A stretch of 64,000 bases of DNA. Origin: Tubulanus polymorphus (Eukaryota; Animalia; Nemertea). The stretch's first letter is position 1. Each line of letters starts with the position of its first letter. Shown piece after piece: positions 1-64,000 of the stretch. The notes beneath the pieces were generated by a model that was given only the letters and a program-made list of their open reading frames with translations, was not told the origin of the DNA and ran no database searches. The DNA is taken from NCBI RefSeq assembly GCF_964204645.1, contig NC_134033.1, forward strand, positions 7,324,655 to 7,388,654, given 5' to 3'. The translations under genes and the position numbers were made by a program.

Positions 1-65
1 ATTTGATTTACAAATAGCCTAGCCTCACCTAACCCAAACTCTATTCTTTGCGCGTTTGCAGATTA

Positions 66-130
66 TAGGAACTCCCGTACAGCGTTTTTAGGGAACTCAC
101 GTACGGCGTTTTTAGGGAACTCACGTACGG
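66..130. repeat. Short tandem repeat, ~24-bp unit (AGGGAACTCACGTACGGCGTTTTT) x ~2.7
   Basis: Directly visible repeated unit; probably the tail of an unrelated non-autonomous element cut by the window edge. Confidence 0.6.
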
Positions 131-282
131 TTAACCTGTGGATATCACCGTACAGTCACGTACGCGTAACAACTTCGTACTTAAAAAATGGTATTGGCTA
201 CTATATAATAGGCCTAGAAACAAATAAATACCGGTAGGCTTTCTTAGCTTCCACACTTCACAACCGAACCAACTGACCAACC

Positions 283-989
283 CACAGGGGCTTGTCACAA
301 TTTGATAATGAATGGATGATACCAGTATCCCTGTATAAAAAAGAAAAGGGAGCTAACTAAATCGACTATCTGTACATTACCTTCTCAATTCAATCGACTG
401 TCAACGACGCACAACAGTCTTATCCTTCAACTCGATGGTGATTTCAGGATATTTCTAAACATTCGGAGGCGTTACGAGCACAAATTCTCGAGAGAATTGA
501 AACAATGTCGACCACCGGCTTTCGATCTGTTTACGTTCATCGCAAGTCGAGTCACGTGACAGCAGTCACGATTTGCAGGCCGCTGATAGGTCCAAAATAA
601 ATATAATTTAAAAAAATAAGTTTAAAAATGCGTGCCAAAAAATAAATCAGCAAATCACTCAACCATAGTAAGGTGCGTAGTTGTTTTTTGAGATCTGTGT
701 ATAAGTAAATTAAGCGGTGAAATTATTTTTTAATGATCGGATGTTCCCGGAAATTTCCGTGCTAAGTTGCCGACCGCGGGGAATTTGAAATTTGATTTGA
801 CAGCTGGTAAAGTGAAACCACGCTGAAAGATGACTGGGCTTCTGATATCCATGGCTGTTTCCTGGTTAGTATCGATAATAGTCGGATTGTGTAGGCTTAC
901 GTACGGAGCATCTTCCAGACTTTATCTTTTCAAACCAAAAATTCCTCAAAGAGGGGCGATTTCTATTTTAGTGATTGTTTTACACAGGT
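283..989 (+). repeat. Left P arm, outer segment; inverted copy of 35476-36442 lacking ~250 bp (36071-36321)
   Basis: Near-identical reverse complement; ORF 830-1087 shares its first 53 aa with ORF 35635-34859. Confidence 0.92.
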
Positions 990-1129
990 CACAGGTTTTA
1001 TCACTTGGCAGAGGAGGTCCTCGACAAGGATATGTTACAGCTTATGTTGGAGTTCAAAGTAAGTTTTTTATTTCAATAATTCAATAGGCCTGTGCATTTT
1101 TTAAGTAAGCACAATCGATATAACACATG

Positions 1130-1589
1130 AGTAATAGGGATAATGGGCTTTCAGATCAAAGGTCGAACGGTCGAGCTCGTAAAAAATGAAAAACATAAAA
1201 ATAATAACAATTTATACTTGAATTACTCGCAAAACTCATAAAAATGAAAAATAAATTCTCACACGCTCGAATTTATTTTTCATTTTATGAGTTTCACTCC
1301 TAATTCAAGTATAAATTGTTATTATTTTTATGTTTTTCATTTTTACTCACCCGCCCGTTCAACCTTTAACCCGAAAGCCCATTATCCCTATTACTCTTAA
1401 AATATTCACATAAATGAATAACATTTAAATCATTGAACTTCTAAAATCAATTTTAATAAAAAATTTAGTATTAAAATGGAAGCAAATAAGTACTACTGCC
1501 CAACATGTAATATCAATATAGATAAATCTCAAAAAGCAAGACACAATAAAACTAAAACACATTTAGAGAATAAATTGAAACTAGAATAT
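1130..1589 (+). repeat. P1 left TIR (~460 bp); first 266 bp are an imperfect palindrome
   Basis: Reverse complement of 17335-17794 with about 8 mismatches by eye. Confidence 0.95.
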
Positions 1590-1727
1590 TTACAGTTATA
1601 TTCAGAACAGTTAACAAAAGGAAAGAAATTTATTGAATTATGGAATAATGATCCAAATAATGAACAATACGTTGAGGAATTTGATATCAAGGAATCGAAA
1701 CAATTTATCAAAAGCAACGAAGAATGA
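1476..1727 (+). CDS. Chimeric 83-aa ORF: pPolB N-terminal zinc finger (inside the TIR) fused to a copy of the HNH gene C-terminus
   Basis: First 38 aa match pPolB 1-38 (one change); the rest (LQLYSEQLTK...EEFDIK) repeats 2361-2477. Confidence 0.5.
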   Translation: MEANKYYCPTCNINIDKSQKARHNKTKTHLENKLKLEYLQLYSEQLTKGKKFIELWNNDPNNEQYVEEFDIKESKQFIKSNEE

Positions 1728-1805
1728 AAAAGGATGACGTTGGTCGAAGAAATGGAAGAGGATTATAAAATATTAACCAATTTAGTAAAAAAATACGTAT
1801 AATAA

Positions 1806-2480
1806 ATGGAACCAGAACAACCACAAACTATCAATATTACAAATAACACTGGCGTTATAAACATATATTACAAAAAGTGTTCTAAATGTGAATTAGATAA
1901 ATCATTAACAGAATTTAGTAAGCGCAAGACTAGCAAAGATGGTTTTCAATATTGCTGCAAAACTTGTTTTAAACTATATACCAAACAATACCGAGAAGAT
2001 AATAGAGAATCTTATAATGATTATATGACAGAATATATGAGAGGAAGATATCAAACAGATCTTAATTTTAGATTGAAACAATGTTTACGGTCTAGATAAA
2101 CACAATTATTCAACAAAGAAACACATTCAGAAACATTATCTAATTTATTGGGTTGTTCAGATGAATTTCTCAAATCATGGATTATATTTCAATTCGATGA
2201 TAAAATGAATATAGATAATTATGGGGATTATTACCATATTGATCACGTGTTACCAATATCTAAATTTAACATGAATGATGAATACAATAAAAAACTTATT
2301 TGGGGTTGGAAAAATTTAAGACCTTTAGAAAAGAAAGAAAATCAAATCAAATCTAATAAACTAGATTTACAGTTATATTCAGAACAGTTAACAAAAGCAA
2401 AGAAATTTATTGATCAATGGAATAATAATCCAAATAATGAACGATACGTTGAGGAATTTGATATCAAGGATCCGAAATGA
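1806..2480 (+). pseudogene. NCLDV-type HNH/EndoVII-like endonuclease with N-terminal CxxC zinc ribbon; in-frame TAA at 2097-2099
   Basis: ORFs 1806-2099 and 2148-2480 are in the same frame; motifs CSKC...CKTC, LGCS, NYG..YHIDH..P, NLRPL...EN..K.NK. Confidence 0.75.
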
Positions 2481-2787
2481 CTTATCTGGACAGTTATAAC
2501 TACTGCTCCTAATAGATGGCGCCATAAACAGCACCCACACAGTGATAGACAAAAGTAGTGAGATATCAAATAGAATTTAAATAAAATATAATAAAAATTA
2601 CATACCTTCAACTAGCTTGTGAATTCTATTATATTTTTAATATTTTCTTTTCAAAAAAGAATTTATATCACAAATAAAAAATACTAAAAAAACAATAACT
2701 AATACTAGAATTCTTTAGCTTTAACTAGCTAGTATCATTTGAAGAATACTTATAATATTTTTTTTTTGCTTTTTTCCTCTAATATAA

Positions 2788-3390
2788 ATGTCAAATAAAT
2801 CTAATAAGAATAATATTGATATTGAAAAGACATTAGATGATTTGGGTATTAGTGATAATAAAGATACAGTTGTTTCTAATTCTATTCAAGTTAATAACAA
2901 TATAGATTATGAATACTATTTATATTGTAAGCATCATCTAGAACTATTGATTGCGAGTGGAAAAACTAAAGAGTTTATTGGTAAAACAATAACTTTTCAA
3001 GAATTAGATAATATGAATAAAGAAAAAGTAATAAAATATTTTAAGATTTATGAAGAGTCAAGATTAGCTAGAATAAATGATTCTATTTCAGATGGTATTG
3101 TCAAATGTTATTCAAAATTATGTAACCAGTTAATACCAATTGATGATGAAAATAAATTATATAGTGATTTGAAAAATGACTACTTAGTTATGACTGAATT
3201 ACAAAAATGGGTCGGTTATGCTTCATTTCAATTAGGATCGGTTATGACATTGATTTCTACTGGCGTCATAACATTTTCGAATATCAAACCTATGGAATAT
3301 AAATCAGGTAAGAACGAAACAGATGTACTACAACCAAACGTCGAAACAGAAAATGAATCAGAACAAAAATTAACTAAAATAAATGAGTGA
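2788..3390 (+). CDS. Polinton hypothetical protein (200 aa), hydrophobic segment near C-terminus
   Basis: Long ORF in AT-rich DNA, T6-N9-TAAATG start. Confidence 0.7.
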   Translation: MSNKSNKNNIDIEKTLDDLGISDNKDTVVSNSIQVNNNIDYEYYLYCKHHLELLIASGKTKEFIGKTITFQELDNMNKEKVIKYFKIYEESRLARINDSISDGIVKCYSKLCNQLIPIDDENKLYSDLKNDYLVMTELQKWVGYASFQLGSVMTLISTGVITFSNIKPMEYKSGKNETDVLQPNVETENESEQKLTKINE

Positions 3391-3778
3391 TAGCGTTAAG
3401 AAAAAGGCTAGATCCGAGAAACAAATTAAATGGGCAAGAGAATTAGGTAAAAGATCATCATAATTAAAAAAAGCTAAGAAAAAGAAATTAACTGATATAA
3501 ATGAATCACAGAAATTATCTGATGGTGCCGTACAGCACCCACACGGTGGTATTGATTCAAATGATAATCCATCTAATTCTTCTAATGCTGGAAGTAATTA
3601 TAAATTATATATTACAATTGGATTAGTAACAGTAATTATATTATCCGGTGTAATATATAAATCAAAATTCAAATCTGATGATAAAGATGATTCCAATGAC
3701 AATAAACCTATTATACCAGAAAATAAGTCAAATCATAAATCAAATGAAAATAAATCTAAAATATTATTAATGGATTAA
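3383..3778 (+). pseudogene. Basic N-terminus / single-TM Polinton protein, in-frame TAA at 3461-3463 (not in ORF track)
   Basis: TAAATG start, MSDSVKKKARSEKQIKWARELGKRSS*LKKAKKKK...YITIGLVTVIILSGVIY...MD*. Confidence 0.6.
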
Positions 3779-3781
3779 AAT

Positions 3782-4870
3782 ATGATGAAAAAAGAACAAT
3801 ATTTAAGAGATTTATATTATAACCCAGAAAGTGAAGTTTCATATTCAAGTGTTTCGGAATTATGGGATAAAATTCAATCTGATAAAGAAAAAATAAAATA
3901 TAGCGAATTAAAATCATGGTTACAAAATCAACCCACATATCAAATTCATAAAAAGATGGATAAAACTTATCTAACAAGAAAAGTTATGGTTTCATATATC
4001 GATCAACAATGGCAAGCTGATTTAATTGACATGAAAAACTTAGAAGAATATAACAAAGGATATTTTTGGATACTAAATGTTATAGATATATTCAGTCGAT
4101 ACGCATGGTCAATTCCAATCAAAAATAAAACTGGAATAGAAGTTTCAAATGCTTTTAAATCTATATTTAAAGAAGCTATCCCAGATAAGATACAATTTGA
4201 TGAAGGTAAAGAATTTTATAACAAACATTTTAAAAAACTATTAACTGATAACGATGTAGAATATTTTTCAACACATTCAGATAAAAAAGCATCTGTTATA
4301 GAAAGATTTAATAAAACATTGAAAACTAGAATGTGGAAATATTTCACCGCTAATGAAACATACAAATATATCGATGTGTTAGATGATTTAGTTAAAGGTT
4401 ATAATAATTCTAAACATAGTTCTATAAATATGAAACCTATACAAGCTAGAAAAGAAGAAAATTCAGAAATAGTTTGGAATAATTTATATGGAGCATTTGT
4501 TACACATGATTTTGGAGAACCTAAATTTAAAATAGGACAACATGTTAGAATTTCTAAATATCGAAAAACATTTTATAAAGGTTATACCCCTAATTTTACT
4601 GAAGAAATATTTAAAGTTAAAAAGATAATATTAACTAAACCATTTGTTTATAAATTGTTCGATTTAAAAGATGAAGAAATATTAGGTTATTTTTATGAAC
4701 AAGAATTATCATTAGTACCAAATCCAGATGAAATAGAATACAAAATAGAAAAGGTATTAAAAACTAAAACTCTTAAAGGAAAAAAGTATTCTTTGGTGAA
4801 ATATAAAGGATATGATGATAAATTTAATGAATGGATTTTATCTAGTAAAATTAAAAGAATAAATGAATAA
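3782..4870 (+). CDS. int: Retroviral-type (RVE) integrase with C-terminal chromodomain
   Basis: WQADLIDM, VIDIFSRYAW, QFDEGKEF, SVIERFNKTLK (DDE); YKIEKVL...VKYKGY...NEWI chromodomain. Confidence 0.95.
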   Translation: MMKKEQYLRDLYYNPESEVSYSSVSELWDKIQSDKEKIKYSELKSWLQNQPTYQIHKKMDKTYLTRKVMVSYIDQQWQADLIDMKNLEEYNKGYFWILNVIDIFSRYAWSIPIKNKTGIEVSNAFKSIFKEAIPDKIQFDEGKEFYNKHFKKLLTDNDVEYFSTHSDKKASVIERFNKTLKTRMWKYFTANETYKYIDVLDDLVKGYNNSKHSSINMKPIQARKEENSEIVWNNLYGAFVTHDFGEPKFKIGQHVRISKYRKTFYKGYTPNFTEEIFKVKKIILTKPFVYKLFDLKDEEILGYFYEQELSLVPNPDEIEYKIEKVLKTKTLKGKKYSLVKYKGYDDKFNEWILSSKIKRINE

Positions 4871-5477
4871 AGATTTGTTTATATTTAAACCACATAATAT
4901 GTTAATAACTGGAGTTACAAATTGTGGTAAAACACACTTCATATTATATTTATTAGAAACTATTTATAAAAATCATTTCGATAATATAATATTATTCTGC
5001 CCAACTTATGAAATGAATGAAACGTATAATAGAGATATAGTTTTTAAAGATAAAAAGTTTATTATATTAGACCCTAAAACAGTAAAAGATAATTTAGATA
5101 ATTGTATAAAAATTGCATTAGATATTTATAAAGGATCAAATACATTATTTATTATTGATGATTGCGCAAATTTACATGATTCTAAAATTAGAGAAAGTGA
5201 GTTATGTTATTTAGCTTTCTCTGGAAGACATTTTGGGATAACAACATGGGTTTTAAATCAAAAATATAATTCAATTGTTAAAGACTTTAGAGAAAACATT
5301 AGATTTCTAGTTTTATTTTATAACAAAGATAAAAAATCTATGCAACAATCATTGGAAGAAAATCAAATTATACCTACTGAATTACATGATGAGTATATGA
5401 ATAAATTAAAGAATAATAAAGGTTCAAAATTATTAATGAGACTACAATTTCCATATGAATATAAATTTATAAAATAA
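4863..5477 (+). CDS. A32-like FtsK/HerA genome-packaging ATPase
   Basis: Walker A GVTNCGKT, Walker B FIIDD, SGRH motif; Polinton context. Confidence 0.9.
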   Translation: MNKDLFIFKPHNMLITGVTNCGKTHFILYLLETIYKNHFDNIILFCPTYEMNETYNRDIVFKDKKFIILDPKTVKDNLDNCIKIALDIYKGSNTLFIIDDCANLHDSKIRESELCYLAFSGRHFGITTWVLNQKYNSIVKDFRENIRFLVLFYNKDKKSMQQSLEENQIIPTELHDEYMNKLKNNKGSKLLMRLQFPYEYKFIK

Positions 5478-5485
5478 CTATTTGT

Positions 5486-5634
5486 ATACCTATGTATTAG
5501 ATACCCTAATACCTATGTATTAGATACCCTAATACCTATGTATTAGATACCTTAATACCTAATACCCCATTAGATACCTTAATACCTAATACCCCATTAG
5601 ATACCCTAATACCTGATACCCTATTAGATACCTT
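5486..5634. repeat. Tandem repeat (~23-bp ATACCTATGTATTAGATACCCTA and variants) between convergent genes
   Basis: Directly visible. Confidence 0.85.
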
Positions 5635-5689
5635 AAATAATTAAAACCTTTTTTTATTTACTATTATTTTATACAATTTTCAACTTTTA

Positions 5690-6598
5690 TTATTCGAGTG
5701 TTAGATAATTACTTTCTGAATCACTTTCACTATCAGACCCTAACAACATATTTAAATGCTCTACCGAATTTTCTTCTTCAAATTCTTCATTATTTTTATA
5801 CTTATTCTTCACCCTTTTTACCGCATCATCAATAATTGTTTCATTTTTAAACTTATTCATCCTTTCTATTATATCATCAATAGTTTCTTCTTTATGTTTC
5901 ATAGAATCTTTATTATCAATATGTTTATCTGTAATTATATCACCATGTGGGCGTATGGTACCATTTTCATTATCATCTTTATTAGTGTTTGCTCCTAATA
6001 TTTCATTTACAGTGTTTGATCCTAATATTTCATTAGCATCGGTTAAATCTAATTCATCTTTATTAGGTGTTGTTAATAATAAATCTTCATATATTTTTTC
6101 ACCATTTACTTTTTTATTTGAAACAAATTTTGTAACATATCTAAATGGGTGTTCTATAAATTCTCTTAAACCAACACGTTCTATAACATTAGTAATATGT
6201 ACCTTTGTATTCATATGTTTATTCCAATTTGATGGAGCATTTGAAAATTCACCATTACAATAACCACAATAATTTCTATTTTCACTAACATCTTATATTA
6301 TTTTATTATTAGATGTAGTAGGTATTACAGATGTAGTAGGTATTACAGATGTAGTAGGTATTACAGATGTAGTAGTAGGTATTACAGGTGTAGTAGGTAT
6401 TACATTATTATCAATTACACTATTATTAACAACACCACTTTTATTATTACGTTCAATTAAATATTCTTTGTATTGATTTAATTCATTTAATAAAAATGTT
6501 CCAATATATTCATTTATTCTTTTATAAGGTATTACATAATACAAATCATCATTGATTTCTTTATCAGCTTTGATTCTTTCATATACTTTACCTTCCAT
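5690..6598 (-). pseudogene. Zinc-finger protein with VIPTTS repeats; in-frame TAA at 6293-6295 splits it into two track ORFs
   Basis: Read-through gives DVSENRNYCGYCNGEFSNAPSNWNKHMNTKVH (C2H2-type) in frame with 6214-5690; 18-bp coding repeats ~6310-6400. Confidence 0.65.
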
Positions 6599-6630
6599 TT
6601 ATTATATATATTTTTATTAAAGTTAAAATT

Positions 6631-7880
6631 TTAATACATAACACTATCTAATTGTGAATTTACAATATTTAATTGCGCGTCAGATATAATATAAATATGC
6701 ATTTTAAAATTTTTGATTCCCTTTTTCTTTGTCATGAATAATTGTATTCCATCTTTAGTGTTCTGTAGTTTTTTTCCAGAACCATGTAATGAATTATCCT
6801 CTGTTGTTCTAAAATCTAACCATAATGCATATTTATTACCGGTATAATAATCAATTTGATTAATGTTACAATTTTCAAATGATTTAATTTTTTCATTCAT
6901 AAAATGTTTTTTAATTTCTACCCATTGATCAATCATTCTCATTCCTTGACAAAATATTTTATTTGCTATACCTTCGATAGTTATTTCTACTTTTGTTATT
7001 TCAGGATTATAATAATTATCAACATTTATTGCACCATTAGTATACGTTCCAATGGTAAAAAATATTAATATACCTTTAATAGATCTTCTAGGGAAGTTAA
7101 TATTCTCATTAATTTTTTCATCATTTGCATTAATAGTTACAGTTTTAAATTTATCAATATAATCATATAATAATGAAAACCCTTGATTGTATTGAGTTTG
7201 AATTATACTTGAAATATTTTCATCAGTTACCGTATCATATTCTAAACATATATTCGATAATTTATAACTCATATCTTTATTAACGCTAGATAATACAATT
7301 TCATTTACAGGAGCAAATGTTATCTCAAATATAATATCTTCTTGAATTGCGTATTTATATAAAGGTGCATTATTATTTATCAATTCAAAATCTAATGGAA
7401 TTTTATATTTGCTTCCATATATACTTTTTATCAATTTATCTACATCATTAGTTAATATTGCGCTATTAGCTTCTGATCTTAATTTATTTTGGTTTTCTGA
7501 TTGAATTCCTTGAAATATCATATTATTTCTATTTTCTTAAGTTAACCATAAATCTTTATAATGCATAAATAAATTATAATCATCTAATGAGAAAACTGTT
7601 TCTGGACCAATCTTTATTGTTAACTTTTTAATCAAATATCTTCCAACATTATCAACAACATAATTATTATTATTACCGGCTACTGTTATATCGGCTGATA
7701 AATAAATACTGTTTGGAACATAAAAAGTATTTTGTGTTAATCTAGGAATTCTAACATATAAAGTTTCATCGGGATTAATATTTGAAGGGTTATGAGTAAT
7801 TATATGATGTGATCTTTCTGCTTTAATAGCATTAGATATTCTATGATTCTTCGAAGGACTTATATATAACTCCCACTCAT
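6631..7880 (-). pseudogene. Major capsid protein (double jelly-roll, inferred), inactivated
   Basis: Colinear with the intact P2 copy 52460-53707; 2-bp TA insertion near codon 6 and AAA>TAA at 7537-7539; size and beta-rich character fit a Polinton MCP. Confidence 0.72.
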
Positions 7881-7921
7881 TTATTTAACAAAAAAATAAA
7901 TAATTAATTTTTTATCATGGT

Positions 7922-9388
7922 TTACTTGATATTTTTTGATATCATATTTACTAAACCAAAAATAATAGCACTTACAACTGTAATTAAAAATAAAATAATA
8001 TGTTCAGCAGCAAAGTTAAGAATATTACCTGCAGATTTCAATATAAAACCAACAATTGAAGCAATAACTCCTGGCAATGCTGCAGCAGATTTTTTAGATA
8101 GTTCCCATAAATATTTTGCTAATTTCTTTAAACCATCCTTAACTTTATCTTGTATAGAATTATTACCTGGAGGTTTATCTGGTTTATTGGGAGTAGGAGT
8201 AGATTTCAGTGAATTTGATATAGCTAAACCTATTGTTGTGAATAACATAGTTACAGCTGTTAGAATTGAAAGAACTGTTATTCCTTCAAACTTAAATAAT
8301 AATTTTATTCTATCTTTTAGTGATATGTCAGAATTTGGTTTTAGTATTAACTCTTTAACAACAACTTTTAATCTATTGATACAATAATCGTATGATTTTA
8401 ATAATAATTTCATTTTTTCTTTCTGAAATTCTATGTTATATTCTAAATCATCAATTTCTTTTTCTAAATATGCATTTCTTTTTTTAAATTCAATTTCTTC
8501 AATAACTTTAAATTCTCTATCTAATTTTAATTGTTCTAATTCTTTTCTGGTGTCAAATAATTTATTTTCTAAAGGTTTAATTTTATTATATCTAATATGT
8601 TTTTCGCGAGCAATTTTATCGGCATCATTTCGTATACTTATTATTTCTCTAATTGTTTTTTTAGAAAACATACTTAAAGCTTCTATTTCTTGATCTGTTG
8701 CATCAAGTAATCCATTCGGTAAAAGTTTTTCAGTTTGAACTTCAGTGTTTGATTTAAGTTTACTAGTTTTGGAAGTTTTATTCTGTTCAGAAGTTGTTTC
8801 TGTTTCTGGATTATCTTTGATTGTTTCAAATAACTTATTAATTCTTTGTTTAAATACTCTTTTATTTTTATCAGTTAATAATTCTTGTGTTACATCTTCT
8901 ATTTCATTACCATTTCTTATTATTTTAATTCTAGATAGTAATGAGTCAGACTTAAGCAAAGTTGATTCTGCTACTATTTTACTTAGTCTTGTATTTTGAT
9001 TAGTGATATTAATATAATAATCATCTTTCAAATGATAATAATATTCACCATCTAAAAACTTTAAATCTTGTTCTAAAAGTCTGGCGCCTCTATTATTTAT
9101 ATTATATCCAGAATCTTTAAATACATGTTGAAAATCATACATAAATTCATAATTTTCAAAATTTTCTCTTTCTAAACCTTGATTTAAATTTTCAGGAGGT
9201 ATTCTCGACCTAGTTCTTCCATCGAATTCATCTGTTGATGGGGCTTTAGAACCACTATCTGCTAAATTAGAATTATATGCTGATTCATCATCATTATCAA
9301 TATTAGTTTCTGCATCATTATAATCATCATCAATATATCCTTCATTATTATTTCCCATGTCATCAAATGGAATATCTTCTACATCCAT
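7922..9388 (-). CDS. Polinton protein: acidic N-terminus, coiled coil, C-terminal hydrophobic/amphipathic helices (488 aa)
   Basis: Intact ORF; homolog at 53748-55211. Confidence 0.85.
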   Translation of the reverse strand: MDVEDIPFDDMGNNNEGYIDDDYNDAETNIDNDDESAYNSNLADSGSKAPSTDEFDGRTRSRIPPENLNQGLERENFENYEFMYDFQHVFKDSGYNINNRGARLLEQDLKFLDGEYYYHLKDDYYINITNQNTRLSKIVAESTLLKSDSLLSRIKIIRNGNEIEDVTQELLTDKNKRVFKQRINKLFETIKDNPETETTSEQNKTSKTSKLKSNTEVQTEKLLPNGLLDATDQEIEALSMFSKKTIREIISIRNDADKIAREKHIRYNKIKPLENKLFDTRKELEQLKLDREFKVIEEIEFKKRNAYLEKEIDDLEYNIEFQKEKMKLLLKSYDYCINRLKVVVKELILKPNSDISLKDRIKLLFKFEGITVLSILTAVTMLFTTIGLAISNSLKSTPTPNKPDKPPGNNSIQDKVKDGLKKLAKYLWELSKKSAAALPGVIASIVGFILKSAGNILNFAAEHIILFLITVVSAIIFGLVNMISKNIK

Positions 9389-9404
9389 TTACATAATAAA
9401 AAAA

Positions 9405-10793
9405 TTAAAATTTAAAATATAATATTCCTCCGATTACAATTCCTATACAAGTTATAGCTAATTTAGTATTTTCATGGGATTTATTATCATCGTTTAGTTT
9501 AATTATATCATGTTGAATTTTATCAGTTCTATTATTTTCTGATGTATTGTAATCTTTTATTTTAGAATTATTATTTAATTTAATATTCTTAGTTTTAGTT
9601 TCAGTTGATTGAATATGTTTTTTATTTTTTTCACCTTCCATTAATTTTGGAGCAGTAATAATCTTTTTATTTATATCATTCAATCCAAATGAATTATTTA
9701 TTGTTGCAGTTTTAATTAGATTATTATAACCAATTATGTTTCCCATCTTTAATACTAAATCATTAGAAATAATTAATAGATTAGGGCCTATACAAAAATT
9801 AAGTCTTACATGAGATTTATCTAAATAATTTTGATATCTTATAATGTTTTCTGGAATCGATCTATTTTTATCATTATGAATTGAATCTTCAAATAAAACT
9901 TTAAATTGTTTTTGTGTATCGAATGATGTATTCAAATTTCCAATTATCGGTGATCTTGTTTCAACTTGTGATCCTAGAATACAAATCAAATAAGTTCTAA
10001 TAGATTGATTCATTCTTTCTATACCTGATTTAGTAAAACCTTCACTATTTTCTAAAATAAAATAAACCCAACCATTATTGTTTTCTTGTTTTAAATTATC
10101 ATAAAATTTTGGTAATTTATTGAAATTTAATGTTTCTAAATCCTTTGTTTCTATTTTACCATAACCTAATTTATTATTATAGATATTATAAAAACTATTA
10201 GATGGTATGGGAAGTGCACAATATTCTGCAATCTTTCTAGGGCATGGAAGTGATCTTATTGTTCCAATTTTTGTTCTAAAATCAGAATTATTTATATCTA
10301 TATTAAATTCATTGCAAATCTTATAAAACTTAGATAAATTAATATTATTATCTAATTCTTTGAAATACCTAGATCCTGGTAAAGCGCACTCTAATTCATT
10401 TAATATTATTCTGATTTGAAAGTATGTATGAAATCTAAATAAACTTTGAATTAATTTATATTTAGAATTATTCAAATGATCATTCCAACTAATTCCACAT
10501 CCTGTTGTTGCACAATAAACAGCAAAATTTAATTGATTCTGCCAATACTTCATATTAGATTTTAATAACCATTGTTTTTCATCTTTCAATTTTTTAAAAT
10601 TAATTAAATATATATGAAATATATTTTCCATCTTTGCATTAAAATTATTAGTTTCAGTAACATAAATTTCTAAATTAGTTAATGAATCTAAAACTTCATT
10701 TCTATATGTAATATCTTTATTAAAATCTATTGCTGGAATATTATATTTAATTGATTTATTATATCGGAAAGCTTTTGGAAAACTATCTACCAT
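9405..10793 (-). CDS. Conserved Polinton protein (462 aa; WQNQLNFAVYCATTGCG motif) with C-terminal TM anchor
   Basis: Intact ORF; homolog at 55228-57764. Confidence 0.85.
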   Translation of the reverse strand: MVDSFPKAFRYNKSIKYNIPAIDFNKDITYRNEVLDSLTNLEIYVTETNNFNAKMENIFHIYLINFKKLKDEKQWLLKSNMKYWQNQLNFAVYCATTGCGISWNDHLNNSKYKLIQSLFRFHTYFQIRIILNELECALPGSRYFKELDNNINLSKFYKICNEFNIDINNSDFRTKIGTIRSLPCPRKIAEYCALPIPSNSFYNIYNNKLGYGKIETKDLETLNFNKLPKFYDNLKQENNNGWVYFILENSEGFTKSGIERMNQSIRTYLICILGSQVETRSPIIGNLNTSFDTQKQFKVLFEDSIHNDKNRSIPENIIRYQNYLDKSHVRLNFCIGPNLLIISNDLVLKMGNIIGYNNLIKTATINNSFGLNDINKKIITAPKLMEGEKNKKHIQSTETKTKNIKLNNNSKIKDYNTSENNRTDKIQHDIIKLNDDNKSHENTKLAITCIGIVIGGILYFKF

Positions 10794-10810
10794 TTATATA
10801 ATTAAAAAAA

Positions 10811-11245
10811 TTAATAATTTATTAATTCTTTTAATAATTTATCTTGTTCTTCAACTGTTATATGACCATTTAAACTTATTATATAATCTAGTGTGTTCTT
10901 TAATTTATTAATTTCTTTTATATTAGTTTTAATTTTTTCTTTATTACCTTTTATATTTAATTTTGAACTTATACCAGTTAAAACACTTGAACTTAATCCT
11001 AATACACCAATTGATATAGCTAAAGGTGTTAATGGACTGAATATTGCTAGAAATGTTATTACAGAACTTATTGTAACCGAACCACTTATAATCAAATAAT
11101 ATATAATTTTACTTTTTAAATATTTTTTCTTTTTAACTTTTAAGTCACTTTCAAATTCTAATATTTGTTTTTCTAAATATATTTTTAATTTAGTTTTATT
11201 TATATCATGAGGAATAATATCAATACTATCAACTTTATCTTCCAT
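10811..11245 (-). CDS. Small 2-TM/coiled-coil protein (144 aa)
   Basis: Intact ORF, TAAATG start, homolog in P2. Confidence 0.8.
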   Translation of the reverse strand: MEDKVDSIDIIPHDINKTKLKIYLEKQILEFESDLKVKKKKYLKSKIIYYLIISGSVTISSVITFLAIFSPLTPLAISIGVLGLSSSVLTGISSKLNIKGNKEKIKTNIKEINKLKNTLDYIISLNGHITVEEQDKLLKELINY

Positions 11246-11264
11246 TTATTTAGAATAAAAATTA

Positions 11265-11687
11265 CTAATTAGTAAACTTATAAGCAACAAATATAACAAT
11301 AACTGTTCCACCTAAAATCCAAATTATTTCATATTTCTGTTGTTCTTTACTCGGGGTATAATAATCTGATAATTTAGGTTTGTATAGATGTAATTTTTCT
11401 TTATTGGTTACCGCGTTATATAAACTCATTGCATCATCAACTGATTGAAAATCTCTATGTGAAATCTTCTGATCATATAATTCTTTATTGATGTAATCCA
11501 TATAGTTTTGCCTCTTTTCTCTATATTCTTCTGCAGCTTTATTGTATTTCTCTAACGCTAAGTTATGTCTTCTTTGTTCTCCTAATGAACTATTTTTATC
11601 AATATGTTTAAATAAATAACCACCACCAGTAAATGCTAAAGCGTTAACAATTGCCGATCCTATAATAGTTATAATTGCAGAAGCCAT
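11265..11687 (-). CDS. Small membrane protein (140 aa), hydrophobic N- and C-termini
   Basis: Intact ORF, TAAATG start, homolog in P2. Confidence 0.8.
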   Translation of the reverse strand: MASAIITIIGSAIVNALAFTGGGYLFKHIDKNSSLGEQRRHNLALEKYNKAAEEYREKRQNYMDYINKELYDQKISHRDFQSVDDAMSLYNAVTNKEKLHLYKPKLSDYYTPSKEQQKYEIIWILGGTVIVIFVAYKFTN

Positions 11688-11712
11688 TTATTTAGCAAAA
11701 AAAATTATGCAT

Positions 11713-11934
11713 TTATATGGGAGGAATATATTTTTGTTTTTCCAAATAATCAATTGTTAAATTAGATAAAGTAACTGCTAATGTTAACTTTAAAATATCA
11801 TTGATATCAAATCTATCAACATTAACACTTCCCATTTTGAATACTTTTTTTAATACCATTGAATAACCAACCGTTCCAACTGATAGTAATGCGCCATTAT
11901 ATAATCCAGTTATTATCCACTTATCATCACTCAT
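11713..11934 (-). CDS. Small hydrophobic protein (73 aa)
   Basis: Almost identical intact homolog at 58683-58904. Confidence 0.8.
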   Translation of the reverse strand: MSDDKWIITGLYNGALLSVGTVGYSMVLKKVFKMGSVNVDRFDINDILKLTLAVTLSNLTIDYLEKQKYIPPI

Positions 11935-12282
11935 TTATTTATCAAAAAAATTACTATCATCAAAATATTTAGTTAACTTATTTATAATTAATTCGACATT
12001 TATTTCATTACTACTTTTATGATTATCATATATTTCAATTATTATTTTTTTAATATCATCGATGATAAAATCTTCATCTAATTCATAAAATCTTAAAGAC
12101 TCAGTAATCTTTTCTACATTTAAAGTTTCTTTATCAATTGTTGTTTCATACTCAAATGTTGTTTCATTAGAAAATACAATATTTTTGATATGTGTAATTA
12201 CATCATTAACGTTAAATTTCATTTCTTTCTCACGTTTAAAATCAAATCCAAAACATATACTCGGTCCGACAGTTATATTCAT
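11935..12282 (-). CDS. Hypothetical acidic protein (115 aa)
   Basis: Intact homolog at 58905-59258. Confidence 0.8.
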   Translation of the reverse strand: MNITVGPSICFGFDFKREKEMKFNVNDVITHIKNIVFSNETTFEYETTIDKETLNVEKITESLRFYELDEDFIIDDIKKIIIEIYDNHKSSNEINVELIINKLTKYFDDSNFFDK

Positions 12283-12298
12283 TTATATAGTGAAAAAA

Positions 12299-13054
12299 TT
12301 ACTCTTTACATCTTATAACTAATTCATATATCACAGGAAAGTTATTCAAATCAATTAAATATCCATTTTGATTTCTAATTTCTAATTTAAAATTATTAAA
12401 TTTAGGAATGCATGGTTTAAAATCACATTCAGTTAAATTATAATTTATTTGAGTTCCAAATTGTTTAACATTTTTTAGCGGTAAAATATTCAGTATACTA
12501 GAATTACAAATTGTTTCTTTAGTTGCTTCGAAAGTTTTTGTAGGCTCGATTAAATTGCAATAAATATAAAAGTGTGTAAAAGGTATTATATTTGAGCTGC
12601 CTTCTGCGTTTCCAGTAACTGTAAGCGGTTTAATTCCTAACATTTTAGCCAGTGGTTTGTTTACCATAAATTTATGTTGTTCATTAGATATCTTTATTCT
12701 AATTTTATTAGTACTATCAATTTTATTAAATTTAATTTCAAATACAGAAGTGCCCCCGATTTTCAACCGAGCTCTTCTATTAATTTCCTGCGCTAATGAT
12801 TCTAAATTATATAATCCTGGTTTTAAAAATATATGAAACCATTTATCTTTATTTCTCATATAAATCATAAACCCTCTATGTTCAAAAGTTTTATCCGATA
12901 CATTGTAAAAAGAATTACATAAACTTATATTAACTAATTTTAAATCTACACAATTCTTAAATTCTCTATCTAATTGAACTAGTAAATTATGTGATTTATA
13001 ATTTGTAAGTCTTCTAGAATCAACAAATATTCTGTATTCTTTTAATTCCACCAT
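12299..13054 (-). CDS. Minor capsid protein / penton (single jelly-roll, inferred)
   Basis: IFVDSR start, ISLCNSFYNV, GLYN, FYIYCNLI, LEIRNQNGYLIDLNN motifs typical of Polinton/virophage pentons. Confidence 0.72.
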   Translation of the reverse strand: MVELKEYRIFVDSRRLTNYKSHNLLVQLDREFKNCVDLKLVNISLCNSFYNVSDKTFEHRGFMIYMRNKDKWFHIFLKPGLYNLESLAQEINRRARLKIGGTSVFEIKFNKIDSTNKIRIKISNEQHKFMVNKPLAKMLGIKPLTVTGNAEGSSNIIPFTHFYIYCNLIEPTKTFEATKETICNSSILNILPLKNVKQFGTQINYNLTECDFKPCIPKFNNFKLEIRNQNGYLIDLNNFPVIYELVIRCKE

Positions 13055-13071
13055 TTATTTTACATATTTTC

Positions 13072-13413
13072 TTATTCGAAATCTATTTCATGGTGCCCTT
13101 TTTCATTCTTACCTTTATATACGAAATAGAAATCACCAGAATATAATTCTTCTAGATCTTCACTTGATAATCTATGAAATCTATCTGGTAAATAAGTTCT
13201 GAATTTATATTTATTTCCTTTTAATCCTTCATATTCTAAATGAATTACTAATTTATCTCCATATTTATTAGTAATTGTTTCAATGTTAGTAATTAAATAT
13301 TTCTTGTGAATTGTTAACTCAGTTAGTTTTTTAAATTTATAATCTACAGATTTGACGCTTGAAGTATCTTTAATTCTATCTAAGAATTCACTGTGTACTT
13401 GTTTACTCTCCAT
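13072..13413 (-). CDS. Small protein, possible OB-fold nucleic-acid-binding protein (KYG...LP.RF)
   Basis: Intact ORF next to polB; diverged homolog at 44067-44393; fold is inference. Confidence 0.7.
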   Translation of the reverse strand: MESKQVHSEFLDRIKDTSSVKSVDYKFKKLTELTIHKKYLITNIETITNKYGDKLVIHLEYEGLKGNKYKFRTYLPDRFHRLSSEDLEELYSGDFYFVYKGKNEKGHHEIDFE

Positions 13414-13428
13414 TTATTATACAAATTT

Positions 13429-16400
13429 TTATTGAAATTGATTATATTTATACTCATTTTCTTTTGTTTCTTCTCTTTTGAATTTTATATATTCATCTAA
13501 ATTGCAACCATATGCAACTGTATGAATTCCATCATCTAAAATATATCTTTTATCATCAAATGGGTTTAGACTTATCTTCTCTATCTCTTCAATATACATT
13601 TCATGATCTTCAGATCTTAAACATTTCATCTTATGTTTTCTAACTTCTTCATTAAATATACAATCGATGTAATCTTTGAAATGAATATTCTTTTCAACAA
13701 CGCTTTTGGTAATTCCTTTTAACTTTTTAGCTTCATGAGTTTTGGTTTTATATGAATACATTTTAGATCTAATACCAATGAACTCTATCATTTCTTCACC
13801 ACCTAATTCATCTTTGAATTTACCGGGAACTTTTTTATTATCATTGCTAAACAATTCATGATTTTTTGGATAATTACTAAAATCAAAATGGTGTTTTAAT
13901 GTTTTTAAATCATCAGTTATGTTATCAGTTTTTATCTTTAATATGTAACTGTCAGTATCAAAGTATAGAATTTCTATGTGTTTTTCTCCAAAATGAGGTT
14001 GTAATACGTTATAGTAAAATTTATACATTAATAACTTTGATAATTCTAAAACTGCAGCTCCAACATAAATTGGTTTATTAAATTTCATTGAAGTTCTTTT
14101 CATTTTAACTGCTGCTAAATTTTCATCAAATATTCTGTTACCTATAAACTTAGGATATGATTGTAAATGCCTTATCCTTTTACCATTACTAACTAACTCA
14201 ATATCATTTCTATTTCTAATATTTTCACAAGTCTTACCATAGAATGCATTATTCATTAACTTGAAGAAATCTTTTTCAAAATCAGTTTTAGCTTTAGTTC
14301 TCTGTGTAGTATTAAAATCTATATATTTTTCTAACCATTTAGATTGACTGAATGAAATATATCTATGTACTTTTTTTAATATCATTCCTTGTCTCAAATA
14401 AAACTTCAACATTCTATAATGCACAACGTAATTATATTTATCTTCTTGAGTTACCATTAACTTTTCTGTATGAATATGATTTTCGGGTTTAATTCTTTTT
14501 TGGTAATTTGATAATTCTTCATGAGTTACAGTTTTATGTTCGGGACAGTAAGCTAGATTTCTAGATTTGAATTTAATATTTTCAGGATATTCCAAGTCTA
14601 TAACAAAGAAGTAACCAATATCTGAATCATCTGCAATATCTAGGATTCTTTTCTTCCAATCAAATTTATCAATTTGTAAAACTTCAGTTATTTCAAACAT
14701 CCCATAAGGTTGTGGTTCCATCATTGCCCAACCATAAAGATTATTTGCATCTATGTATAATAATTTATATCCAGGATTATCATTTACATTGAAATATCTA
14801 TCACCCAATACACCTGAAACACCTCCTCTTATAGATTTTTCAAATAATAGTAATTGATCTATATTTGTTAACAAATCCATTTTTATATCTGTAAATTTTA
14901 ATCCACAATCCCATGTTAATCCTGGTGATGAATAACAATGACAAGGATCAATATTGAAATATTTTAGGTTTACATCTCTAAACCTTTCGAATATATCGGT
15001 TGATAATAATACATCTGATTTTAAATATAAATCTACTAATTGCCCGTGATTTTCTATTTTGAAATGATTCCAAATATTCAATGTTCTATTATAGACTTCA
15101 TCTTTAACATATTCATTTTTTAATTCATCATAAAATTGTTCTTTTAATAATTCAGTTATTTTAAAATCATTATGATTTTTATAGAAAGAATATGGAATTG
15201 CTCCTTTATATCTCATTAATTTAAAATCATCATTATTTGGGTAGTGTTGTTTTAATATTTTTAATTCATCATCAACTAATGATTTTGATAAGTTATCTAA
15301 TGAACTATTTAAAAATCTATATGAATCTATAAATCTTAGACAACCAAATTGGAATGATATATAATTCTCAGATGTTTTAGCTAACATTCTAAATTTATAA
15401 GTTGATACTTTGTCATCTTTTAATCTATTTGAATTTAATATTTCTATTTCATTATTGATTTCTTCTATTTTATGACATAACTGTTTGATGAATAAATGCG
15501 CGTCATATCCTGATAGATTATGAAATATAATGGGGACAAAATTGATTTTCTTTGCTTGTAAGTTACAATTCTCATGTGCAGCGCCTCTAAACTTTCCATT
15601 CAAATGATCATGATCTCTTACCTTTTTATCAGATGAATAGAATACTTGATTACAATAATAACATTTATCTGCAAACTCAAATTCTTCTTTATCTTCTTCT
15701 GTCATAATTATTTCTTTATTTGTATTCAATAATTTACTAAATCTTATTTCATATTCAATTAATAAGTCACAAAAATGATTGATAACATTTTCATTTCTGT
15801 AATTATAATATTCACTTTCAATTAGTTCTGGATAATCAGATTTAATATATAACCCGAAAGCTGCAGCACTTTGATGAATTTTTTTGATAGTATTTGTTAT
15901 TATAGGATCTGAATAATCACTTTCATTAGAATTTAATTTCTTTCTTTTATAATATATATCTTTTCTATCTTTATCTGTTAATTCTTTATTTAATGATTCA
16001 AAATCTCCATATATTACAAATGGTACTTTATTTTTGTAATCATATTTTTTGAATTCTAATATTTTATCTTTTTCATTTGGTAAAACTAATTTACAATAAT
16101 CATGATTATCACATAGTTGTTTATGATTTAATAATGTACTTTCATTACTAAATTTATGTAAACATTTTCTACAAAGATATATTTTATTATGGTGATCACT
16201 TTCTGTTCTAAAAAATAAATCTATTTGTTTAATCCACATATAATGATTCTCATAATATAGTATATCTATAACATCATTTGAATCATAATCTTTTGATAGG
16301 TATAAAGGTTCTAATGTATAATGTTTAATATTATTTCCTTTTGTATTTGGTAATTTGATTAAATCAAATACATTTATCTTTATATTATTATCTCTTTCTA

Positions 16401-17448
16401 TTTTTGGAATATTTTTAATTCTAACAGGATACTTATCTATCTTATAATTATTTTCAAATTGTTTATAATGAGTTAATCTACAAATATTATAAGTTGCAGG
16501 ATGTAAACAACTTATTATAGTCCATAGTAAACATTTATCATCAAAATTTTGTACATTTATTACAGCATTAGTTTTAAATGGTAGTTTAATATAACTCGAT
16601 GCTTCAATATCAGGTTCTTTATAATATGATAAATTATTTTCATCAATTGGTTTTGATTTAGTTAACTTATTATATTTTGTGTTATAAACATGTAAAGTTA
16701 TAAATATTATCTCATCAAATATCAAACCAGATCCTTCAAAATATTTCTCTTCTATTTTAGTTTTTACTTCATTATAACATTTATCTAATTTATCATCTAT
16801 ATGTTGTTTAGATATAATATGTTGTGAATGAGAATTTATATTATATATTGGTTTATCTTCAGATTTTATAAATTTAACTTTAACTGATATACTAATTTTT
16901 GGATATTCAACATCTGTAATTATTTTTATTATTTCTTTCATATTTTCTAAATGTTTTTTATTTTCTTCTATTGTTTTTCCTTTATGAAATTTAAACTCGA
17001 TAGCTGCTGGACCAATATCACTTTTAAATGCTTCGGTTATCTCTATATCTTTTTTATTATCTAATGAATTAATATAATTTCTTACATCTTCCATATATGG
17101 TCTTTTATTGTTTAATTTATTTTTTATTCTTTTAATTGTCTTCTGTTTCTTATCATTATCATTATCAAAATAATCTTCACCTAAAATATCATTATTCTTA
17201 TTTCTAATATGACTTATAGATTTTAAATGTTCTTTATAATATCTTTTATCACTGAATGATTGATTACATGTATCACATTTGTATGCTTTTTCATTCTTTA
17301 ATTCATCTAATTTAGTTTCTAATATATCATCTTCATACTCTAGTTTCAATTTATTCTCTAAATGTGTTTTAGTTTTATTGTGTCTTGCTTTTTGAGACTT
17401 ATCTATATTTATCTTACATGTTGGGCAGTAGTACTTATTTGCTTCCAT
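13429..17448 (-). CDS. polB: Protein-primed family B DNA polymerase (1339 aa), N-terminal zinc fingers, EndoVII-like insert; intein-free allele
   Basis: YGDFES (ExoI), FHNLSGYDAH (ExoII), RDHDHLNGKFRGAAHENCN, YIDANNLYGWAM, KLMNNAFYGK, YFDTDS. Confidence 0.97.
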   Translation of the reverse strand: MEANKYYCPTCKINIDKSQKARHNKTKTHLENKLKLEYEDDILETKLDELKNEKAYKCDTCNQSFSDKRYYKEHLKSISHIRNKNNDILGEDYFDNDNDKKQKTIKRIKNKLNNKRPYMEDVRNYINSLDNKKDIEITEAFKSDIGPAAIEFKFHKGKTIEENKKHLENMKEIIKIITDVEYPKISISVKVKFIKSEDKPIYNINSHSQHIISKQHIDDKLDKCYNEVKTKIEEKYFEGSGLIFDEIIFITLHVYNTKYNKLTKSKPIDENNLSYYKEPDIEASSYIKLPFKTNAVINVQNFDDKCLLWTIISCLHPATYNICRLTHYKQFENNYKIDKYPVRIKNIPKIERDNNIKINVFDLIKLPNTKGNNIKHYTLEPLYLSKDYDSNDVIDILYYENHYMWIKQIDLFFRTESDHHNKIYLCRKCLHKFSNESTLLNHKQLCDNHDYCKLVLPNEKDKILEFKKYDYKNKVPFVIYGDFESLNKELTDKDRKDIYYKRKKLNSNESDYSDPIITNTIKKIHQSAAAFGLYIKSDYPELIESEYYNYRNENVINHFCDLLIEYEIRFSKLLNTNKEIIMTEEDKEEFEFADKCYYCNQVFYSSDKKVRDHDHLNGKFRGAAHENCNLQAKKINFVPIIFHNLSGYDAHLFIKQLCHKIEEINNEIEILNSNRLKDDKVSTYKFRMLAKTSENYISFQFGCLRFIDSYRFLNSSLDNLSKSLVDDELKILKQHYPNNDDFKLMRYKGAIPYSFYKNHNDFKITELLKEQFYDELKNEYVKDEVYNRTLNIWNHFKIENHGQLVDLYLKSDVLLSTDIFERFRDVNLKYFNIDPCHCYSSPGLTWDCGLKFTDIKMDLLTNIDQLLLFEKSIRGGVSGVLGDRYFNVNDNPGYKLLYIDANNLYGWAMMEPQPYGMFEITEVLQIDKFDWKKRILDIADDSDIGYFFVIDLEYPENIKFKSRNLAYCPEHKTVTHEELSNYQKRIKPENHIHTEKLMVTQEDKYNYVVHYRMLKFYLRQGMILKKVHRYISFSQSKWLEKYIDFNTTQRTKAKTDFEKDFFKLMNNAFYGKTCENIRNRNDIELVSNGKRIRHLQSYPKFIGNRIFDENLAAVKMKRTSMKFNKPIYVGAAVLELSKLLMYKFYYNVLQPHFGEKHIEILYFDTDSYILKIKTDNITDDLKTLKHHFDFSNYPKNHELFSNDNKKVPGKFKDELGGEEMIEFIGIRSKMYSYKTKTHEAKKLKGITKSVVEKNIHFKDYIDCIFNEEVRKHKMKCLRSEDHEMYIEEIEKISLNPFDDKRYILDDGIHTVAYGCNLDEYIKFKREETKENEYKYNQFQ

Positions 17449-17794
17449 TTTAATACTATATTTTTTATTAAAATTGATTTTAGAAGTTCAATGATTTAAA
17501 TGTTATTCATTTATGTGAATATTTTAAGAGTAATAGGGATAATGGGCTTTCGGGTTAAAGGTTGAACGGGCGGATGAGTAAAAATGAAAAACATAAAAAT
17601 AATAACAATTTATACTTGAATTAGGAGTGAAACTCATAAAATGAAAAATAAATTCGAGCGTGTGAGAATTTATTTTTCATTTTTATGAGTTTTGCGAGTA
17701 ATTCAGGTATAAATTGTTATTACTTTTATGTTTTTCATTTTTTACGAGCTCGACCGTTCGACCTTTGATCTGAAAGCCCATTATCCCTATTACT
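17335..17794 (-). repeat. P1 right TIR; 17529-17794 palindromic
   Basis: Reverse complement of 1130-1589. Confidence 0.95.
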
Positions 17795-20737
17795 CACATG
17801 TTATTTTTTTTAGGAAAGTAAAGGCGAAAATGGCAAGTTTCTAGATGGTGGTATTGAATTTCTACGTCACACAGCAGTATTGGTTGACATCTCACATGAC
17901 AGGTGATGGCTACTTTTCTCTTTCTCCAAACAACGATCTCAGGAATCTGATAATCTTAAGTGAAACCCCAATTGAACCAAATTAAAACTGGAACAGCATT
18001 AATTATCTAAATCAATGGCGAACTCTGTCTGGTCAACAGATGTCACACAGAATGCAATATGTAATAAATGTTGGATGAACAACAATGATGATAATTTTTA
18101 ATAAATGTTATATATTTCGACAGGCGACTTATCACCGATAGCCATAACCCTCGACTGAACCAGCTAAGAGAAGTACAGAAATGGTTTAAAAAGTGGGAGG
18201 ATAGTGTGATGAATATGCCAGACATCACTTCTGCAGAAAAAAAATGTTGCTGAGCTACCAATGTCGTGATTATCTGAATTCATCCATAGATGGCTTCATT
18301 CGTCTATGTGAAGACAAGTAATATTGACTTCAAATTGAATTGATCATTTCCATCAATTTTTAATATATTTTTTGAATTTTCAAATGAGAAAATCATAGGC
18401 TACCTGGCGGGTCAATTTATCAGGCTTTCTTGAGAAAGATATCTTTTTCTTACATGTTCATCCTATCTTATTTTCAGTGCGAGTGTCATCTCTATAAATC
18501 CCAGCAGAGTAAATAGTGATAGCATCGAAAATCACTTTTGTATGCAAAGAGGAATGTGCAATGGTTCGAAGACTAACCCAACATATTTTGACTACACAAG
18601 AGCGGGGAATGCAATCATCTTGTCAGAGACAGTGGTTTCGAAGAAAGCAAATGCAGCAACCAACCATAAAAGATCAAATCCGTATGCATTTCATATTGGA
18701 AAGCCACTAGTTCCGAGAAGATCAAAGCGTGGCTGTCTACAGGACATAACTAATACAGGTTAATTGTGAATATTGAAAAGAGTTATATTCTACAGATATT
18801 TATTTTATATTCCAACAATATGGGCAAATATATTCATCATCATTACTCTGCAACTGCTTCCATTCTTCATCGTCAAAAATCTCTGCACAATAACGATGGA
18901 ACCACCGATTGCATCTATCGGACTGAATCCAGTCCTCCCCTGATTTATATTCCTGCTGACATTCTCTACAAATATTTGCCACATTTACAGAAACCTTTCT
19001 TCTTTTTCGACTCGAACTTGATGCAGACGATGATGATTCGGGTCCACCTAATACACCTTCATTTGGTATAACATCATTATGCTGTAAAGCATTATTCAGT
19101 TTGGCAATTAAAATGCTAACAGTATCCTTTTGAGCAACTTTAATATTGTATGCCCTGCATAAAGCTACATAATCACACTTTTTGTATTTAAGTGTCAGCA
19201 AGCCAGCGTTGCACGCTATATCCTTTAAAATACGGTGGCTACTAGATTATCCTGGCGTAGAATCATTCTCAATATCGCAGTATTTCAAACATGTAATAGA
19301 CGTAGGATTTGGATCACCGGACACACTAGATTTAGCCATGAGAACTTTTTTCCGATGTGCAACTCCTTTTTTCTTCTTTATTTAGTTCAGATAATCTTTC
19401 CGTAGCTGAGCAATGCCTACTTTCGTATAGAGAAGGATAACATCGTTGAACATCTCAGATACTAACGCCTCAAACGAAATATCCCGGCAGCTGTAGCATT
19501 CGTTGCTAAATAGCGCAATAAACGATTCTTTTATGTTGGCATCACTAACAATACTATTTATCAATCCTTCGTGATAAATTCCGCCATATTTATACAAATT
19601 TTTGATTGTTTGAAATTTCGTCACAACTTCACAAAGCAAGCAGAAAAAGGAGAGTACATCATCCCTGATATGAGACAGGCCCTGATTAATGTTTTGACGA
19701 CGACTAGTTTCTAGCAAACTTGCAGCATCGGTGGATTCTGCCAGAATTTGCGATTCTGACCGAACCAATTGCGAGTACAATTTTATGGAGGCTGCATGTT
19801 TTCTCATAGATGTCCGCTCAATATGGCCACTCTTCCCGATCAAACGATTAACAGCCTGCTGTTTACGGTACTTCAGTCGGGCAATACAGAATCCTCCAAC
19901 GTAGCGAATTTTACCTCTAACACCTGCTGCAATTTCCTTGGTTAATGTACTGCGACTGACTGAAGGAGATAAGCGAAACATGCTCACAATGATATCAGCC
20001 TGGAATCTGGGGGAGGGGGTTTCAAAATCATAATTCTTTATTTTACATGCTTTGTGCATTGGTTGTTTTTCAAGCTGTGAATGAGTTATTTACTTACTAT
20101 GTATTTTATTAGACGTTTCAACGACAGCATCAGCTATGTTCTTTATTTGGTTTTCACGCAATACTTTAAATAATCGGAATGCGGGATGCCATTGTTCTTT
20201 TGAAAGCACCTGTCTATCAAACATTATCTGGCGGCGTGTCTTGTATTCCCTGTTATCGATATTGTGCAAATCTTGGTAAATTGCAGATAATTCTTTTTGT
20301 TGGTGGCCTTTGGAAATATGCGATGTCACAATTTCATTTATCTTACAGTAACAGTAGGCTACAAAGTCTTTCAAATTATCATGCGGCACAGACTCGAGGT
20401 TGTTATTCACATCTGATTGAAAATCATTCGGTGTCGAATACTTTGCACTACTCAAAACTGCAACAATGTCTACATGTTGAGGCAAATGATATTGTACTAT
20501 TGTTGACACTTGTTCCACGAATTCATCAATCGCTACCAATTCGATATCAGTTACTTCGTCCACGTCCACAATATCTTCATCTGGTTCGCAAGCAGAATTG
20601 CTGGGAATTGTCTCGAGTGCTTCCGCTGAAGCCATTTCAACAAAACAACAATTATTGATTTCAATATTATCCGATTTTATAGCGTCAATTTTATCATAGA
20701 ATTCGATCACGTCGGCTGGCTGCGGAATAATTTTTGC
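17795..20737 (+). repeat. Left P arm, inner segment (with 1000-1129); inverted copy of 22926-26347
   Basis: Paired near-identical ORFs on opposite strands; left copy lacks ~24845-25225. Confidence 0.93.
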
Positions 20738-22753
20738 TGTACTGAAGTTAATAAGTTGCACCCCATTCGACGAGATACAACGACCGATGGCCACACCCAA
20801 TTGACCAGGCCTGTTAATATTGGTGCAATCTACTATGACCTTTTCGCAAGTCATACCTTGGGCCTTGTGGATAGTTGAAGCTAGAACTATCGGCAACTGG
20901 ATACGATTCGCGATAACTCTCCCTTCAGATGGATCATACTCTAAAATATGAAGAAATTTACTATGAAAGTGAGTAGTTTGATGATAGAGGTAATTAGACC
21001 ATTTTTAAATTAATTAGAGCAGTTTTTTTTTCATAAAAAATGGGAGGTTGAAGGGAAAAAATTTTTTCATAAGAAGCGTTTTAGATTTGAAGGGAACAGG
21101 AAAGAAAATCAATTTTTGACGGACTGCAGAATTCTTGGAGGCAAAATCTCCAAGTAATTTTTAAAAAATGCCTCAAGTATATGAATAATAGGATGTTTAT
21201 GAATTGACCAACCTGTGAAATTATATTGTTTCATCTCCATCGTCGTGTCACTATCTTCCCAATTTACAATGCCCATTGTTGAAGTCAACCACTACACCAA
21301 GACTTCCATTCACTAGGTGATCGCTCAAGTTCACTAGTAGCATCACAGCATCTCTTTAATTGTAATGTTTTCGGTGCTCTCATCTTTTGAAGTACTTGTC
21401 TCGGTCCATGGTTTCCGATTTAAACTCCACAAGATTACCTTTCATCTAAAAAATGGATTTAACACAAACTCAAATCACTGACACCTTTCCAGCCTCATCA
21501 AGTCACACAAGGTAAAAACAGTTGAATCGAATTGATTTGCATAGAATCTTCAAGGGTAAATGAAGGTTTCATACGTACATCATGTACTGCTTCAAGAGTT
21601 TTCAACGTGTACTTCTAAATTTGTGGCAAACAACTTCAGAATTCTATCACCAGTTACCGGTCGTTGCAGAGTGCGGAGAAAATCAATAGCGGTTTCTTCT
21701 TTGATACCTCTGCTGCAAGCATTTATTGCCTAAAAGGAGAAGCATGTAGAGGGATATAAACTTTATTTGCTCCGAGAGAGTCTAAGGTATACATCAAATG
21801 CATGACGTAATCAATAAAATGGAATTTATAAAACATCAACAAAAGGGACTTACATTTATAAATTCAGCGTCTGACTGTCGTTTCACGTCTTTCAATTGAA
21901 TTGCGTGTCTAAAGGCCTGCTTCCATATGGCTGAATGGAATGCCATTATCCCTTCATCGCCATAACGCACATTCTTTACCGGAGGCAGTTGAAGAAAGTC
22001 ACCTGTAAAATGAATGCGGCAATGTAGGCTTAATACTTGGTGGAAGGGTGAGTTGTGGCAATACAGGCGATCAATGGATATTGATAACATCCATTTTTTT
22101 CAATAGCTGAATTTTGAATTACCCGTCACAATAACTTGCATTCCTCCAAAGGCTTTGCTACTACCACGCACAGTTCGGAGCAGGGATTCCAACATCTCAA
22201 AGGTTTTTAAACTGATCATTGAAATTTCATCGATTATAAGAATCTCTGTGATCATTATTCTGTTGTACGTGTCTTTATAGCTCTCTTCAGTTTTAATTTT
22301 TGTCGCTAGTACATGTGTCGAGTAACGACCATCCCCAACTCCAGACCATCTGCAATAATCATAATGCAAAAAAAACGTTACAACATTGAATTGTTATAGT
22401 TATAATTCTGTGGCTTATAAAAGTCATGCTATCATCACGGCACTAACTTGACTCCAACCACAATTAAGAAATAAGTAGGGCTACAAGCATTGATTAGTGT
22501 GTGGTGAATTGAATTGAATTGGATGAACCTACATATGAGTTGTTGTAGCATTGGGCTTCAAGTGACAATAAACTTGCGTCGCCTTCCCTGTAGAGGCAGT
22601 AATCGCGACGTTTTTTCCTCTCCCTTGAAGCTCCTTGAATATACGTTTAATGACATACGATTTTCCGGTGCCTGACTGACCAGTAATGAATAAATTATGG
22701 CCAGAAATTGCGAATTCGAATGCGGTATCCTGTAAATCTTTGTCCTCCGCCAT
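18800..22753 (-). pseudogene. pif1: Multi-exon PIF1-family helicase gene continuing in frame to a C-terminal PHD finger
   Basis: ITGQSGTGKS, ASTGKA, LIIDEISMIS, FGGMQVIVTGDFLQLPPV, RQSD, TIHKAQGMT, PGQLGVAIGR; CREC...WIQ.DRCNRWFHRYC...YICPYC; in-frame stops at 20090, 19382 and others. Confidence 0.85.
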
Positions 22754-22925
22754 CTTGAAAACACCGTAAGATAGAGAGCCACGTGCGAGTGTTTAGCTCC
22801 CGATGTTGCGAATCATACTAGCCAAGCAGCGTTTAGTTTTTTTTCAGCCCGGAGAGAATGCCAATTTCTGCATCGGGCAGACCGGTTGTTCGCGTTTTTT
22901 TGGTTCATCGTCGTTATTTGTGCTC

Positions 22926-24844
22926 GCAAAAATTATTCCGCAGCCAGCCGACGTGATCGAATTCTATGATAAAATTGACGCTATAAAATCGGATAATATT
23001 GAAAACAATAATTGTTGTTTTGTTGAAATGGCTTCAGCGGAAGCACTCGAGACAATTCCCAGCAATTTTGCTTGCGAACCAGATGAAGATATTGTGGACG
23101 TGGACGAAGTAACTGATATCGAATTGGTAGCGATTGATGAATTCGTGGAACAAGTGTCAACAATAGTACAATATCATTTGCCTCAACATGTAGACATTGT
23201 TGCAGTTTTGAGTAGTGCAAAGTATTCGACACCGAATGATTTTCAATCAGATGTGAATAACAACCTCGAGTCTGTGTCGCATGATAATTTGAAAGACTTT
23301 GTAGCCTACGGTTACTGTAAGATAAATGAAATTGTGACATCGCATATTTCCGAAGGCCACCATCAAAAAGAATTATCTGCAATTTACCAAGATTTGCACA
23401 ATATCGATAACAGGGAATACAAGACACCCTGCCAGATAATGTTTGATAGACAGGTGCTTTCAAAAGAACAATGGCATGCCGCATTCCGATTATTTAAAGT
23501 ATTGCGTGAAAACCAGATAAAGAACATAGCTGATGCTGTCGTTGAAACGTCTAATAAAATAAATAGTAAGTAAATGACTCATTCACAGCTTGAAAAACAA
23601 CCAATGCACAAAGCATGTAAAATAAAGAATTATGATTTTGAAAACCCCCTCCCCCAGATTCCAGGCTGATATCATTGTGAGCATGTTTCGCTTATCTCTT
23701 TCAGTCAGTCGCAGTACATTAACCAAGGAAATGGCAGCTGGTGTTAGAGGTAAAATTCGCTACGTTGGAGGATTCTGTATTGCCCGACTGAAGTACCGTA
23801 AAAAGCAGGCTGTTAATCGTTTGATCGGGAAGAGTGGCCATATTGAGCGGACATCTATGCGAAAACATGCAGCCTCCATAAAATTGTACTCGCAATTGGT
23901 TCGGTCAGAATCGCAAATTCTGGCAGAATCCACCGATGCTGCAAGTTTGCTAGACACTAGTCGTCGTCAAAACATTAATCAGGGCCTGTCTCATATCAGG
24001 GATGATGTACTCTCCTTTTTCTGCTTGCTTTGTGACGAAATTTCAAACAATCAAAAATTTGTATAAATATGGCGAAATTTATCACGAAGGATTGATAAAT
24101 AGTATTGTTAGTGATGACAACATAAAAGAATCGTTTATTGCGCTATTTAGCAACGAATGCTACAGCTGCCGGGATATTTCGTTTGAGGCGTTAGTATCTG
24201 AGATGTTCAACGATGTTATCCTTCTCTATACGAAAGTAGGCATTGCTCAGCTACGGAAAGATTATCTGAACTTAATAAAGAAGAAAAAAGGAGTTGCACA
24301 TCGGAAAAAAGTTCTCATGGCTAAATCTAGTGTGTCCGGTGATCCAAATCCTACGTCTATTACATGTTTGAAATACTGCGATATTGAGAATGATTCTACG
24401 CGAGAAAAATCTAGTAGCCGCCGTATTTTAAAGGATATAGCGTGCAACGCTGGCTTGCTGACACTTAAATACAAAAAGTGTGAATATGTAGCTTTATGCA
24501 GGGCATACAATATTAAAGTTGCTCAAAAGGATACTGTTAGCATTTTAATTGCCAAACTGAATAATGCTTTACAGCATAATGATGTTATACCAAATGAAGG
24601 TGTATTAGGTGGACCCGAATCATCATCGTCTGCATCAAGTTCGAGTCGAAAAAGAAGAAAGGTTTCTGTAAATGTGGCAAATATTTGTAGAGAATGTCAG
24701 CAGGAATATACATCAGGGGAGGACTGGATTCAGTGCGATAGATGCAATCGGTGGTTCCATCGTTATTGTGCAGAGATTTTTGACGATGAAGAATGGAAGC
24801 AGTTGCAGTGTAATGATGATGAATATATTTGCCCATACTGTTAA
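22926..24844 (+). pseudogene. 5'-truncated inverted duplicate of the PIF1 C-terminal region and PHD finger
   Basis: Matches reverse complement of 20737-18815; intact C4HC3 PHD in ORF 24002-24844; frameshifts. Confidence 0.85.
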
Positions 24845-26734
24845 CTTTAAATATAGCCTGTATCCTTCATAACACTGATCGAGTCCCAAAGTTGTGAGTT
24901 TAGTAGTTAAAATCTGTTCATTTTTACAATGTTTTAACTATTAATAGAGTCGAATATTAACTCAATATTAATCCAGGGATGAGATGCATGTGAAAATTTG
25001 TGTGTGAAAAATTACTATTTATTTTCCCTTATAGGCTTTCATCTCTGAGCTCAACTGCTGCTACTAGATAGTTCATAGTACATGTAAAAAAATGAGAACA
25101 TTTCAGAATCTTGAATCTCATCCCTAATATGAAAATAAAGTTGAGAAACTGTTAATTGAACATCCGTGTAATAAAGGGAACACCTGTATTCTCGGCATTT
25201 AAGAACTTTGTATTTAATGTCTCTGTAAAATATAACTCTTTTCAATATTCACAATTAAACTGTATTAGTTATGTCCTGTAGACAGCCACGCTTTGATCTT
25301 CTCGGAACTAGTGGCTTTCCACTATGCAATGCATACGGATTTGATCTTTTATGGTTGGTTGCTGCATTTGCTTTCTTCGAAACCACTGTCTCTGACAAGA
25401 TGATTGCATTCTTCGCTCTTGTGTAGTCAAAATATGTTGGGTTAGTCTTCGAACCATTGCACATTCCTCTTTGCATACAGAAGTGATTTTCGATGCTATC
25501 ACTATTTACTCTGCTGGGATCTATAGAGATGACACTCGCACTGAAAATAAGATAGGATGAACATGTAAGAAAAATATATCTTTCTCAAGAAAGCCTGATA
25601 AATTGACCCGCCAGGTAGCCTATGATTTTTTCATTTGAAAATTCAAAAAATATATTAAAAATAGATGGAAATGATCAATTCAATTTGAAGTCAATATTAC
25701 TTGTCTTCACATAGACGAATGAAGCCATCTATGGATGAATTCAGATCATCACGACATTGGTAGCTCAGCAACATTTTTTTTTTCTGCAGAATTGATGTCT
25801 GGCATATTCATCACACTATCCTCCCACTTTTTAAACCATTTCTGTACTTCTCTTAGCTGGTTCAGTCGAGGGTCATGGCTATCGGTGATAAGTTGCCTGT
25901 CGAAATATATAACATTTATTAAAAATTATCATCATTGTTGTTCATCCAACATTTATTACATATTGCATTCTGTGTGACATCTGTTGACCAGACAGAGTTC
26001 GCCATTGATTTAGATAATTAATGCTGTTCCAGTTTTAATTTGGTTCAATTGGGGTTTCACTTAAGATTATCAGATTCCTGAGATCGTTGTTTGGAGAAAG
26101 AGAAAAGTAGCCATCACCTGTCATGTGAGATGTCAACCAATACTGCTGTGTGACGTAGAAATTCAATACCACCATCTAGAAACTTGCCATTTCGCCTTTA
26201 CTTTCCTAAAAAAATAACATGTGTTATATTGATTGTGCTTACTTAAAAAATGCACAGGCCTATTGAATTATTGAAATACAAAACTTACTTTGAACTCCAA
26301 CATAAGCTGTAACATATCCTTGTCGAGGACCTCCTCTGCCAAGTGATTTCGCATTTTGGTGGCTTGATCAAGATTAATGTGTTCATCGGTCAGTCGGTAG
26401 TGTATTTGTATAGGATTTCGTCGATACCATCAAAACGCGTCCCGCCACATATCCCATACGATTTCGTTGCCATCATATTTTAATTTTTTACTGCCACCAG
26501 TCTGACTAGAGTGTACTCAATTTCGAATTTTTTTCAGACCATGCTTTATGTCCATGATGAACAAAACTTTCGATTCTGGGTTTACCGGGTTGTTTGTTGC
26601 ATAGTTCGATTCGCGGGGATGTTGTTTAAAGTGAATGTTTAAGAATTGGCGGTTAGTCAGCGCTCCGTCAAGACTGGTGTGTATTTTACTTGAAAGCCGT
26701 AGCAATCAAGCTGGCTAATCGCATCCCAGAATAG

Positions 26735-27996
26735 TGATCCACAGCTAGATTTTCGTAGTAACTGAAAAATGTTTCGTAGTATTTAGAAATGTTCTTAATG
26801 TTGTTTCCGTATGCGTGGGGGTTACGTTAAAGCCGTCAGACAAGAACGTACTAGTAGTAAGAATTACGAAAGTTCTTGTTTGATGCTTTCATCTACCAAC
26901 GCAAACCATAAATCAGTCTATAAACAACAATTCTTTCTCGGTTCTTCTGCTGTGAGATCTGGCAAACATTCAGAAAATCTTTATATAAAACTTTTAAATA
27001 GTTGGAACCATATTTGGTTGGGTCGGAACAATGGAGTGTATTTATAATGAGGCTCGTGAAGGGATCACGCTGATACTTGATGATATTCCCGGCTACTTTC
27101 CGTAAAAGGAAAAACCGGAAGTTTAGGAAGATGTGGTTGTTTTGCTTATCCTGTATTAAAATAGAATTAGTTAAATTGTAGATAAAATAATTAGTATAAG
27201 TATTTCAAATAATTTAAGAATTGATAATCAATCACAATGTATTCCGAATCGTAGTTAATTATAATAATTAAAAAAGAAACAATGAATTTGTACTGTAATT
27301 AGAAAAGAAAACAAAGTTTTGAAAAGATATTTAATTTGAGTAATCTAGATGTTGTTTAAGAACAAATTGTTAATAACCGCTAATGTTTTAGAAAAATTAA
27401 TTTGTGTTAAATGTTAAAACTAGCTGTCTGAAGTTTCTGTTGTCTGTATGCGCTCGTTGGTAATTCACAGACAATAGCTGCTCTCTCAACAACGACTAGC
27501 AAGGAGTGAGTAAATCACAACGCGTCATGACAGGAGGGTTGGAAGGAAAAAGTTAGTTTAGCAAATCAGTTTTGAAAATAATTTTAGATCAGCGAATCAT
27601 TAAGGCCAAATTCTATATGACCAAAACAGTCATGACAGTAAGGTTGCTGCTCCTTGCCAAAAGTCGAGTGGGAGAGTCGGTATTTTAAGAATGCCGATTC
27701 TTTCTATAAAAGGGACCCGCATCTTGAGAGAGCAGTCAATCGGGAGAATCTGTACCTTAGTAAGACGAGTGTCGACAGCAGGACAGGAGAAGCTTCGGAA
27801 CGATAGGGATTCATATAATAGGGATTAGGAAAATCATTCTCAGGTTCAAGGTAAATAAAATATATTATCTTCAATATTATCATCCGGTATTTCAGTTTAT
27901 TCATTCGGATTTGTGCACGGACACGTTCTCTCGCCAGGGCCTTACTCAAGTATTTTATAGATAACGATTAAAGAGAGGATTGTGACCGGTGTATCA
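26735..27996 (+). repeat. 5' LTR
   Basis: Appears identical to 32704-33965 (constant 5969-bp offset, identical ORF translations). Confidence 0.95.
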
Positions 27997-27997
27997 C

Positions 27998-28015
27998 TGG
28001 TGCCGAAACCCGGGA
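27998..28015 (+). promoter_or_regulatory. Primer-binding site complementary to the tRNA-Phe 3' end
   Basis: TGGTGCCGAAACCCGGGA 1 nt after the LTR. Confidence 0.88.
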
Positions 28016-28167
28016 AATCAATATCTTCGGTTTACGATAAACTTTTTACATTAATTGTTTAGTTTTGTTCAAATGGTACATATCTTCGTATGCTCCCACT
28101 GTGGTGCGAAGAACGCATTTTCTAAGAAGCGCCGCGCTACAACCAACCCAACATTCGGAAAGCTATT

Positions 28168-28531
28168 GTGGGAGTCGAACCCACCTCAAACGAAAACATT
28201 TGAAATTCCGGTGGAGTTTTGGGAACCATTGTGGGATTCGAACCCACTGCCAACTCCGGTCGTCCCTGTTGAGACATTGCGGGATCCGAACCCGCGAAGT
28301 GCACGACCATTTGAGATTCCGGAGGAACTTCGAGAGCCGTCGTGGGATTCGAACCCACCACTGCACGCTCATGTGTAATACCGGAGGAGTGTCGGGGACC
28401 TCTGTGGGATTCTAACCCACTCGCCATGCAGGTCGACACCGATGGGGCTGCACTACAGCCATTGAGGGGTTCGAACCCTCCACCTTGTGAATTGCCAAAA
28501 CCGTCCAGCCAGGATGGGGAATCGAACCTAC
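28168..28531. repeat. Seven tRNA T-arm/B-box-like hairpins (GTGGGATTCGAACCCAC consensus) in the 5' leader
   Basis: Copies at 28168, 28231, 28279, 28342, 28404, 28464, ~28514. Confidence 0.8.
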
Positions 28532-28600
28532 ATCTGTTTTTTGGGTTGGAAATTTTAAAAAAAATGTAATTTTAGATTAGTATTCGTTTAAAGATATACA

Positions 28601-29722
28601 ATGTCGACTGGAGGGGAGACGACGTACGGTGCGGGTGGCTCACGGGAACGATCCGCTGTAAGCAACGACACTGTTCTGCAGGCCCTCTCTGGCCTTCGCG
28701 AACAGGTGGACACAGCCACGGCGTTCATGAATTTCTCTTTGCTCCCTAAATTTACGGGACGAGACGACCAGTGCGTCTCTGATTGGTTCAAAGGATTTGA
28801 CCGTTTGGCCGATCTAAGGGGTTGGAACGATGACGCTAAAAAGAAACAGTTGTATTGGTTTTTGGCTGGCCCGGCCCTAATCTTATTTAATGATCTTCGA
28901 ATTGATCAGGGAACCGATGCGACCGGTGGCAAAGTTGTCACTCCCTGGGAAAATATTGTCCGTGCGTTTTGCGCGCAATTTAGCCCCACCTCGTGGGCTT
29001 TGGTCAAGGAGTCGGCTTTGACGACGATGCGACAGGGGGAGACACAACCGGTCGATAGGTTTGCGGAAGAGATTGATCGTGTGGCCTCGAGTTTGAAATT
29101 TTCGGACCACCAGAAAAAGATGTTACTAATTAACAACTCTCGCCCTGACATCTCTGTCTACCTGTTGTCACAGCGTCCGACGACATTTAGGGATGCATGG
29201 GAGGCAGCCAGAATGGCGGAGCATATCGAACAACGTAAAGCTCTGTCGTCTCCCAAGGTATCGCAAATTGGGACCGAACCAAATAAAGCGATGGGTGATG
29301 TCATGACTGAGCTACGGGACATGTTCCGCCAAATCATGGACACACAAAAGTCTACCCGAACTCAGCGGAATGATAGGGGTACTTATTATAGCGAGAACCG
29401 TCCATCACAACGGTCACAAGATGGGCAGGTGGTGTGCTACCAATGTCACGCCCCCGGTCATTACGCCAGGAATTGTCCGTCTTGGCGTTACGACCAACAA
29501 AGGTCACGGGTCTCGCCACACCGGGACGCATTTCAGTGTGATAATCGCCGTCCCCAAAATTCTGGTAGGGGTCAGTTTCGGTCACAGAATCTTGGGCATG
29601 ATTCCCAAGGGGCTAATCGTACATTTAGTCAGGGAAACGACCGGAGACCTCATCCTATAGACCGACAAGGGTGGGGTCGCGCAATGGATGGTCAACAGAG
29701 CCCTCGCCCGATTCGGCGATAA
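28601..29722 (+). CDS. gag: Gag with CCHC zinc knuckle
   Basis: PKFTG..WFKGF capsid-like region, QGETQPVDRF, CYQCHAPGHYARNC. Confidence 0.92.
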   Translation: MSTGGETTYGAGGSRERSAVSNDTVLQALSGLREQVDTATAFMNFSLLPKFTGRDDQCVSDWFKGFDRLADLRGWNDDAKKKQLYWFLAGPALILFNDLRIDQGTDATGGKVVTPWENIVRAFCAQFSPTSWALVKESALTTMRQGETQPVDRFAEEIDRVASSLKFSDHQKKMLLINNSRPDISVYLLSQRPTTFRDAWEAARMAEHIEQRKALSSPKVSQIGTEPNKAMGDVMTELRDMFRQIMDTQKSTRTQRNDRGTYYSENRPSQRSQDGQVVCYQCHAPGHYARNCPSWRYDQQRSRVSPHRDAFQCDNRRPQNSGRGQFRSQNLGHDSQGANRTFSQGNDRRPHPIDRQGWGRAMDGQQSPRPIRR

Positions 29723-31596
29723 TGAGTGATTTTTGGTGGGATGACAAATATTCGGGGTATCATAGTTATGATAATGACAGTCCGGTAATTGATAATTATA
29801 TTTTTGATGATGTTGATGATTATTTTGAGGACGATAGGGATGATATATTTGACATGTCATTTGATCAGGGCGACATGCTAGCTGATTCAGTTGACGATTA
29901 TTTTGGACCTGAGGAAAACTGTACTGCGTATTACTTTCATGACAATGAGTCTCTGAATTTAGATAGGTTTGCCGGCCATCACACTCCTTCATGGGGTGCT
30001 GATGACGTTTATGACATTCAAGATCGTAACTTTGGGGATAGCTGGAGGGACAATTCCCAGTTGTCGTTAGATGGAAATTTTTATATGGATCAGGGATCCA
30101 ATTTTGAGGACATCTGGAGGGACAATTCCCAGTTGTCGGCTACTTACGAGCATATAAAAAGACACAGGAGGGTTACGTTTAGCGATCCGGTTAAATTGCA
30201 GGAGGTACGTGCTGATATGGCGTGCTCGGGTGACAATATTAGTATTGATAGGTCACACCCTAGAGGGGTTAATGGTCCGACGGATTCGGCAGAAGATGAC
30301 CTTTTTAGAGATAGGAAGTCTCATTTAGATTGTCACGAAGGCGCTTTTGATCAGTATAGGTACCCAGCAACCTCCGAATCAGCAATACAATGTGATCTTG
30401 TGTCATCAGGTTCAAGTAGTAGTAATAATTCACGATCGGAATGTCTTAATGATCAGAGTAATATGGAAACTATTTTGTCAAAGATATCTAGTCAGGAGTC
30501 AATGTCGGAGAATTTGTGTCACTCGTTTGAAAGAGGACAGAACTTTCCTGTCACCTCAAATGCCAGCAGTTTCCACCATCCAGTTGGGGATGGAATGTCC
30601 CATGAACAGGACAGAGGTCAAGTTGTCCTCACGTCTAAACCGATTATGCCAATCTTCGAAAATGTTGGGATAGGAGATTCGAACTCCGATTGTCAACCAA
30701 CTGTTCACTGTCAGGAACAACTTCCACCTGTTACGACGACTTTAGGTGACACGCCAACCAACGACATAGGGTCCCTTTCCAGTCAGAACAACACTATTGG
30801 ACAGGAGGCTTATTCCCCGTCAATCATGGCAACTGCCGCCAACCGAGTGACTGGTAGTCATTCAGGGACACCGTTAAACATTTTGATTGATACGGGTGCC
30901 GATATTTCTGTAGTGTCAAACAATTACTTCATCAATCATCCTCAGATATCGAATGGCCCTTTGCAGGAGGGACAATTTCAGTCCGCCCGTGGGGTAGATG
31001 GTACTAAGTTTGATTTAAAAGGTGTTATTTCCGTAGATTTTGTATTAGGAAATTTGGACGTGTCACATTCTATGTACGTGGTGGATGGAGTCACCTCGGA
31101 CTTCATTCTCGGAGTTGATTTCCTGGAACGAAACCAGGCAGTTATCGATTATGCTAAAAAGGCTCTCTTGTTGCCAGGCGCCGACATAATTTACTTTAGT
31201 AATGATGTCATCTTGGGGAAATCTTCGTCGGTTAAAGTCACGCGTATGACTGTTATTCCCCCTTCATGCGATGTCACCGTAGACCGTAAGTGGCTAATTG
31301 ACAAGTCTCAGTCATCGATTGCAGCCTTTGAGCCTGTACATTATTTGAGAATGCGTGATCTCATGAGCGCAAGGTCAGTTGTTAGCGTCATGCCATCAAG
31401 GCATAGGCTTCGAGTCACGAACCCTACGTCACGACACGTCACCCTCTTTGAAGATACGTGTCGTAGTGATTCGTGGACAGATGGGTGGTCACTTGACCGA
31501 TCACTCAAAACAGAGGCGAAGTCAGGACAGCTTCCTCGGCCACCGGAGGTGTCTATCACACATGTGGAAGACCCTCAGACGTCAGACGAAATTTGA
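29722..31596 (+). CDS. ORF2: long acidic/disordered region plus retropepsin aspartic protease; no RT
   Basis: LIDTGADISVV and FILGVDFL; ATG overlaps gag stop (TAATG); frame open from 29671. Confidence 0.82.
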   Translation: MSDFWWDDKYSGYHSYDNDSPVIDNYIFDDVDDYFEDDRDDIFDMSFDQGDMLADSVDDYFGPEENCTAYYFHDNESLNLDRFAGHHTPSWGADDVYDIQDRNFGDSWRDNSQLSLDGNFYMDQGSNFEDIWRDNSQLSATYEHIKRHRRVTFSDPVKLQEVRADMACSGDNISIDRSHPRGVNGPTDSAEDDLFRDRKSHLDCHEGAFDQYRYPATSESAIQCDLVSSGSSSSNNSRSECLNDQSNMETILSKISSQESMSENLCHSFERGQNFPVTSNASSFHHPVGDGMSHEQDRGQVVLTSKPIMPIFENVGIGDSNSDCQPTVHCQEQLPPVTTTLGDTPTNDIGSLSSQNNTIGQEAYSPSIMATAANRVTGSHSGTPLNILIDTGADISVVSNNYFINHPQISNGPLQEGQFQSARGVDGTKFDLKGVISVDFVLGNLDVSHSMYVVDGVTSDFILGVDFLERNQAVIDYAKKALLLPGADIIYFSNDVILGKSSSVKVTRMTVIPPSCDVTVDRKWLIDKSQSSIAAFEPVHYLRMRDLMSARSVVSVMPSRHRLRVTNPTSRHVTLFEDTCRSDSWTDGWSLDRSLKTEAKSGQLPRPPEVSITHVEDPQTSDEI

Positions 31597-32690
31597 TACC
31601 CGTATCGGATGTGTTGGAATGAGACCGCCGAAGATACGATAGCACTAAGATGGAAGAATGCCTTCTTCTGTCAACCGCAATAGATGTTGATGGGTACCCC
31701 CCTGATAGTGACCATATGGAGATGGGGACTTGTTGGGAGGTATCCTGAAACTCTATTCGATGCAACTGACTGTTTGAAAAACCAGCAACTGGTATGCTCT
31801 GGCCGAGATGGGTGATATTAATTCACCGATTCGTCAATTAACGAGGAAAAAGGAACAACTATATACAGCCTACAACAACGATCTAGGGCGTTGCCGTTTC
31901 AACGGGATGGAATTATGCTCGATGATTAGTCATGCGATTCTGGCCATTGTTAGTGGTGTTTGTCACTCTCGAAGACCTGTTATATACTCACAAACTTAAG
32001 TGATGAAGGGTGGACAAAGACACCTGGCCAATGCGATACGAAATATGAAGAAAAGTGATAATTTCCGTAGACATTTTAGCGGAGTAAAGCCGAGTGTGTT
32101 CAAGATGGCTCCCGTGTAGTTACATTAACATTCGATGGAATGTTGTTCGCTCAAGCCGTAAGATGCGAATACATTACTGTTCCGTTTCTATATTAACTGT
32201 GGAGAAAAGACTCCGATATAGTAACCGTAGTACTATAGCGTCTATGAATAGCGAGCAAGTATCAGCTGAACATAAATGCGTTTTGCCGTACTATCAACGT
32301 AGCAGTACGCGCTGCGAGGAACTGCGGTGGATGACGTCATTCGTCCGTCCATGACGTACTTTGTTGTGTCTGGTAGCTGTTGCGTCACTTCGCGGTAAAT
32401 TCTAAACTCAAACTGTGAACTGTTTTGTGCTTAACTTTCGACTGTTTAGTGTGCGGGGACAGCGGTCTCGAATGAACTTTTTTCCGATTGGGTATCCAGA
32501 ACTTTAAATACGGTTTTATGATAAACTATATCATGAACTTTAATATGCGTTGTAGTGTCGAACTCTAAGAAATAGTTACTCGTTATAATGAATTGTTTAC
32601 TAATGTTCTTTTTCAGGATTTGTTCTAGAGGTATCAGCGGGATATTCTCGAGTTGGTTTAAATTCAAAATTTCGGGACGAAATTTAAACT

Positions 32691-32702
32691 GGATAGGGAG
32701 TG
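32691..32702 (+). promoter_or_regulatory. Polypurine tract
   Basis: GGATAGGGAGTG just before the 3' LTR. Confidence 0.65.
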
Positions 32703-32703
32703 T

Positions 32704-33965
32704 TGATCCACAGCTAGATTTTCGTAGTAACTGAAAAATGTTTCGTAGTATTTAGAAATGTTCTTAATGTTGTTTCCGTATGCGTGGGGGTTACGTTAAA
32801 GCCGTCAGACAAGAACGTACTAGTAGTAAGAATTACGAAAGTTCTTGTTTGATGCTTTCATCTACCAACGCAAACCATAAATCAGTCTATAAACAACAAT
32901 TCTTTCTCGGTTCTTCTGCTGTGAGATCTGGCAAACATTCAGAAAATCTTTATATAAAACTTTTAAATAGTTGGAACCATATTTGGTTGGGTCGGAACAA
33001 TGGAGTGTATTTATAATGAGGCTCGTGAAGGGATCACGCTGATACTTGATGATATTCCCGGCTACTTTCCGTAAAAGGAAAAACCGGAAGTTTAGGAAGA
33101 TGTGGTTGTTTTGCTTATCCTGTATTAAAATAGAATTAGTTAAATTGTAGATAAAATAATTAGTATAAGTATTTCAAATAATTTAAGAATTGATAATCAA
33201 TCACAATGTATTCCGAATCGTAGTTAATTATAATAATTAAAAAAGAAACAATGAATTTGTACTGTAATTAGAAAAGAAAACAAAGTTTTGAAAAGATATT
33301 TAATTTGAGTAATCTAGATGTTGTTTAAGAACAAATTGTTAATAACCGCTAATGTTTTAGAAAAATTAATTTGTGTTAAATGTTAAAACTAGCTGTCTGA
33401 AGTTTCTGTTGTCTGTATGCGCTCGTTGGTAATTCACAGACAATAGCTGCTCTCTCAACAACGACTAGCAAGGAGTGAGTAAATCACAACGCGTCATGAC
33501 AGGAGGGTTGGAAGGAAAAAGTTAGTTTAGCAAATCAGTTTTGAAAATAATTTTAGATCAGCGAATCATTAAGGCCAAATTCTATATGACCAAAACAGTC
33601 ATGACAGTAAGGTTGCTGCTCCTTGCCAAAAGTCGAGTGGGAGAGTCGGTATTTTAAGAATGCCGATTCTTTCTATAAAAGGGACCCGCATCTTGAGAGA
33701 GCAGTCAATCGGGAGAATCTGTACCTTAGTAAGACGAGTGTCGACAGCAGGACAGGAGAAGCTTCGGAACGATAGGGATTCATATAATAGGGATTAGGAA
33801 AATCATTCTCAGGTTCAAGGTAAATAAAATATATTATCTTCAATATTATCATCCGGTATTTCAGTTTATTCATTCGGATTTGTGCACGGACACGTTCTCT
33901 CGCCAGGGCCTTACTCAAGTATTTTATAGATAACGATTAAAGAGAGGATTGTGACCGGTGTATCA
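32704..33965 (+). repeat. 3' LTR
   Basis: Copy of 26735-27996. Confidence 0.95.
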
Positions 33966-36801
33966 ATAGGATATAGAGGTCTGTCGCTGATGCCTGCGCT
34001 GTGGGAAAATTAGCGACAAGAAATCTGAACCCGGATAAGCCAATAAACTCTAGCTGCAATACATATTTGGCGAGTTCGCGATCCCTGTTCTGTTTTTTAA
34101 TTATGCCCAGGTTATTGGGTTCTTCGCCCATATCAACGAAACCAATTATTTTGAATTTGTTACCGTCTCTGACCGTCTGAATTGTCGCTTCGATGCTCAC
34201 TTCGTCGAGTATGAGGCCGCCGATGTACCCACCATCACTTAATTTTAAGCGCTCAGCTTCATTTCGCATCCACTGAAGATTTTCTTGTTGAATTCCTGGT
34301 TCGTGCTTTATCGAATTTTTATACAAACGGAGCAACTGCTGCGAGGGCATGACCAGGAATCCGCTGTTCCGGAGGCTTTCGTATGATTTCGGACTTCGAG
34401 CCCATATCGATAGACATTGTCGTAGAAACTCCTTGTCCCAGCGATGTCCACGGCTGTCATTCAATTTTAACGCTTTTCTGTGTTCGTTAATCAGAGTTTT
34501 CAGTGCATCTGAAATGATAAAGGGCCGTATTAGAGGCTTTTTTACATTATCAAATCTTGTATTTTTTAATCTAGGCCGGGTAAGCCTCATTTATGTAATA
34601 AAACTGTGCACTAAGGCCAATTACAACCAAAGGAATTTAATTTTCTAATAATTCAAAGAGTTTTTTTTCAAAATGATTAATTACCTGGTGCATTTGGGAA
34701 TATCGTGTCCATTATTTTAATAACATCTCCCTCGTTCGATAAGTCGATGCTGTCCGACGATGTCGTGGGCTCGTACACCACAATTCTACTACATGGACAA
34801 CAGACGTGAGACGATTTATTCACCAAAAACGACAAAACTCTCTTGCACGATTTCGTTCTTAGGGACAGTTGATGGTCAGAGCCACACATGACATTTTCAA
34901 CCAGCACACTACGGATCTTAGTAATATTTGGTTTAACTTGCCTCTACATAGTTCAATTTTTTCGACTATTAACATTATAGCCCTCACGTCTTCAATTGAG
35001 GAAAACGTGTCTTTTACGCGTAACGAATTTAAATCGACTTTGGCATCTGTACTACTTCCAATATGTAGGCTCCAATCAAAGTTCTTAGAGAATTCTACAA
35101 TTTTGCAAACTTTGATGCTGTTAATCACCATAGATGTGTCTACTTCCAATGAAACAGTGTCATCATTTGCACTCATTTTGTAAGAGCCGTAAGTATTTTG
35201 AAACAATTGCTGTAGCTCCTTTAAAACATTGTCACGTATTAATCTGGTTTTTGGTTCGGCTGCTGACAACGACAGATTTTTGTAGAAATATTGCCGGGTA
35301 TTTCCAATGCCTGGTCGAATTATTTCGGTTTTTGGAAATAATGCATGCATAAATGCACCGAACACTTTCTTGTCACATGGCTGTGTTTGTTCTTCACGAC
35401 AGTCGTGCTGATATTTATTGAAAAGTTCGTCAACTCCTATCACTTCTGAGCCGGCGAAAGTGACATTTGCGGCCAACCTGTGTAAAACAATCACTAAAAT
35501 AGAAATCGCCCCTCTTTGAGGAATTTTTGGTTTGAAAAGATAAAGTCTGGAAGATGCTCCGTACGTAAGCCTACACAATCCGACTATTATCGATACTAAC
35601 CAGGAAACAGCCATGGATATCAGAAGCCCAGTCATCTTTCAGCGTGGTTTCACTTTACCAGCTGTCAAATCAAATTTCAAATTCCCCGCGGTCGGCAACT
35701 TAGCACGGAAATTTCCGGAAACATCCGATCATTAAAAAATCATTTCACCGCTTAATTTACTTATACACAGATCTCAAAAAACAACTACGCACCTTACTAT
35801 GGTTGAGTGATTTGCTGATTTATTTTTTGGCACGCATTTTTAAACTTATTTTTTTAAATTATATTTATTTTGGACCTATCAAAGGTTATTTTGGCCTGCA
35901 AATCGTGACTGCTGTCACGTGACTCGACTTGCGATGAACGTAAACAGATCGAAAGCCGATGGTCGACATTTTTTCAATTCTCTCGAGAATTTGTGCTCGT
36001 AACGCCTCCGAATGTTTAGAAATATCCTGAAATCACCATCGAGTTGAAGGATAAGACTGTTGTGCGTCGTTTGATGTATGGTTTGTGGTGTTTAATGCGT
36101 GAAACGGACAAGATCTCCTCAGTTTAATGCGCGCACTCGCCTGTAAATCGCGTCGAAACATTTGCCGTGCTGGGTTATTTTGGCCGATATTTTGGAGGAA
36201 AACCGCGATTTCGATGTGAAATATTCATCGTAGAGCGATAGTCATAGGCTCATTGAAAAAAGTAAGTCTTCTAGTTTTTATAAGAGTTTATTTCGTGTAA
36301 ATCGGTTGAAAATTCGGGAAATGACAGTCGATTGAATTGAGAAGGTAATGTACAGATAGTCGATTTAGTTAGCTCCCTTTTCTTTTTTATACAGGGATAC
36401 TGGTATCATCCATTCATTATCAAATTGTGACAAGCCCCTGTGGACCAACCAGTATATCTATTCCCAGTACGCACCAACCGGCACAGGCCTAACACTGTTT
36501 GTCAACTGTGTGTACCGTAGTAGGCTATCGATAATCACCTGATACTTTTCTGTCGTTTGTTTTCTCTCTGAGACGAACGTAATTCTAGTAGCCCTCCGCG
36601 ACTCAACGACCTTGATTTAAACTTGATCAATTCAAAATCTGTTTATTGACGCTTTTGGTTACATGAACTGATCAGCAATAAAGTTAAATGAAATAACCGG
36701 AATAACAAGAAATCAAAATTATTAAAGAGGTATGTAACAAACAAATGCCCGTAAACCTGTCAGATACACGAACGCCGGACTCATAAACTATTGGACTCGG
36801 A

Positions 36802-37070
36802 CCCGCTGAGCAATCACTATCAGCCTGTTGCTGAATTTGAGCGGAAAAATAGCTGAATTATGAGCGGAAAATGGGCTGAAAATGAGCTGGAAATAAGCAG
36901 AAAATTGTCTAGCTGAAAATGAGCTGAAATAAGGAGGAATTTATAAGTGCCTGAAAATTCAGCTAGATTTCAGCTCAAATTACGCCTGGCAACAAAAGGC
37001 TGAAAAGGAGCTGAAAATGTGCTGGAATTTCAGTGTCTTCTATTTCAGCTAATTTTCAGCTCAAATTCAT
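36802..37070. repeat. Probable left end and subterminal repeat field (AGCTGAA in both orientations) of an EnSpm/CACTA element
   Basis: CCCGCTGAGC / CACTAT followed by many GCTGAA/TTCAGC motifs upstream of the transposase; matching right end not in the window. Confidence 0.45.
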
Positions 37071-39648
37071 CCAGAAATCGTGACAATTTTTTAATCATGT
37101 TATCACAAACGAAAAAACCTTCACCATCTACACTTGTGTTTTGATGAAATTCTGCTTGAAAGAGGAATTTTACATAGGAGAGCCTCATGATTCATTAGGT
37201 ATGGTAATGCTCTATAATTTGGTTTGATTTCAGGAGCCTGTCATGGTCAACATTTGCCGAATGCGCACGCAGTAAGAGGACCTGGCCACCACAATTCAAT
37301 CACGACGAGCTTTGGAAGCATATTAAATGAGATAAATCAACTGGGACCTTAAGAAAATTATATAGTATGGCAGTACAAAGAGCAACCTTAGTAGTGACAT
37401 AGACCTAGCCTAATAATGGGAATTCTATGTGTGATGATTTAATAAAGATTTTCAAAGTAAAAATTATTCAAGTCTTTTTCTGATTTTTAGTCTCGACTGT
37501 GGGCATTTTTGGGTTGTGAACCCTGGGCACTGGAATGTAAAAACCTTATTGCCAATAATCTTCTGAAACGTAATGAGTAGGGATGAAAATATGTGATGCA
37601 ACCTAGGGTTTTTCACGAAAGCCACGCAACGCTATTTTCATCGCAAATCCTCGAGTACCACCAAATTTGCAAAAATCTCCGTATACACTAAAATCCACGC
37701 AAATAAGAGGAGGAAGAATCCAGCTATAGAGGCGTTTAAGTGAAATATTGACGCAATATATCAATCTGCAATGAGGTTTTACTATTGGACTGGTTCCCGT
37801 TGCGTAAAAATTGCGAATCATTATCGTGAATACCACACGCAATGCACACTGATTTTCATCGCAAATGGTCTCGCAACGCAATTCATCCACGCAAACTTGC
37901 GTAACGTTAGCGAATAAGGTCCCGGGGCTAAGTTGTATCGATCATGGTGGTCTATGTCGCCGGTTTCTGTGAGCAGAGCTTCGGCATCTGCCACTGTGAT
38001 ACAATACTAAGAAATCGACTGTAAGACATCCTCCACATGTTAACTAAGAGCTAATTTTAAAAAGTTGCAGGAAATGGGTCAACAAGTGTCAAACCCAGAA
38101 CAAAGGCTTCCGACAAAACACACTGAACATAATTCCGTTATTTAATCATCTTTATTTGTTAAACTATTCATTATCAAATAAAACAACATCTAAATGATAA
38201 CATATAAATTATCAAGGCATGAAGGAAAACGAAGATACTGACCTAAAATATCAAAAACGTATATGATTATAAAAAATCGTATTTCAGTTGAATTGAAATT
38301 TAGCTCACCTTGCAGGAAATGGGTCGTCAGGTGCCATGTTACTGCCCTAAGTGAGATGGGCTCCTCGTGAATAACAAAACAAGAAACCGTCACAGGATTT
38401 TTTCAGACATAGGCACACCTGAAAGAGATTTGAAATCACCAGTCAGAGAAATGGAGGTATAATAGATTGTGACTTATCGGTTAGAAAAAATATTATAAAT
38501 TTTGAATCCAGACCAAAACATACCACTACAATACAACATCCTGGGCTTGCATTTCAGGTGTCAATAGAGGAGGATCAATCAAATGAAAATACTGATGATA
38601 ATGACTTCAATGGCGGAAACGATGACTTCAATGGCGGAAACGATGTTGATGATGACGGGGATGATGATGGAGACGATGATGATGATGACGTGGATGATGA
38701 TGGAGACGATGATGATGATGGAGACTTCCATGGCGTAGATGATGATGGCGATGATGGAGATGACGGGGATGCTGGTGGCATAAATTATGGTGAACACGAT
38801 ATATTTAATCTACCAATCTATGAAGGGAGTAACGTCAATGTGATTCAGTACTTAGGCATGACCTCATCATTTTATGTTAAAAGTACCATGTCAAAAACAG
38901 AATTTTCTCGAATGTTATATTTTATACACTGTATTCTGCCACAACCAAACTTAACACCAAAATCGGTAAAAAGATTAGATACTTTACAGAAGTACATCAC
39001 AGGAGAAATACGTGTCGAGAAAGTTTGCAAGAATGGTTGCATAATGTTCTGGCTGGAAAACCGTGACTTGATACACTGCAACAAATGTGGATCAGATGAA
39101 AAAGTTGACTTTTCATGGATGCCGCTGATCCCATATTTAAAAGGTAACTTTACAGACTAAATGTGATTATCATTTTATAGTAAATGAACTTTACGTGAAA
39201 TTCTTGAATCTAATTCATAAGACAAGAATTTAATAAAAAATGCTATCTAATCCTAGGACAGTTTGAACATTTTAATATGTCTCGAAGAGTAACGGAATAC
39301 ATAAGACAAAATGATGGCGACAGGTAAATAAATATTTATTAACAATCTCTCTAGCTAATATGTTTAATTACATTTTGAGAAACATGTTTTACCAATTTCG
39401 AATTCATGAAAACACTATTGATCCTTTTCATAGAATATACAGCACACATCAAACGGATTCATGGCAGGCTTTATACTCTGAAGATGGAATGTTCAATGGC
39501 GATAGGAGAAGCCTGGCATTATTCCTGGCAATGGATGGAACAAATGCTTTCAAAAAGAAAAAACATTCAATCTGGCCAATTATGATCAATTTTTTTAATC
39601 TGAGGTGAACGATTTGTTTGGATATCTTTGTAATTCTGACACTCTAAA

Positions 39649-39811
39649 GGGGTCATTCAATTATTACGTACGCATTAGGGGAGGGGAGGGGTCACTGCAA
39701 TTGCATAGTGTAATGCTTAATGTATATGCAAATATGGCCGATTTTGCGTACAGATGGAGAGGGGGGTTGAAAAATTCAAATTTCATGCGTACGTAATAAA
39801 TGAATGATCCC
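39649..39811. mobile_element. MITE (PIF/Harbinger-like) in an intron
   Basis: ~26-bp TIRs GGGGTCATTCAATTATTACGTACGCA / TGCGTACGTAATAAATGAATGATCCC; AAA and TAA flanks (imperfect TSD). Confidence 0.7.
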
Positions 39812-40332
39812 TAACTGACATTCTAACTCTGATAAACAAAGTTTGCCCAGGTATTGAAATATAATGCTAGCTAATCGATTATTAATGCAAATAATATTTG
39901 AATTTTTAGACCCTCTGAAGGAAAAAAATGTGAAAACACATTTATCTATGGTATAATGGATTTAGAAAGAAGAAAGAGTATAAATGGTTTCTTGGAACCG
40001 TTGATTAAAGAACTTAACATCTTGTATAATGGAATCGACACATTCGATGGCACAAATAACGAACAATTTGTATTGAAGGTAAAACAATGCATTGTGAACC
40101 CATCAAAACAATGGTATTGTTCAGTATGAAAAATTCTCCTATGTGACCTTTTAATTGAAATACTTCGTAATCTAGGCCAAGTTAATCATGGTTCGCGGAG
40201 ATTATGAATCGCATTGCTTAGCGCTGATGCACCAGCCTGCCAGTGGATTCAACGGCTGCATTAAATGTATGAACCCTGGAATCCATCAAAATCGAAGGCA
40301 AGGCAATTTTTTTACGATACATAGACCTATAT

Positions 40333-40611
40333 AAACTAGGGGTCCAGGGACACCATGCCCACTTGGGAAGTGGTTCCAAATGCTCAACAATCTATCAATA
40401 TGTAAAAAGTGTTGATCTTGGCGAACAACAATGGCTGCCAGTCGGCCATCTTGATTTTGACAGGGCCAGTTTTTGGGCTGAAGATGTGTCTAGGGTAGAT
40501 ACATGTGTCAACCAAATATCAAGACATTACATTGAAGCGTCTTAAAAACTTCCCAAAATAACTGGATTCCGTCTACGGACGGACGGACGGACGTCCCAAG
40601 TGGGCTAAAAA
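40333..40611 (-). mobile_element. Non-autonomous Helentron (HINE/DINE-like)
   Basis: Subterminal inverted repeats GCCCACTTGGGA/TCCCAAGTGGGC, (GTCC)n microsatellite, 3' hairpin, T-tract flanks; homologous to 49405-50190. Confidence 0.72.
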
Positions 40612-43539
40612 GACAAACATCATAAATACTGATACTGAATATTGTTCTAGATATTTACCACATGACCACATAAACCGCGGAGTAGGACCATTTATTAGTG
40701 ACGATGGCAATAACACAAACAACATCAATGAAATCCGTCAACAACCTGTAGCCAAGACACACGACATGTTGATGAGAAGCGCTTACAGAGTTGACAACGG
40801 TACCTGTATCAGAGAATAGCAATTATCAATAAAAGAGGTAAAAAAATGTTAATATTTTCGATTTGAAATTTTAGGTCTCATTAGGCAAGAAAATGGTATA
40901 AAAGGAAGATCGATTTTCTTCAGTTTGGAAGGGTTTAACGTCAAAGAGTATTTTGCATTATAATCCAATAAGCGGCATGTTAGAGAAATTTGTCGAAGTA
41001 TTCATTGGCGCAGAAAGAAGAGATGGTAAGGCAGTTCGACAGTATGAAGAAGTTCTTCAAAGAAATGATCAATGTTGGGTATGCAATGCAACACTTGTAT
41101 ACATAAGTAACATGGTCCATCCACCATGGAATCTCTTCGTGACAAATTCTCTTTCAGTTACTAGACGATAATGCACCACAAGCTGCGTGGAATTTAACCA
41201 TTGATGAAAAAAGATTGGTCAAAGAGAGGTGGCAAACTATAAAGGCTCCACTAGGGTGTTCGTTTTTTCAGGATGCTAATCCTCTTGAGCCGATATCAAA
41301 CGTTAAGTCTTACGATTAGATTGAGGTAGCACTGTTCACGATATCACGTTTTACTTACCTTAACACCTTACTTGAAATACTTCTACTACATTCTTTGTAA
41401 TTTAGGGTGCCATTCATGGACCACTTGTATTTTGTCTGCGTGGTATGTTAGGTGAAGCACAACGTACAACATTCTTTACTTACTGTAAATTGATTGAAAG
41501 TAAGCATTAATGAATGAGAAAATCATTCAGTTCAAAATCTATTGAGTAATCAAGATTGTTGTTTACAGGATCAGGACATGTGATTTTCGGTATTTCAGAA
41601 ATCTTTACCGCAAATACAGATCGCGAATGGGATGATTTGACAATAAACATCAGTTCAATGCTAGTTGGCATAGAGAGAAATTATCTAGCATCATTGTTAA
41701 CTTTACATTGTCACAATCATCACCACCTCATTCAATCTATCAGAAGATTTGGAACCGAACATTCAATTACCATGTTTTCTGCCGAGTCATGTATCCACAA
41801 GATCAAGTCACTGATAACAGCTAAAAAAAACGTAGAGAAAAGTTTTATGAAGAAAAACAAGGTAGCAACTAAAGACTTATTTCGGAATTATCACTGCATT
41901 TAAGAGACGTACCTTTTAATGAAATGTACATTGGAAGTTGTTTTCACCTATCTTCGGTACAAATTATTTTCAGGCTTTTCTTGTCTACAATGCAGCAAGA
42001 CATTTGCCAAATGTTAATGTGCCATTTCAATTAAGAGCTTTATGGTCCAATGTAAGTATTAAATTATGATATCAAATCATCAATGGTATCTGAAACAAAT
42101 TATCTTGTTTGTTTCAAACAGGACTTTCCAAATGAAGATCAAGGCAGGATCAGAGCCTCTATGACCTATTTAGAATACGTTAACGGCAATTTCGATTCCA
42201 ACTTGTTTGGTCGCTCAGCTGTAGAAATAGATCATCAAATGCTACAAGATCTACAGGAATATTTCGAAGGGTACAAAATGACAGAAGTTCATCAATATTC
42301 ACAACTTACCACTGACGCACTAAGCATTTCATATTACTTGTTATTCCAGCAACGAAATAGACGCAGTACAAAAATACGACCAGGCACTACTTCCAGACCA
42401 CGACGCAGAAATGCTCTACAATTTCAGAACAGAAAGGTGAGAATGCTAACAATTTCTGTCAGAATATTTAGCCATGGTTAACACACAAGATACACTAATC
42501 AATAATTATGCCTTATTGGCTTTTAAAAGTTATGAAGTAAGACTCAGATGCACGACACGAAGCAGTTTTATACAGATAGAATTCGAAGAAAATGCTTGTA
42601 GAAAAAATAGGAGGAATCAAGTTTTCGTGGAGGGAGAGCTAAGATATACGTACATTGCAAAAATCTTTTGCTTTATAAAATGCAATGGAGAAGTATGTAC
42701 ATTGTATGTTTTAAGTGGAATCCGAGAAAGTTTAATTCACTTAAATTCATTGAGCAATCATCTGCTGATATATTTTCAGGAACTGGCGGTTATATCATGT
42801 TTCGATAGGCCGCATATGGATCGTGCAACTGGATTTTGGTGGGCGGATGTAAGGGAGGAATTATTCCCTCCAACTATCATGCCTTTACAGCATTTACTGA
42901 AATGCCAAATAATGATAGCCAAAGAACATTTCAAAATATGGGCACTATCGTTAATATAATGAAAGCTGATGGCAGGTAGTGACTAATTATTATTTGTCAA
43001 CTGACCTGTTACAGTTAATTGAAAATGACGAATCGATGGATTCAATAAAAATATTTTTCTTTAAATTGAATTGGATTAATATTGATAGATTTTCCTTTCA
43101 TTTGGGCATTTACCATGGTTTTATCTCCGTCTTAAAAGTATATTAAATTGAAAGGATTTTAGAATTTGATAATCGAAACAAACAAAACACGATACCTAAG
43201 GAAAATTGCGCAATCACACCATCCACGCAAAAATTCCAGTAGCATCCAACTCGTTGCCCTTGACCTAGTGAATAAAGTAACGGAAAAATTAAAATCTAGG
43301 GCTCAAAATAAATAATGTCTATAATCTAGTGAATAGCCGATTATATTTAGTAAAATATTAAGGAAATGATTTTATTCATCTTCATATCCACATAAATATC
43401 GACATATGCAAGAAATCTCATTCAATTATTTTGAACTGAATAGTAATTGACGCTACATAGATAAACATTCGTCTGCTTGTCATTTTGCTGTCGGACGTGC
43501 TACAGTCGTTTCTTCCGACCGAATTTATATCTTATCAAA

Positions 43540-43981
43540 ATGAATAACATTGAAATGATTGACGATTTTCTTTCAAATCCCGAGGTAAGGAAAACCATCC
43601 TGGTATTCAATAAATAGTATGTTTTAAAAGGCCAATAATTTGATTTGTTGACTGATCACTTGAGTAAGTTTCCATTTGCTTTAAAATTTTTGAATTTTTC
43701 ATAATCAAAAACTCTAAGATCTGTTTTTTTAGATGCTGTCAACGATAGACACAAATGGTACGTACTTGATTTATCATATTTTCACCAATATTCCAAAATC
43801 GCTTTTTCTTTCGTTAATACTTAAGTTATAATTATATTTCAGCCATAACCCAAATGTTGGATGACGCCGAGCCTGAAGAGGTCAATGAAATAACCGATGA
43901 ACCAAAAAATAACAGCACTTACAAAAGAAAGGAAATAAATGTTAGTATTTTGATTACAAGCAGGCCTAATACCAAAGCAAT
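43540..43981 (+). pseudogene. Possible 5' exons of a second spliced gene (EnSpm accessory ORF?), cut by P2
   Basis: ATG exon ending GAG|GTAAGG, short exons bounded by TTTTAG/GTACGT and TTCAG. Confidence 0.35.
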
Positions 43982-44066
43982 AGTAATTGGAATATCAGGG
44001 GTTCAGATCAGAGGACGAGAGGACGAGACACCACTCATCACCACAAGTAATTTTTTTTCCTAATAA

Positions 44067-44393
44067 ATGGGAGATAGAAAAGCATTCTTAGCAACAATAA
44101 ATAACAGAATAAAACCAGCAAAAAAACAATTTGAAATAAAAAAGTTAATTGATGTTACAAAAGAAATTGAACATAAAATATTGAAATTAGAAAAGGTTAA
44201 AACTAAATATGGAGATAAAATATCAGCTAATTTAAGCTACTGTAATGTTAGTACATCGCGAGAATTTAAAGTGTTTTTACCTGATAAATGGGTTTCATTG
44301 AGTACAGAGGAATTAAAAGATTTAGAAGGATTTAAAATAATCTATCATGGGAAAAATGAAGACGGTCATCATGATTTAGAAATTGTTGATTAA
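44067..44393 (+). CDS. Homolog of P1 13072-13413 (possible OB-fold protein)
   Basis: KYGDK, F...LPD....LS.E.L..L, Y.GKNE.GHH shared; T8-N5-TAAATG start. Confidence 0.8.
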   Translation: MGDRKAFLATINNRIKPAKKQFEIKKLIDVTKEIEHKILKLEKVKTKYGDKISANLSYCNVSTSREFKVFLPDKWVSLSTEELKDLEGFKIIYHGKNEDGHHDLEIVD

Positions 44394-44420
44394 ATAAAAA
44401 ATAAAAATAATGAATATCTA

Positions 44421-45284
44421 AATATGACCTTAGTCGTTTTACGAACAACTACAATCATACCAGTCAAACATCTGTTACATGTTATTATAAGAGAGTGCTT
44501 CATTTGAATATTGATCGATCAAACAGGTGTTGCAATTCAACGTTGTTGTTATATTGGATAGCTAGCAGTTATATAATAAGCACGCAGTACATACAACACA
44601 CAGGATACATTCTCTCTCGTGATTAAAAGGAATATTTCGGTGTTTTTAAGGTAAGTTTTAGCAAAATTGCCCTATCCTCGACCTACAGAGTTTTCAGGGG
44701 ATAAGCATCCCATTATTGAAAGGCGCCACGGGACGCTTATCCCCCGTCATTTCTACTTACACCCCGCGACCCACGTCAACCGGGATCTCCTTCAATGATT
44801 GGCAGAAATCACATTATATTAAAGGCGCCTAATGTAATTTCTACCAATCTCGAAATTCGAAACCGAAGGAGAAACCCGGAGAGTGGACGAAGGTGCATTT
44901 TCAAAATGCCTCTGCTGGCCAGAGCTACTCCAGAATTGGAATGAATTGCCTTATATACTTAGCTAAAACACCTAAGTAAATGTTGTTGGTGATAAAAAAA
45001 TATATGAAATTTGAAATTATAAATTATTCCGAATGAAAAGAATATAAGAATTAAAACTGATTAATGAATTATGGATTTTTAACTTAATTATGATATAATT
45101 TTTAATTAAATTAGTAATCAATTACTATGTTAATTGATTAACAAATTCAAACTCAAATTCAAATATTCATTTTAGTATCACACCCAGTGCTGCCATCTTT
45201 CAATTTAAGAAAAAACTAATAATAAGAAACGACTGTAATACAATATTCAAGTAAAAACTTCAAATTAAAAAAACAAGATAAATT
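44421..45284. mobile_element. Unclassified 864-bp non-coding insertion in P2 flanked by a 21-bp direct repeat
   Basis: AATAAAAATAATGAATATCTA at 44400-44420 and 45285-45305. Confidence 0.55.
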
Positions 45285-45432
45285 AATAAAAATAATGAAT
45301 ATCTAGAATCCGAAATGACTTATCTGGACAATTTAATTGCTCCGCATAGATGGTGCCATAAACGGCACCCACACAGTGATAGACAAAAGTAGTGAGATAT
45401 TCAATTATTTTTTTAAATTTTTTTCTAAAATA

Positions 45433-45757
45433 TTAATCCATTTTTTTTATTGTCAATTTTGGAATTTCAGAAGTATTTTCATTTTTAATAGCAGTTGTTT
45501 CAGAATTATTAATATCATTAAATTTATTTGATTTCTTATACCAATTACACCCAATCAAAATGAATACAATTACAAATCCAACCGTACAATATAGATATTT
45601 ATCAAATATTCTATCATTAGAAGGAGTAGAAATAACAATATTTTCACTATTTTTATCAACATTTTTAGGGTTTTCTGTTATTTCACAGAAAACCCTATTG
45701 ATATCCGCGTGATTATTATTATTATTATTTTCTTCCACACTATTTTTACCAAAAGAA
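45433..45757 (-). pseudogene. 3' part of a single-TM Polinton protein; its TAAATG start probably lies at ~50390, separated by an insertion
   Basis: TM YLYCTVGFVIVFILIGCNWY and MD* ending as in P1 3383-3778; orphan start MVGEKKIKSKN at 50390-50358. Confidence 0.5.
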
Positions 45758-47315
45758 CATAGGCTTTGTTACCTACCGCTGTCTCATATACAATCCATAT
45801 AATATCGTTCAGCTCACTGAGATCTACAAATAGCCCGCGTGTTTTTTCACGAATCATCGTTACAAAAGCGCTGTCGGGCCGTAAACTTCGAAAATTTAGC
45901 CCCATTCAATGGGGCGACATGTTTTTCGAGTCGTCATCCCGAAATCAACCCGCAGGCCGACTGTCACTTCGATTATCAATTCAAGTATAAATGAACTAAT
46001 TTATTCTTCAAATACAGTCGCGGTCTTCAAACGGTGATTTTAACAATAGCCCATTTTCCTCATCAAATCATATTACCGATACACTGGAAATTTACTACTT
46101 TAGATTTTAAAAGCACTGTCGAGCCGTAAACATCGACGAATCGACGTGTGTTACTACATCGTCGTTCCGGGGATCAGCTGCGAGTTTCTCCTCATCATGA
46201 GAATCAAATCGAGTACAAATTAATTTATTACTACCAGTGATTTGGCTGCGGGTTTCAAGGAGTTAGTATAACAATACCTATTTTTCTTTACCGAATTAAC
46301 CGTGTATTTACTAAGATAAATCTTTAGTGTACCGGGGAATCGTAGGCCTAAACTAAACACGCCGAAGAGATATAGCGGAGAAAAGCTGTTATGTCGACGA
46401 GGTATCAAAATAAAAGAATATACTACTTTATTCGGCCGCGGGCTTCAACCTCTATATCAATAGCATCAATACTCTATATTTCCTACAGTACATACCGATC
46501 ATTGTCAAATGCACAAGGTATTTACTAAATACAAGTATATAACACAATCCTATCCGTATGCTGGACTCACACTTAACATTCGGAGTAAGCGTTCGCTGTG
46601 GGGGAAAGGGATCGTTCGAGTCATATCAAACTGCAGAGTGCGCACGGGGCCGTGCGCAGGAGGCCACGCGCAGGGGGCCGCTTTAATAAAGTGAAAACCA
46701 CACGATATTATTTACGAAACGGCAATACATATACATAGTAGTATGCGATATGAAACTACTCCTACTTCTACCAATTAATCAAATGCATAACCACCATCAA
46801 CCAGTTTATGATTTTACCATCGAGATGCGCATAAAATGGTACACTAAGAACAGTATACAGAGTATATAGTATACAGAGTTCGCTGTGTCGCTTGAAGTGT
46901 TTATCGAGTTTGACGCGGCTTCAGGCCTATCGGTACTGACCTTTACTGTCTCAAACAAACACAGTACAATTGTTGCGTTTATTGACGGACTCATTGGATT
47001 GAACTTCAAAAAAAATTTACGATATTTAGGTGGGTTGTTAAATTCAATAGGCCTACGACCAATCTGTCCGGATGTTAGGCCTACGCATATACAAAGGCCT
47101 ACATAGGCTAGTAGCCTCTACTAGGTTAAGCGTTCGCTGTGGGGGAAAGGAGATCGTTCGCTGTGTCGCTTGAAGTGTTTATCGAGTTTTACGCGACCTT
47201 AAGGCTTTAGTATGGTGGCTGATAAGGGCCATGCGTAAACAAAAACACGTATATGCAAATGAGGGCGACATTATGACCAAACGACAAAACTAAAATAACG
47301 CGACAAAACAATAAT

Positions 47316-49404
47316 TTTGTTTTGTCGCCCGCGACAATTCATTATTTTGGTTTTATCGCCCGCAACAATTCATTAGTTTGGTTTTGTCGCCCGCGACAAT
47401 TCAAGATTTTGGTTTTTCTGCCGCGATAATTCATTTTTTGGATTTGTCGCCCGCGACAATTCAATATTTTGGTTTTGTCGCCCGCGCCAATTCATTATTT
47501 TGGTTTTATCGCCCGCGACAATTCATTAATTTGGTTTTGTCACCCGCGACAAAACAATATTTTGGTTTTGTCGCCCACGACAATTCAATAATTTGGTTTT
47601 ATCGCCCGCGACAATTCATTATTTTGGTTTTATCGCCCGCGACAATCCATTATTTTGGTTTTGTCGCACGCGACAATGGCGACAATTCAAGATTTTGGTT
47701 TTATCGCCCGCGACAATTCATTTTTTTGGATTTGTCGCCCACGACAATTCAATATTTTGGTTTTATCACCCGCGACAATTCATTATTTTGGTTTTATCGC
47801 CCACGACAGTTTTTTTTTCTTTATACCGCGGTTTTATCGCCTGCGACAATTCATTATTTTGGTTTTATCGCCCGCAACAATTCAATAATTTGGTTTTGTC
47901 GCACGCGAGAATGGCGACAATTCAAGATTTTGGTTTTATCGCCCGCGACAATTCATTTTTTTGGATTTGTCGCCCACGACAATTCAATATTTTGGTTTTA
48001 TCGCCCGCGACAATTCATTATTTTGGTTTTATCGCCCGCGACAGTTTTTTTTTCTTTTTGTCGCGGTTTTATCGCCTGCGACACTTCAATATTTTGGTTT
48101 TATCGCCTGCGACAATTCATTATTTTGGTTTTATCGCCCGCGACAATTCATTAGTTTGGTTTTGTCGCCCGCGACAATTGAATATTTTGGTTTTGTCACC
48201 CGCGACAATTCATGATTTTGGTTTTATCCCCTGCGACAATTTATTGTTTTGGTTTTATCGCCCGCGACAATTCATTAGTTTGGTTTTATCGCCCGCGACA
48301 ATTCAATATTTTGGTTTTATCGCCTGCGACACTTCAATATTTTGGTTTTATCGCCTGCGACAATTCATTAGTTTGGTTTTGTCGCCCGCGACAATTGAAT
48401 ATTTTGGTTTTGTCGCCCGCGACAATTCATGATTTTGGTTTTATCGCCCGCGACAATTCATTTTTTTGGTTTTATCGCCTGCGACAATTTATTATTTTGG
48501 TTTTATCGCCCGCGACAATTCATTAGTTTGGTTTTGTCGTCGTGACAATTGAATATTTTGTTTGCGTCGCCCGCGACAATTCATTATTTTGGTTTTATCG
48601 CCCGCGACAATTTTTTTTTTTTGTCGCGGTCTTATCGCCTGCGACACTTCAATATTTTAGTTTATCGCCTGCGACAATTCATTATTTTGGTTTTATCGCC
48701 TGCGACAATTCATTAGTTTGGTTTTGTCGCCCACGACAATTGAATATTTTGGTTTTGTCGCCCGCGACAATTCATGATTTTGGTTTTATAGCCCGCGACA
48801 ATTCATTTTTTTGGTTTTATCGCCTGCGACAATTTATTATTTTGGTTTTATCGCCGCGACAATTCATTAGTTTGGTTTTATCGCCCGCGACAATTCAATA
48901 TTTTGGTTTTATCACCCACGACCATTCATTATTTTGGTTTTATATTTTGTTTTTATCGCCCGTGCCAATTTTTTTTTTGGTTTTGTCGCCCGCGACAATT
49001 CAATATTTTGGTTTTGTCACCCGCGACAATTCATTATTTTGGTTTTATCACCCGCAACAATTCAATATTTTGTTTTTATCGCCTGCGACAATTCATTATT
49101 TTGGTTTTGTCGCCCGCGACAATTCATTATTTTGATTTTCTCGCCCGCGACGATTCAATGTTTTGTTTTTGTCGCCCGAGGCGATTCATTATTTTGGTTT
49201 TGTCGCCCGTGACAATTCAATATTTTGATTTTGTCGCCTGCAACGATTCATTATTTTGGTTTTATTGCCCGCGACAATTCAATATTTTTGTTTTATCGCC
49301 CGCGACAATTCATTAGTTTTGTTTTATCGCCCGCGACAATTCATTAGTTTGGTTTTGTCGCCCACGACAATTCAATATTTTGGTTTTGTCGCCCGCGACA
49401 ATTA
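47316..49404. repeat. 31-bp minisatellite (TTTTGGTTTTRTCGCCCGCGACAATTCAWTA), ~65-70 units
   Basis: Directly visible; explains the repetitive ORFs in all three + frames. Confidence 0.95.
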
Positions 49405-50190
49405 TTTTTCAGTCCACTTGGGACTTTAGTCCCAGCGGGCTATTGCGTTCACTTTTCGTCCGTCCGTCCGTCCATAGACGGAATCCAGTTATTTTGGGAA
49501 GTTTTGAAGACGCTTCAAGGTAATGTCTTGATATTTGGTTTATACATGTATCTACCCTAGACACATCGTCAGCCCAAAAACTGGCCCTGTCAGATTTAAG
49601 ATGGCCGACTGGCAGCCATTGTTCTTTGCCAAAATCAGCACTTTTTAAACATTTTCGAAGTTTTCGTGGGAAATTTTGAAGACGCTTTGATCAATTACCT
49701 TGATCTTTCGTTTATATTTGAATCTACCAAAGGCCCATCAGCATAAGAAAATTGGGTCGATCTGACTCAAGATGGCCGTCCTATGACCTTTTTAGTGCCC
49801 AAAAATGTCAATTTTGGCCAGAATTCTAGGTCACGTAGCTTCCTACTGGTTTGCCATTTCTCATTGCAATTGCTGATGGGTATTCTTTAGAGAGGGATGT
49901 TTTATACCTGGGACAGGTATCATTGATCAGCCAATTATGACGCAATTGGCGGCCATCTTGGTGTCATCAGTACTCATTCGTAGGTGGGAAAACAGTTTTT
50001 CCACATTAAATTGATACCTAAGCATATTGTGTTACTATATTCAATTGGAAAGTTGCAGCCCATAACGTGTTCTATGATTTTGGTGAGTTTCAAGGTCATT
50101 GGTTTTTGTATGTGGCCATCAGGGGGCGTTGAATAATACAATAACTTAGTATTGCTATATTTGTACCAAGGCATATTTTGTTACCATGAT
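49405..50190 (+). mobile_element. Helentron-like non-autonomous element (3'-truncated) inserted in the satellite
   Basis: TTTTT-CAGTCCACTTGGGAC..GTCCCAGCGGGCT, (GTCC)n, repeated AAGATGGCCG cores; homology to 40333-40611. Confidence 0.68.
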
Positions 50191-50355
50191 CGATTCATTA
50201 TTTTGGTGTTATCGCCCGCGACAATTCAATATTTTGTTTTTGTCGTCCGCGACAATTCATTATTTTGGTGTTATCGCCCGCGACAATTCAATATTTTGGT
50301 TTTATCGCCCCCGACAATTCATTATTTTGGTTTTATCGCCCGCGACAATTCATTA
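50191..50355. repeat. Continuation of the 31-bp minisatellite (~5 units)
   Basis: Directly visible. Confidence 0.9.
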
Positions 50356-50419
50356 AGCCATTTTTAGATTTTATTTTCTTTTCACCTACCATTTATATAA
50401 CAAAAAAATTAGTTGTGAT

Positions 50420-50697
50420 GTTGTAACTAGAATTCAACTAGAATGTAACTAGAATTCAACTAGATTAACAAGCTAGTTGAAATATTGTTGTTTTTGTTTA
50501 TTTCTTGTTAAATCTAGTTGATTTTTGTTTCAACTACTAACAACTAGAATTCAACTAGAATGTAACTAAAAATATACTAGATTAACAAGCTAGTTGAAAT
50601 ATTGTTGTTTTTATTTATTTTTTTGTTACAACTACCAATAACTAGAATTCAACTAGAATGTAACTAGAATTCAACTAGATTATTAAGCTAGTTGAAT
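50420..50697. repeat. 11-bp tandem repeats (AACTAGAATTC/AACTAGAATGT) in three higher-order blocks downstream of the P2 ATPase
   Basis: Directly visible. Confidence 0.85.
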
Positions 50698-51303
50698 TTA
50701 AATAAATTCATATTTAAATGGGTGTTGTAATCTAAATAGTAATTTTGATCTTTTAATATTTTTCAACTTATCCATATATTCATTATGTAAATCATGTGGA
50801 ATAATATCATTTTCCTCAAGTGCATTTTTCATCGATTTTCTATCTTTATTGTAGAATAAAACTAGAAATCTTATATTCTCCCTAAAGTCTTTAACAATTG
50901 AATTATATTTTTGATTTAAAACCCATGTTGTTATCCCAAAATGTCTAGAGAAAGCTAAATAACATAACTCACTTTCTCTCACTTTTGAATCATGTAAATT
51001 TGCGCAATCATCTATGATAAATAATGTATTTGATCCTTTATAAATATCAATTGCTATTTTTATACAATTATCTAAATTTTCTTTTACTGTTTTAGGATCT
51101 AATATAATAAATTTATTATTTCTAGTAATATTTCTATCATAAGTTTGATTAAATTCATATGTTGGACAAAATAATACTATATTATCAAAATAATTTTCAT
51201 AAACAGTTTCTAATAAATTTAATATAAAATAAGTTTTTCCACAATTTGTTACACCAGAAATGAACATATTATGAGGTTCAAATATAAATAATTCCTTATT
51301 CAT
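50698..51303 (-). CDS. P2 packaging ATPase (lacks the Gly of SGRH)
   Basis: GVTNCGKT, FIIDD; close homolog of 4863-5477. Confidence 0.85.
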   Translation of the reverse strand: MNKELFIFEPHNMFISGVTNCGKTYFILNLLETVYENYFDNIVLFCPTYEFNQTYDRNITRNNKFIILDPKTVKENLDNCIKIAIDIYKGSNTLFIIDDCANLHDSKVRESELCYLAFSRHFGITTWVLNQKYNSIVKDFRENIRFLVLFYNKDRKSMKNALEENDIIPHDLHNEYMDKLKNIKRSKLLFRLQHPFKYEFI

Positions 51304-52429
51304 TTATATATTTTTAATTTTACTTGACAATATCCATTCATTGAATTTATCTGGCCATCCAACCCATTTTACTAAAGAATATTTTTTTCTTTTAACAGTT
51401 TTTGTTTTTTATACTTTTTCAATTTTATATTCTTGTTCTAGATTTTCAGTAGTTAAACTCAATTCTTCTTCATAAAAATACCCATCAACTTCTTCACCAT
51501 CTAAATCTTCTAATTTATAGACATATGGTTTTGTTATTACCTTTTTTATTTTATACATTTCCCTAGTAAAATTTCGATCGTATCCTTTGTCAAATATCTT
51601 TTTATACTTAGAAATTCTAACATTTTGACCAACTTTAAATTTAGGTTCACCAAAATCATCTACAAGAAATGCTCCATATAAATTATTCCAAACAATTTCA
51701 GCATTTTCAGGTTTTCTAGCATCAATAGGTTTCATTCCAATAGAAGAATGATAAGAATTATTATATCCTTCTATCAATTTTGGTAAAACATCAATCCATT
51801 TTAAAAGTATTATTTGCTGTAAAATATTTCCACATTCTTGTTCTTAATGTTCTATTAAATCGTTCAACAACTGCTGCTTTTTTATCCGATTTTGTTGAAA
51901 AATATTTAATATTATGATTGTCTAAGAGTTCATGAACAAGTGAATTATCAAACTCTTTTCCATCATCAAATTGTATTTTTTCTGGTTTTAGTTTATCATC
52001 CGAAAGAAATTTTCTTGAAACATTTGATGTTTGTACAGCATCTTTTCTATAAAGTGGGAAGCTTTACATAACGACTAAAAATATCAATTATATTCAATAA
52101 CCACCAATAATCATCATTATCTTTCTTAACATTTTTCATATCAATTAAATCTCCTTGCCACTGTTGATCTACATAACTTACCATAGTTTTACGAGTTTTA
52201 TATTTTCTAACAATTTTTTTATGTGTTGTGTATGTTGGTTGTTCTAACATAAATTCATTTATATCTTTATATTTAACTAAATTTTGTGGGATTATCTTAT
52301 CTAATTTATCTTGTTTTACTTGACGCCATATATTTTTGGTAGAAGAATAAGCAACCGAACTCTCAGGGTTGTAATATAAATTTCTTAAATATTGTTCTTT
52401 AATATTAGGAGTTTTTTTTTACCGCCCAT
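51296..52429 (-). pseudogene. int: P2 RVE integrase with chromodomain, several frameshifts
   Basis: QQWQGDLIDM, IIDIFSRY, FDDGKEF, VERFNRTL, VKWVGWPDKFNEWI in shifting frames. Confidence 0.9.
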
Positions 52430-52459
52430 TTATATATCCTTAATTTTAACTTTATATTT

Positions 52460-53707
52460 CTAATATTGAATACTATCTAATTGAGAATTTACAATATTTA
52501 ATTGTGCGTCAGATATAATATAAATGTGCATTTTAAAATTCAAGCTTCCTTTTTTCTTTTTCATGAATAATTGTATTCCATCTTTAGTGTTCTGTAGTTT
52601 TTTCCCAGAACCATGTAATGAATTATCCTCTGTTGTTCTAAAATCTAACCATAATGCATATTTATTACCGGTATAATAATCAATTTGATTAATATTACAA
52701 TTTTCAAATGATTTTACTTTTTCATTCATAAAATGTTTTCTAATTTCTGGCCATTGATCTATCATTCTCATTCCTTGACAAAATATTTTATTTGCTATTC
52801 CTTCGATTGTTATTTCTACTTTTGTTATTTCAGGATTATAATAATTATCTACCTTTATTGCGCCATTAGTATATGTTGCAATGGTAAAAAATATTAATAT
52901 ACCTTTAATCGATCTTCTTGGGAAGTTAATATTCTCATTAATTATGTCATCATTTGCATTAATAGTTACAGTTTTAAATTTATCAATATTATCATATAAT
53001 AATGAAAATCCTTGATTGTATTGAGTTTGAATTGTGCTAGCAATATTTTCATTAGTTACTGTGTTATATTGTAAACATATATTCGATAATTTATAACCCA
53101 TATCTTTAACAACGCTAGATAATACAATTTCATTTACAGGAGCAAATGTTATCTCAAATATAATATCTTCTTGAATTGCATATTTATATAAAGGTGCATT
53201 ATTATTTATCAATTCAAAGTCTAATGGAATTTTATATTTGCTTCCATAAATCTTTTTAATCAAATTATCTACGTCATTAGTTACTACTGCATTATTGGCT
53301 TCAGATCTTAATTTATTTTGGTTTTCTGATTGGATACCTTGAAATATCATATTATTTCTATTTTCTTTAGTTAACCATAAATCTTTATAATGTGCAAATA
53401 AATTATAATCATCTAATGAGAAAACTGTTTCTGGTCCAATCTTTATAGTTAATTTTTTAATCAAATATCTTCCAACATTATCAACAACATAATTATTATT
53501 ATTACCAGTTACTTTTATATCGGCTGATAAATAAATACTATTTGGAACATAAAAAGTATTTTGTGTTAATCTAGGAATTCTAACATATAAAGTTTCATCG
53601 GGATTAATATTTGAAGGATTATGAGTAATTATATGATGAGATCTTTGTGCTTTAATAGCATTAGATATTCTATGATTCTTAGAAGGATTGATATAACTCC
53701 CACTCAT
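52460..53707 (-). CDS. P2 major capsid protein (inferred), intact 415-aa ORF
   Basis: Uninterrupted homolog of 6631-7880. Confidence 0.75.
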   Translation of the reverse strand: MSGSYINPSKNHRISNAIKAQRSHHIITHNPSNINPDETLYVRIPRLTQNTFYVPNSIYLSADIKVTGNNNNYVVDNVGRYLIKKLTIKIGPETVFSLDDYNLFAHYKDLWLTKENRNNMIFQGIQSENQNKLRSEANNAVVTNDVDNLIKKIYGSKYKIPLDFELINNNAPLYKYAIQEDIIFEITFAPVNEIVLSSVVKDMGYKLSNICLQYNTVTNENIASTIQTQYNQGFSLLYDNIDKFKTVTINANDDIINENINFPRRSIKGILIFFTIATYTNGAIKVDNYYNPEITKVEITIEGIANKIFCQGMRMIDQWPEIRKHFMNEKVKSFENCNINQIDYYTGNKYALWLDFRTTEDNSLHGSGKKLQNTKDGIQLFMKKKKGSLNFKMHIYIISDAQLNIVNSQLDSIQY

Positions 53708-53747
53708 TTATTTAACAAAAAAATTAATTATTTATTTTTTATCATGG

Positions 53748-55211
53748 TTACTTGATATTTTTTGATATCATATTTACTAAACCAAAAATAATAGCACTTA
53801 CAATTGTAATTAAAAATAAAATAATATGTTCAGCAGCAAAGTTAAGAATATTCCCAGCAGATTTCAATATAAAACCAACAATTGATGCAATAATTCCTGG
53901 TAAAGCTGCAGCAGATTTTTTAGATAGTTCCCATAAATATTTTGCTAATTTCTTTAAACCATCTTTAACTTTATCTTGTATAGAATTATTATCTGGGGGT
54001 TTATCTGGTTTATTTGGAGTAGGAGTAGATTTTAAAGCATTTGATATTGCTAAACCAATTGTTGTAAATAACATAGTTACAGCTGTTAGAATTGAAAGAA
54101 TTGTTATTCCTTCTAATTTAAATAATAATTTTATCCTATCTTTTAATGATATTTTAGAATTTGGTTTTATCAACAAATCTTTAAAAATAACTTTTAATCT
54201 ATTAATATTATAATCATATGATTTTAATAATAATTTAATTTCTTCTTTTTGTAATTCTATGTTATATTCTAAATCATCTTTTTCTTTTCCTAAATATGCA
54301 TTTCTTTTTTTAAATTCAATTTCTTCAATAACTTTATTATCTCTATCTAATTTTAATTGTTCTATTTCTTTATTTTTATCAGTTAATTCTTTTTCTAAAG
54401 TTCTAATTTTTAAATCTCTTATACTTTTATCATGCGCAATTTTATCAGATGCATGTCTTATACTTTCAATTTCTCTAATTGCTTTATCAGAAAATATATC
54501 TAAATCTTCTAATTCTTGATCTGTTGCATCAATTAATCCATTCGGTAAAAGTTTTTCAATTGGAACTTTATTTGATTTAAGTTTACTAGTTTTGGAAGTT
54601 ATATTCTGTTCAGAAGTTGTTTCTGTTTCTGATTTCTTTTTGATTATTTCAAATAATTCATTAATTCTTTGTTTAAATACGTCTATATTATCATCTATTT
54701 CTTTTTGTGTAACATCAGTTATTTCATTACTATTACTTATTATTTTAATTTTATCTGGTTTCAAACTTTTCAAAGTTGATTCCGCGAATATTTTTTTTTT
54801 ATTTTTAGAAGTGATATCAATATAATAATCACCTTTCAAACGATAATAACATTTACCATTATCTAAAAATTTTAATTGATCTGCTAAAAGTCCAACGTCT
54901 TCATCATTTATATTAAGTTTAGATTTTTCAATTAAATCTTCTAATTTAGGTATTTTGTTTAAATTAAGTATTAGTACTTCTAATTTAGGTATTTTGTCTA
55001 AATCTTGTTTTACTAAATCGGGGTCTAAATTTTCAGGATTTAATTGTGATTCTGCATTTTTAATATAATCAGGCATATTTAAATTATTATTATATTCTGG
55101 CTCATTATCATCATTAAAACTTGTTTCACTAAAATCAGGTTGTTGTTCATCACTTATACCAGGTTCATCAAAAGGATCCATTCCAATATCTTCTCCACCT
55201 TCTACATCCAT
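53748..55211 (-). CDS. P2 homolog of the 488-aa coiled-coil/membrane protein (intact)
   Basis: C-terminal ~150 aa almost identical to P1, N-terminus diverged. Confidence 0.85.
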   Translation of the reverse strand: MDVEGGEDIGMDPFDEPGISDEQQPDFSETSFNDDNEPEYNNNLNMPDYIKNAESQLNPENLDPDLVKQDLDKIPKLEVLILNLNKIPKLEDLIEKSKLNINDEDVGLLADQLKFLDNGKCYYRLKGDYYIDITSKNKKKIFAESTLKSLKPDKIKIISNSNEITDVTQKEIDDNIDVFKQRINELFEIIKKKSETETTSEQNITSKTSKLKSNKVPIEKLLPNGLIDATDQELEDLDIFSDKAIREIESIRHASDKIAHDKSIRDLKIRTLEKELTDKNKEIEQLKLDRDNKVIEEIEFKKRNAYLGKEKDDLEYNIELQKEEIKLLLKSYDYNINRLKVIFKDLLIKPNSKISLKDRIKLLFKLEGITILSILTAVTMLFTTIGLAISNALKSTPTPNKPDKPPDNNSIQDKVKDGLKKLAKYLWELSKKSAAALPGIIASIVGFILKSAGNILNFAAEHIILFLITIVSAIIFGLVNMISKNIK

Positions 55212-55227
55212 TTATATAATAAAAAAA

Positions 55228-57764
55228 TTAAAATTTAAAATATAATATTCCTCCTATAACAATTCCTATACAAGTTAAAGCTAATTTAGTATTTTCGTGG
55301 AATTTATTATCATTATCAGTTTTAATTATATCATGCTGAATATTATCAGTTTTTATATTTTCTGATGTATTGTAATCTTTTATTTTAGAATCATTATGCA
55401 ATTTAATATTTTTAGTTTTAGTTTCTGTTGATCGAATATGTTTTTTGACGCCTTATAAAACGTTACCATTATGAAACCTAAACAATGTTAACCATTCAGC
55501 GTCATTTTACAAACGACAGCCGTAAATCGATGTGCAAAACGTCACAGGTCTATGTGTACACAAATAAGCTATCTGGCAAAATATTATTGACATAGATGTA
55601 GAATGGCTTCCTGTGATTATATAATGACCTATATTTGAACGTCGAAATGTTATATTGCATTGAATATCATTAGAAGACGTATTGTAATAGTAAAGGATGT
55701 ATGATTATATCAGAAGCGGCAGGGATAAATATAAATGATAAGTAAATCGGATTATTCGATTAAATGGCGGATGTATACACGATTTGGAAGTCTGATATAA
55801 AAGTCAGACCCTGACGTGGGCATGCCGGTGGAATGACGAAGCTATCTACGATGTGTGTAGGGCCGGCGTGAATTTCATCAGCGGCTACAAGCGGTCAATA
55901 TGAAAATGTGTAAACATATAATTTCAATATTCAAACGTTTTAGAAAATATGTTTGATATTAGGAGTATGCAGGTTTCGTGAGATTAGCAATTTATAATAG
56001 CATAGCTATCATATACGGCTCCGCGTCCTCTGATGGCATGTGTATTAGGTGACAATTCAATTCAATTCTTTATTGATCCTTATTACATTGAAATTTCGGG
56101 ATAAAATTCCCAAATTCAATAAATACAAATTTTTAAATAAATTAATATAACATACATGACACACGGGTAATTCATACAGAACAACATAAGCATGTTATTT
56201 TAAATGACAATGTCTACTTCAACCCACCCAGACTCAAGACTCTAGGATATCGAGTGACAGCCAAACCCGTGGCCCGGGCCGGCTGGCTAGGCCACACGAT
56301 ATGCTCGAAGTCATGATGAAGCAGACATCAGAAGAGCTCGTTCTTCAACCATGGAGGCAATGAAGTTGCAGACCAGCTTAGAGGCATAAGTAAATGAAGT
56401 CGGTCGCAGGTTCGCGATCAATTATTGAGAATTTTCAATAAAAAAATTTAAACTACTACTAAGGTCGAAGACCCGCTGTATCATCTACCCAATCGCCAAA
56501 TCTCATCATTCCCCAAATTTCGATTTCAAATTTGCAATTCCACATTAGCTTAGTCCAGAAATTATACATTTTTTTCGCAGGCGTCAAATAATTTTTTAAA
56601 ATTAATTTTCTTGTTTATTTTTTTCACCTTCCATTAATTTTGGAGCAGTGATAATCTTTTTATTTATATCATTTAATGCAAATGAATTATTTATTGTTGC
56701 AGTTTTAATTAGATTATTATAACCAATTATATTTCCCATCTTTAGTACTAAATCATTAGAAATAATTAATAGATTAGGGCCTATACAATAATTTAGTCTT
56801 ACATGTGATTTATCTAAATAATTGTGATATCTTACAATGTTTTCTGGAATCGATCTATTTTTATCATTATGAATAGAATCTTCAAACAATACTTTGAATT
56901 GTTTCTGTGTATCAAATGATGTATTCAAATTTCCAATTATTGGGGATCTTGTTTCAACTTGCGCACCTAAAATACATATCAAATAAGTTCTAATAGATTG
57001 ATTTATTCTTTGTATACCTGATTTTGTAAAACCTTCATTATTTTCTAAAATGAAATAAACCCAACCATTATTGTTTTCTTGTTTTAAATTATCATAAAAT
57101 GTCGGTAATTTATTGAAATTTAATGTTTCTAAATCCTTAGTTTCTATTTTACCATAACCTAATTTATTATTATAGATATTATAAAAGCTATTAGATGGTA
57201 TGGGAAGTGCACAATATTCTGCAATCTTTTTAGGGCAAGGAAGTGATCTTATTGTTCCAATTTTTGTTCTAAAATCAGAATTATTTATATCTATATTAAA
57301 TTCATTACAAATTTTATAAAACTTTGATAAATTAATATTATTATCTAATTCTTTAAAATACCTAGATCCTGGTAAAGCGCACTCTAATTCATTTAATATT
57401 ATTCTGATTTGAAAGTAAGTATGAAATCTAAACAAACTTTGAATTAATTTATATTTAGAATTATTCAAATGATCATTCCAACTAATTCCACATCCTGTTG
57501 TTGCACAATAAACAGCAATATACTTCATATTAGATTTTAATAACCATTTTCATCTTTCATTTTTTTAAAATTAATTAAATAAACATGAAATATATTTTCC
57601 ATCTTTGCATTAAAATTATTACTTTCAGTAACATAAATATATAAATCAATTAATGAATTTAAAACTTCATTTCTATATGTAATATCTTTATTAAAATCTA
57701 TTGCTGGAATATGATATTTAATTGATTTATTATATTGGAAAGCTTTTGGAAAACTATCTACCAT
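55228..57764 (-). pseudogene. P2 homolog of the 462-aa protein, frameshifted and interrupted
   Basis: Fragments 57764-57537, 57528-56614, 55443-55228 colinear with P1. Confidence 0.88.
55443..56613. mobile_element. ~1.17-kb non-coding insertion, Helentron-like
   Basis: Inserted in a T tract with no clear TSD; asymmetric inverted repeat TTTGACGCC (55444) / GGCGTCAAA (56580). Confidence 0.5.
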
Positions 57765-57780
57765 TTATATAATTAAAAAA

Positions 57781-58216
57781 TTAATAATTTATTAATTGTT
57801 TTAATAATTTATCTTGTTCTTCAACTGTTATATGACCATTTAAACTTATTATATAATCTAGTGTATTCTTTAATTTATTAATTTCTTTTATATTAGTTTT
57901 AATTTTTTCTTTATTACTTTTTATATTTAATTTTGAACTTATACCAGTTAATACACTTGAACGTAATCCTAATACACCAATTGATATAGCTAAAGGTGTT
58001 AATGGACTGAATATTGCTAGAAATTTTATTACAGAACTAATTGTAACCGAACCACTTATAATCAAATAATATATAATTTTACTTTTTGAATATTTTTTTC
58101 TTTTTAACTTTTAAGTCGCTTTCAAATTCTAATATTTGTTTTTCTAAATATATTTTTAATTTAGTTTTATTTATATCATGAGGAATAATATCAATATTAT
58201 CAACTTTATCTTCCAT
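57781..58216 (-). pseudogene. P2 homolog of the 144-aa protein, frameshifted in A runs
   Basis: Colinear with 10811-11245. Confidence 0.82.
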
Positions 58217-58232
58217 TTATTTAGAAAAAAAA

Positions 58233-58658
58233 TTACAAATTAGTAAATTTATACGCTACAAATATAACAATAACTGTTCCCCCTAAAATCCAAATTATTT
58301 CATATTTCTGTTGTTCTTTACTTGGGGTATAATAATCTGATAATTTAGGTTTGTATAGATGTAATTTTTCTTTATTTGTTACCGCGTTATATAAACTCAT
58401 TGCATCATCAACTGATTGAAAATCTCTATGTGAAATTTTCTGATTATATAATTCTTTGTTAATGTAATCCATATAGTTTTGTCTCTTTTCTCTTTATTCT
58501 TCTGCTGCTTTATTATATTTCTCTAATGCTAAGTTATGTCTTCTTTGTTCTCCTAATGAACTATTTTTATCAATATGCTTAAATAAATAACCGCCACCAG
58601 TAAATGCTAAAGCGTTAACAATTGCTGACCCTATAATAGTTATTATTGCAGAAGCCAT
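58233..58658 (-). pseudogene. P2 homolog of the 140-aa protein, premature TAA
   Basis: Colinear with 11265-11687. Confidence 0.82.
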
Positions 58659-58682
58659 TTATTTAGCAAAAAAATTATGCAT

Positions 58683-58904
58683 TTATATAGGAGGAATATA
58701 TTTTTGTTTTTCTAAATAATCAATAGTTAAATTAGATAAAGTAACTGCTAATGTTAATTTTAAAATATCATTTATATCAAATCTATCAACATTAACACTT
58801 CCCATTTTGAATACTTTTTTTAATACCATTGAATAACCAACAGTTCCAACTGATAGTAATGCGCCATTATATAATCCAATTATTATCCACTTATTATCAC
58901 TCAT
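58683..58904 (-). CDS. P2 73-aa hydrophobic protein
   Basis: 71/73 aa identical to P1 copy. Confidence 0.8.
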   Translation of the reverse strand: MSDNKWIIIGLYNGALLSVGTVGYSMVLKKVFKMGSVNVDRFDINDILKLTLAVTLSNLTIDYLEKQKYIPPI

Positions 58905-59258
58905 TTATTTATCAAAAAAATTACTATCTTCAAAATACATAGTTATCTTAGTGATGATTTTGACATTTATTTCATTACTAGTTTCATTTGTATATATTTC
59001 AATTATTATTTTTCTAATATCATCGATGATAAAATCTTTATCTAATTCATAAAATCTTAAAGATTCTCTAATTAAATTAGTAATCTTTTCTACATTTAAA
59101 GTTTCTTTATTTATTGTTGTTTCATACTCAAATGTTGTTTCATTAGAAAATACAATATTTTTGATTTGTGTAATTACATCATTAATGTTAAATTTCATTT
59201 CTTTCTCACGTTTAAAATCAAATCCAAAACATATACTCGGTCCAACAGTTATATTCAT
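58905..59258 (-). CDS. P2 117-aa hypothetical protein
   Basis: Homolog of 11935-12282. Confidence 0.8.
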   Translation of the reverse strand: MNITVGPSICFGFDFKREKEMKFNINDVITQIKNIVFSNETTFEYETTINKETLNVEKITNLIRESLRFYELDKDFIIDDIRKIIIEIYTNETSNEINVKIITKITMYFEDSNFFDK

Positions 59259-59274
59259 TTATATAATGAAAAAA

Positions 59275-60037
59275 TTACTCTTTACATCTTATAATTAATT
59301 CATAAATTACAGGAAAGTTATTCAAATCAATTAAATAACCATTATGATTTCTTATTTCTAATTTAAAATTGTTAAATCGTGAAATACAAGGTTTAAAATC
59401 ACATTCAGCTAAATTATAATTTATTTGCGTTCCAAATTGTTTAACATTTTTTAATGGTAAAATATTTAATATACTAGAATTACAAATTGTATCTTTAGTT
59501 GCTTCAAATGTTTTTGTAGGATCAATTAAATTGCTATAAATATAAAAATGTGTAAAAGGTATTATATTTGATATACCATATGTGTTTCCGTAAATAAAAG
59601 TATCTGAAAGAATTCCTAACAGCTTAGCAAAAGGTTTTTTTACCATGTAAGCATGTTTTCTTATCATCAATGAATCATCAACACTTTCGTCATCAAACTT
59701 TACTCTAATAAAATTAGAGCTCTCACTTTTCATGAATTTAATATTAAATTTAGAATCACTACCTAACATAATCCGAGCTTTTCTATTAATTTCTTTCGCT
59801 AATGTTTCTAAGTTGATAAGCTATTTTACTATTACGTCTTTCATAAATAAAAAAGGTTCTATGTTCGTCAGTTTTATCCGATATATTGTAAAATGAGTTA
59901 CATAAACTTATATTTACTAATTTTAAATCTACACAATTCTTAAATTCTCTATCTAATTGAACTAATAAATTATGTGATTTATAATTGGTAAGTCTTCTTG
60001 AATCAACAAATATTCTGTAATCTTTTAATTCTACCAT
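59275..60037 (-). pseudogene. P2 penton / minor capsid protein, frameshifted
   Basis: Both ends near-identical to 12299-13054; central part diverged. Confidence 0.78.
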
Positions 60038-60105
60038 TATTCATAACATAAAAAAATTACCGCTCATCACTAAAAATTAATTTTAATAAAATTTTTCCTT
60101 AATAA

Positions 60106-61421
60106 ATGGATGAGAAGATAGCATGTGAAATTTGTGGTGAACTTCTAAGAAAAAGTAATATGGCTCGACATATGAAAAAACATGATGAAAATTATAAACC
60201 CCCTTAACTAAACTGTCCAAAATGTAATAAATTATTCTCAAGAAATTATGTTAAAAAACATTCAGAGAAGTGTAAAATTAATGGCGCAACGGCGAATGTT
60301 GATAGCAATGAAAGCAATAGTAATTCTGTTGAAGTTGAACCTGAAATTATTTGGAAAAGACCTTTCTTATTCTATGATAAGGATAATATAAAAGATCATT
60401 TCTGTGAGCCTTGTCGAATAAAATATAGCCCTTAAAATATAGAAGATTGGGAGAATCATCAATTTCATAAAGTACATATAGATAAAAATTCTAATAAATT
60501 TGAAGCAGAATTCAAAGAAAGAAAAAATAAAATATTAGAAAAAATAAAATATGAGAAAACGTTACCAGATAATAAAGAAACAGTTGAAAAGTTAGAAAAA
60601 CAATATAATGAATTAACAAGAAAAACATATTATTGTAAATATTGTAAATTGATTATTACAACAAGTAATTCAAATCTACATAATAGAACAATAAACATAA
60701 AGAAAACGTAAGAAAATACCAAGAGCTTAATGAAGATCTATTACCAATAAATTATAAACGAAAATGTCCACAATGTAGTTATGCGACCTTAAGACAAGAA
60801 GGTACTGTGTTATTTTGTAATGAATGTGGATGGCAAAAGAATTTATTGGGTGAAGAAAAAACTAGAAATTTTCTCATAGATCCAAAATTAAATTATCTTG
60901 ATGAAATTTTCAAAATATTTTCTATAGAAGATCATACACCAGAATATATGCAATGGCTTGAAAAAATGAAAATAATAGAAAATAAAAATGGTGAAATAAC
61001 TAAAAAAGATATTATAAAAACAATTATTCCATCAACATTTAACACAAAACAAAAGAAAATGTATTTATATTTATTATTCAACGATTATTGTGAAAAACCT
61101 AAATTAACAGAAGAAGATATGAAAAATATAAAAAAAATATTCAAACAAATATTAATGTATCATTTGGAAAATAGAATAACAGATTCAATAAATTATGAAT
61201 TCTTTTTAAATAAGATTGTAAATTATTTAAACCAAGATATTATAATTCCATTTGATGAATTAACAAACAAAAAGAAACAAAGAGAGCGAGATGAAATGTG
61301 GAACAAGATAGAACTTTATTTAAATGAGAAAAATGGAATGGAAGAAGAACCTGAACAATTAAATGAAAATGAAGAAGCCAATAGTGATTTCGATTATGAT
61401 GATGTTGATTTTATGTTTTAA
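60106..61421 (+). pseudogene. Multi-zinc-finger protein fused to a poxvirus VLTF-3 (A2)-like late transcription factor domain
   Basis: TAAATG at 60103; CEIC..H..H, CPKC, CEPC, CKYC fingers with stops/frameshift; CPQC...EG.VLFCNECG ribbon; PKLT.E...IKKIFKQI...SINYEFFLNKI...DEMWNKI. Confidence 0.62.
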
Positions 61422-64000
61422 TAACAATAAGGTAATGTTTTTATACCATCATCTAAAATATGCCTTTTATCATCAAATGGATTCAAACTAGTTTTTTCAA
61501 CTTCATTAATGTACATCTCGTGATCTTCTGATCTTAAACAATTCATTTTGTGTTTCATTACAATTGAGTTATATAAACACTTTATATAATCTTGAAATTC
61601 TATATGTTTATCAACCACATGTTTTGTTATTCCTTTTAACTTTTTAGCTTCATCATCTTTTGTTCTGTAACTATACATTTTACTTCTTATCCCAACAAAT
61701 TCAATCATTTCATCACCCCCTAATTCATCTTTAAATTTACCAGGAATCTTTTTATTATCATTGCTAAATAGTTCATGATCTTTGGGATAATTGCTAAAAT
61801 CAAAATGATGTTTTAATGTTTTTAAGTCTTTTGTTATATCATTTGTCTTCATTTTTAGTATGTAACTGTCAGTATTTTTGGCTATTAATGGAAATCCACA
61901 GTTAAACGTGCCATCTTCAGTTGATAAATCATAAACATAATCTGTTGGGTTACATATTTCAAATAAATCTTTAACTTCTTCTGTTAACTCATTTTCTACA
62001 TGGTTTAAATTAAAGCAATTTGGTTTAGATTTAATCAATCCAATATTCATATTAAAACCTAATGAATTGCATAATATATTTAATCCTGATATAGCAACTT
62101 TTCCTTTTTGTGCAAAGGTTATCTTTTAATACTTAATAAATTTTTAGTACCATCTGCTGCGTAGAATCCAATGAAGAACCATTTTCTTAAATTATCTTTT
62201 GCATTTAATACATAATCTGGAACTATCTTTTCTCTTGTTGAAGTATTACTTTTAACTATTGCATGAATATAGAATTCATCATTATATTTTATAGCAAAAT
62301 CTTTAGGATTATTTACAAGTATTCTATAAACTGCTGATGATTTCATAACATCCATGATTCTAAATGTTTTATGTGAATAAACTTCTTCACAGAATTTCTT
62401 AATTCTTTCTAATAATTTCAAGTCTTGATTGCATAAATACCAACAATATTTATTACCCCAAACATAATTATACACACCTGCTGAACCATCACCCATGAAA
62501 AATCCTTTGATAAAATATTCTTTTTCTTCTAATGTTTCGGGTTCTATATTATAAATATTATCAATAATTTCATCAAATGACATATGATTCATTCTTTGGA
62601 AAAATCTTTTATGTAATAATTCATCTCCAATTTTTATATCAGTTGGTTTTATTTCATCACCATTTCGTTTAATTAACTATGATCTTCTGTAACATCTACA
62701 AACCCTAATTTAGTTCTAACTCTATAGATTTTCTTATTTGTTTTAACCCTAATAATATTCTTTAATTTTTTCCATCCATTTCTTGTCCAAACATCCATTA
62801 ATCCATTTATTTGTATTAATTCTTTTTCACCATATGAAATATAACATTCATTTTGTTTTGGAATTATTTCTGAAATTCTTCTTATCAATATTTTATCATT
62901 ACATTTTAATAATATTGGGGTGTCAGCTGTTACAGAATCAAAATATAATATTTCAATATGCTTTTCTCCAAAAAGTGGTTGTAAAACATTATAATAAAAA
63001 TCATACATTAATAATTTTGATACTTCTAAAACAGTTGAACCAATGAATATAGGTTTATTAAATTTCATTGACGTTCTTTTTAATTTAACTGCTGTTAAAT
63101 AATCTTCAAATCTTTTATTACCTAAATGTCTAGGGCTTGATTGTAGGTGTCTTAATCTTTCAGAATTATTTACTAATTCAATATCATTTCTATTTCTAAT
63201 ATTTTCACATGTTTTACCATAAAAACTATTATTCATTAATTTGAAGAAATCTTTTTCAAAATCTGTTTTTGATATGGTTCTCTGTTGAGTATTGAAATCT
63301 ATATATTTTTCTAACCACTTCGATTGATTAAATTCATAATATCTATGTAATTTCTTTAATTTCATTCCTTGTTTTAGATAAAATTTTAACATTCTATAAT
63401 GAACAATATAATTGTATTTATTATTTTGAGTAAGTATTATTTTTTCTGTAAAAACATGATCTTTCGGTTTTATTTTCTTCTGGTATTCACTTAAATAACT
63501 ATCATCTACAGTTAAATGTTCTGGGCAATAGGTAGGTTTCTTGTTTTAAACTTTATATTTTCAGGATATTCTAAATCAACTACAAAGAAATAACCAATTG
63601 GTGCTTCATCTTTTAAACTCGCAATTGCGCTTTCCCAATCAGTTTTATCATCATTTTCAACTTCTGTGAATATAAAATTTTTATATGGTTGAGGTTGCAT
63701 CATTGCCCAACCATATAAATTATTGGCGTCAATATATAATAATTTATATTCATCATTTGCTTTAAAATACCTATCTCCCATAACACCACTAATTCCACCT
63801 CTAATTGATTTTTCAAATAATAAAACCATATCTGGTTCTTTTAATAAATCTAATTCTACATTTGTATATTTTAAACCACATTGCCAGGTTAAACCAGGAC
63901 TAGAGTAGCAATAACAAGGATCAACATTAAAATGATTCAAATCAACTTCTCTAAATTTTTCAAATATGTCAGCCAATATCATAACATCTGATTTTAAATA
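61418..64000 (-). pseudogene. polB: P2 protein-primed PolB (5' part outside window), intein-containing, frameshifted
   Basis: YIDANNLYGWAM, KLMNNSFYGK, YFD[intein]TDSY, NPFDDKR. Confidence 0.95.
61874..62936 (-). mobile_element. Intein with LAGLIDADG homing endonuclease (~355 aa, two 1-nt frameshifts) in PolB motif C
   Basis: Block A SVTADTPILL, block B VTEDHS(L), blocks C/E FIKGFFMGDG and FFIGFYAADG, block F YVYDLSTEDGTF, C-terminal ...LIAKN followed by Thr+1. Confidence 0.93.

Follow-up and report, generated by a model that had tools for sequence, protein, structure and literature searches.

The pol-c insertion site is defined for PolB inteins in the available text of PMC549080. Mimivirus and other Nucleocytoviricota carry PolB inteins at this site, YGD^TDS in motif C, and Ser1, the Asn, Thr+1 and the LAGLIDADG motifs of these inteins are shared with the insert described here. 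PMC10710043, in the text seen, reports that endogenous viral elements of Klebsormidium, Tetrabaena and Honda have inteins within their viral-like DNA polymerases. For the protein-primed PolBs (pPolBs) of Polintons, a nematode preprint describes HNH and VSR inserts, the word 'intein' being absent from its accessible text (10.1101/2023.08.22.554363), and the part available of PMC11071308 suggests homing-nuclease insertions in pPolB to be the outcome of intein invasions. PMC12220804, in its available sections, mentions inteins in general terms only, and the accessible text of the coral and adintovirus papers does not contain the word. Metazoan genomes are stated to be without inteins in the available portions of PMC5784728 and PMC8529194. 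In the literature searched we found no Polinton pPolB reported to carry an intein with a Hint domain; supplements, Repbase, InBase and subscription papers could contain a prior record.

We analysed a stretch of DNA of 64,000 nucleotides (the window) that contains two Polintons, P1 and P2. The pPolB of P2 is interrupted in motif C, and the parts of the interrupted gene are:

61874..62936, minus strand: insert coding for a LAGLIDADG maxi-intein, located at pol-c in the P2 pPolB; 1063 bp, in three frame pieces, decayed
62676..62936, minus strand: N-terminal Hint piece with Ser1, the motif NX position (His missing) and TEDH; TIGR01445 match above cutoff
62122..62676, minus strand: endonuclease piece with GFFMGDG (~62505-62485) and GFYAADG (~62169-62149); PF14528 match with E=3.7e-4, below cutoff; 58% identity to the relative P0001
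61874..62125, minus strand: C-terminal piece with the last part of the endonuclease, block F (YVYDL, with Gly in place of the usual His) and block G (KN); aligned to the family by hhalign
62937..64000, minus strand: N-extein of the P2 pPolB with motifs A and B and a break near 63530, continuing past the window edge; PF03175 E=3.2e-8
61418..61873, minus strand: C-extein of the P2 pPolB, starting TDSY

The insert falls exactly between the codons for Asp and Thr in YFD^TDSY. Junction alignment confirms what a sequence-only reading of this DNA had claimed, namely a precise 1063-bp insert at this site, an uninterrupted YFDTDSY at 13957/13956 in the P1 pPolB, and identity of P1 and P2 over the first 15 nt past the site. 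The residues listed by that reading (Ser1, TEDH, GFFMGDG, GFYAADG, the terminal KN and Thr+1) are all found in the insert, and motifs, profile matches and relatives agree with its assignment to the class-1 Ser1/Thr+1 LAGLIDADG inteins. In a profile search of the kind that it had proposed, the N piece passes TIGR01445 (intein_Nterm) with 32.2 bits against a cutoff of 24.5. In addition, hhalign matches the two end pieces to a 103-row intein family with E=1.9e-26 and 4.8e-21. By these profile and hhalign scores, the resemblance of the insert to inteins is beyond chance. The middle piece gives a weak LAGLIDADG_3 match in Pfam and chance-level matches only in a PDB sequence search, and neither Hint piece of the window copy was matched in the Pfam search. 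Precise codon boundaries, Hint motifs and open-frame relatives rule out a spliceosomal or group I intron.

Uninterrupted relatives of this intein in Polintons are 337-354 aa long. The frame of the window copy is broken near 62675 and at 62125-62140, as the sequence-only reading had it, and at a third point that it had missed, in the N-extein near 63530. The window copy is thus unable to splice or home as written, and its function has probably been lost since, together with the rest of P2. The two Polintons have the following features:

1130..17794, no strand assigned: complete Polinton P1 with TIRs, AGTA..TACT ends, the 6-bp target duplication CACATG, integrase, A32 ATPase and capsid-like genes
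13429..17487, minus strand: P1 pPolB, a single open frame of 1352 codons with the empty site at 13957/13956 and an EndoVII-like domain
50400..64000, no strand assigned: decayed Polinton P2, forming a mosaic with P1; the left boundary is approximate
60687..61421, plus strand: VLTF3-like ORF, with none in P1, facing the 3' end of the P2 pPolB; Atlas 0.96, 30/30 matches Pox_VLTF3, recognition value low
55446..56586, no strand assigned: 1141-bp insertion nested within a P2 gene and bounded by 7-bp terminal inverted repeats

Polintons are marked by TIRs with AG..CT ends and a 6-bp target duplication. In the window these are found in P1 only; the window stops short of the right end of P2, whose left end showed no P1-type TIR. 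The pPolB, retroviral-type integrase and packaging ATPase of P1 match PF03175, PF00665 and PF04665, respectively, and their P2 counterparts were found by tblastn. A candidate jelly-roll capsid gene gives a weak Capsid_N match in Pfam (E=0.013), and the capsid and penton labels are putative, given by recognition. P2 is 86-91% identical to P1 in the capsid block and 75-79% identical in the pPolB and integrase; at least five P2 genes have frame breaks, and P2 also holds the nested TIR insert. The two pPolBs are 76-79% identical in DNA and 77% identical in protein, which rules out P1 as a true allele of P2, so that the "empty allele" of the sequence-only reading is a paralogue. The integrase-ATPase block of P2 is inverted relative to P1.

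A Pfam search for VLTF3 in the ORF at 60687..61421 gave no match, and tblastn of the ORF against the 160 intein loci kept for comparison returned nothing; the presence of VLTF3 in polintoviruses has been reported previously, according to the text available of PMC11131425. A long inverted repeat (window 1000-26347) has P1 inserted in one of its arms. Arms at ~17800-20740 and 22930-26350 are ~98% complementary, with pieces of PHD-finger and helicase-like ORFs. The region 47299-50400 holds a 31-bp tandem satellite and, beside it, a repeat unit with ~6,000-24,000x depth in the sequencing run X6, and P1 has a small HNH-like ORF near its left TIR (2100-2480, plus strand, Pfam E=0.012).

A search with the middle piece matched four proteins among 480 candidates. 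P0001, a 1693-aa pPolB, has an open-frame intein at YGD^TDS; its identity to the window insert, whose breaks were written as X, is 61%. In P0003 and the P0002 cluster (55 members) the site is YMD^TDS. The P0001 intein as query returned 1302 matches, and pPolBs account for five of the best 120 (P0001, P0171, P0179, P0182 and P0183). The pPolBs with an open-frame intein, in every case at motif C, are P0001, P0003, P0171, P0179, P0182 and P0183, among which P0171 stands for a cluster of 136 members; several carriers lie on short contigs of 5-13 kb. The P0179 polymerase has no BLAST match to that of P1, and on our reading of its sequence it would be of Vsr type. The same motif-C intein was found in pPolB clusters of both main Polinton polymerase types.

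P1-like pPolBs were absent from the best 150 of 3771 representatives and from the 160 kept intein loci, which have YGD..TDS flanks of the RNA-primed PolB type, with giant-virus MAG names on 29 of the 80 viral loci. P0001 is the one intein carrier in the best 120 relatives of the P1 polymerase. A scan of viral_contigs with P0002 alone found no relative among seven candidates, and phage records gave a single weak match (27%). Several giant-virus-type PolBs (P0019-P0051) have two related inteins, at an SxN^SxYG site and at pol-c. Motif C itself varied in 119 empty Polinton pPolBs (P0291-P0409), with YMDCDS commonest (26) and YMDTDS the next cited (19). In 43 empty pPolBs motif C seemed more variable than motifs A and B, a comparison that lacks a proper control and is a lead only.

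The residues of the window copy separate decay from family variation. Specifically, the block B TxxH and the block F Asp are present as TEDH and YVYDL and are invariant in 103/103 family rows. The motif NX His, described as critical in Ser1 inteins in the available text of PMC10189870, is missing from the window copy; the NX column was assigned from the preceding Arg/Lys and its location ahead of block B, and it holds His in 103/103 family rows and in P0001, P0171 and P0179. Its loss, which the sequence-only reading had not noted, is attributed to decay of the window copy. The sequence-only reading had singled out a penultimate Lys in place of His; the residue is indeed Lys, but this is no peculiarity of the P2 copy, as 84 of 283 family inteins (near-copies included) likewise have Lys, and such a frequent family variant is neither an oddity nor a sign of decay. 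Furthermore, the block-F Gly and penultimate Lys of the window copy occur together in 83 of 280 parsed inteins, while 177 have His/His (near-copies again included). P0179 has the same Gly/Lys pair, indicating that the pair is not a product of decay. Replacing two usual His residues, it is a putative splicing variant, possibly with an alternative chemistry for Asn cyclisation. In the endonuclease, the window copy has the acidic residues of both LAGLIDADG helices, GFFMGDG and GFYAADG, as do all Polinton rows (8/8).

The AlphaFold model of the P0001 intein has a pLDDT of 93.4. Its top structural matches are the TliVMA intein (7qsu, E=1.5e-16), 2cw7, PI-PfuI and PI-SceI, and the fold of its endonuclease region matches I-DmoI and intein endonucleases. 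The P0001 intein is therefore predicted by the model to have the Hint fold of the LAGLIDADG maxi-intein type, and the N piece of the window copy has the TIGR01445 match given above. The overall fold of the model is that of the archaeal LAGLIDADG maxi-inteins (TliVMA 7qsu, 2cw7 and PI-PfuI) and yeast PI-SceI, although these solved structures are only 12-18% identical to the P0001 intein and come from other host proteins in other organisms. The P2 insert is genuinely an intein, from a family already known, in a type of host protein for which our literature searches found no report of one.

In a 155-row FastTree phylogeny, the Polinton inteins form one branch with a support of 99. In a 78-row IQ-TREE quick tree (no bootstrap), the 8 Polinton rows again form one branch (100 SH-aLRT) among 70 other rows, which were hand-picked from the FastTree neighbours and further matches. 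The Polinton inteins lie amid giant-virus-type inteins, near a group with the same C-terminal GFPLI signature, with no resolved sister, and their clade is nested under both midpoint and author-chosen roots in trees without archaeal or phage inteins. Site, profiles and trees are all consistent with the earlier claims of pol-c site use and kinship with giant-virus PolB inteins, and the intein was likely transferred from a giant virus to a Polinton. The sequence-only reading had an NCLDV PolB intein moving into a pPolB; the giant-virus kinship agrees with this, but the event was not a one-off jump into P2, as the lineage is older and present in several pPolB clades. The P1 site differs from 158/158 giant-virus-type sites at positions -6 and -5, a point against such a transfer, as the first jump would need relaxed specificity.

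In a 49-row polymerase tree, from which P0179 was excluded for its great distance, intein presence in the 6 carriers takes 6 changes, 5 of them forced by strong branches, and placing the carriers in one polymerase clade is rejected (AU p=1.2e-5). This patchiness could also arise from an early gain followed by several precise losses. The identities of intein and extein rise and fall together (58/61, 67/64 and 80/76), which speaks against purely horizontal spread and indicates long residence of the intein in Polintons. The alike identities within each pair, together with intein subclades that roughly mirror the polymerase subclades, are what would be expected from a single ancient acquisition followed by vertical descent and repeated precise loss, with an endonuclease that no longer homes and an intein that persists by splicing. 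We nevertheless consider this explanation unlikely, in view of the same intein in P0179, a very distant pPolB of putative Vsr type, the retention of the acidic residue in both LAGLIDADG motifs across the Polinton rows, and the altered, diverse sites in near-identical empty copies, which go beyond precise loss alone.

These altered sites come from the P0171 cluster, whose contigs reach 1.0 Mb. We read 40 of its 136 members; 15 are listed, including 7 full-length carriers and 4 full-length non-carriers. Carriers and non-carriers differ by at most 1.3 per 30 residues in 34 upstream comparison windows, by 8.9 at the site and by 5.0 just after it, and at the site the carriers are uniform (0.6) and the non-carriers varied (4.0). 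Three kinds of altered site, YTD^CDS, YFD^TDA and YGD^TDA, occur among six empty members. Site-focused divergence is predicted both by co-conversion of flanks in homing and by survival of uncuttable empty sites, and is not predicted by precise loss by itself. As a pattern in sequences, it points to probable homing and target escape. In the proposed cycle, the Hint domain of an uninterrupted copy would splice out and rejoin YxD-TDS to give an active polymerase, the freed endonuclease would cut motif C in intein-free Polinton copies of the same nucleus, break repair would copy in the intein with a few flanking codons, and empty copies with a diverged site would survive. The earlier suggestion of homing between Polinton copies thus gains indirect support, mostly from other records (the P0171 cluster and the polymerase tree), and the window copy itself is broken.

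Taken together, the insert is probably best explained as a decayed LAGLIDADG intein with Ser1 and Thr+1, placed at pol-c in a Polinton pPolB and belonging to a single Polinton lineage whose likely source is a giant-virus PolB and whose likely mode of spread is homing. We propose more tentatively, at somewhat below an even chance, that a giant-virus intein is resident in animal Polintons, where it would splice in animal cells, home among germline copies and across distant polymerase types, and drive escape variants of the catalytic motif (DCDS, DTDA and synonymous recoding). If true, metazoan genomes would contain a naturally occurring intein homing cycle. Families with near-identical filled and empty copies make homing and target escape testable.

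Homing might instead occur only in a free viral phase, between co-infecting polintoviruses, leaving integrated copies as passive records without germline homing. This would fit the decay of the window copy, the carriers on 5-13 kb contigs, which could be free viruses, and the intein-endonuclease interference proposed between co-infecting giant viruses in the text available of PMC5871332. However, the 55- and 136-member clusters, with contigs up to 0.8-1.0 Mb, mix carriers with non-carriers or fragments. Both states therefore exist among integrated copies, and the place of exchange is not thereby fixed. We rate viral-phase-only homing as possible, though less likely than not; it is compatible with most of the preferred reading of one Polinton intein lineage that spreads by homing.

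Four runs with one species label, from two samples, contain over half of the sampled words; the small-share marine run X5 was left out of the evidence. X6 comes from a different sample from the window's, and ~12% of the run was used. Its depth is 159-254 across the intein and 222-288 in the P2-only flank, values that are relative only, as the sequence adjoining P2 is a high-copy repeat and gave no single-copy baseline. As the two depths are close, the intein is carried by most P2-type molecules in X6; abundant free virus may contribute to the depth. Reads with an indel relative to the window number 189/240 near 62675, 48/118 near 62140 and 178/251 near 63530, and nearly all X6 reads differ from the window at the motif-NX codon, indicating that the damage is largely specific to the window copy or its assembly. 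Empty joints were exact in 48 X6 reads and had synonymous changes in the TDS codons in 38, and these reads may come from the P1-type family rather than from P2-type copies.

Alternatively, P2 could be contaminant or non-animal DNA, either that of a protist symbiont or a viral contig joined in error, and the intein would then lie outside the animal nuclear genome. Consistent with this, no read or contig piece bridging the P2-host junction is among those listed for X6, and domain searches of the window found transposon-type domains only, with no animal-specific marker gene. Yet P2 is broken in at least five genes and by the nested TIR insert, as described above, it adjoins the ~6,000-24,000x repeat of X6, P2 and this repeat both being found in the four runs, which come from two studies, and a clean target duplication flanks its close relative P1, which is 86-91% identical in the capsid block. 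Elsewhere in the window, moreover, lie eukaryotic transposon relics (gag/protease, P-type TNP, PHD and RFX-like). Contamination thus seems improbable, and the host of the intein-bearing P2 is likely an animal. In that case Polintons would be an entry route for inteins into metazoan genomes.

Compared with the pol-c inteins of Nucleocytoviricota, the Polinton intein has a different host, the protein-primed PolB of an integrating Polinton in a multi-copy nuclear setting, and the residue before the Asp of its sites varies (F, M, L, G, S), unlike in Nucleocytoviricota; the best full-length matches among giant-virus-type pol-c inteins are 37-39% identical to the window insert. The elements of PMC10710043, as far as its available text goes, resemble P2 in having an intein within a viral polymerase gene on eukaryote nuclear scaffolds, but their hosts are algae and a protist, and the main text of that paper lacks the words 'polinton', 'maverick', 'animal' and 'metazoa'. 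The HNH and VSR insertions, in the text accessible, likewise place nuclease domains within Polinton pPolBs; the main texts of both reports (10.1101/2023.08.22.554363 and PMC11071308) do not contain 'LAGLIDADG', and the parts available describe no Hint domain. Where earlier work only suggested intein invasions, the Polinton intein is direct evidence, at the sequence level, that polymerases of giant viruses and Polintons have exchanged a selfish element. Unlike the HNH and VSR insertions, the P2 insert and its relatives have a full splicing domain, placed in the catalytic motif.
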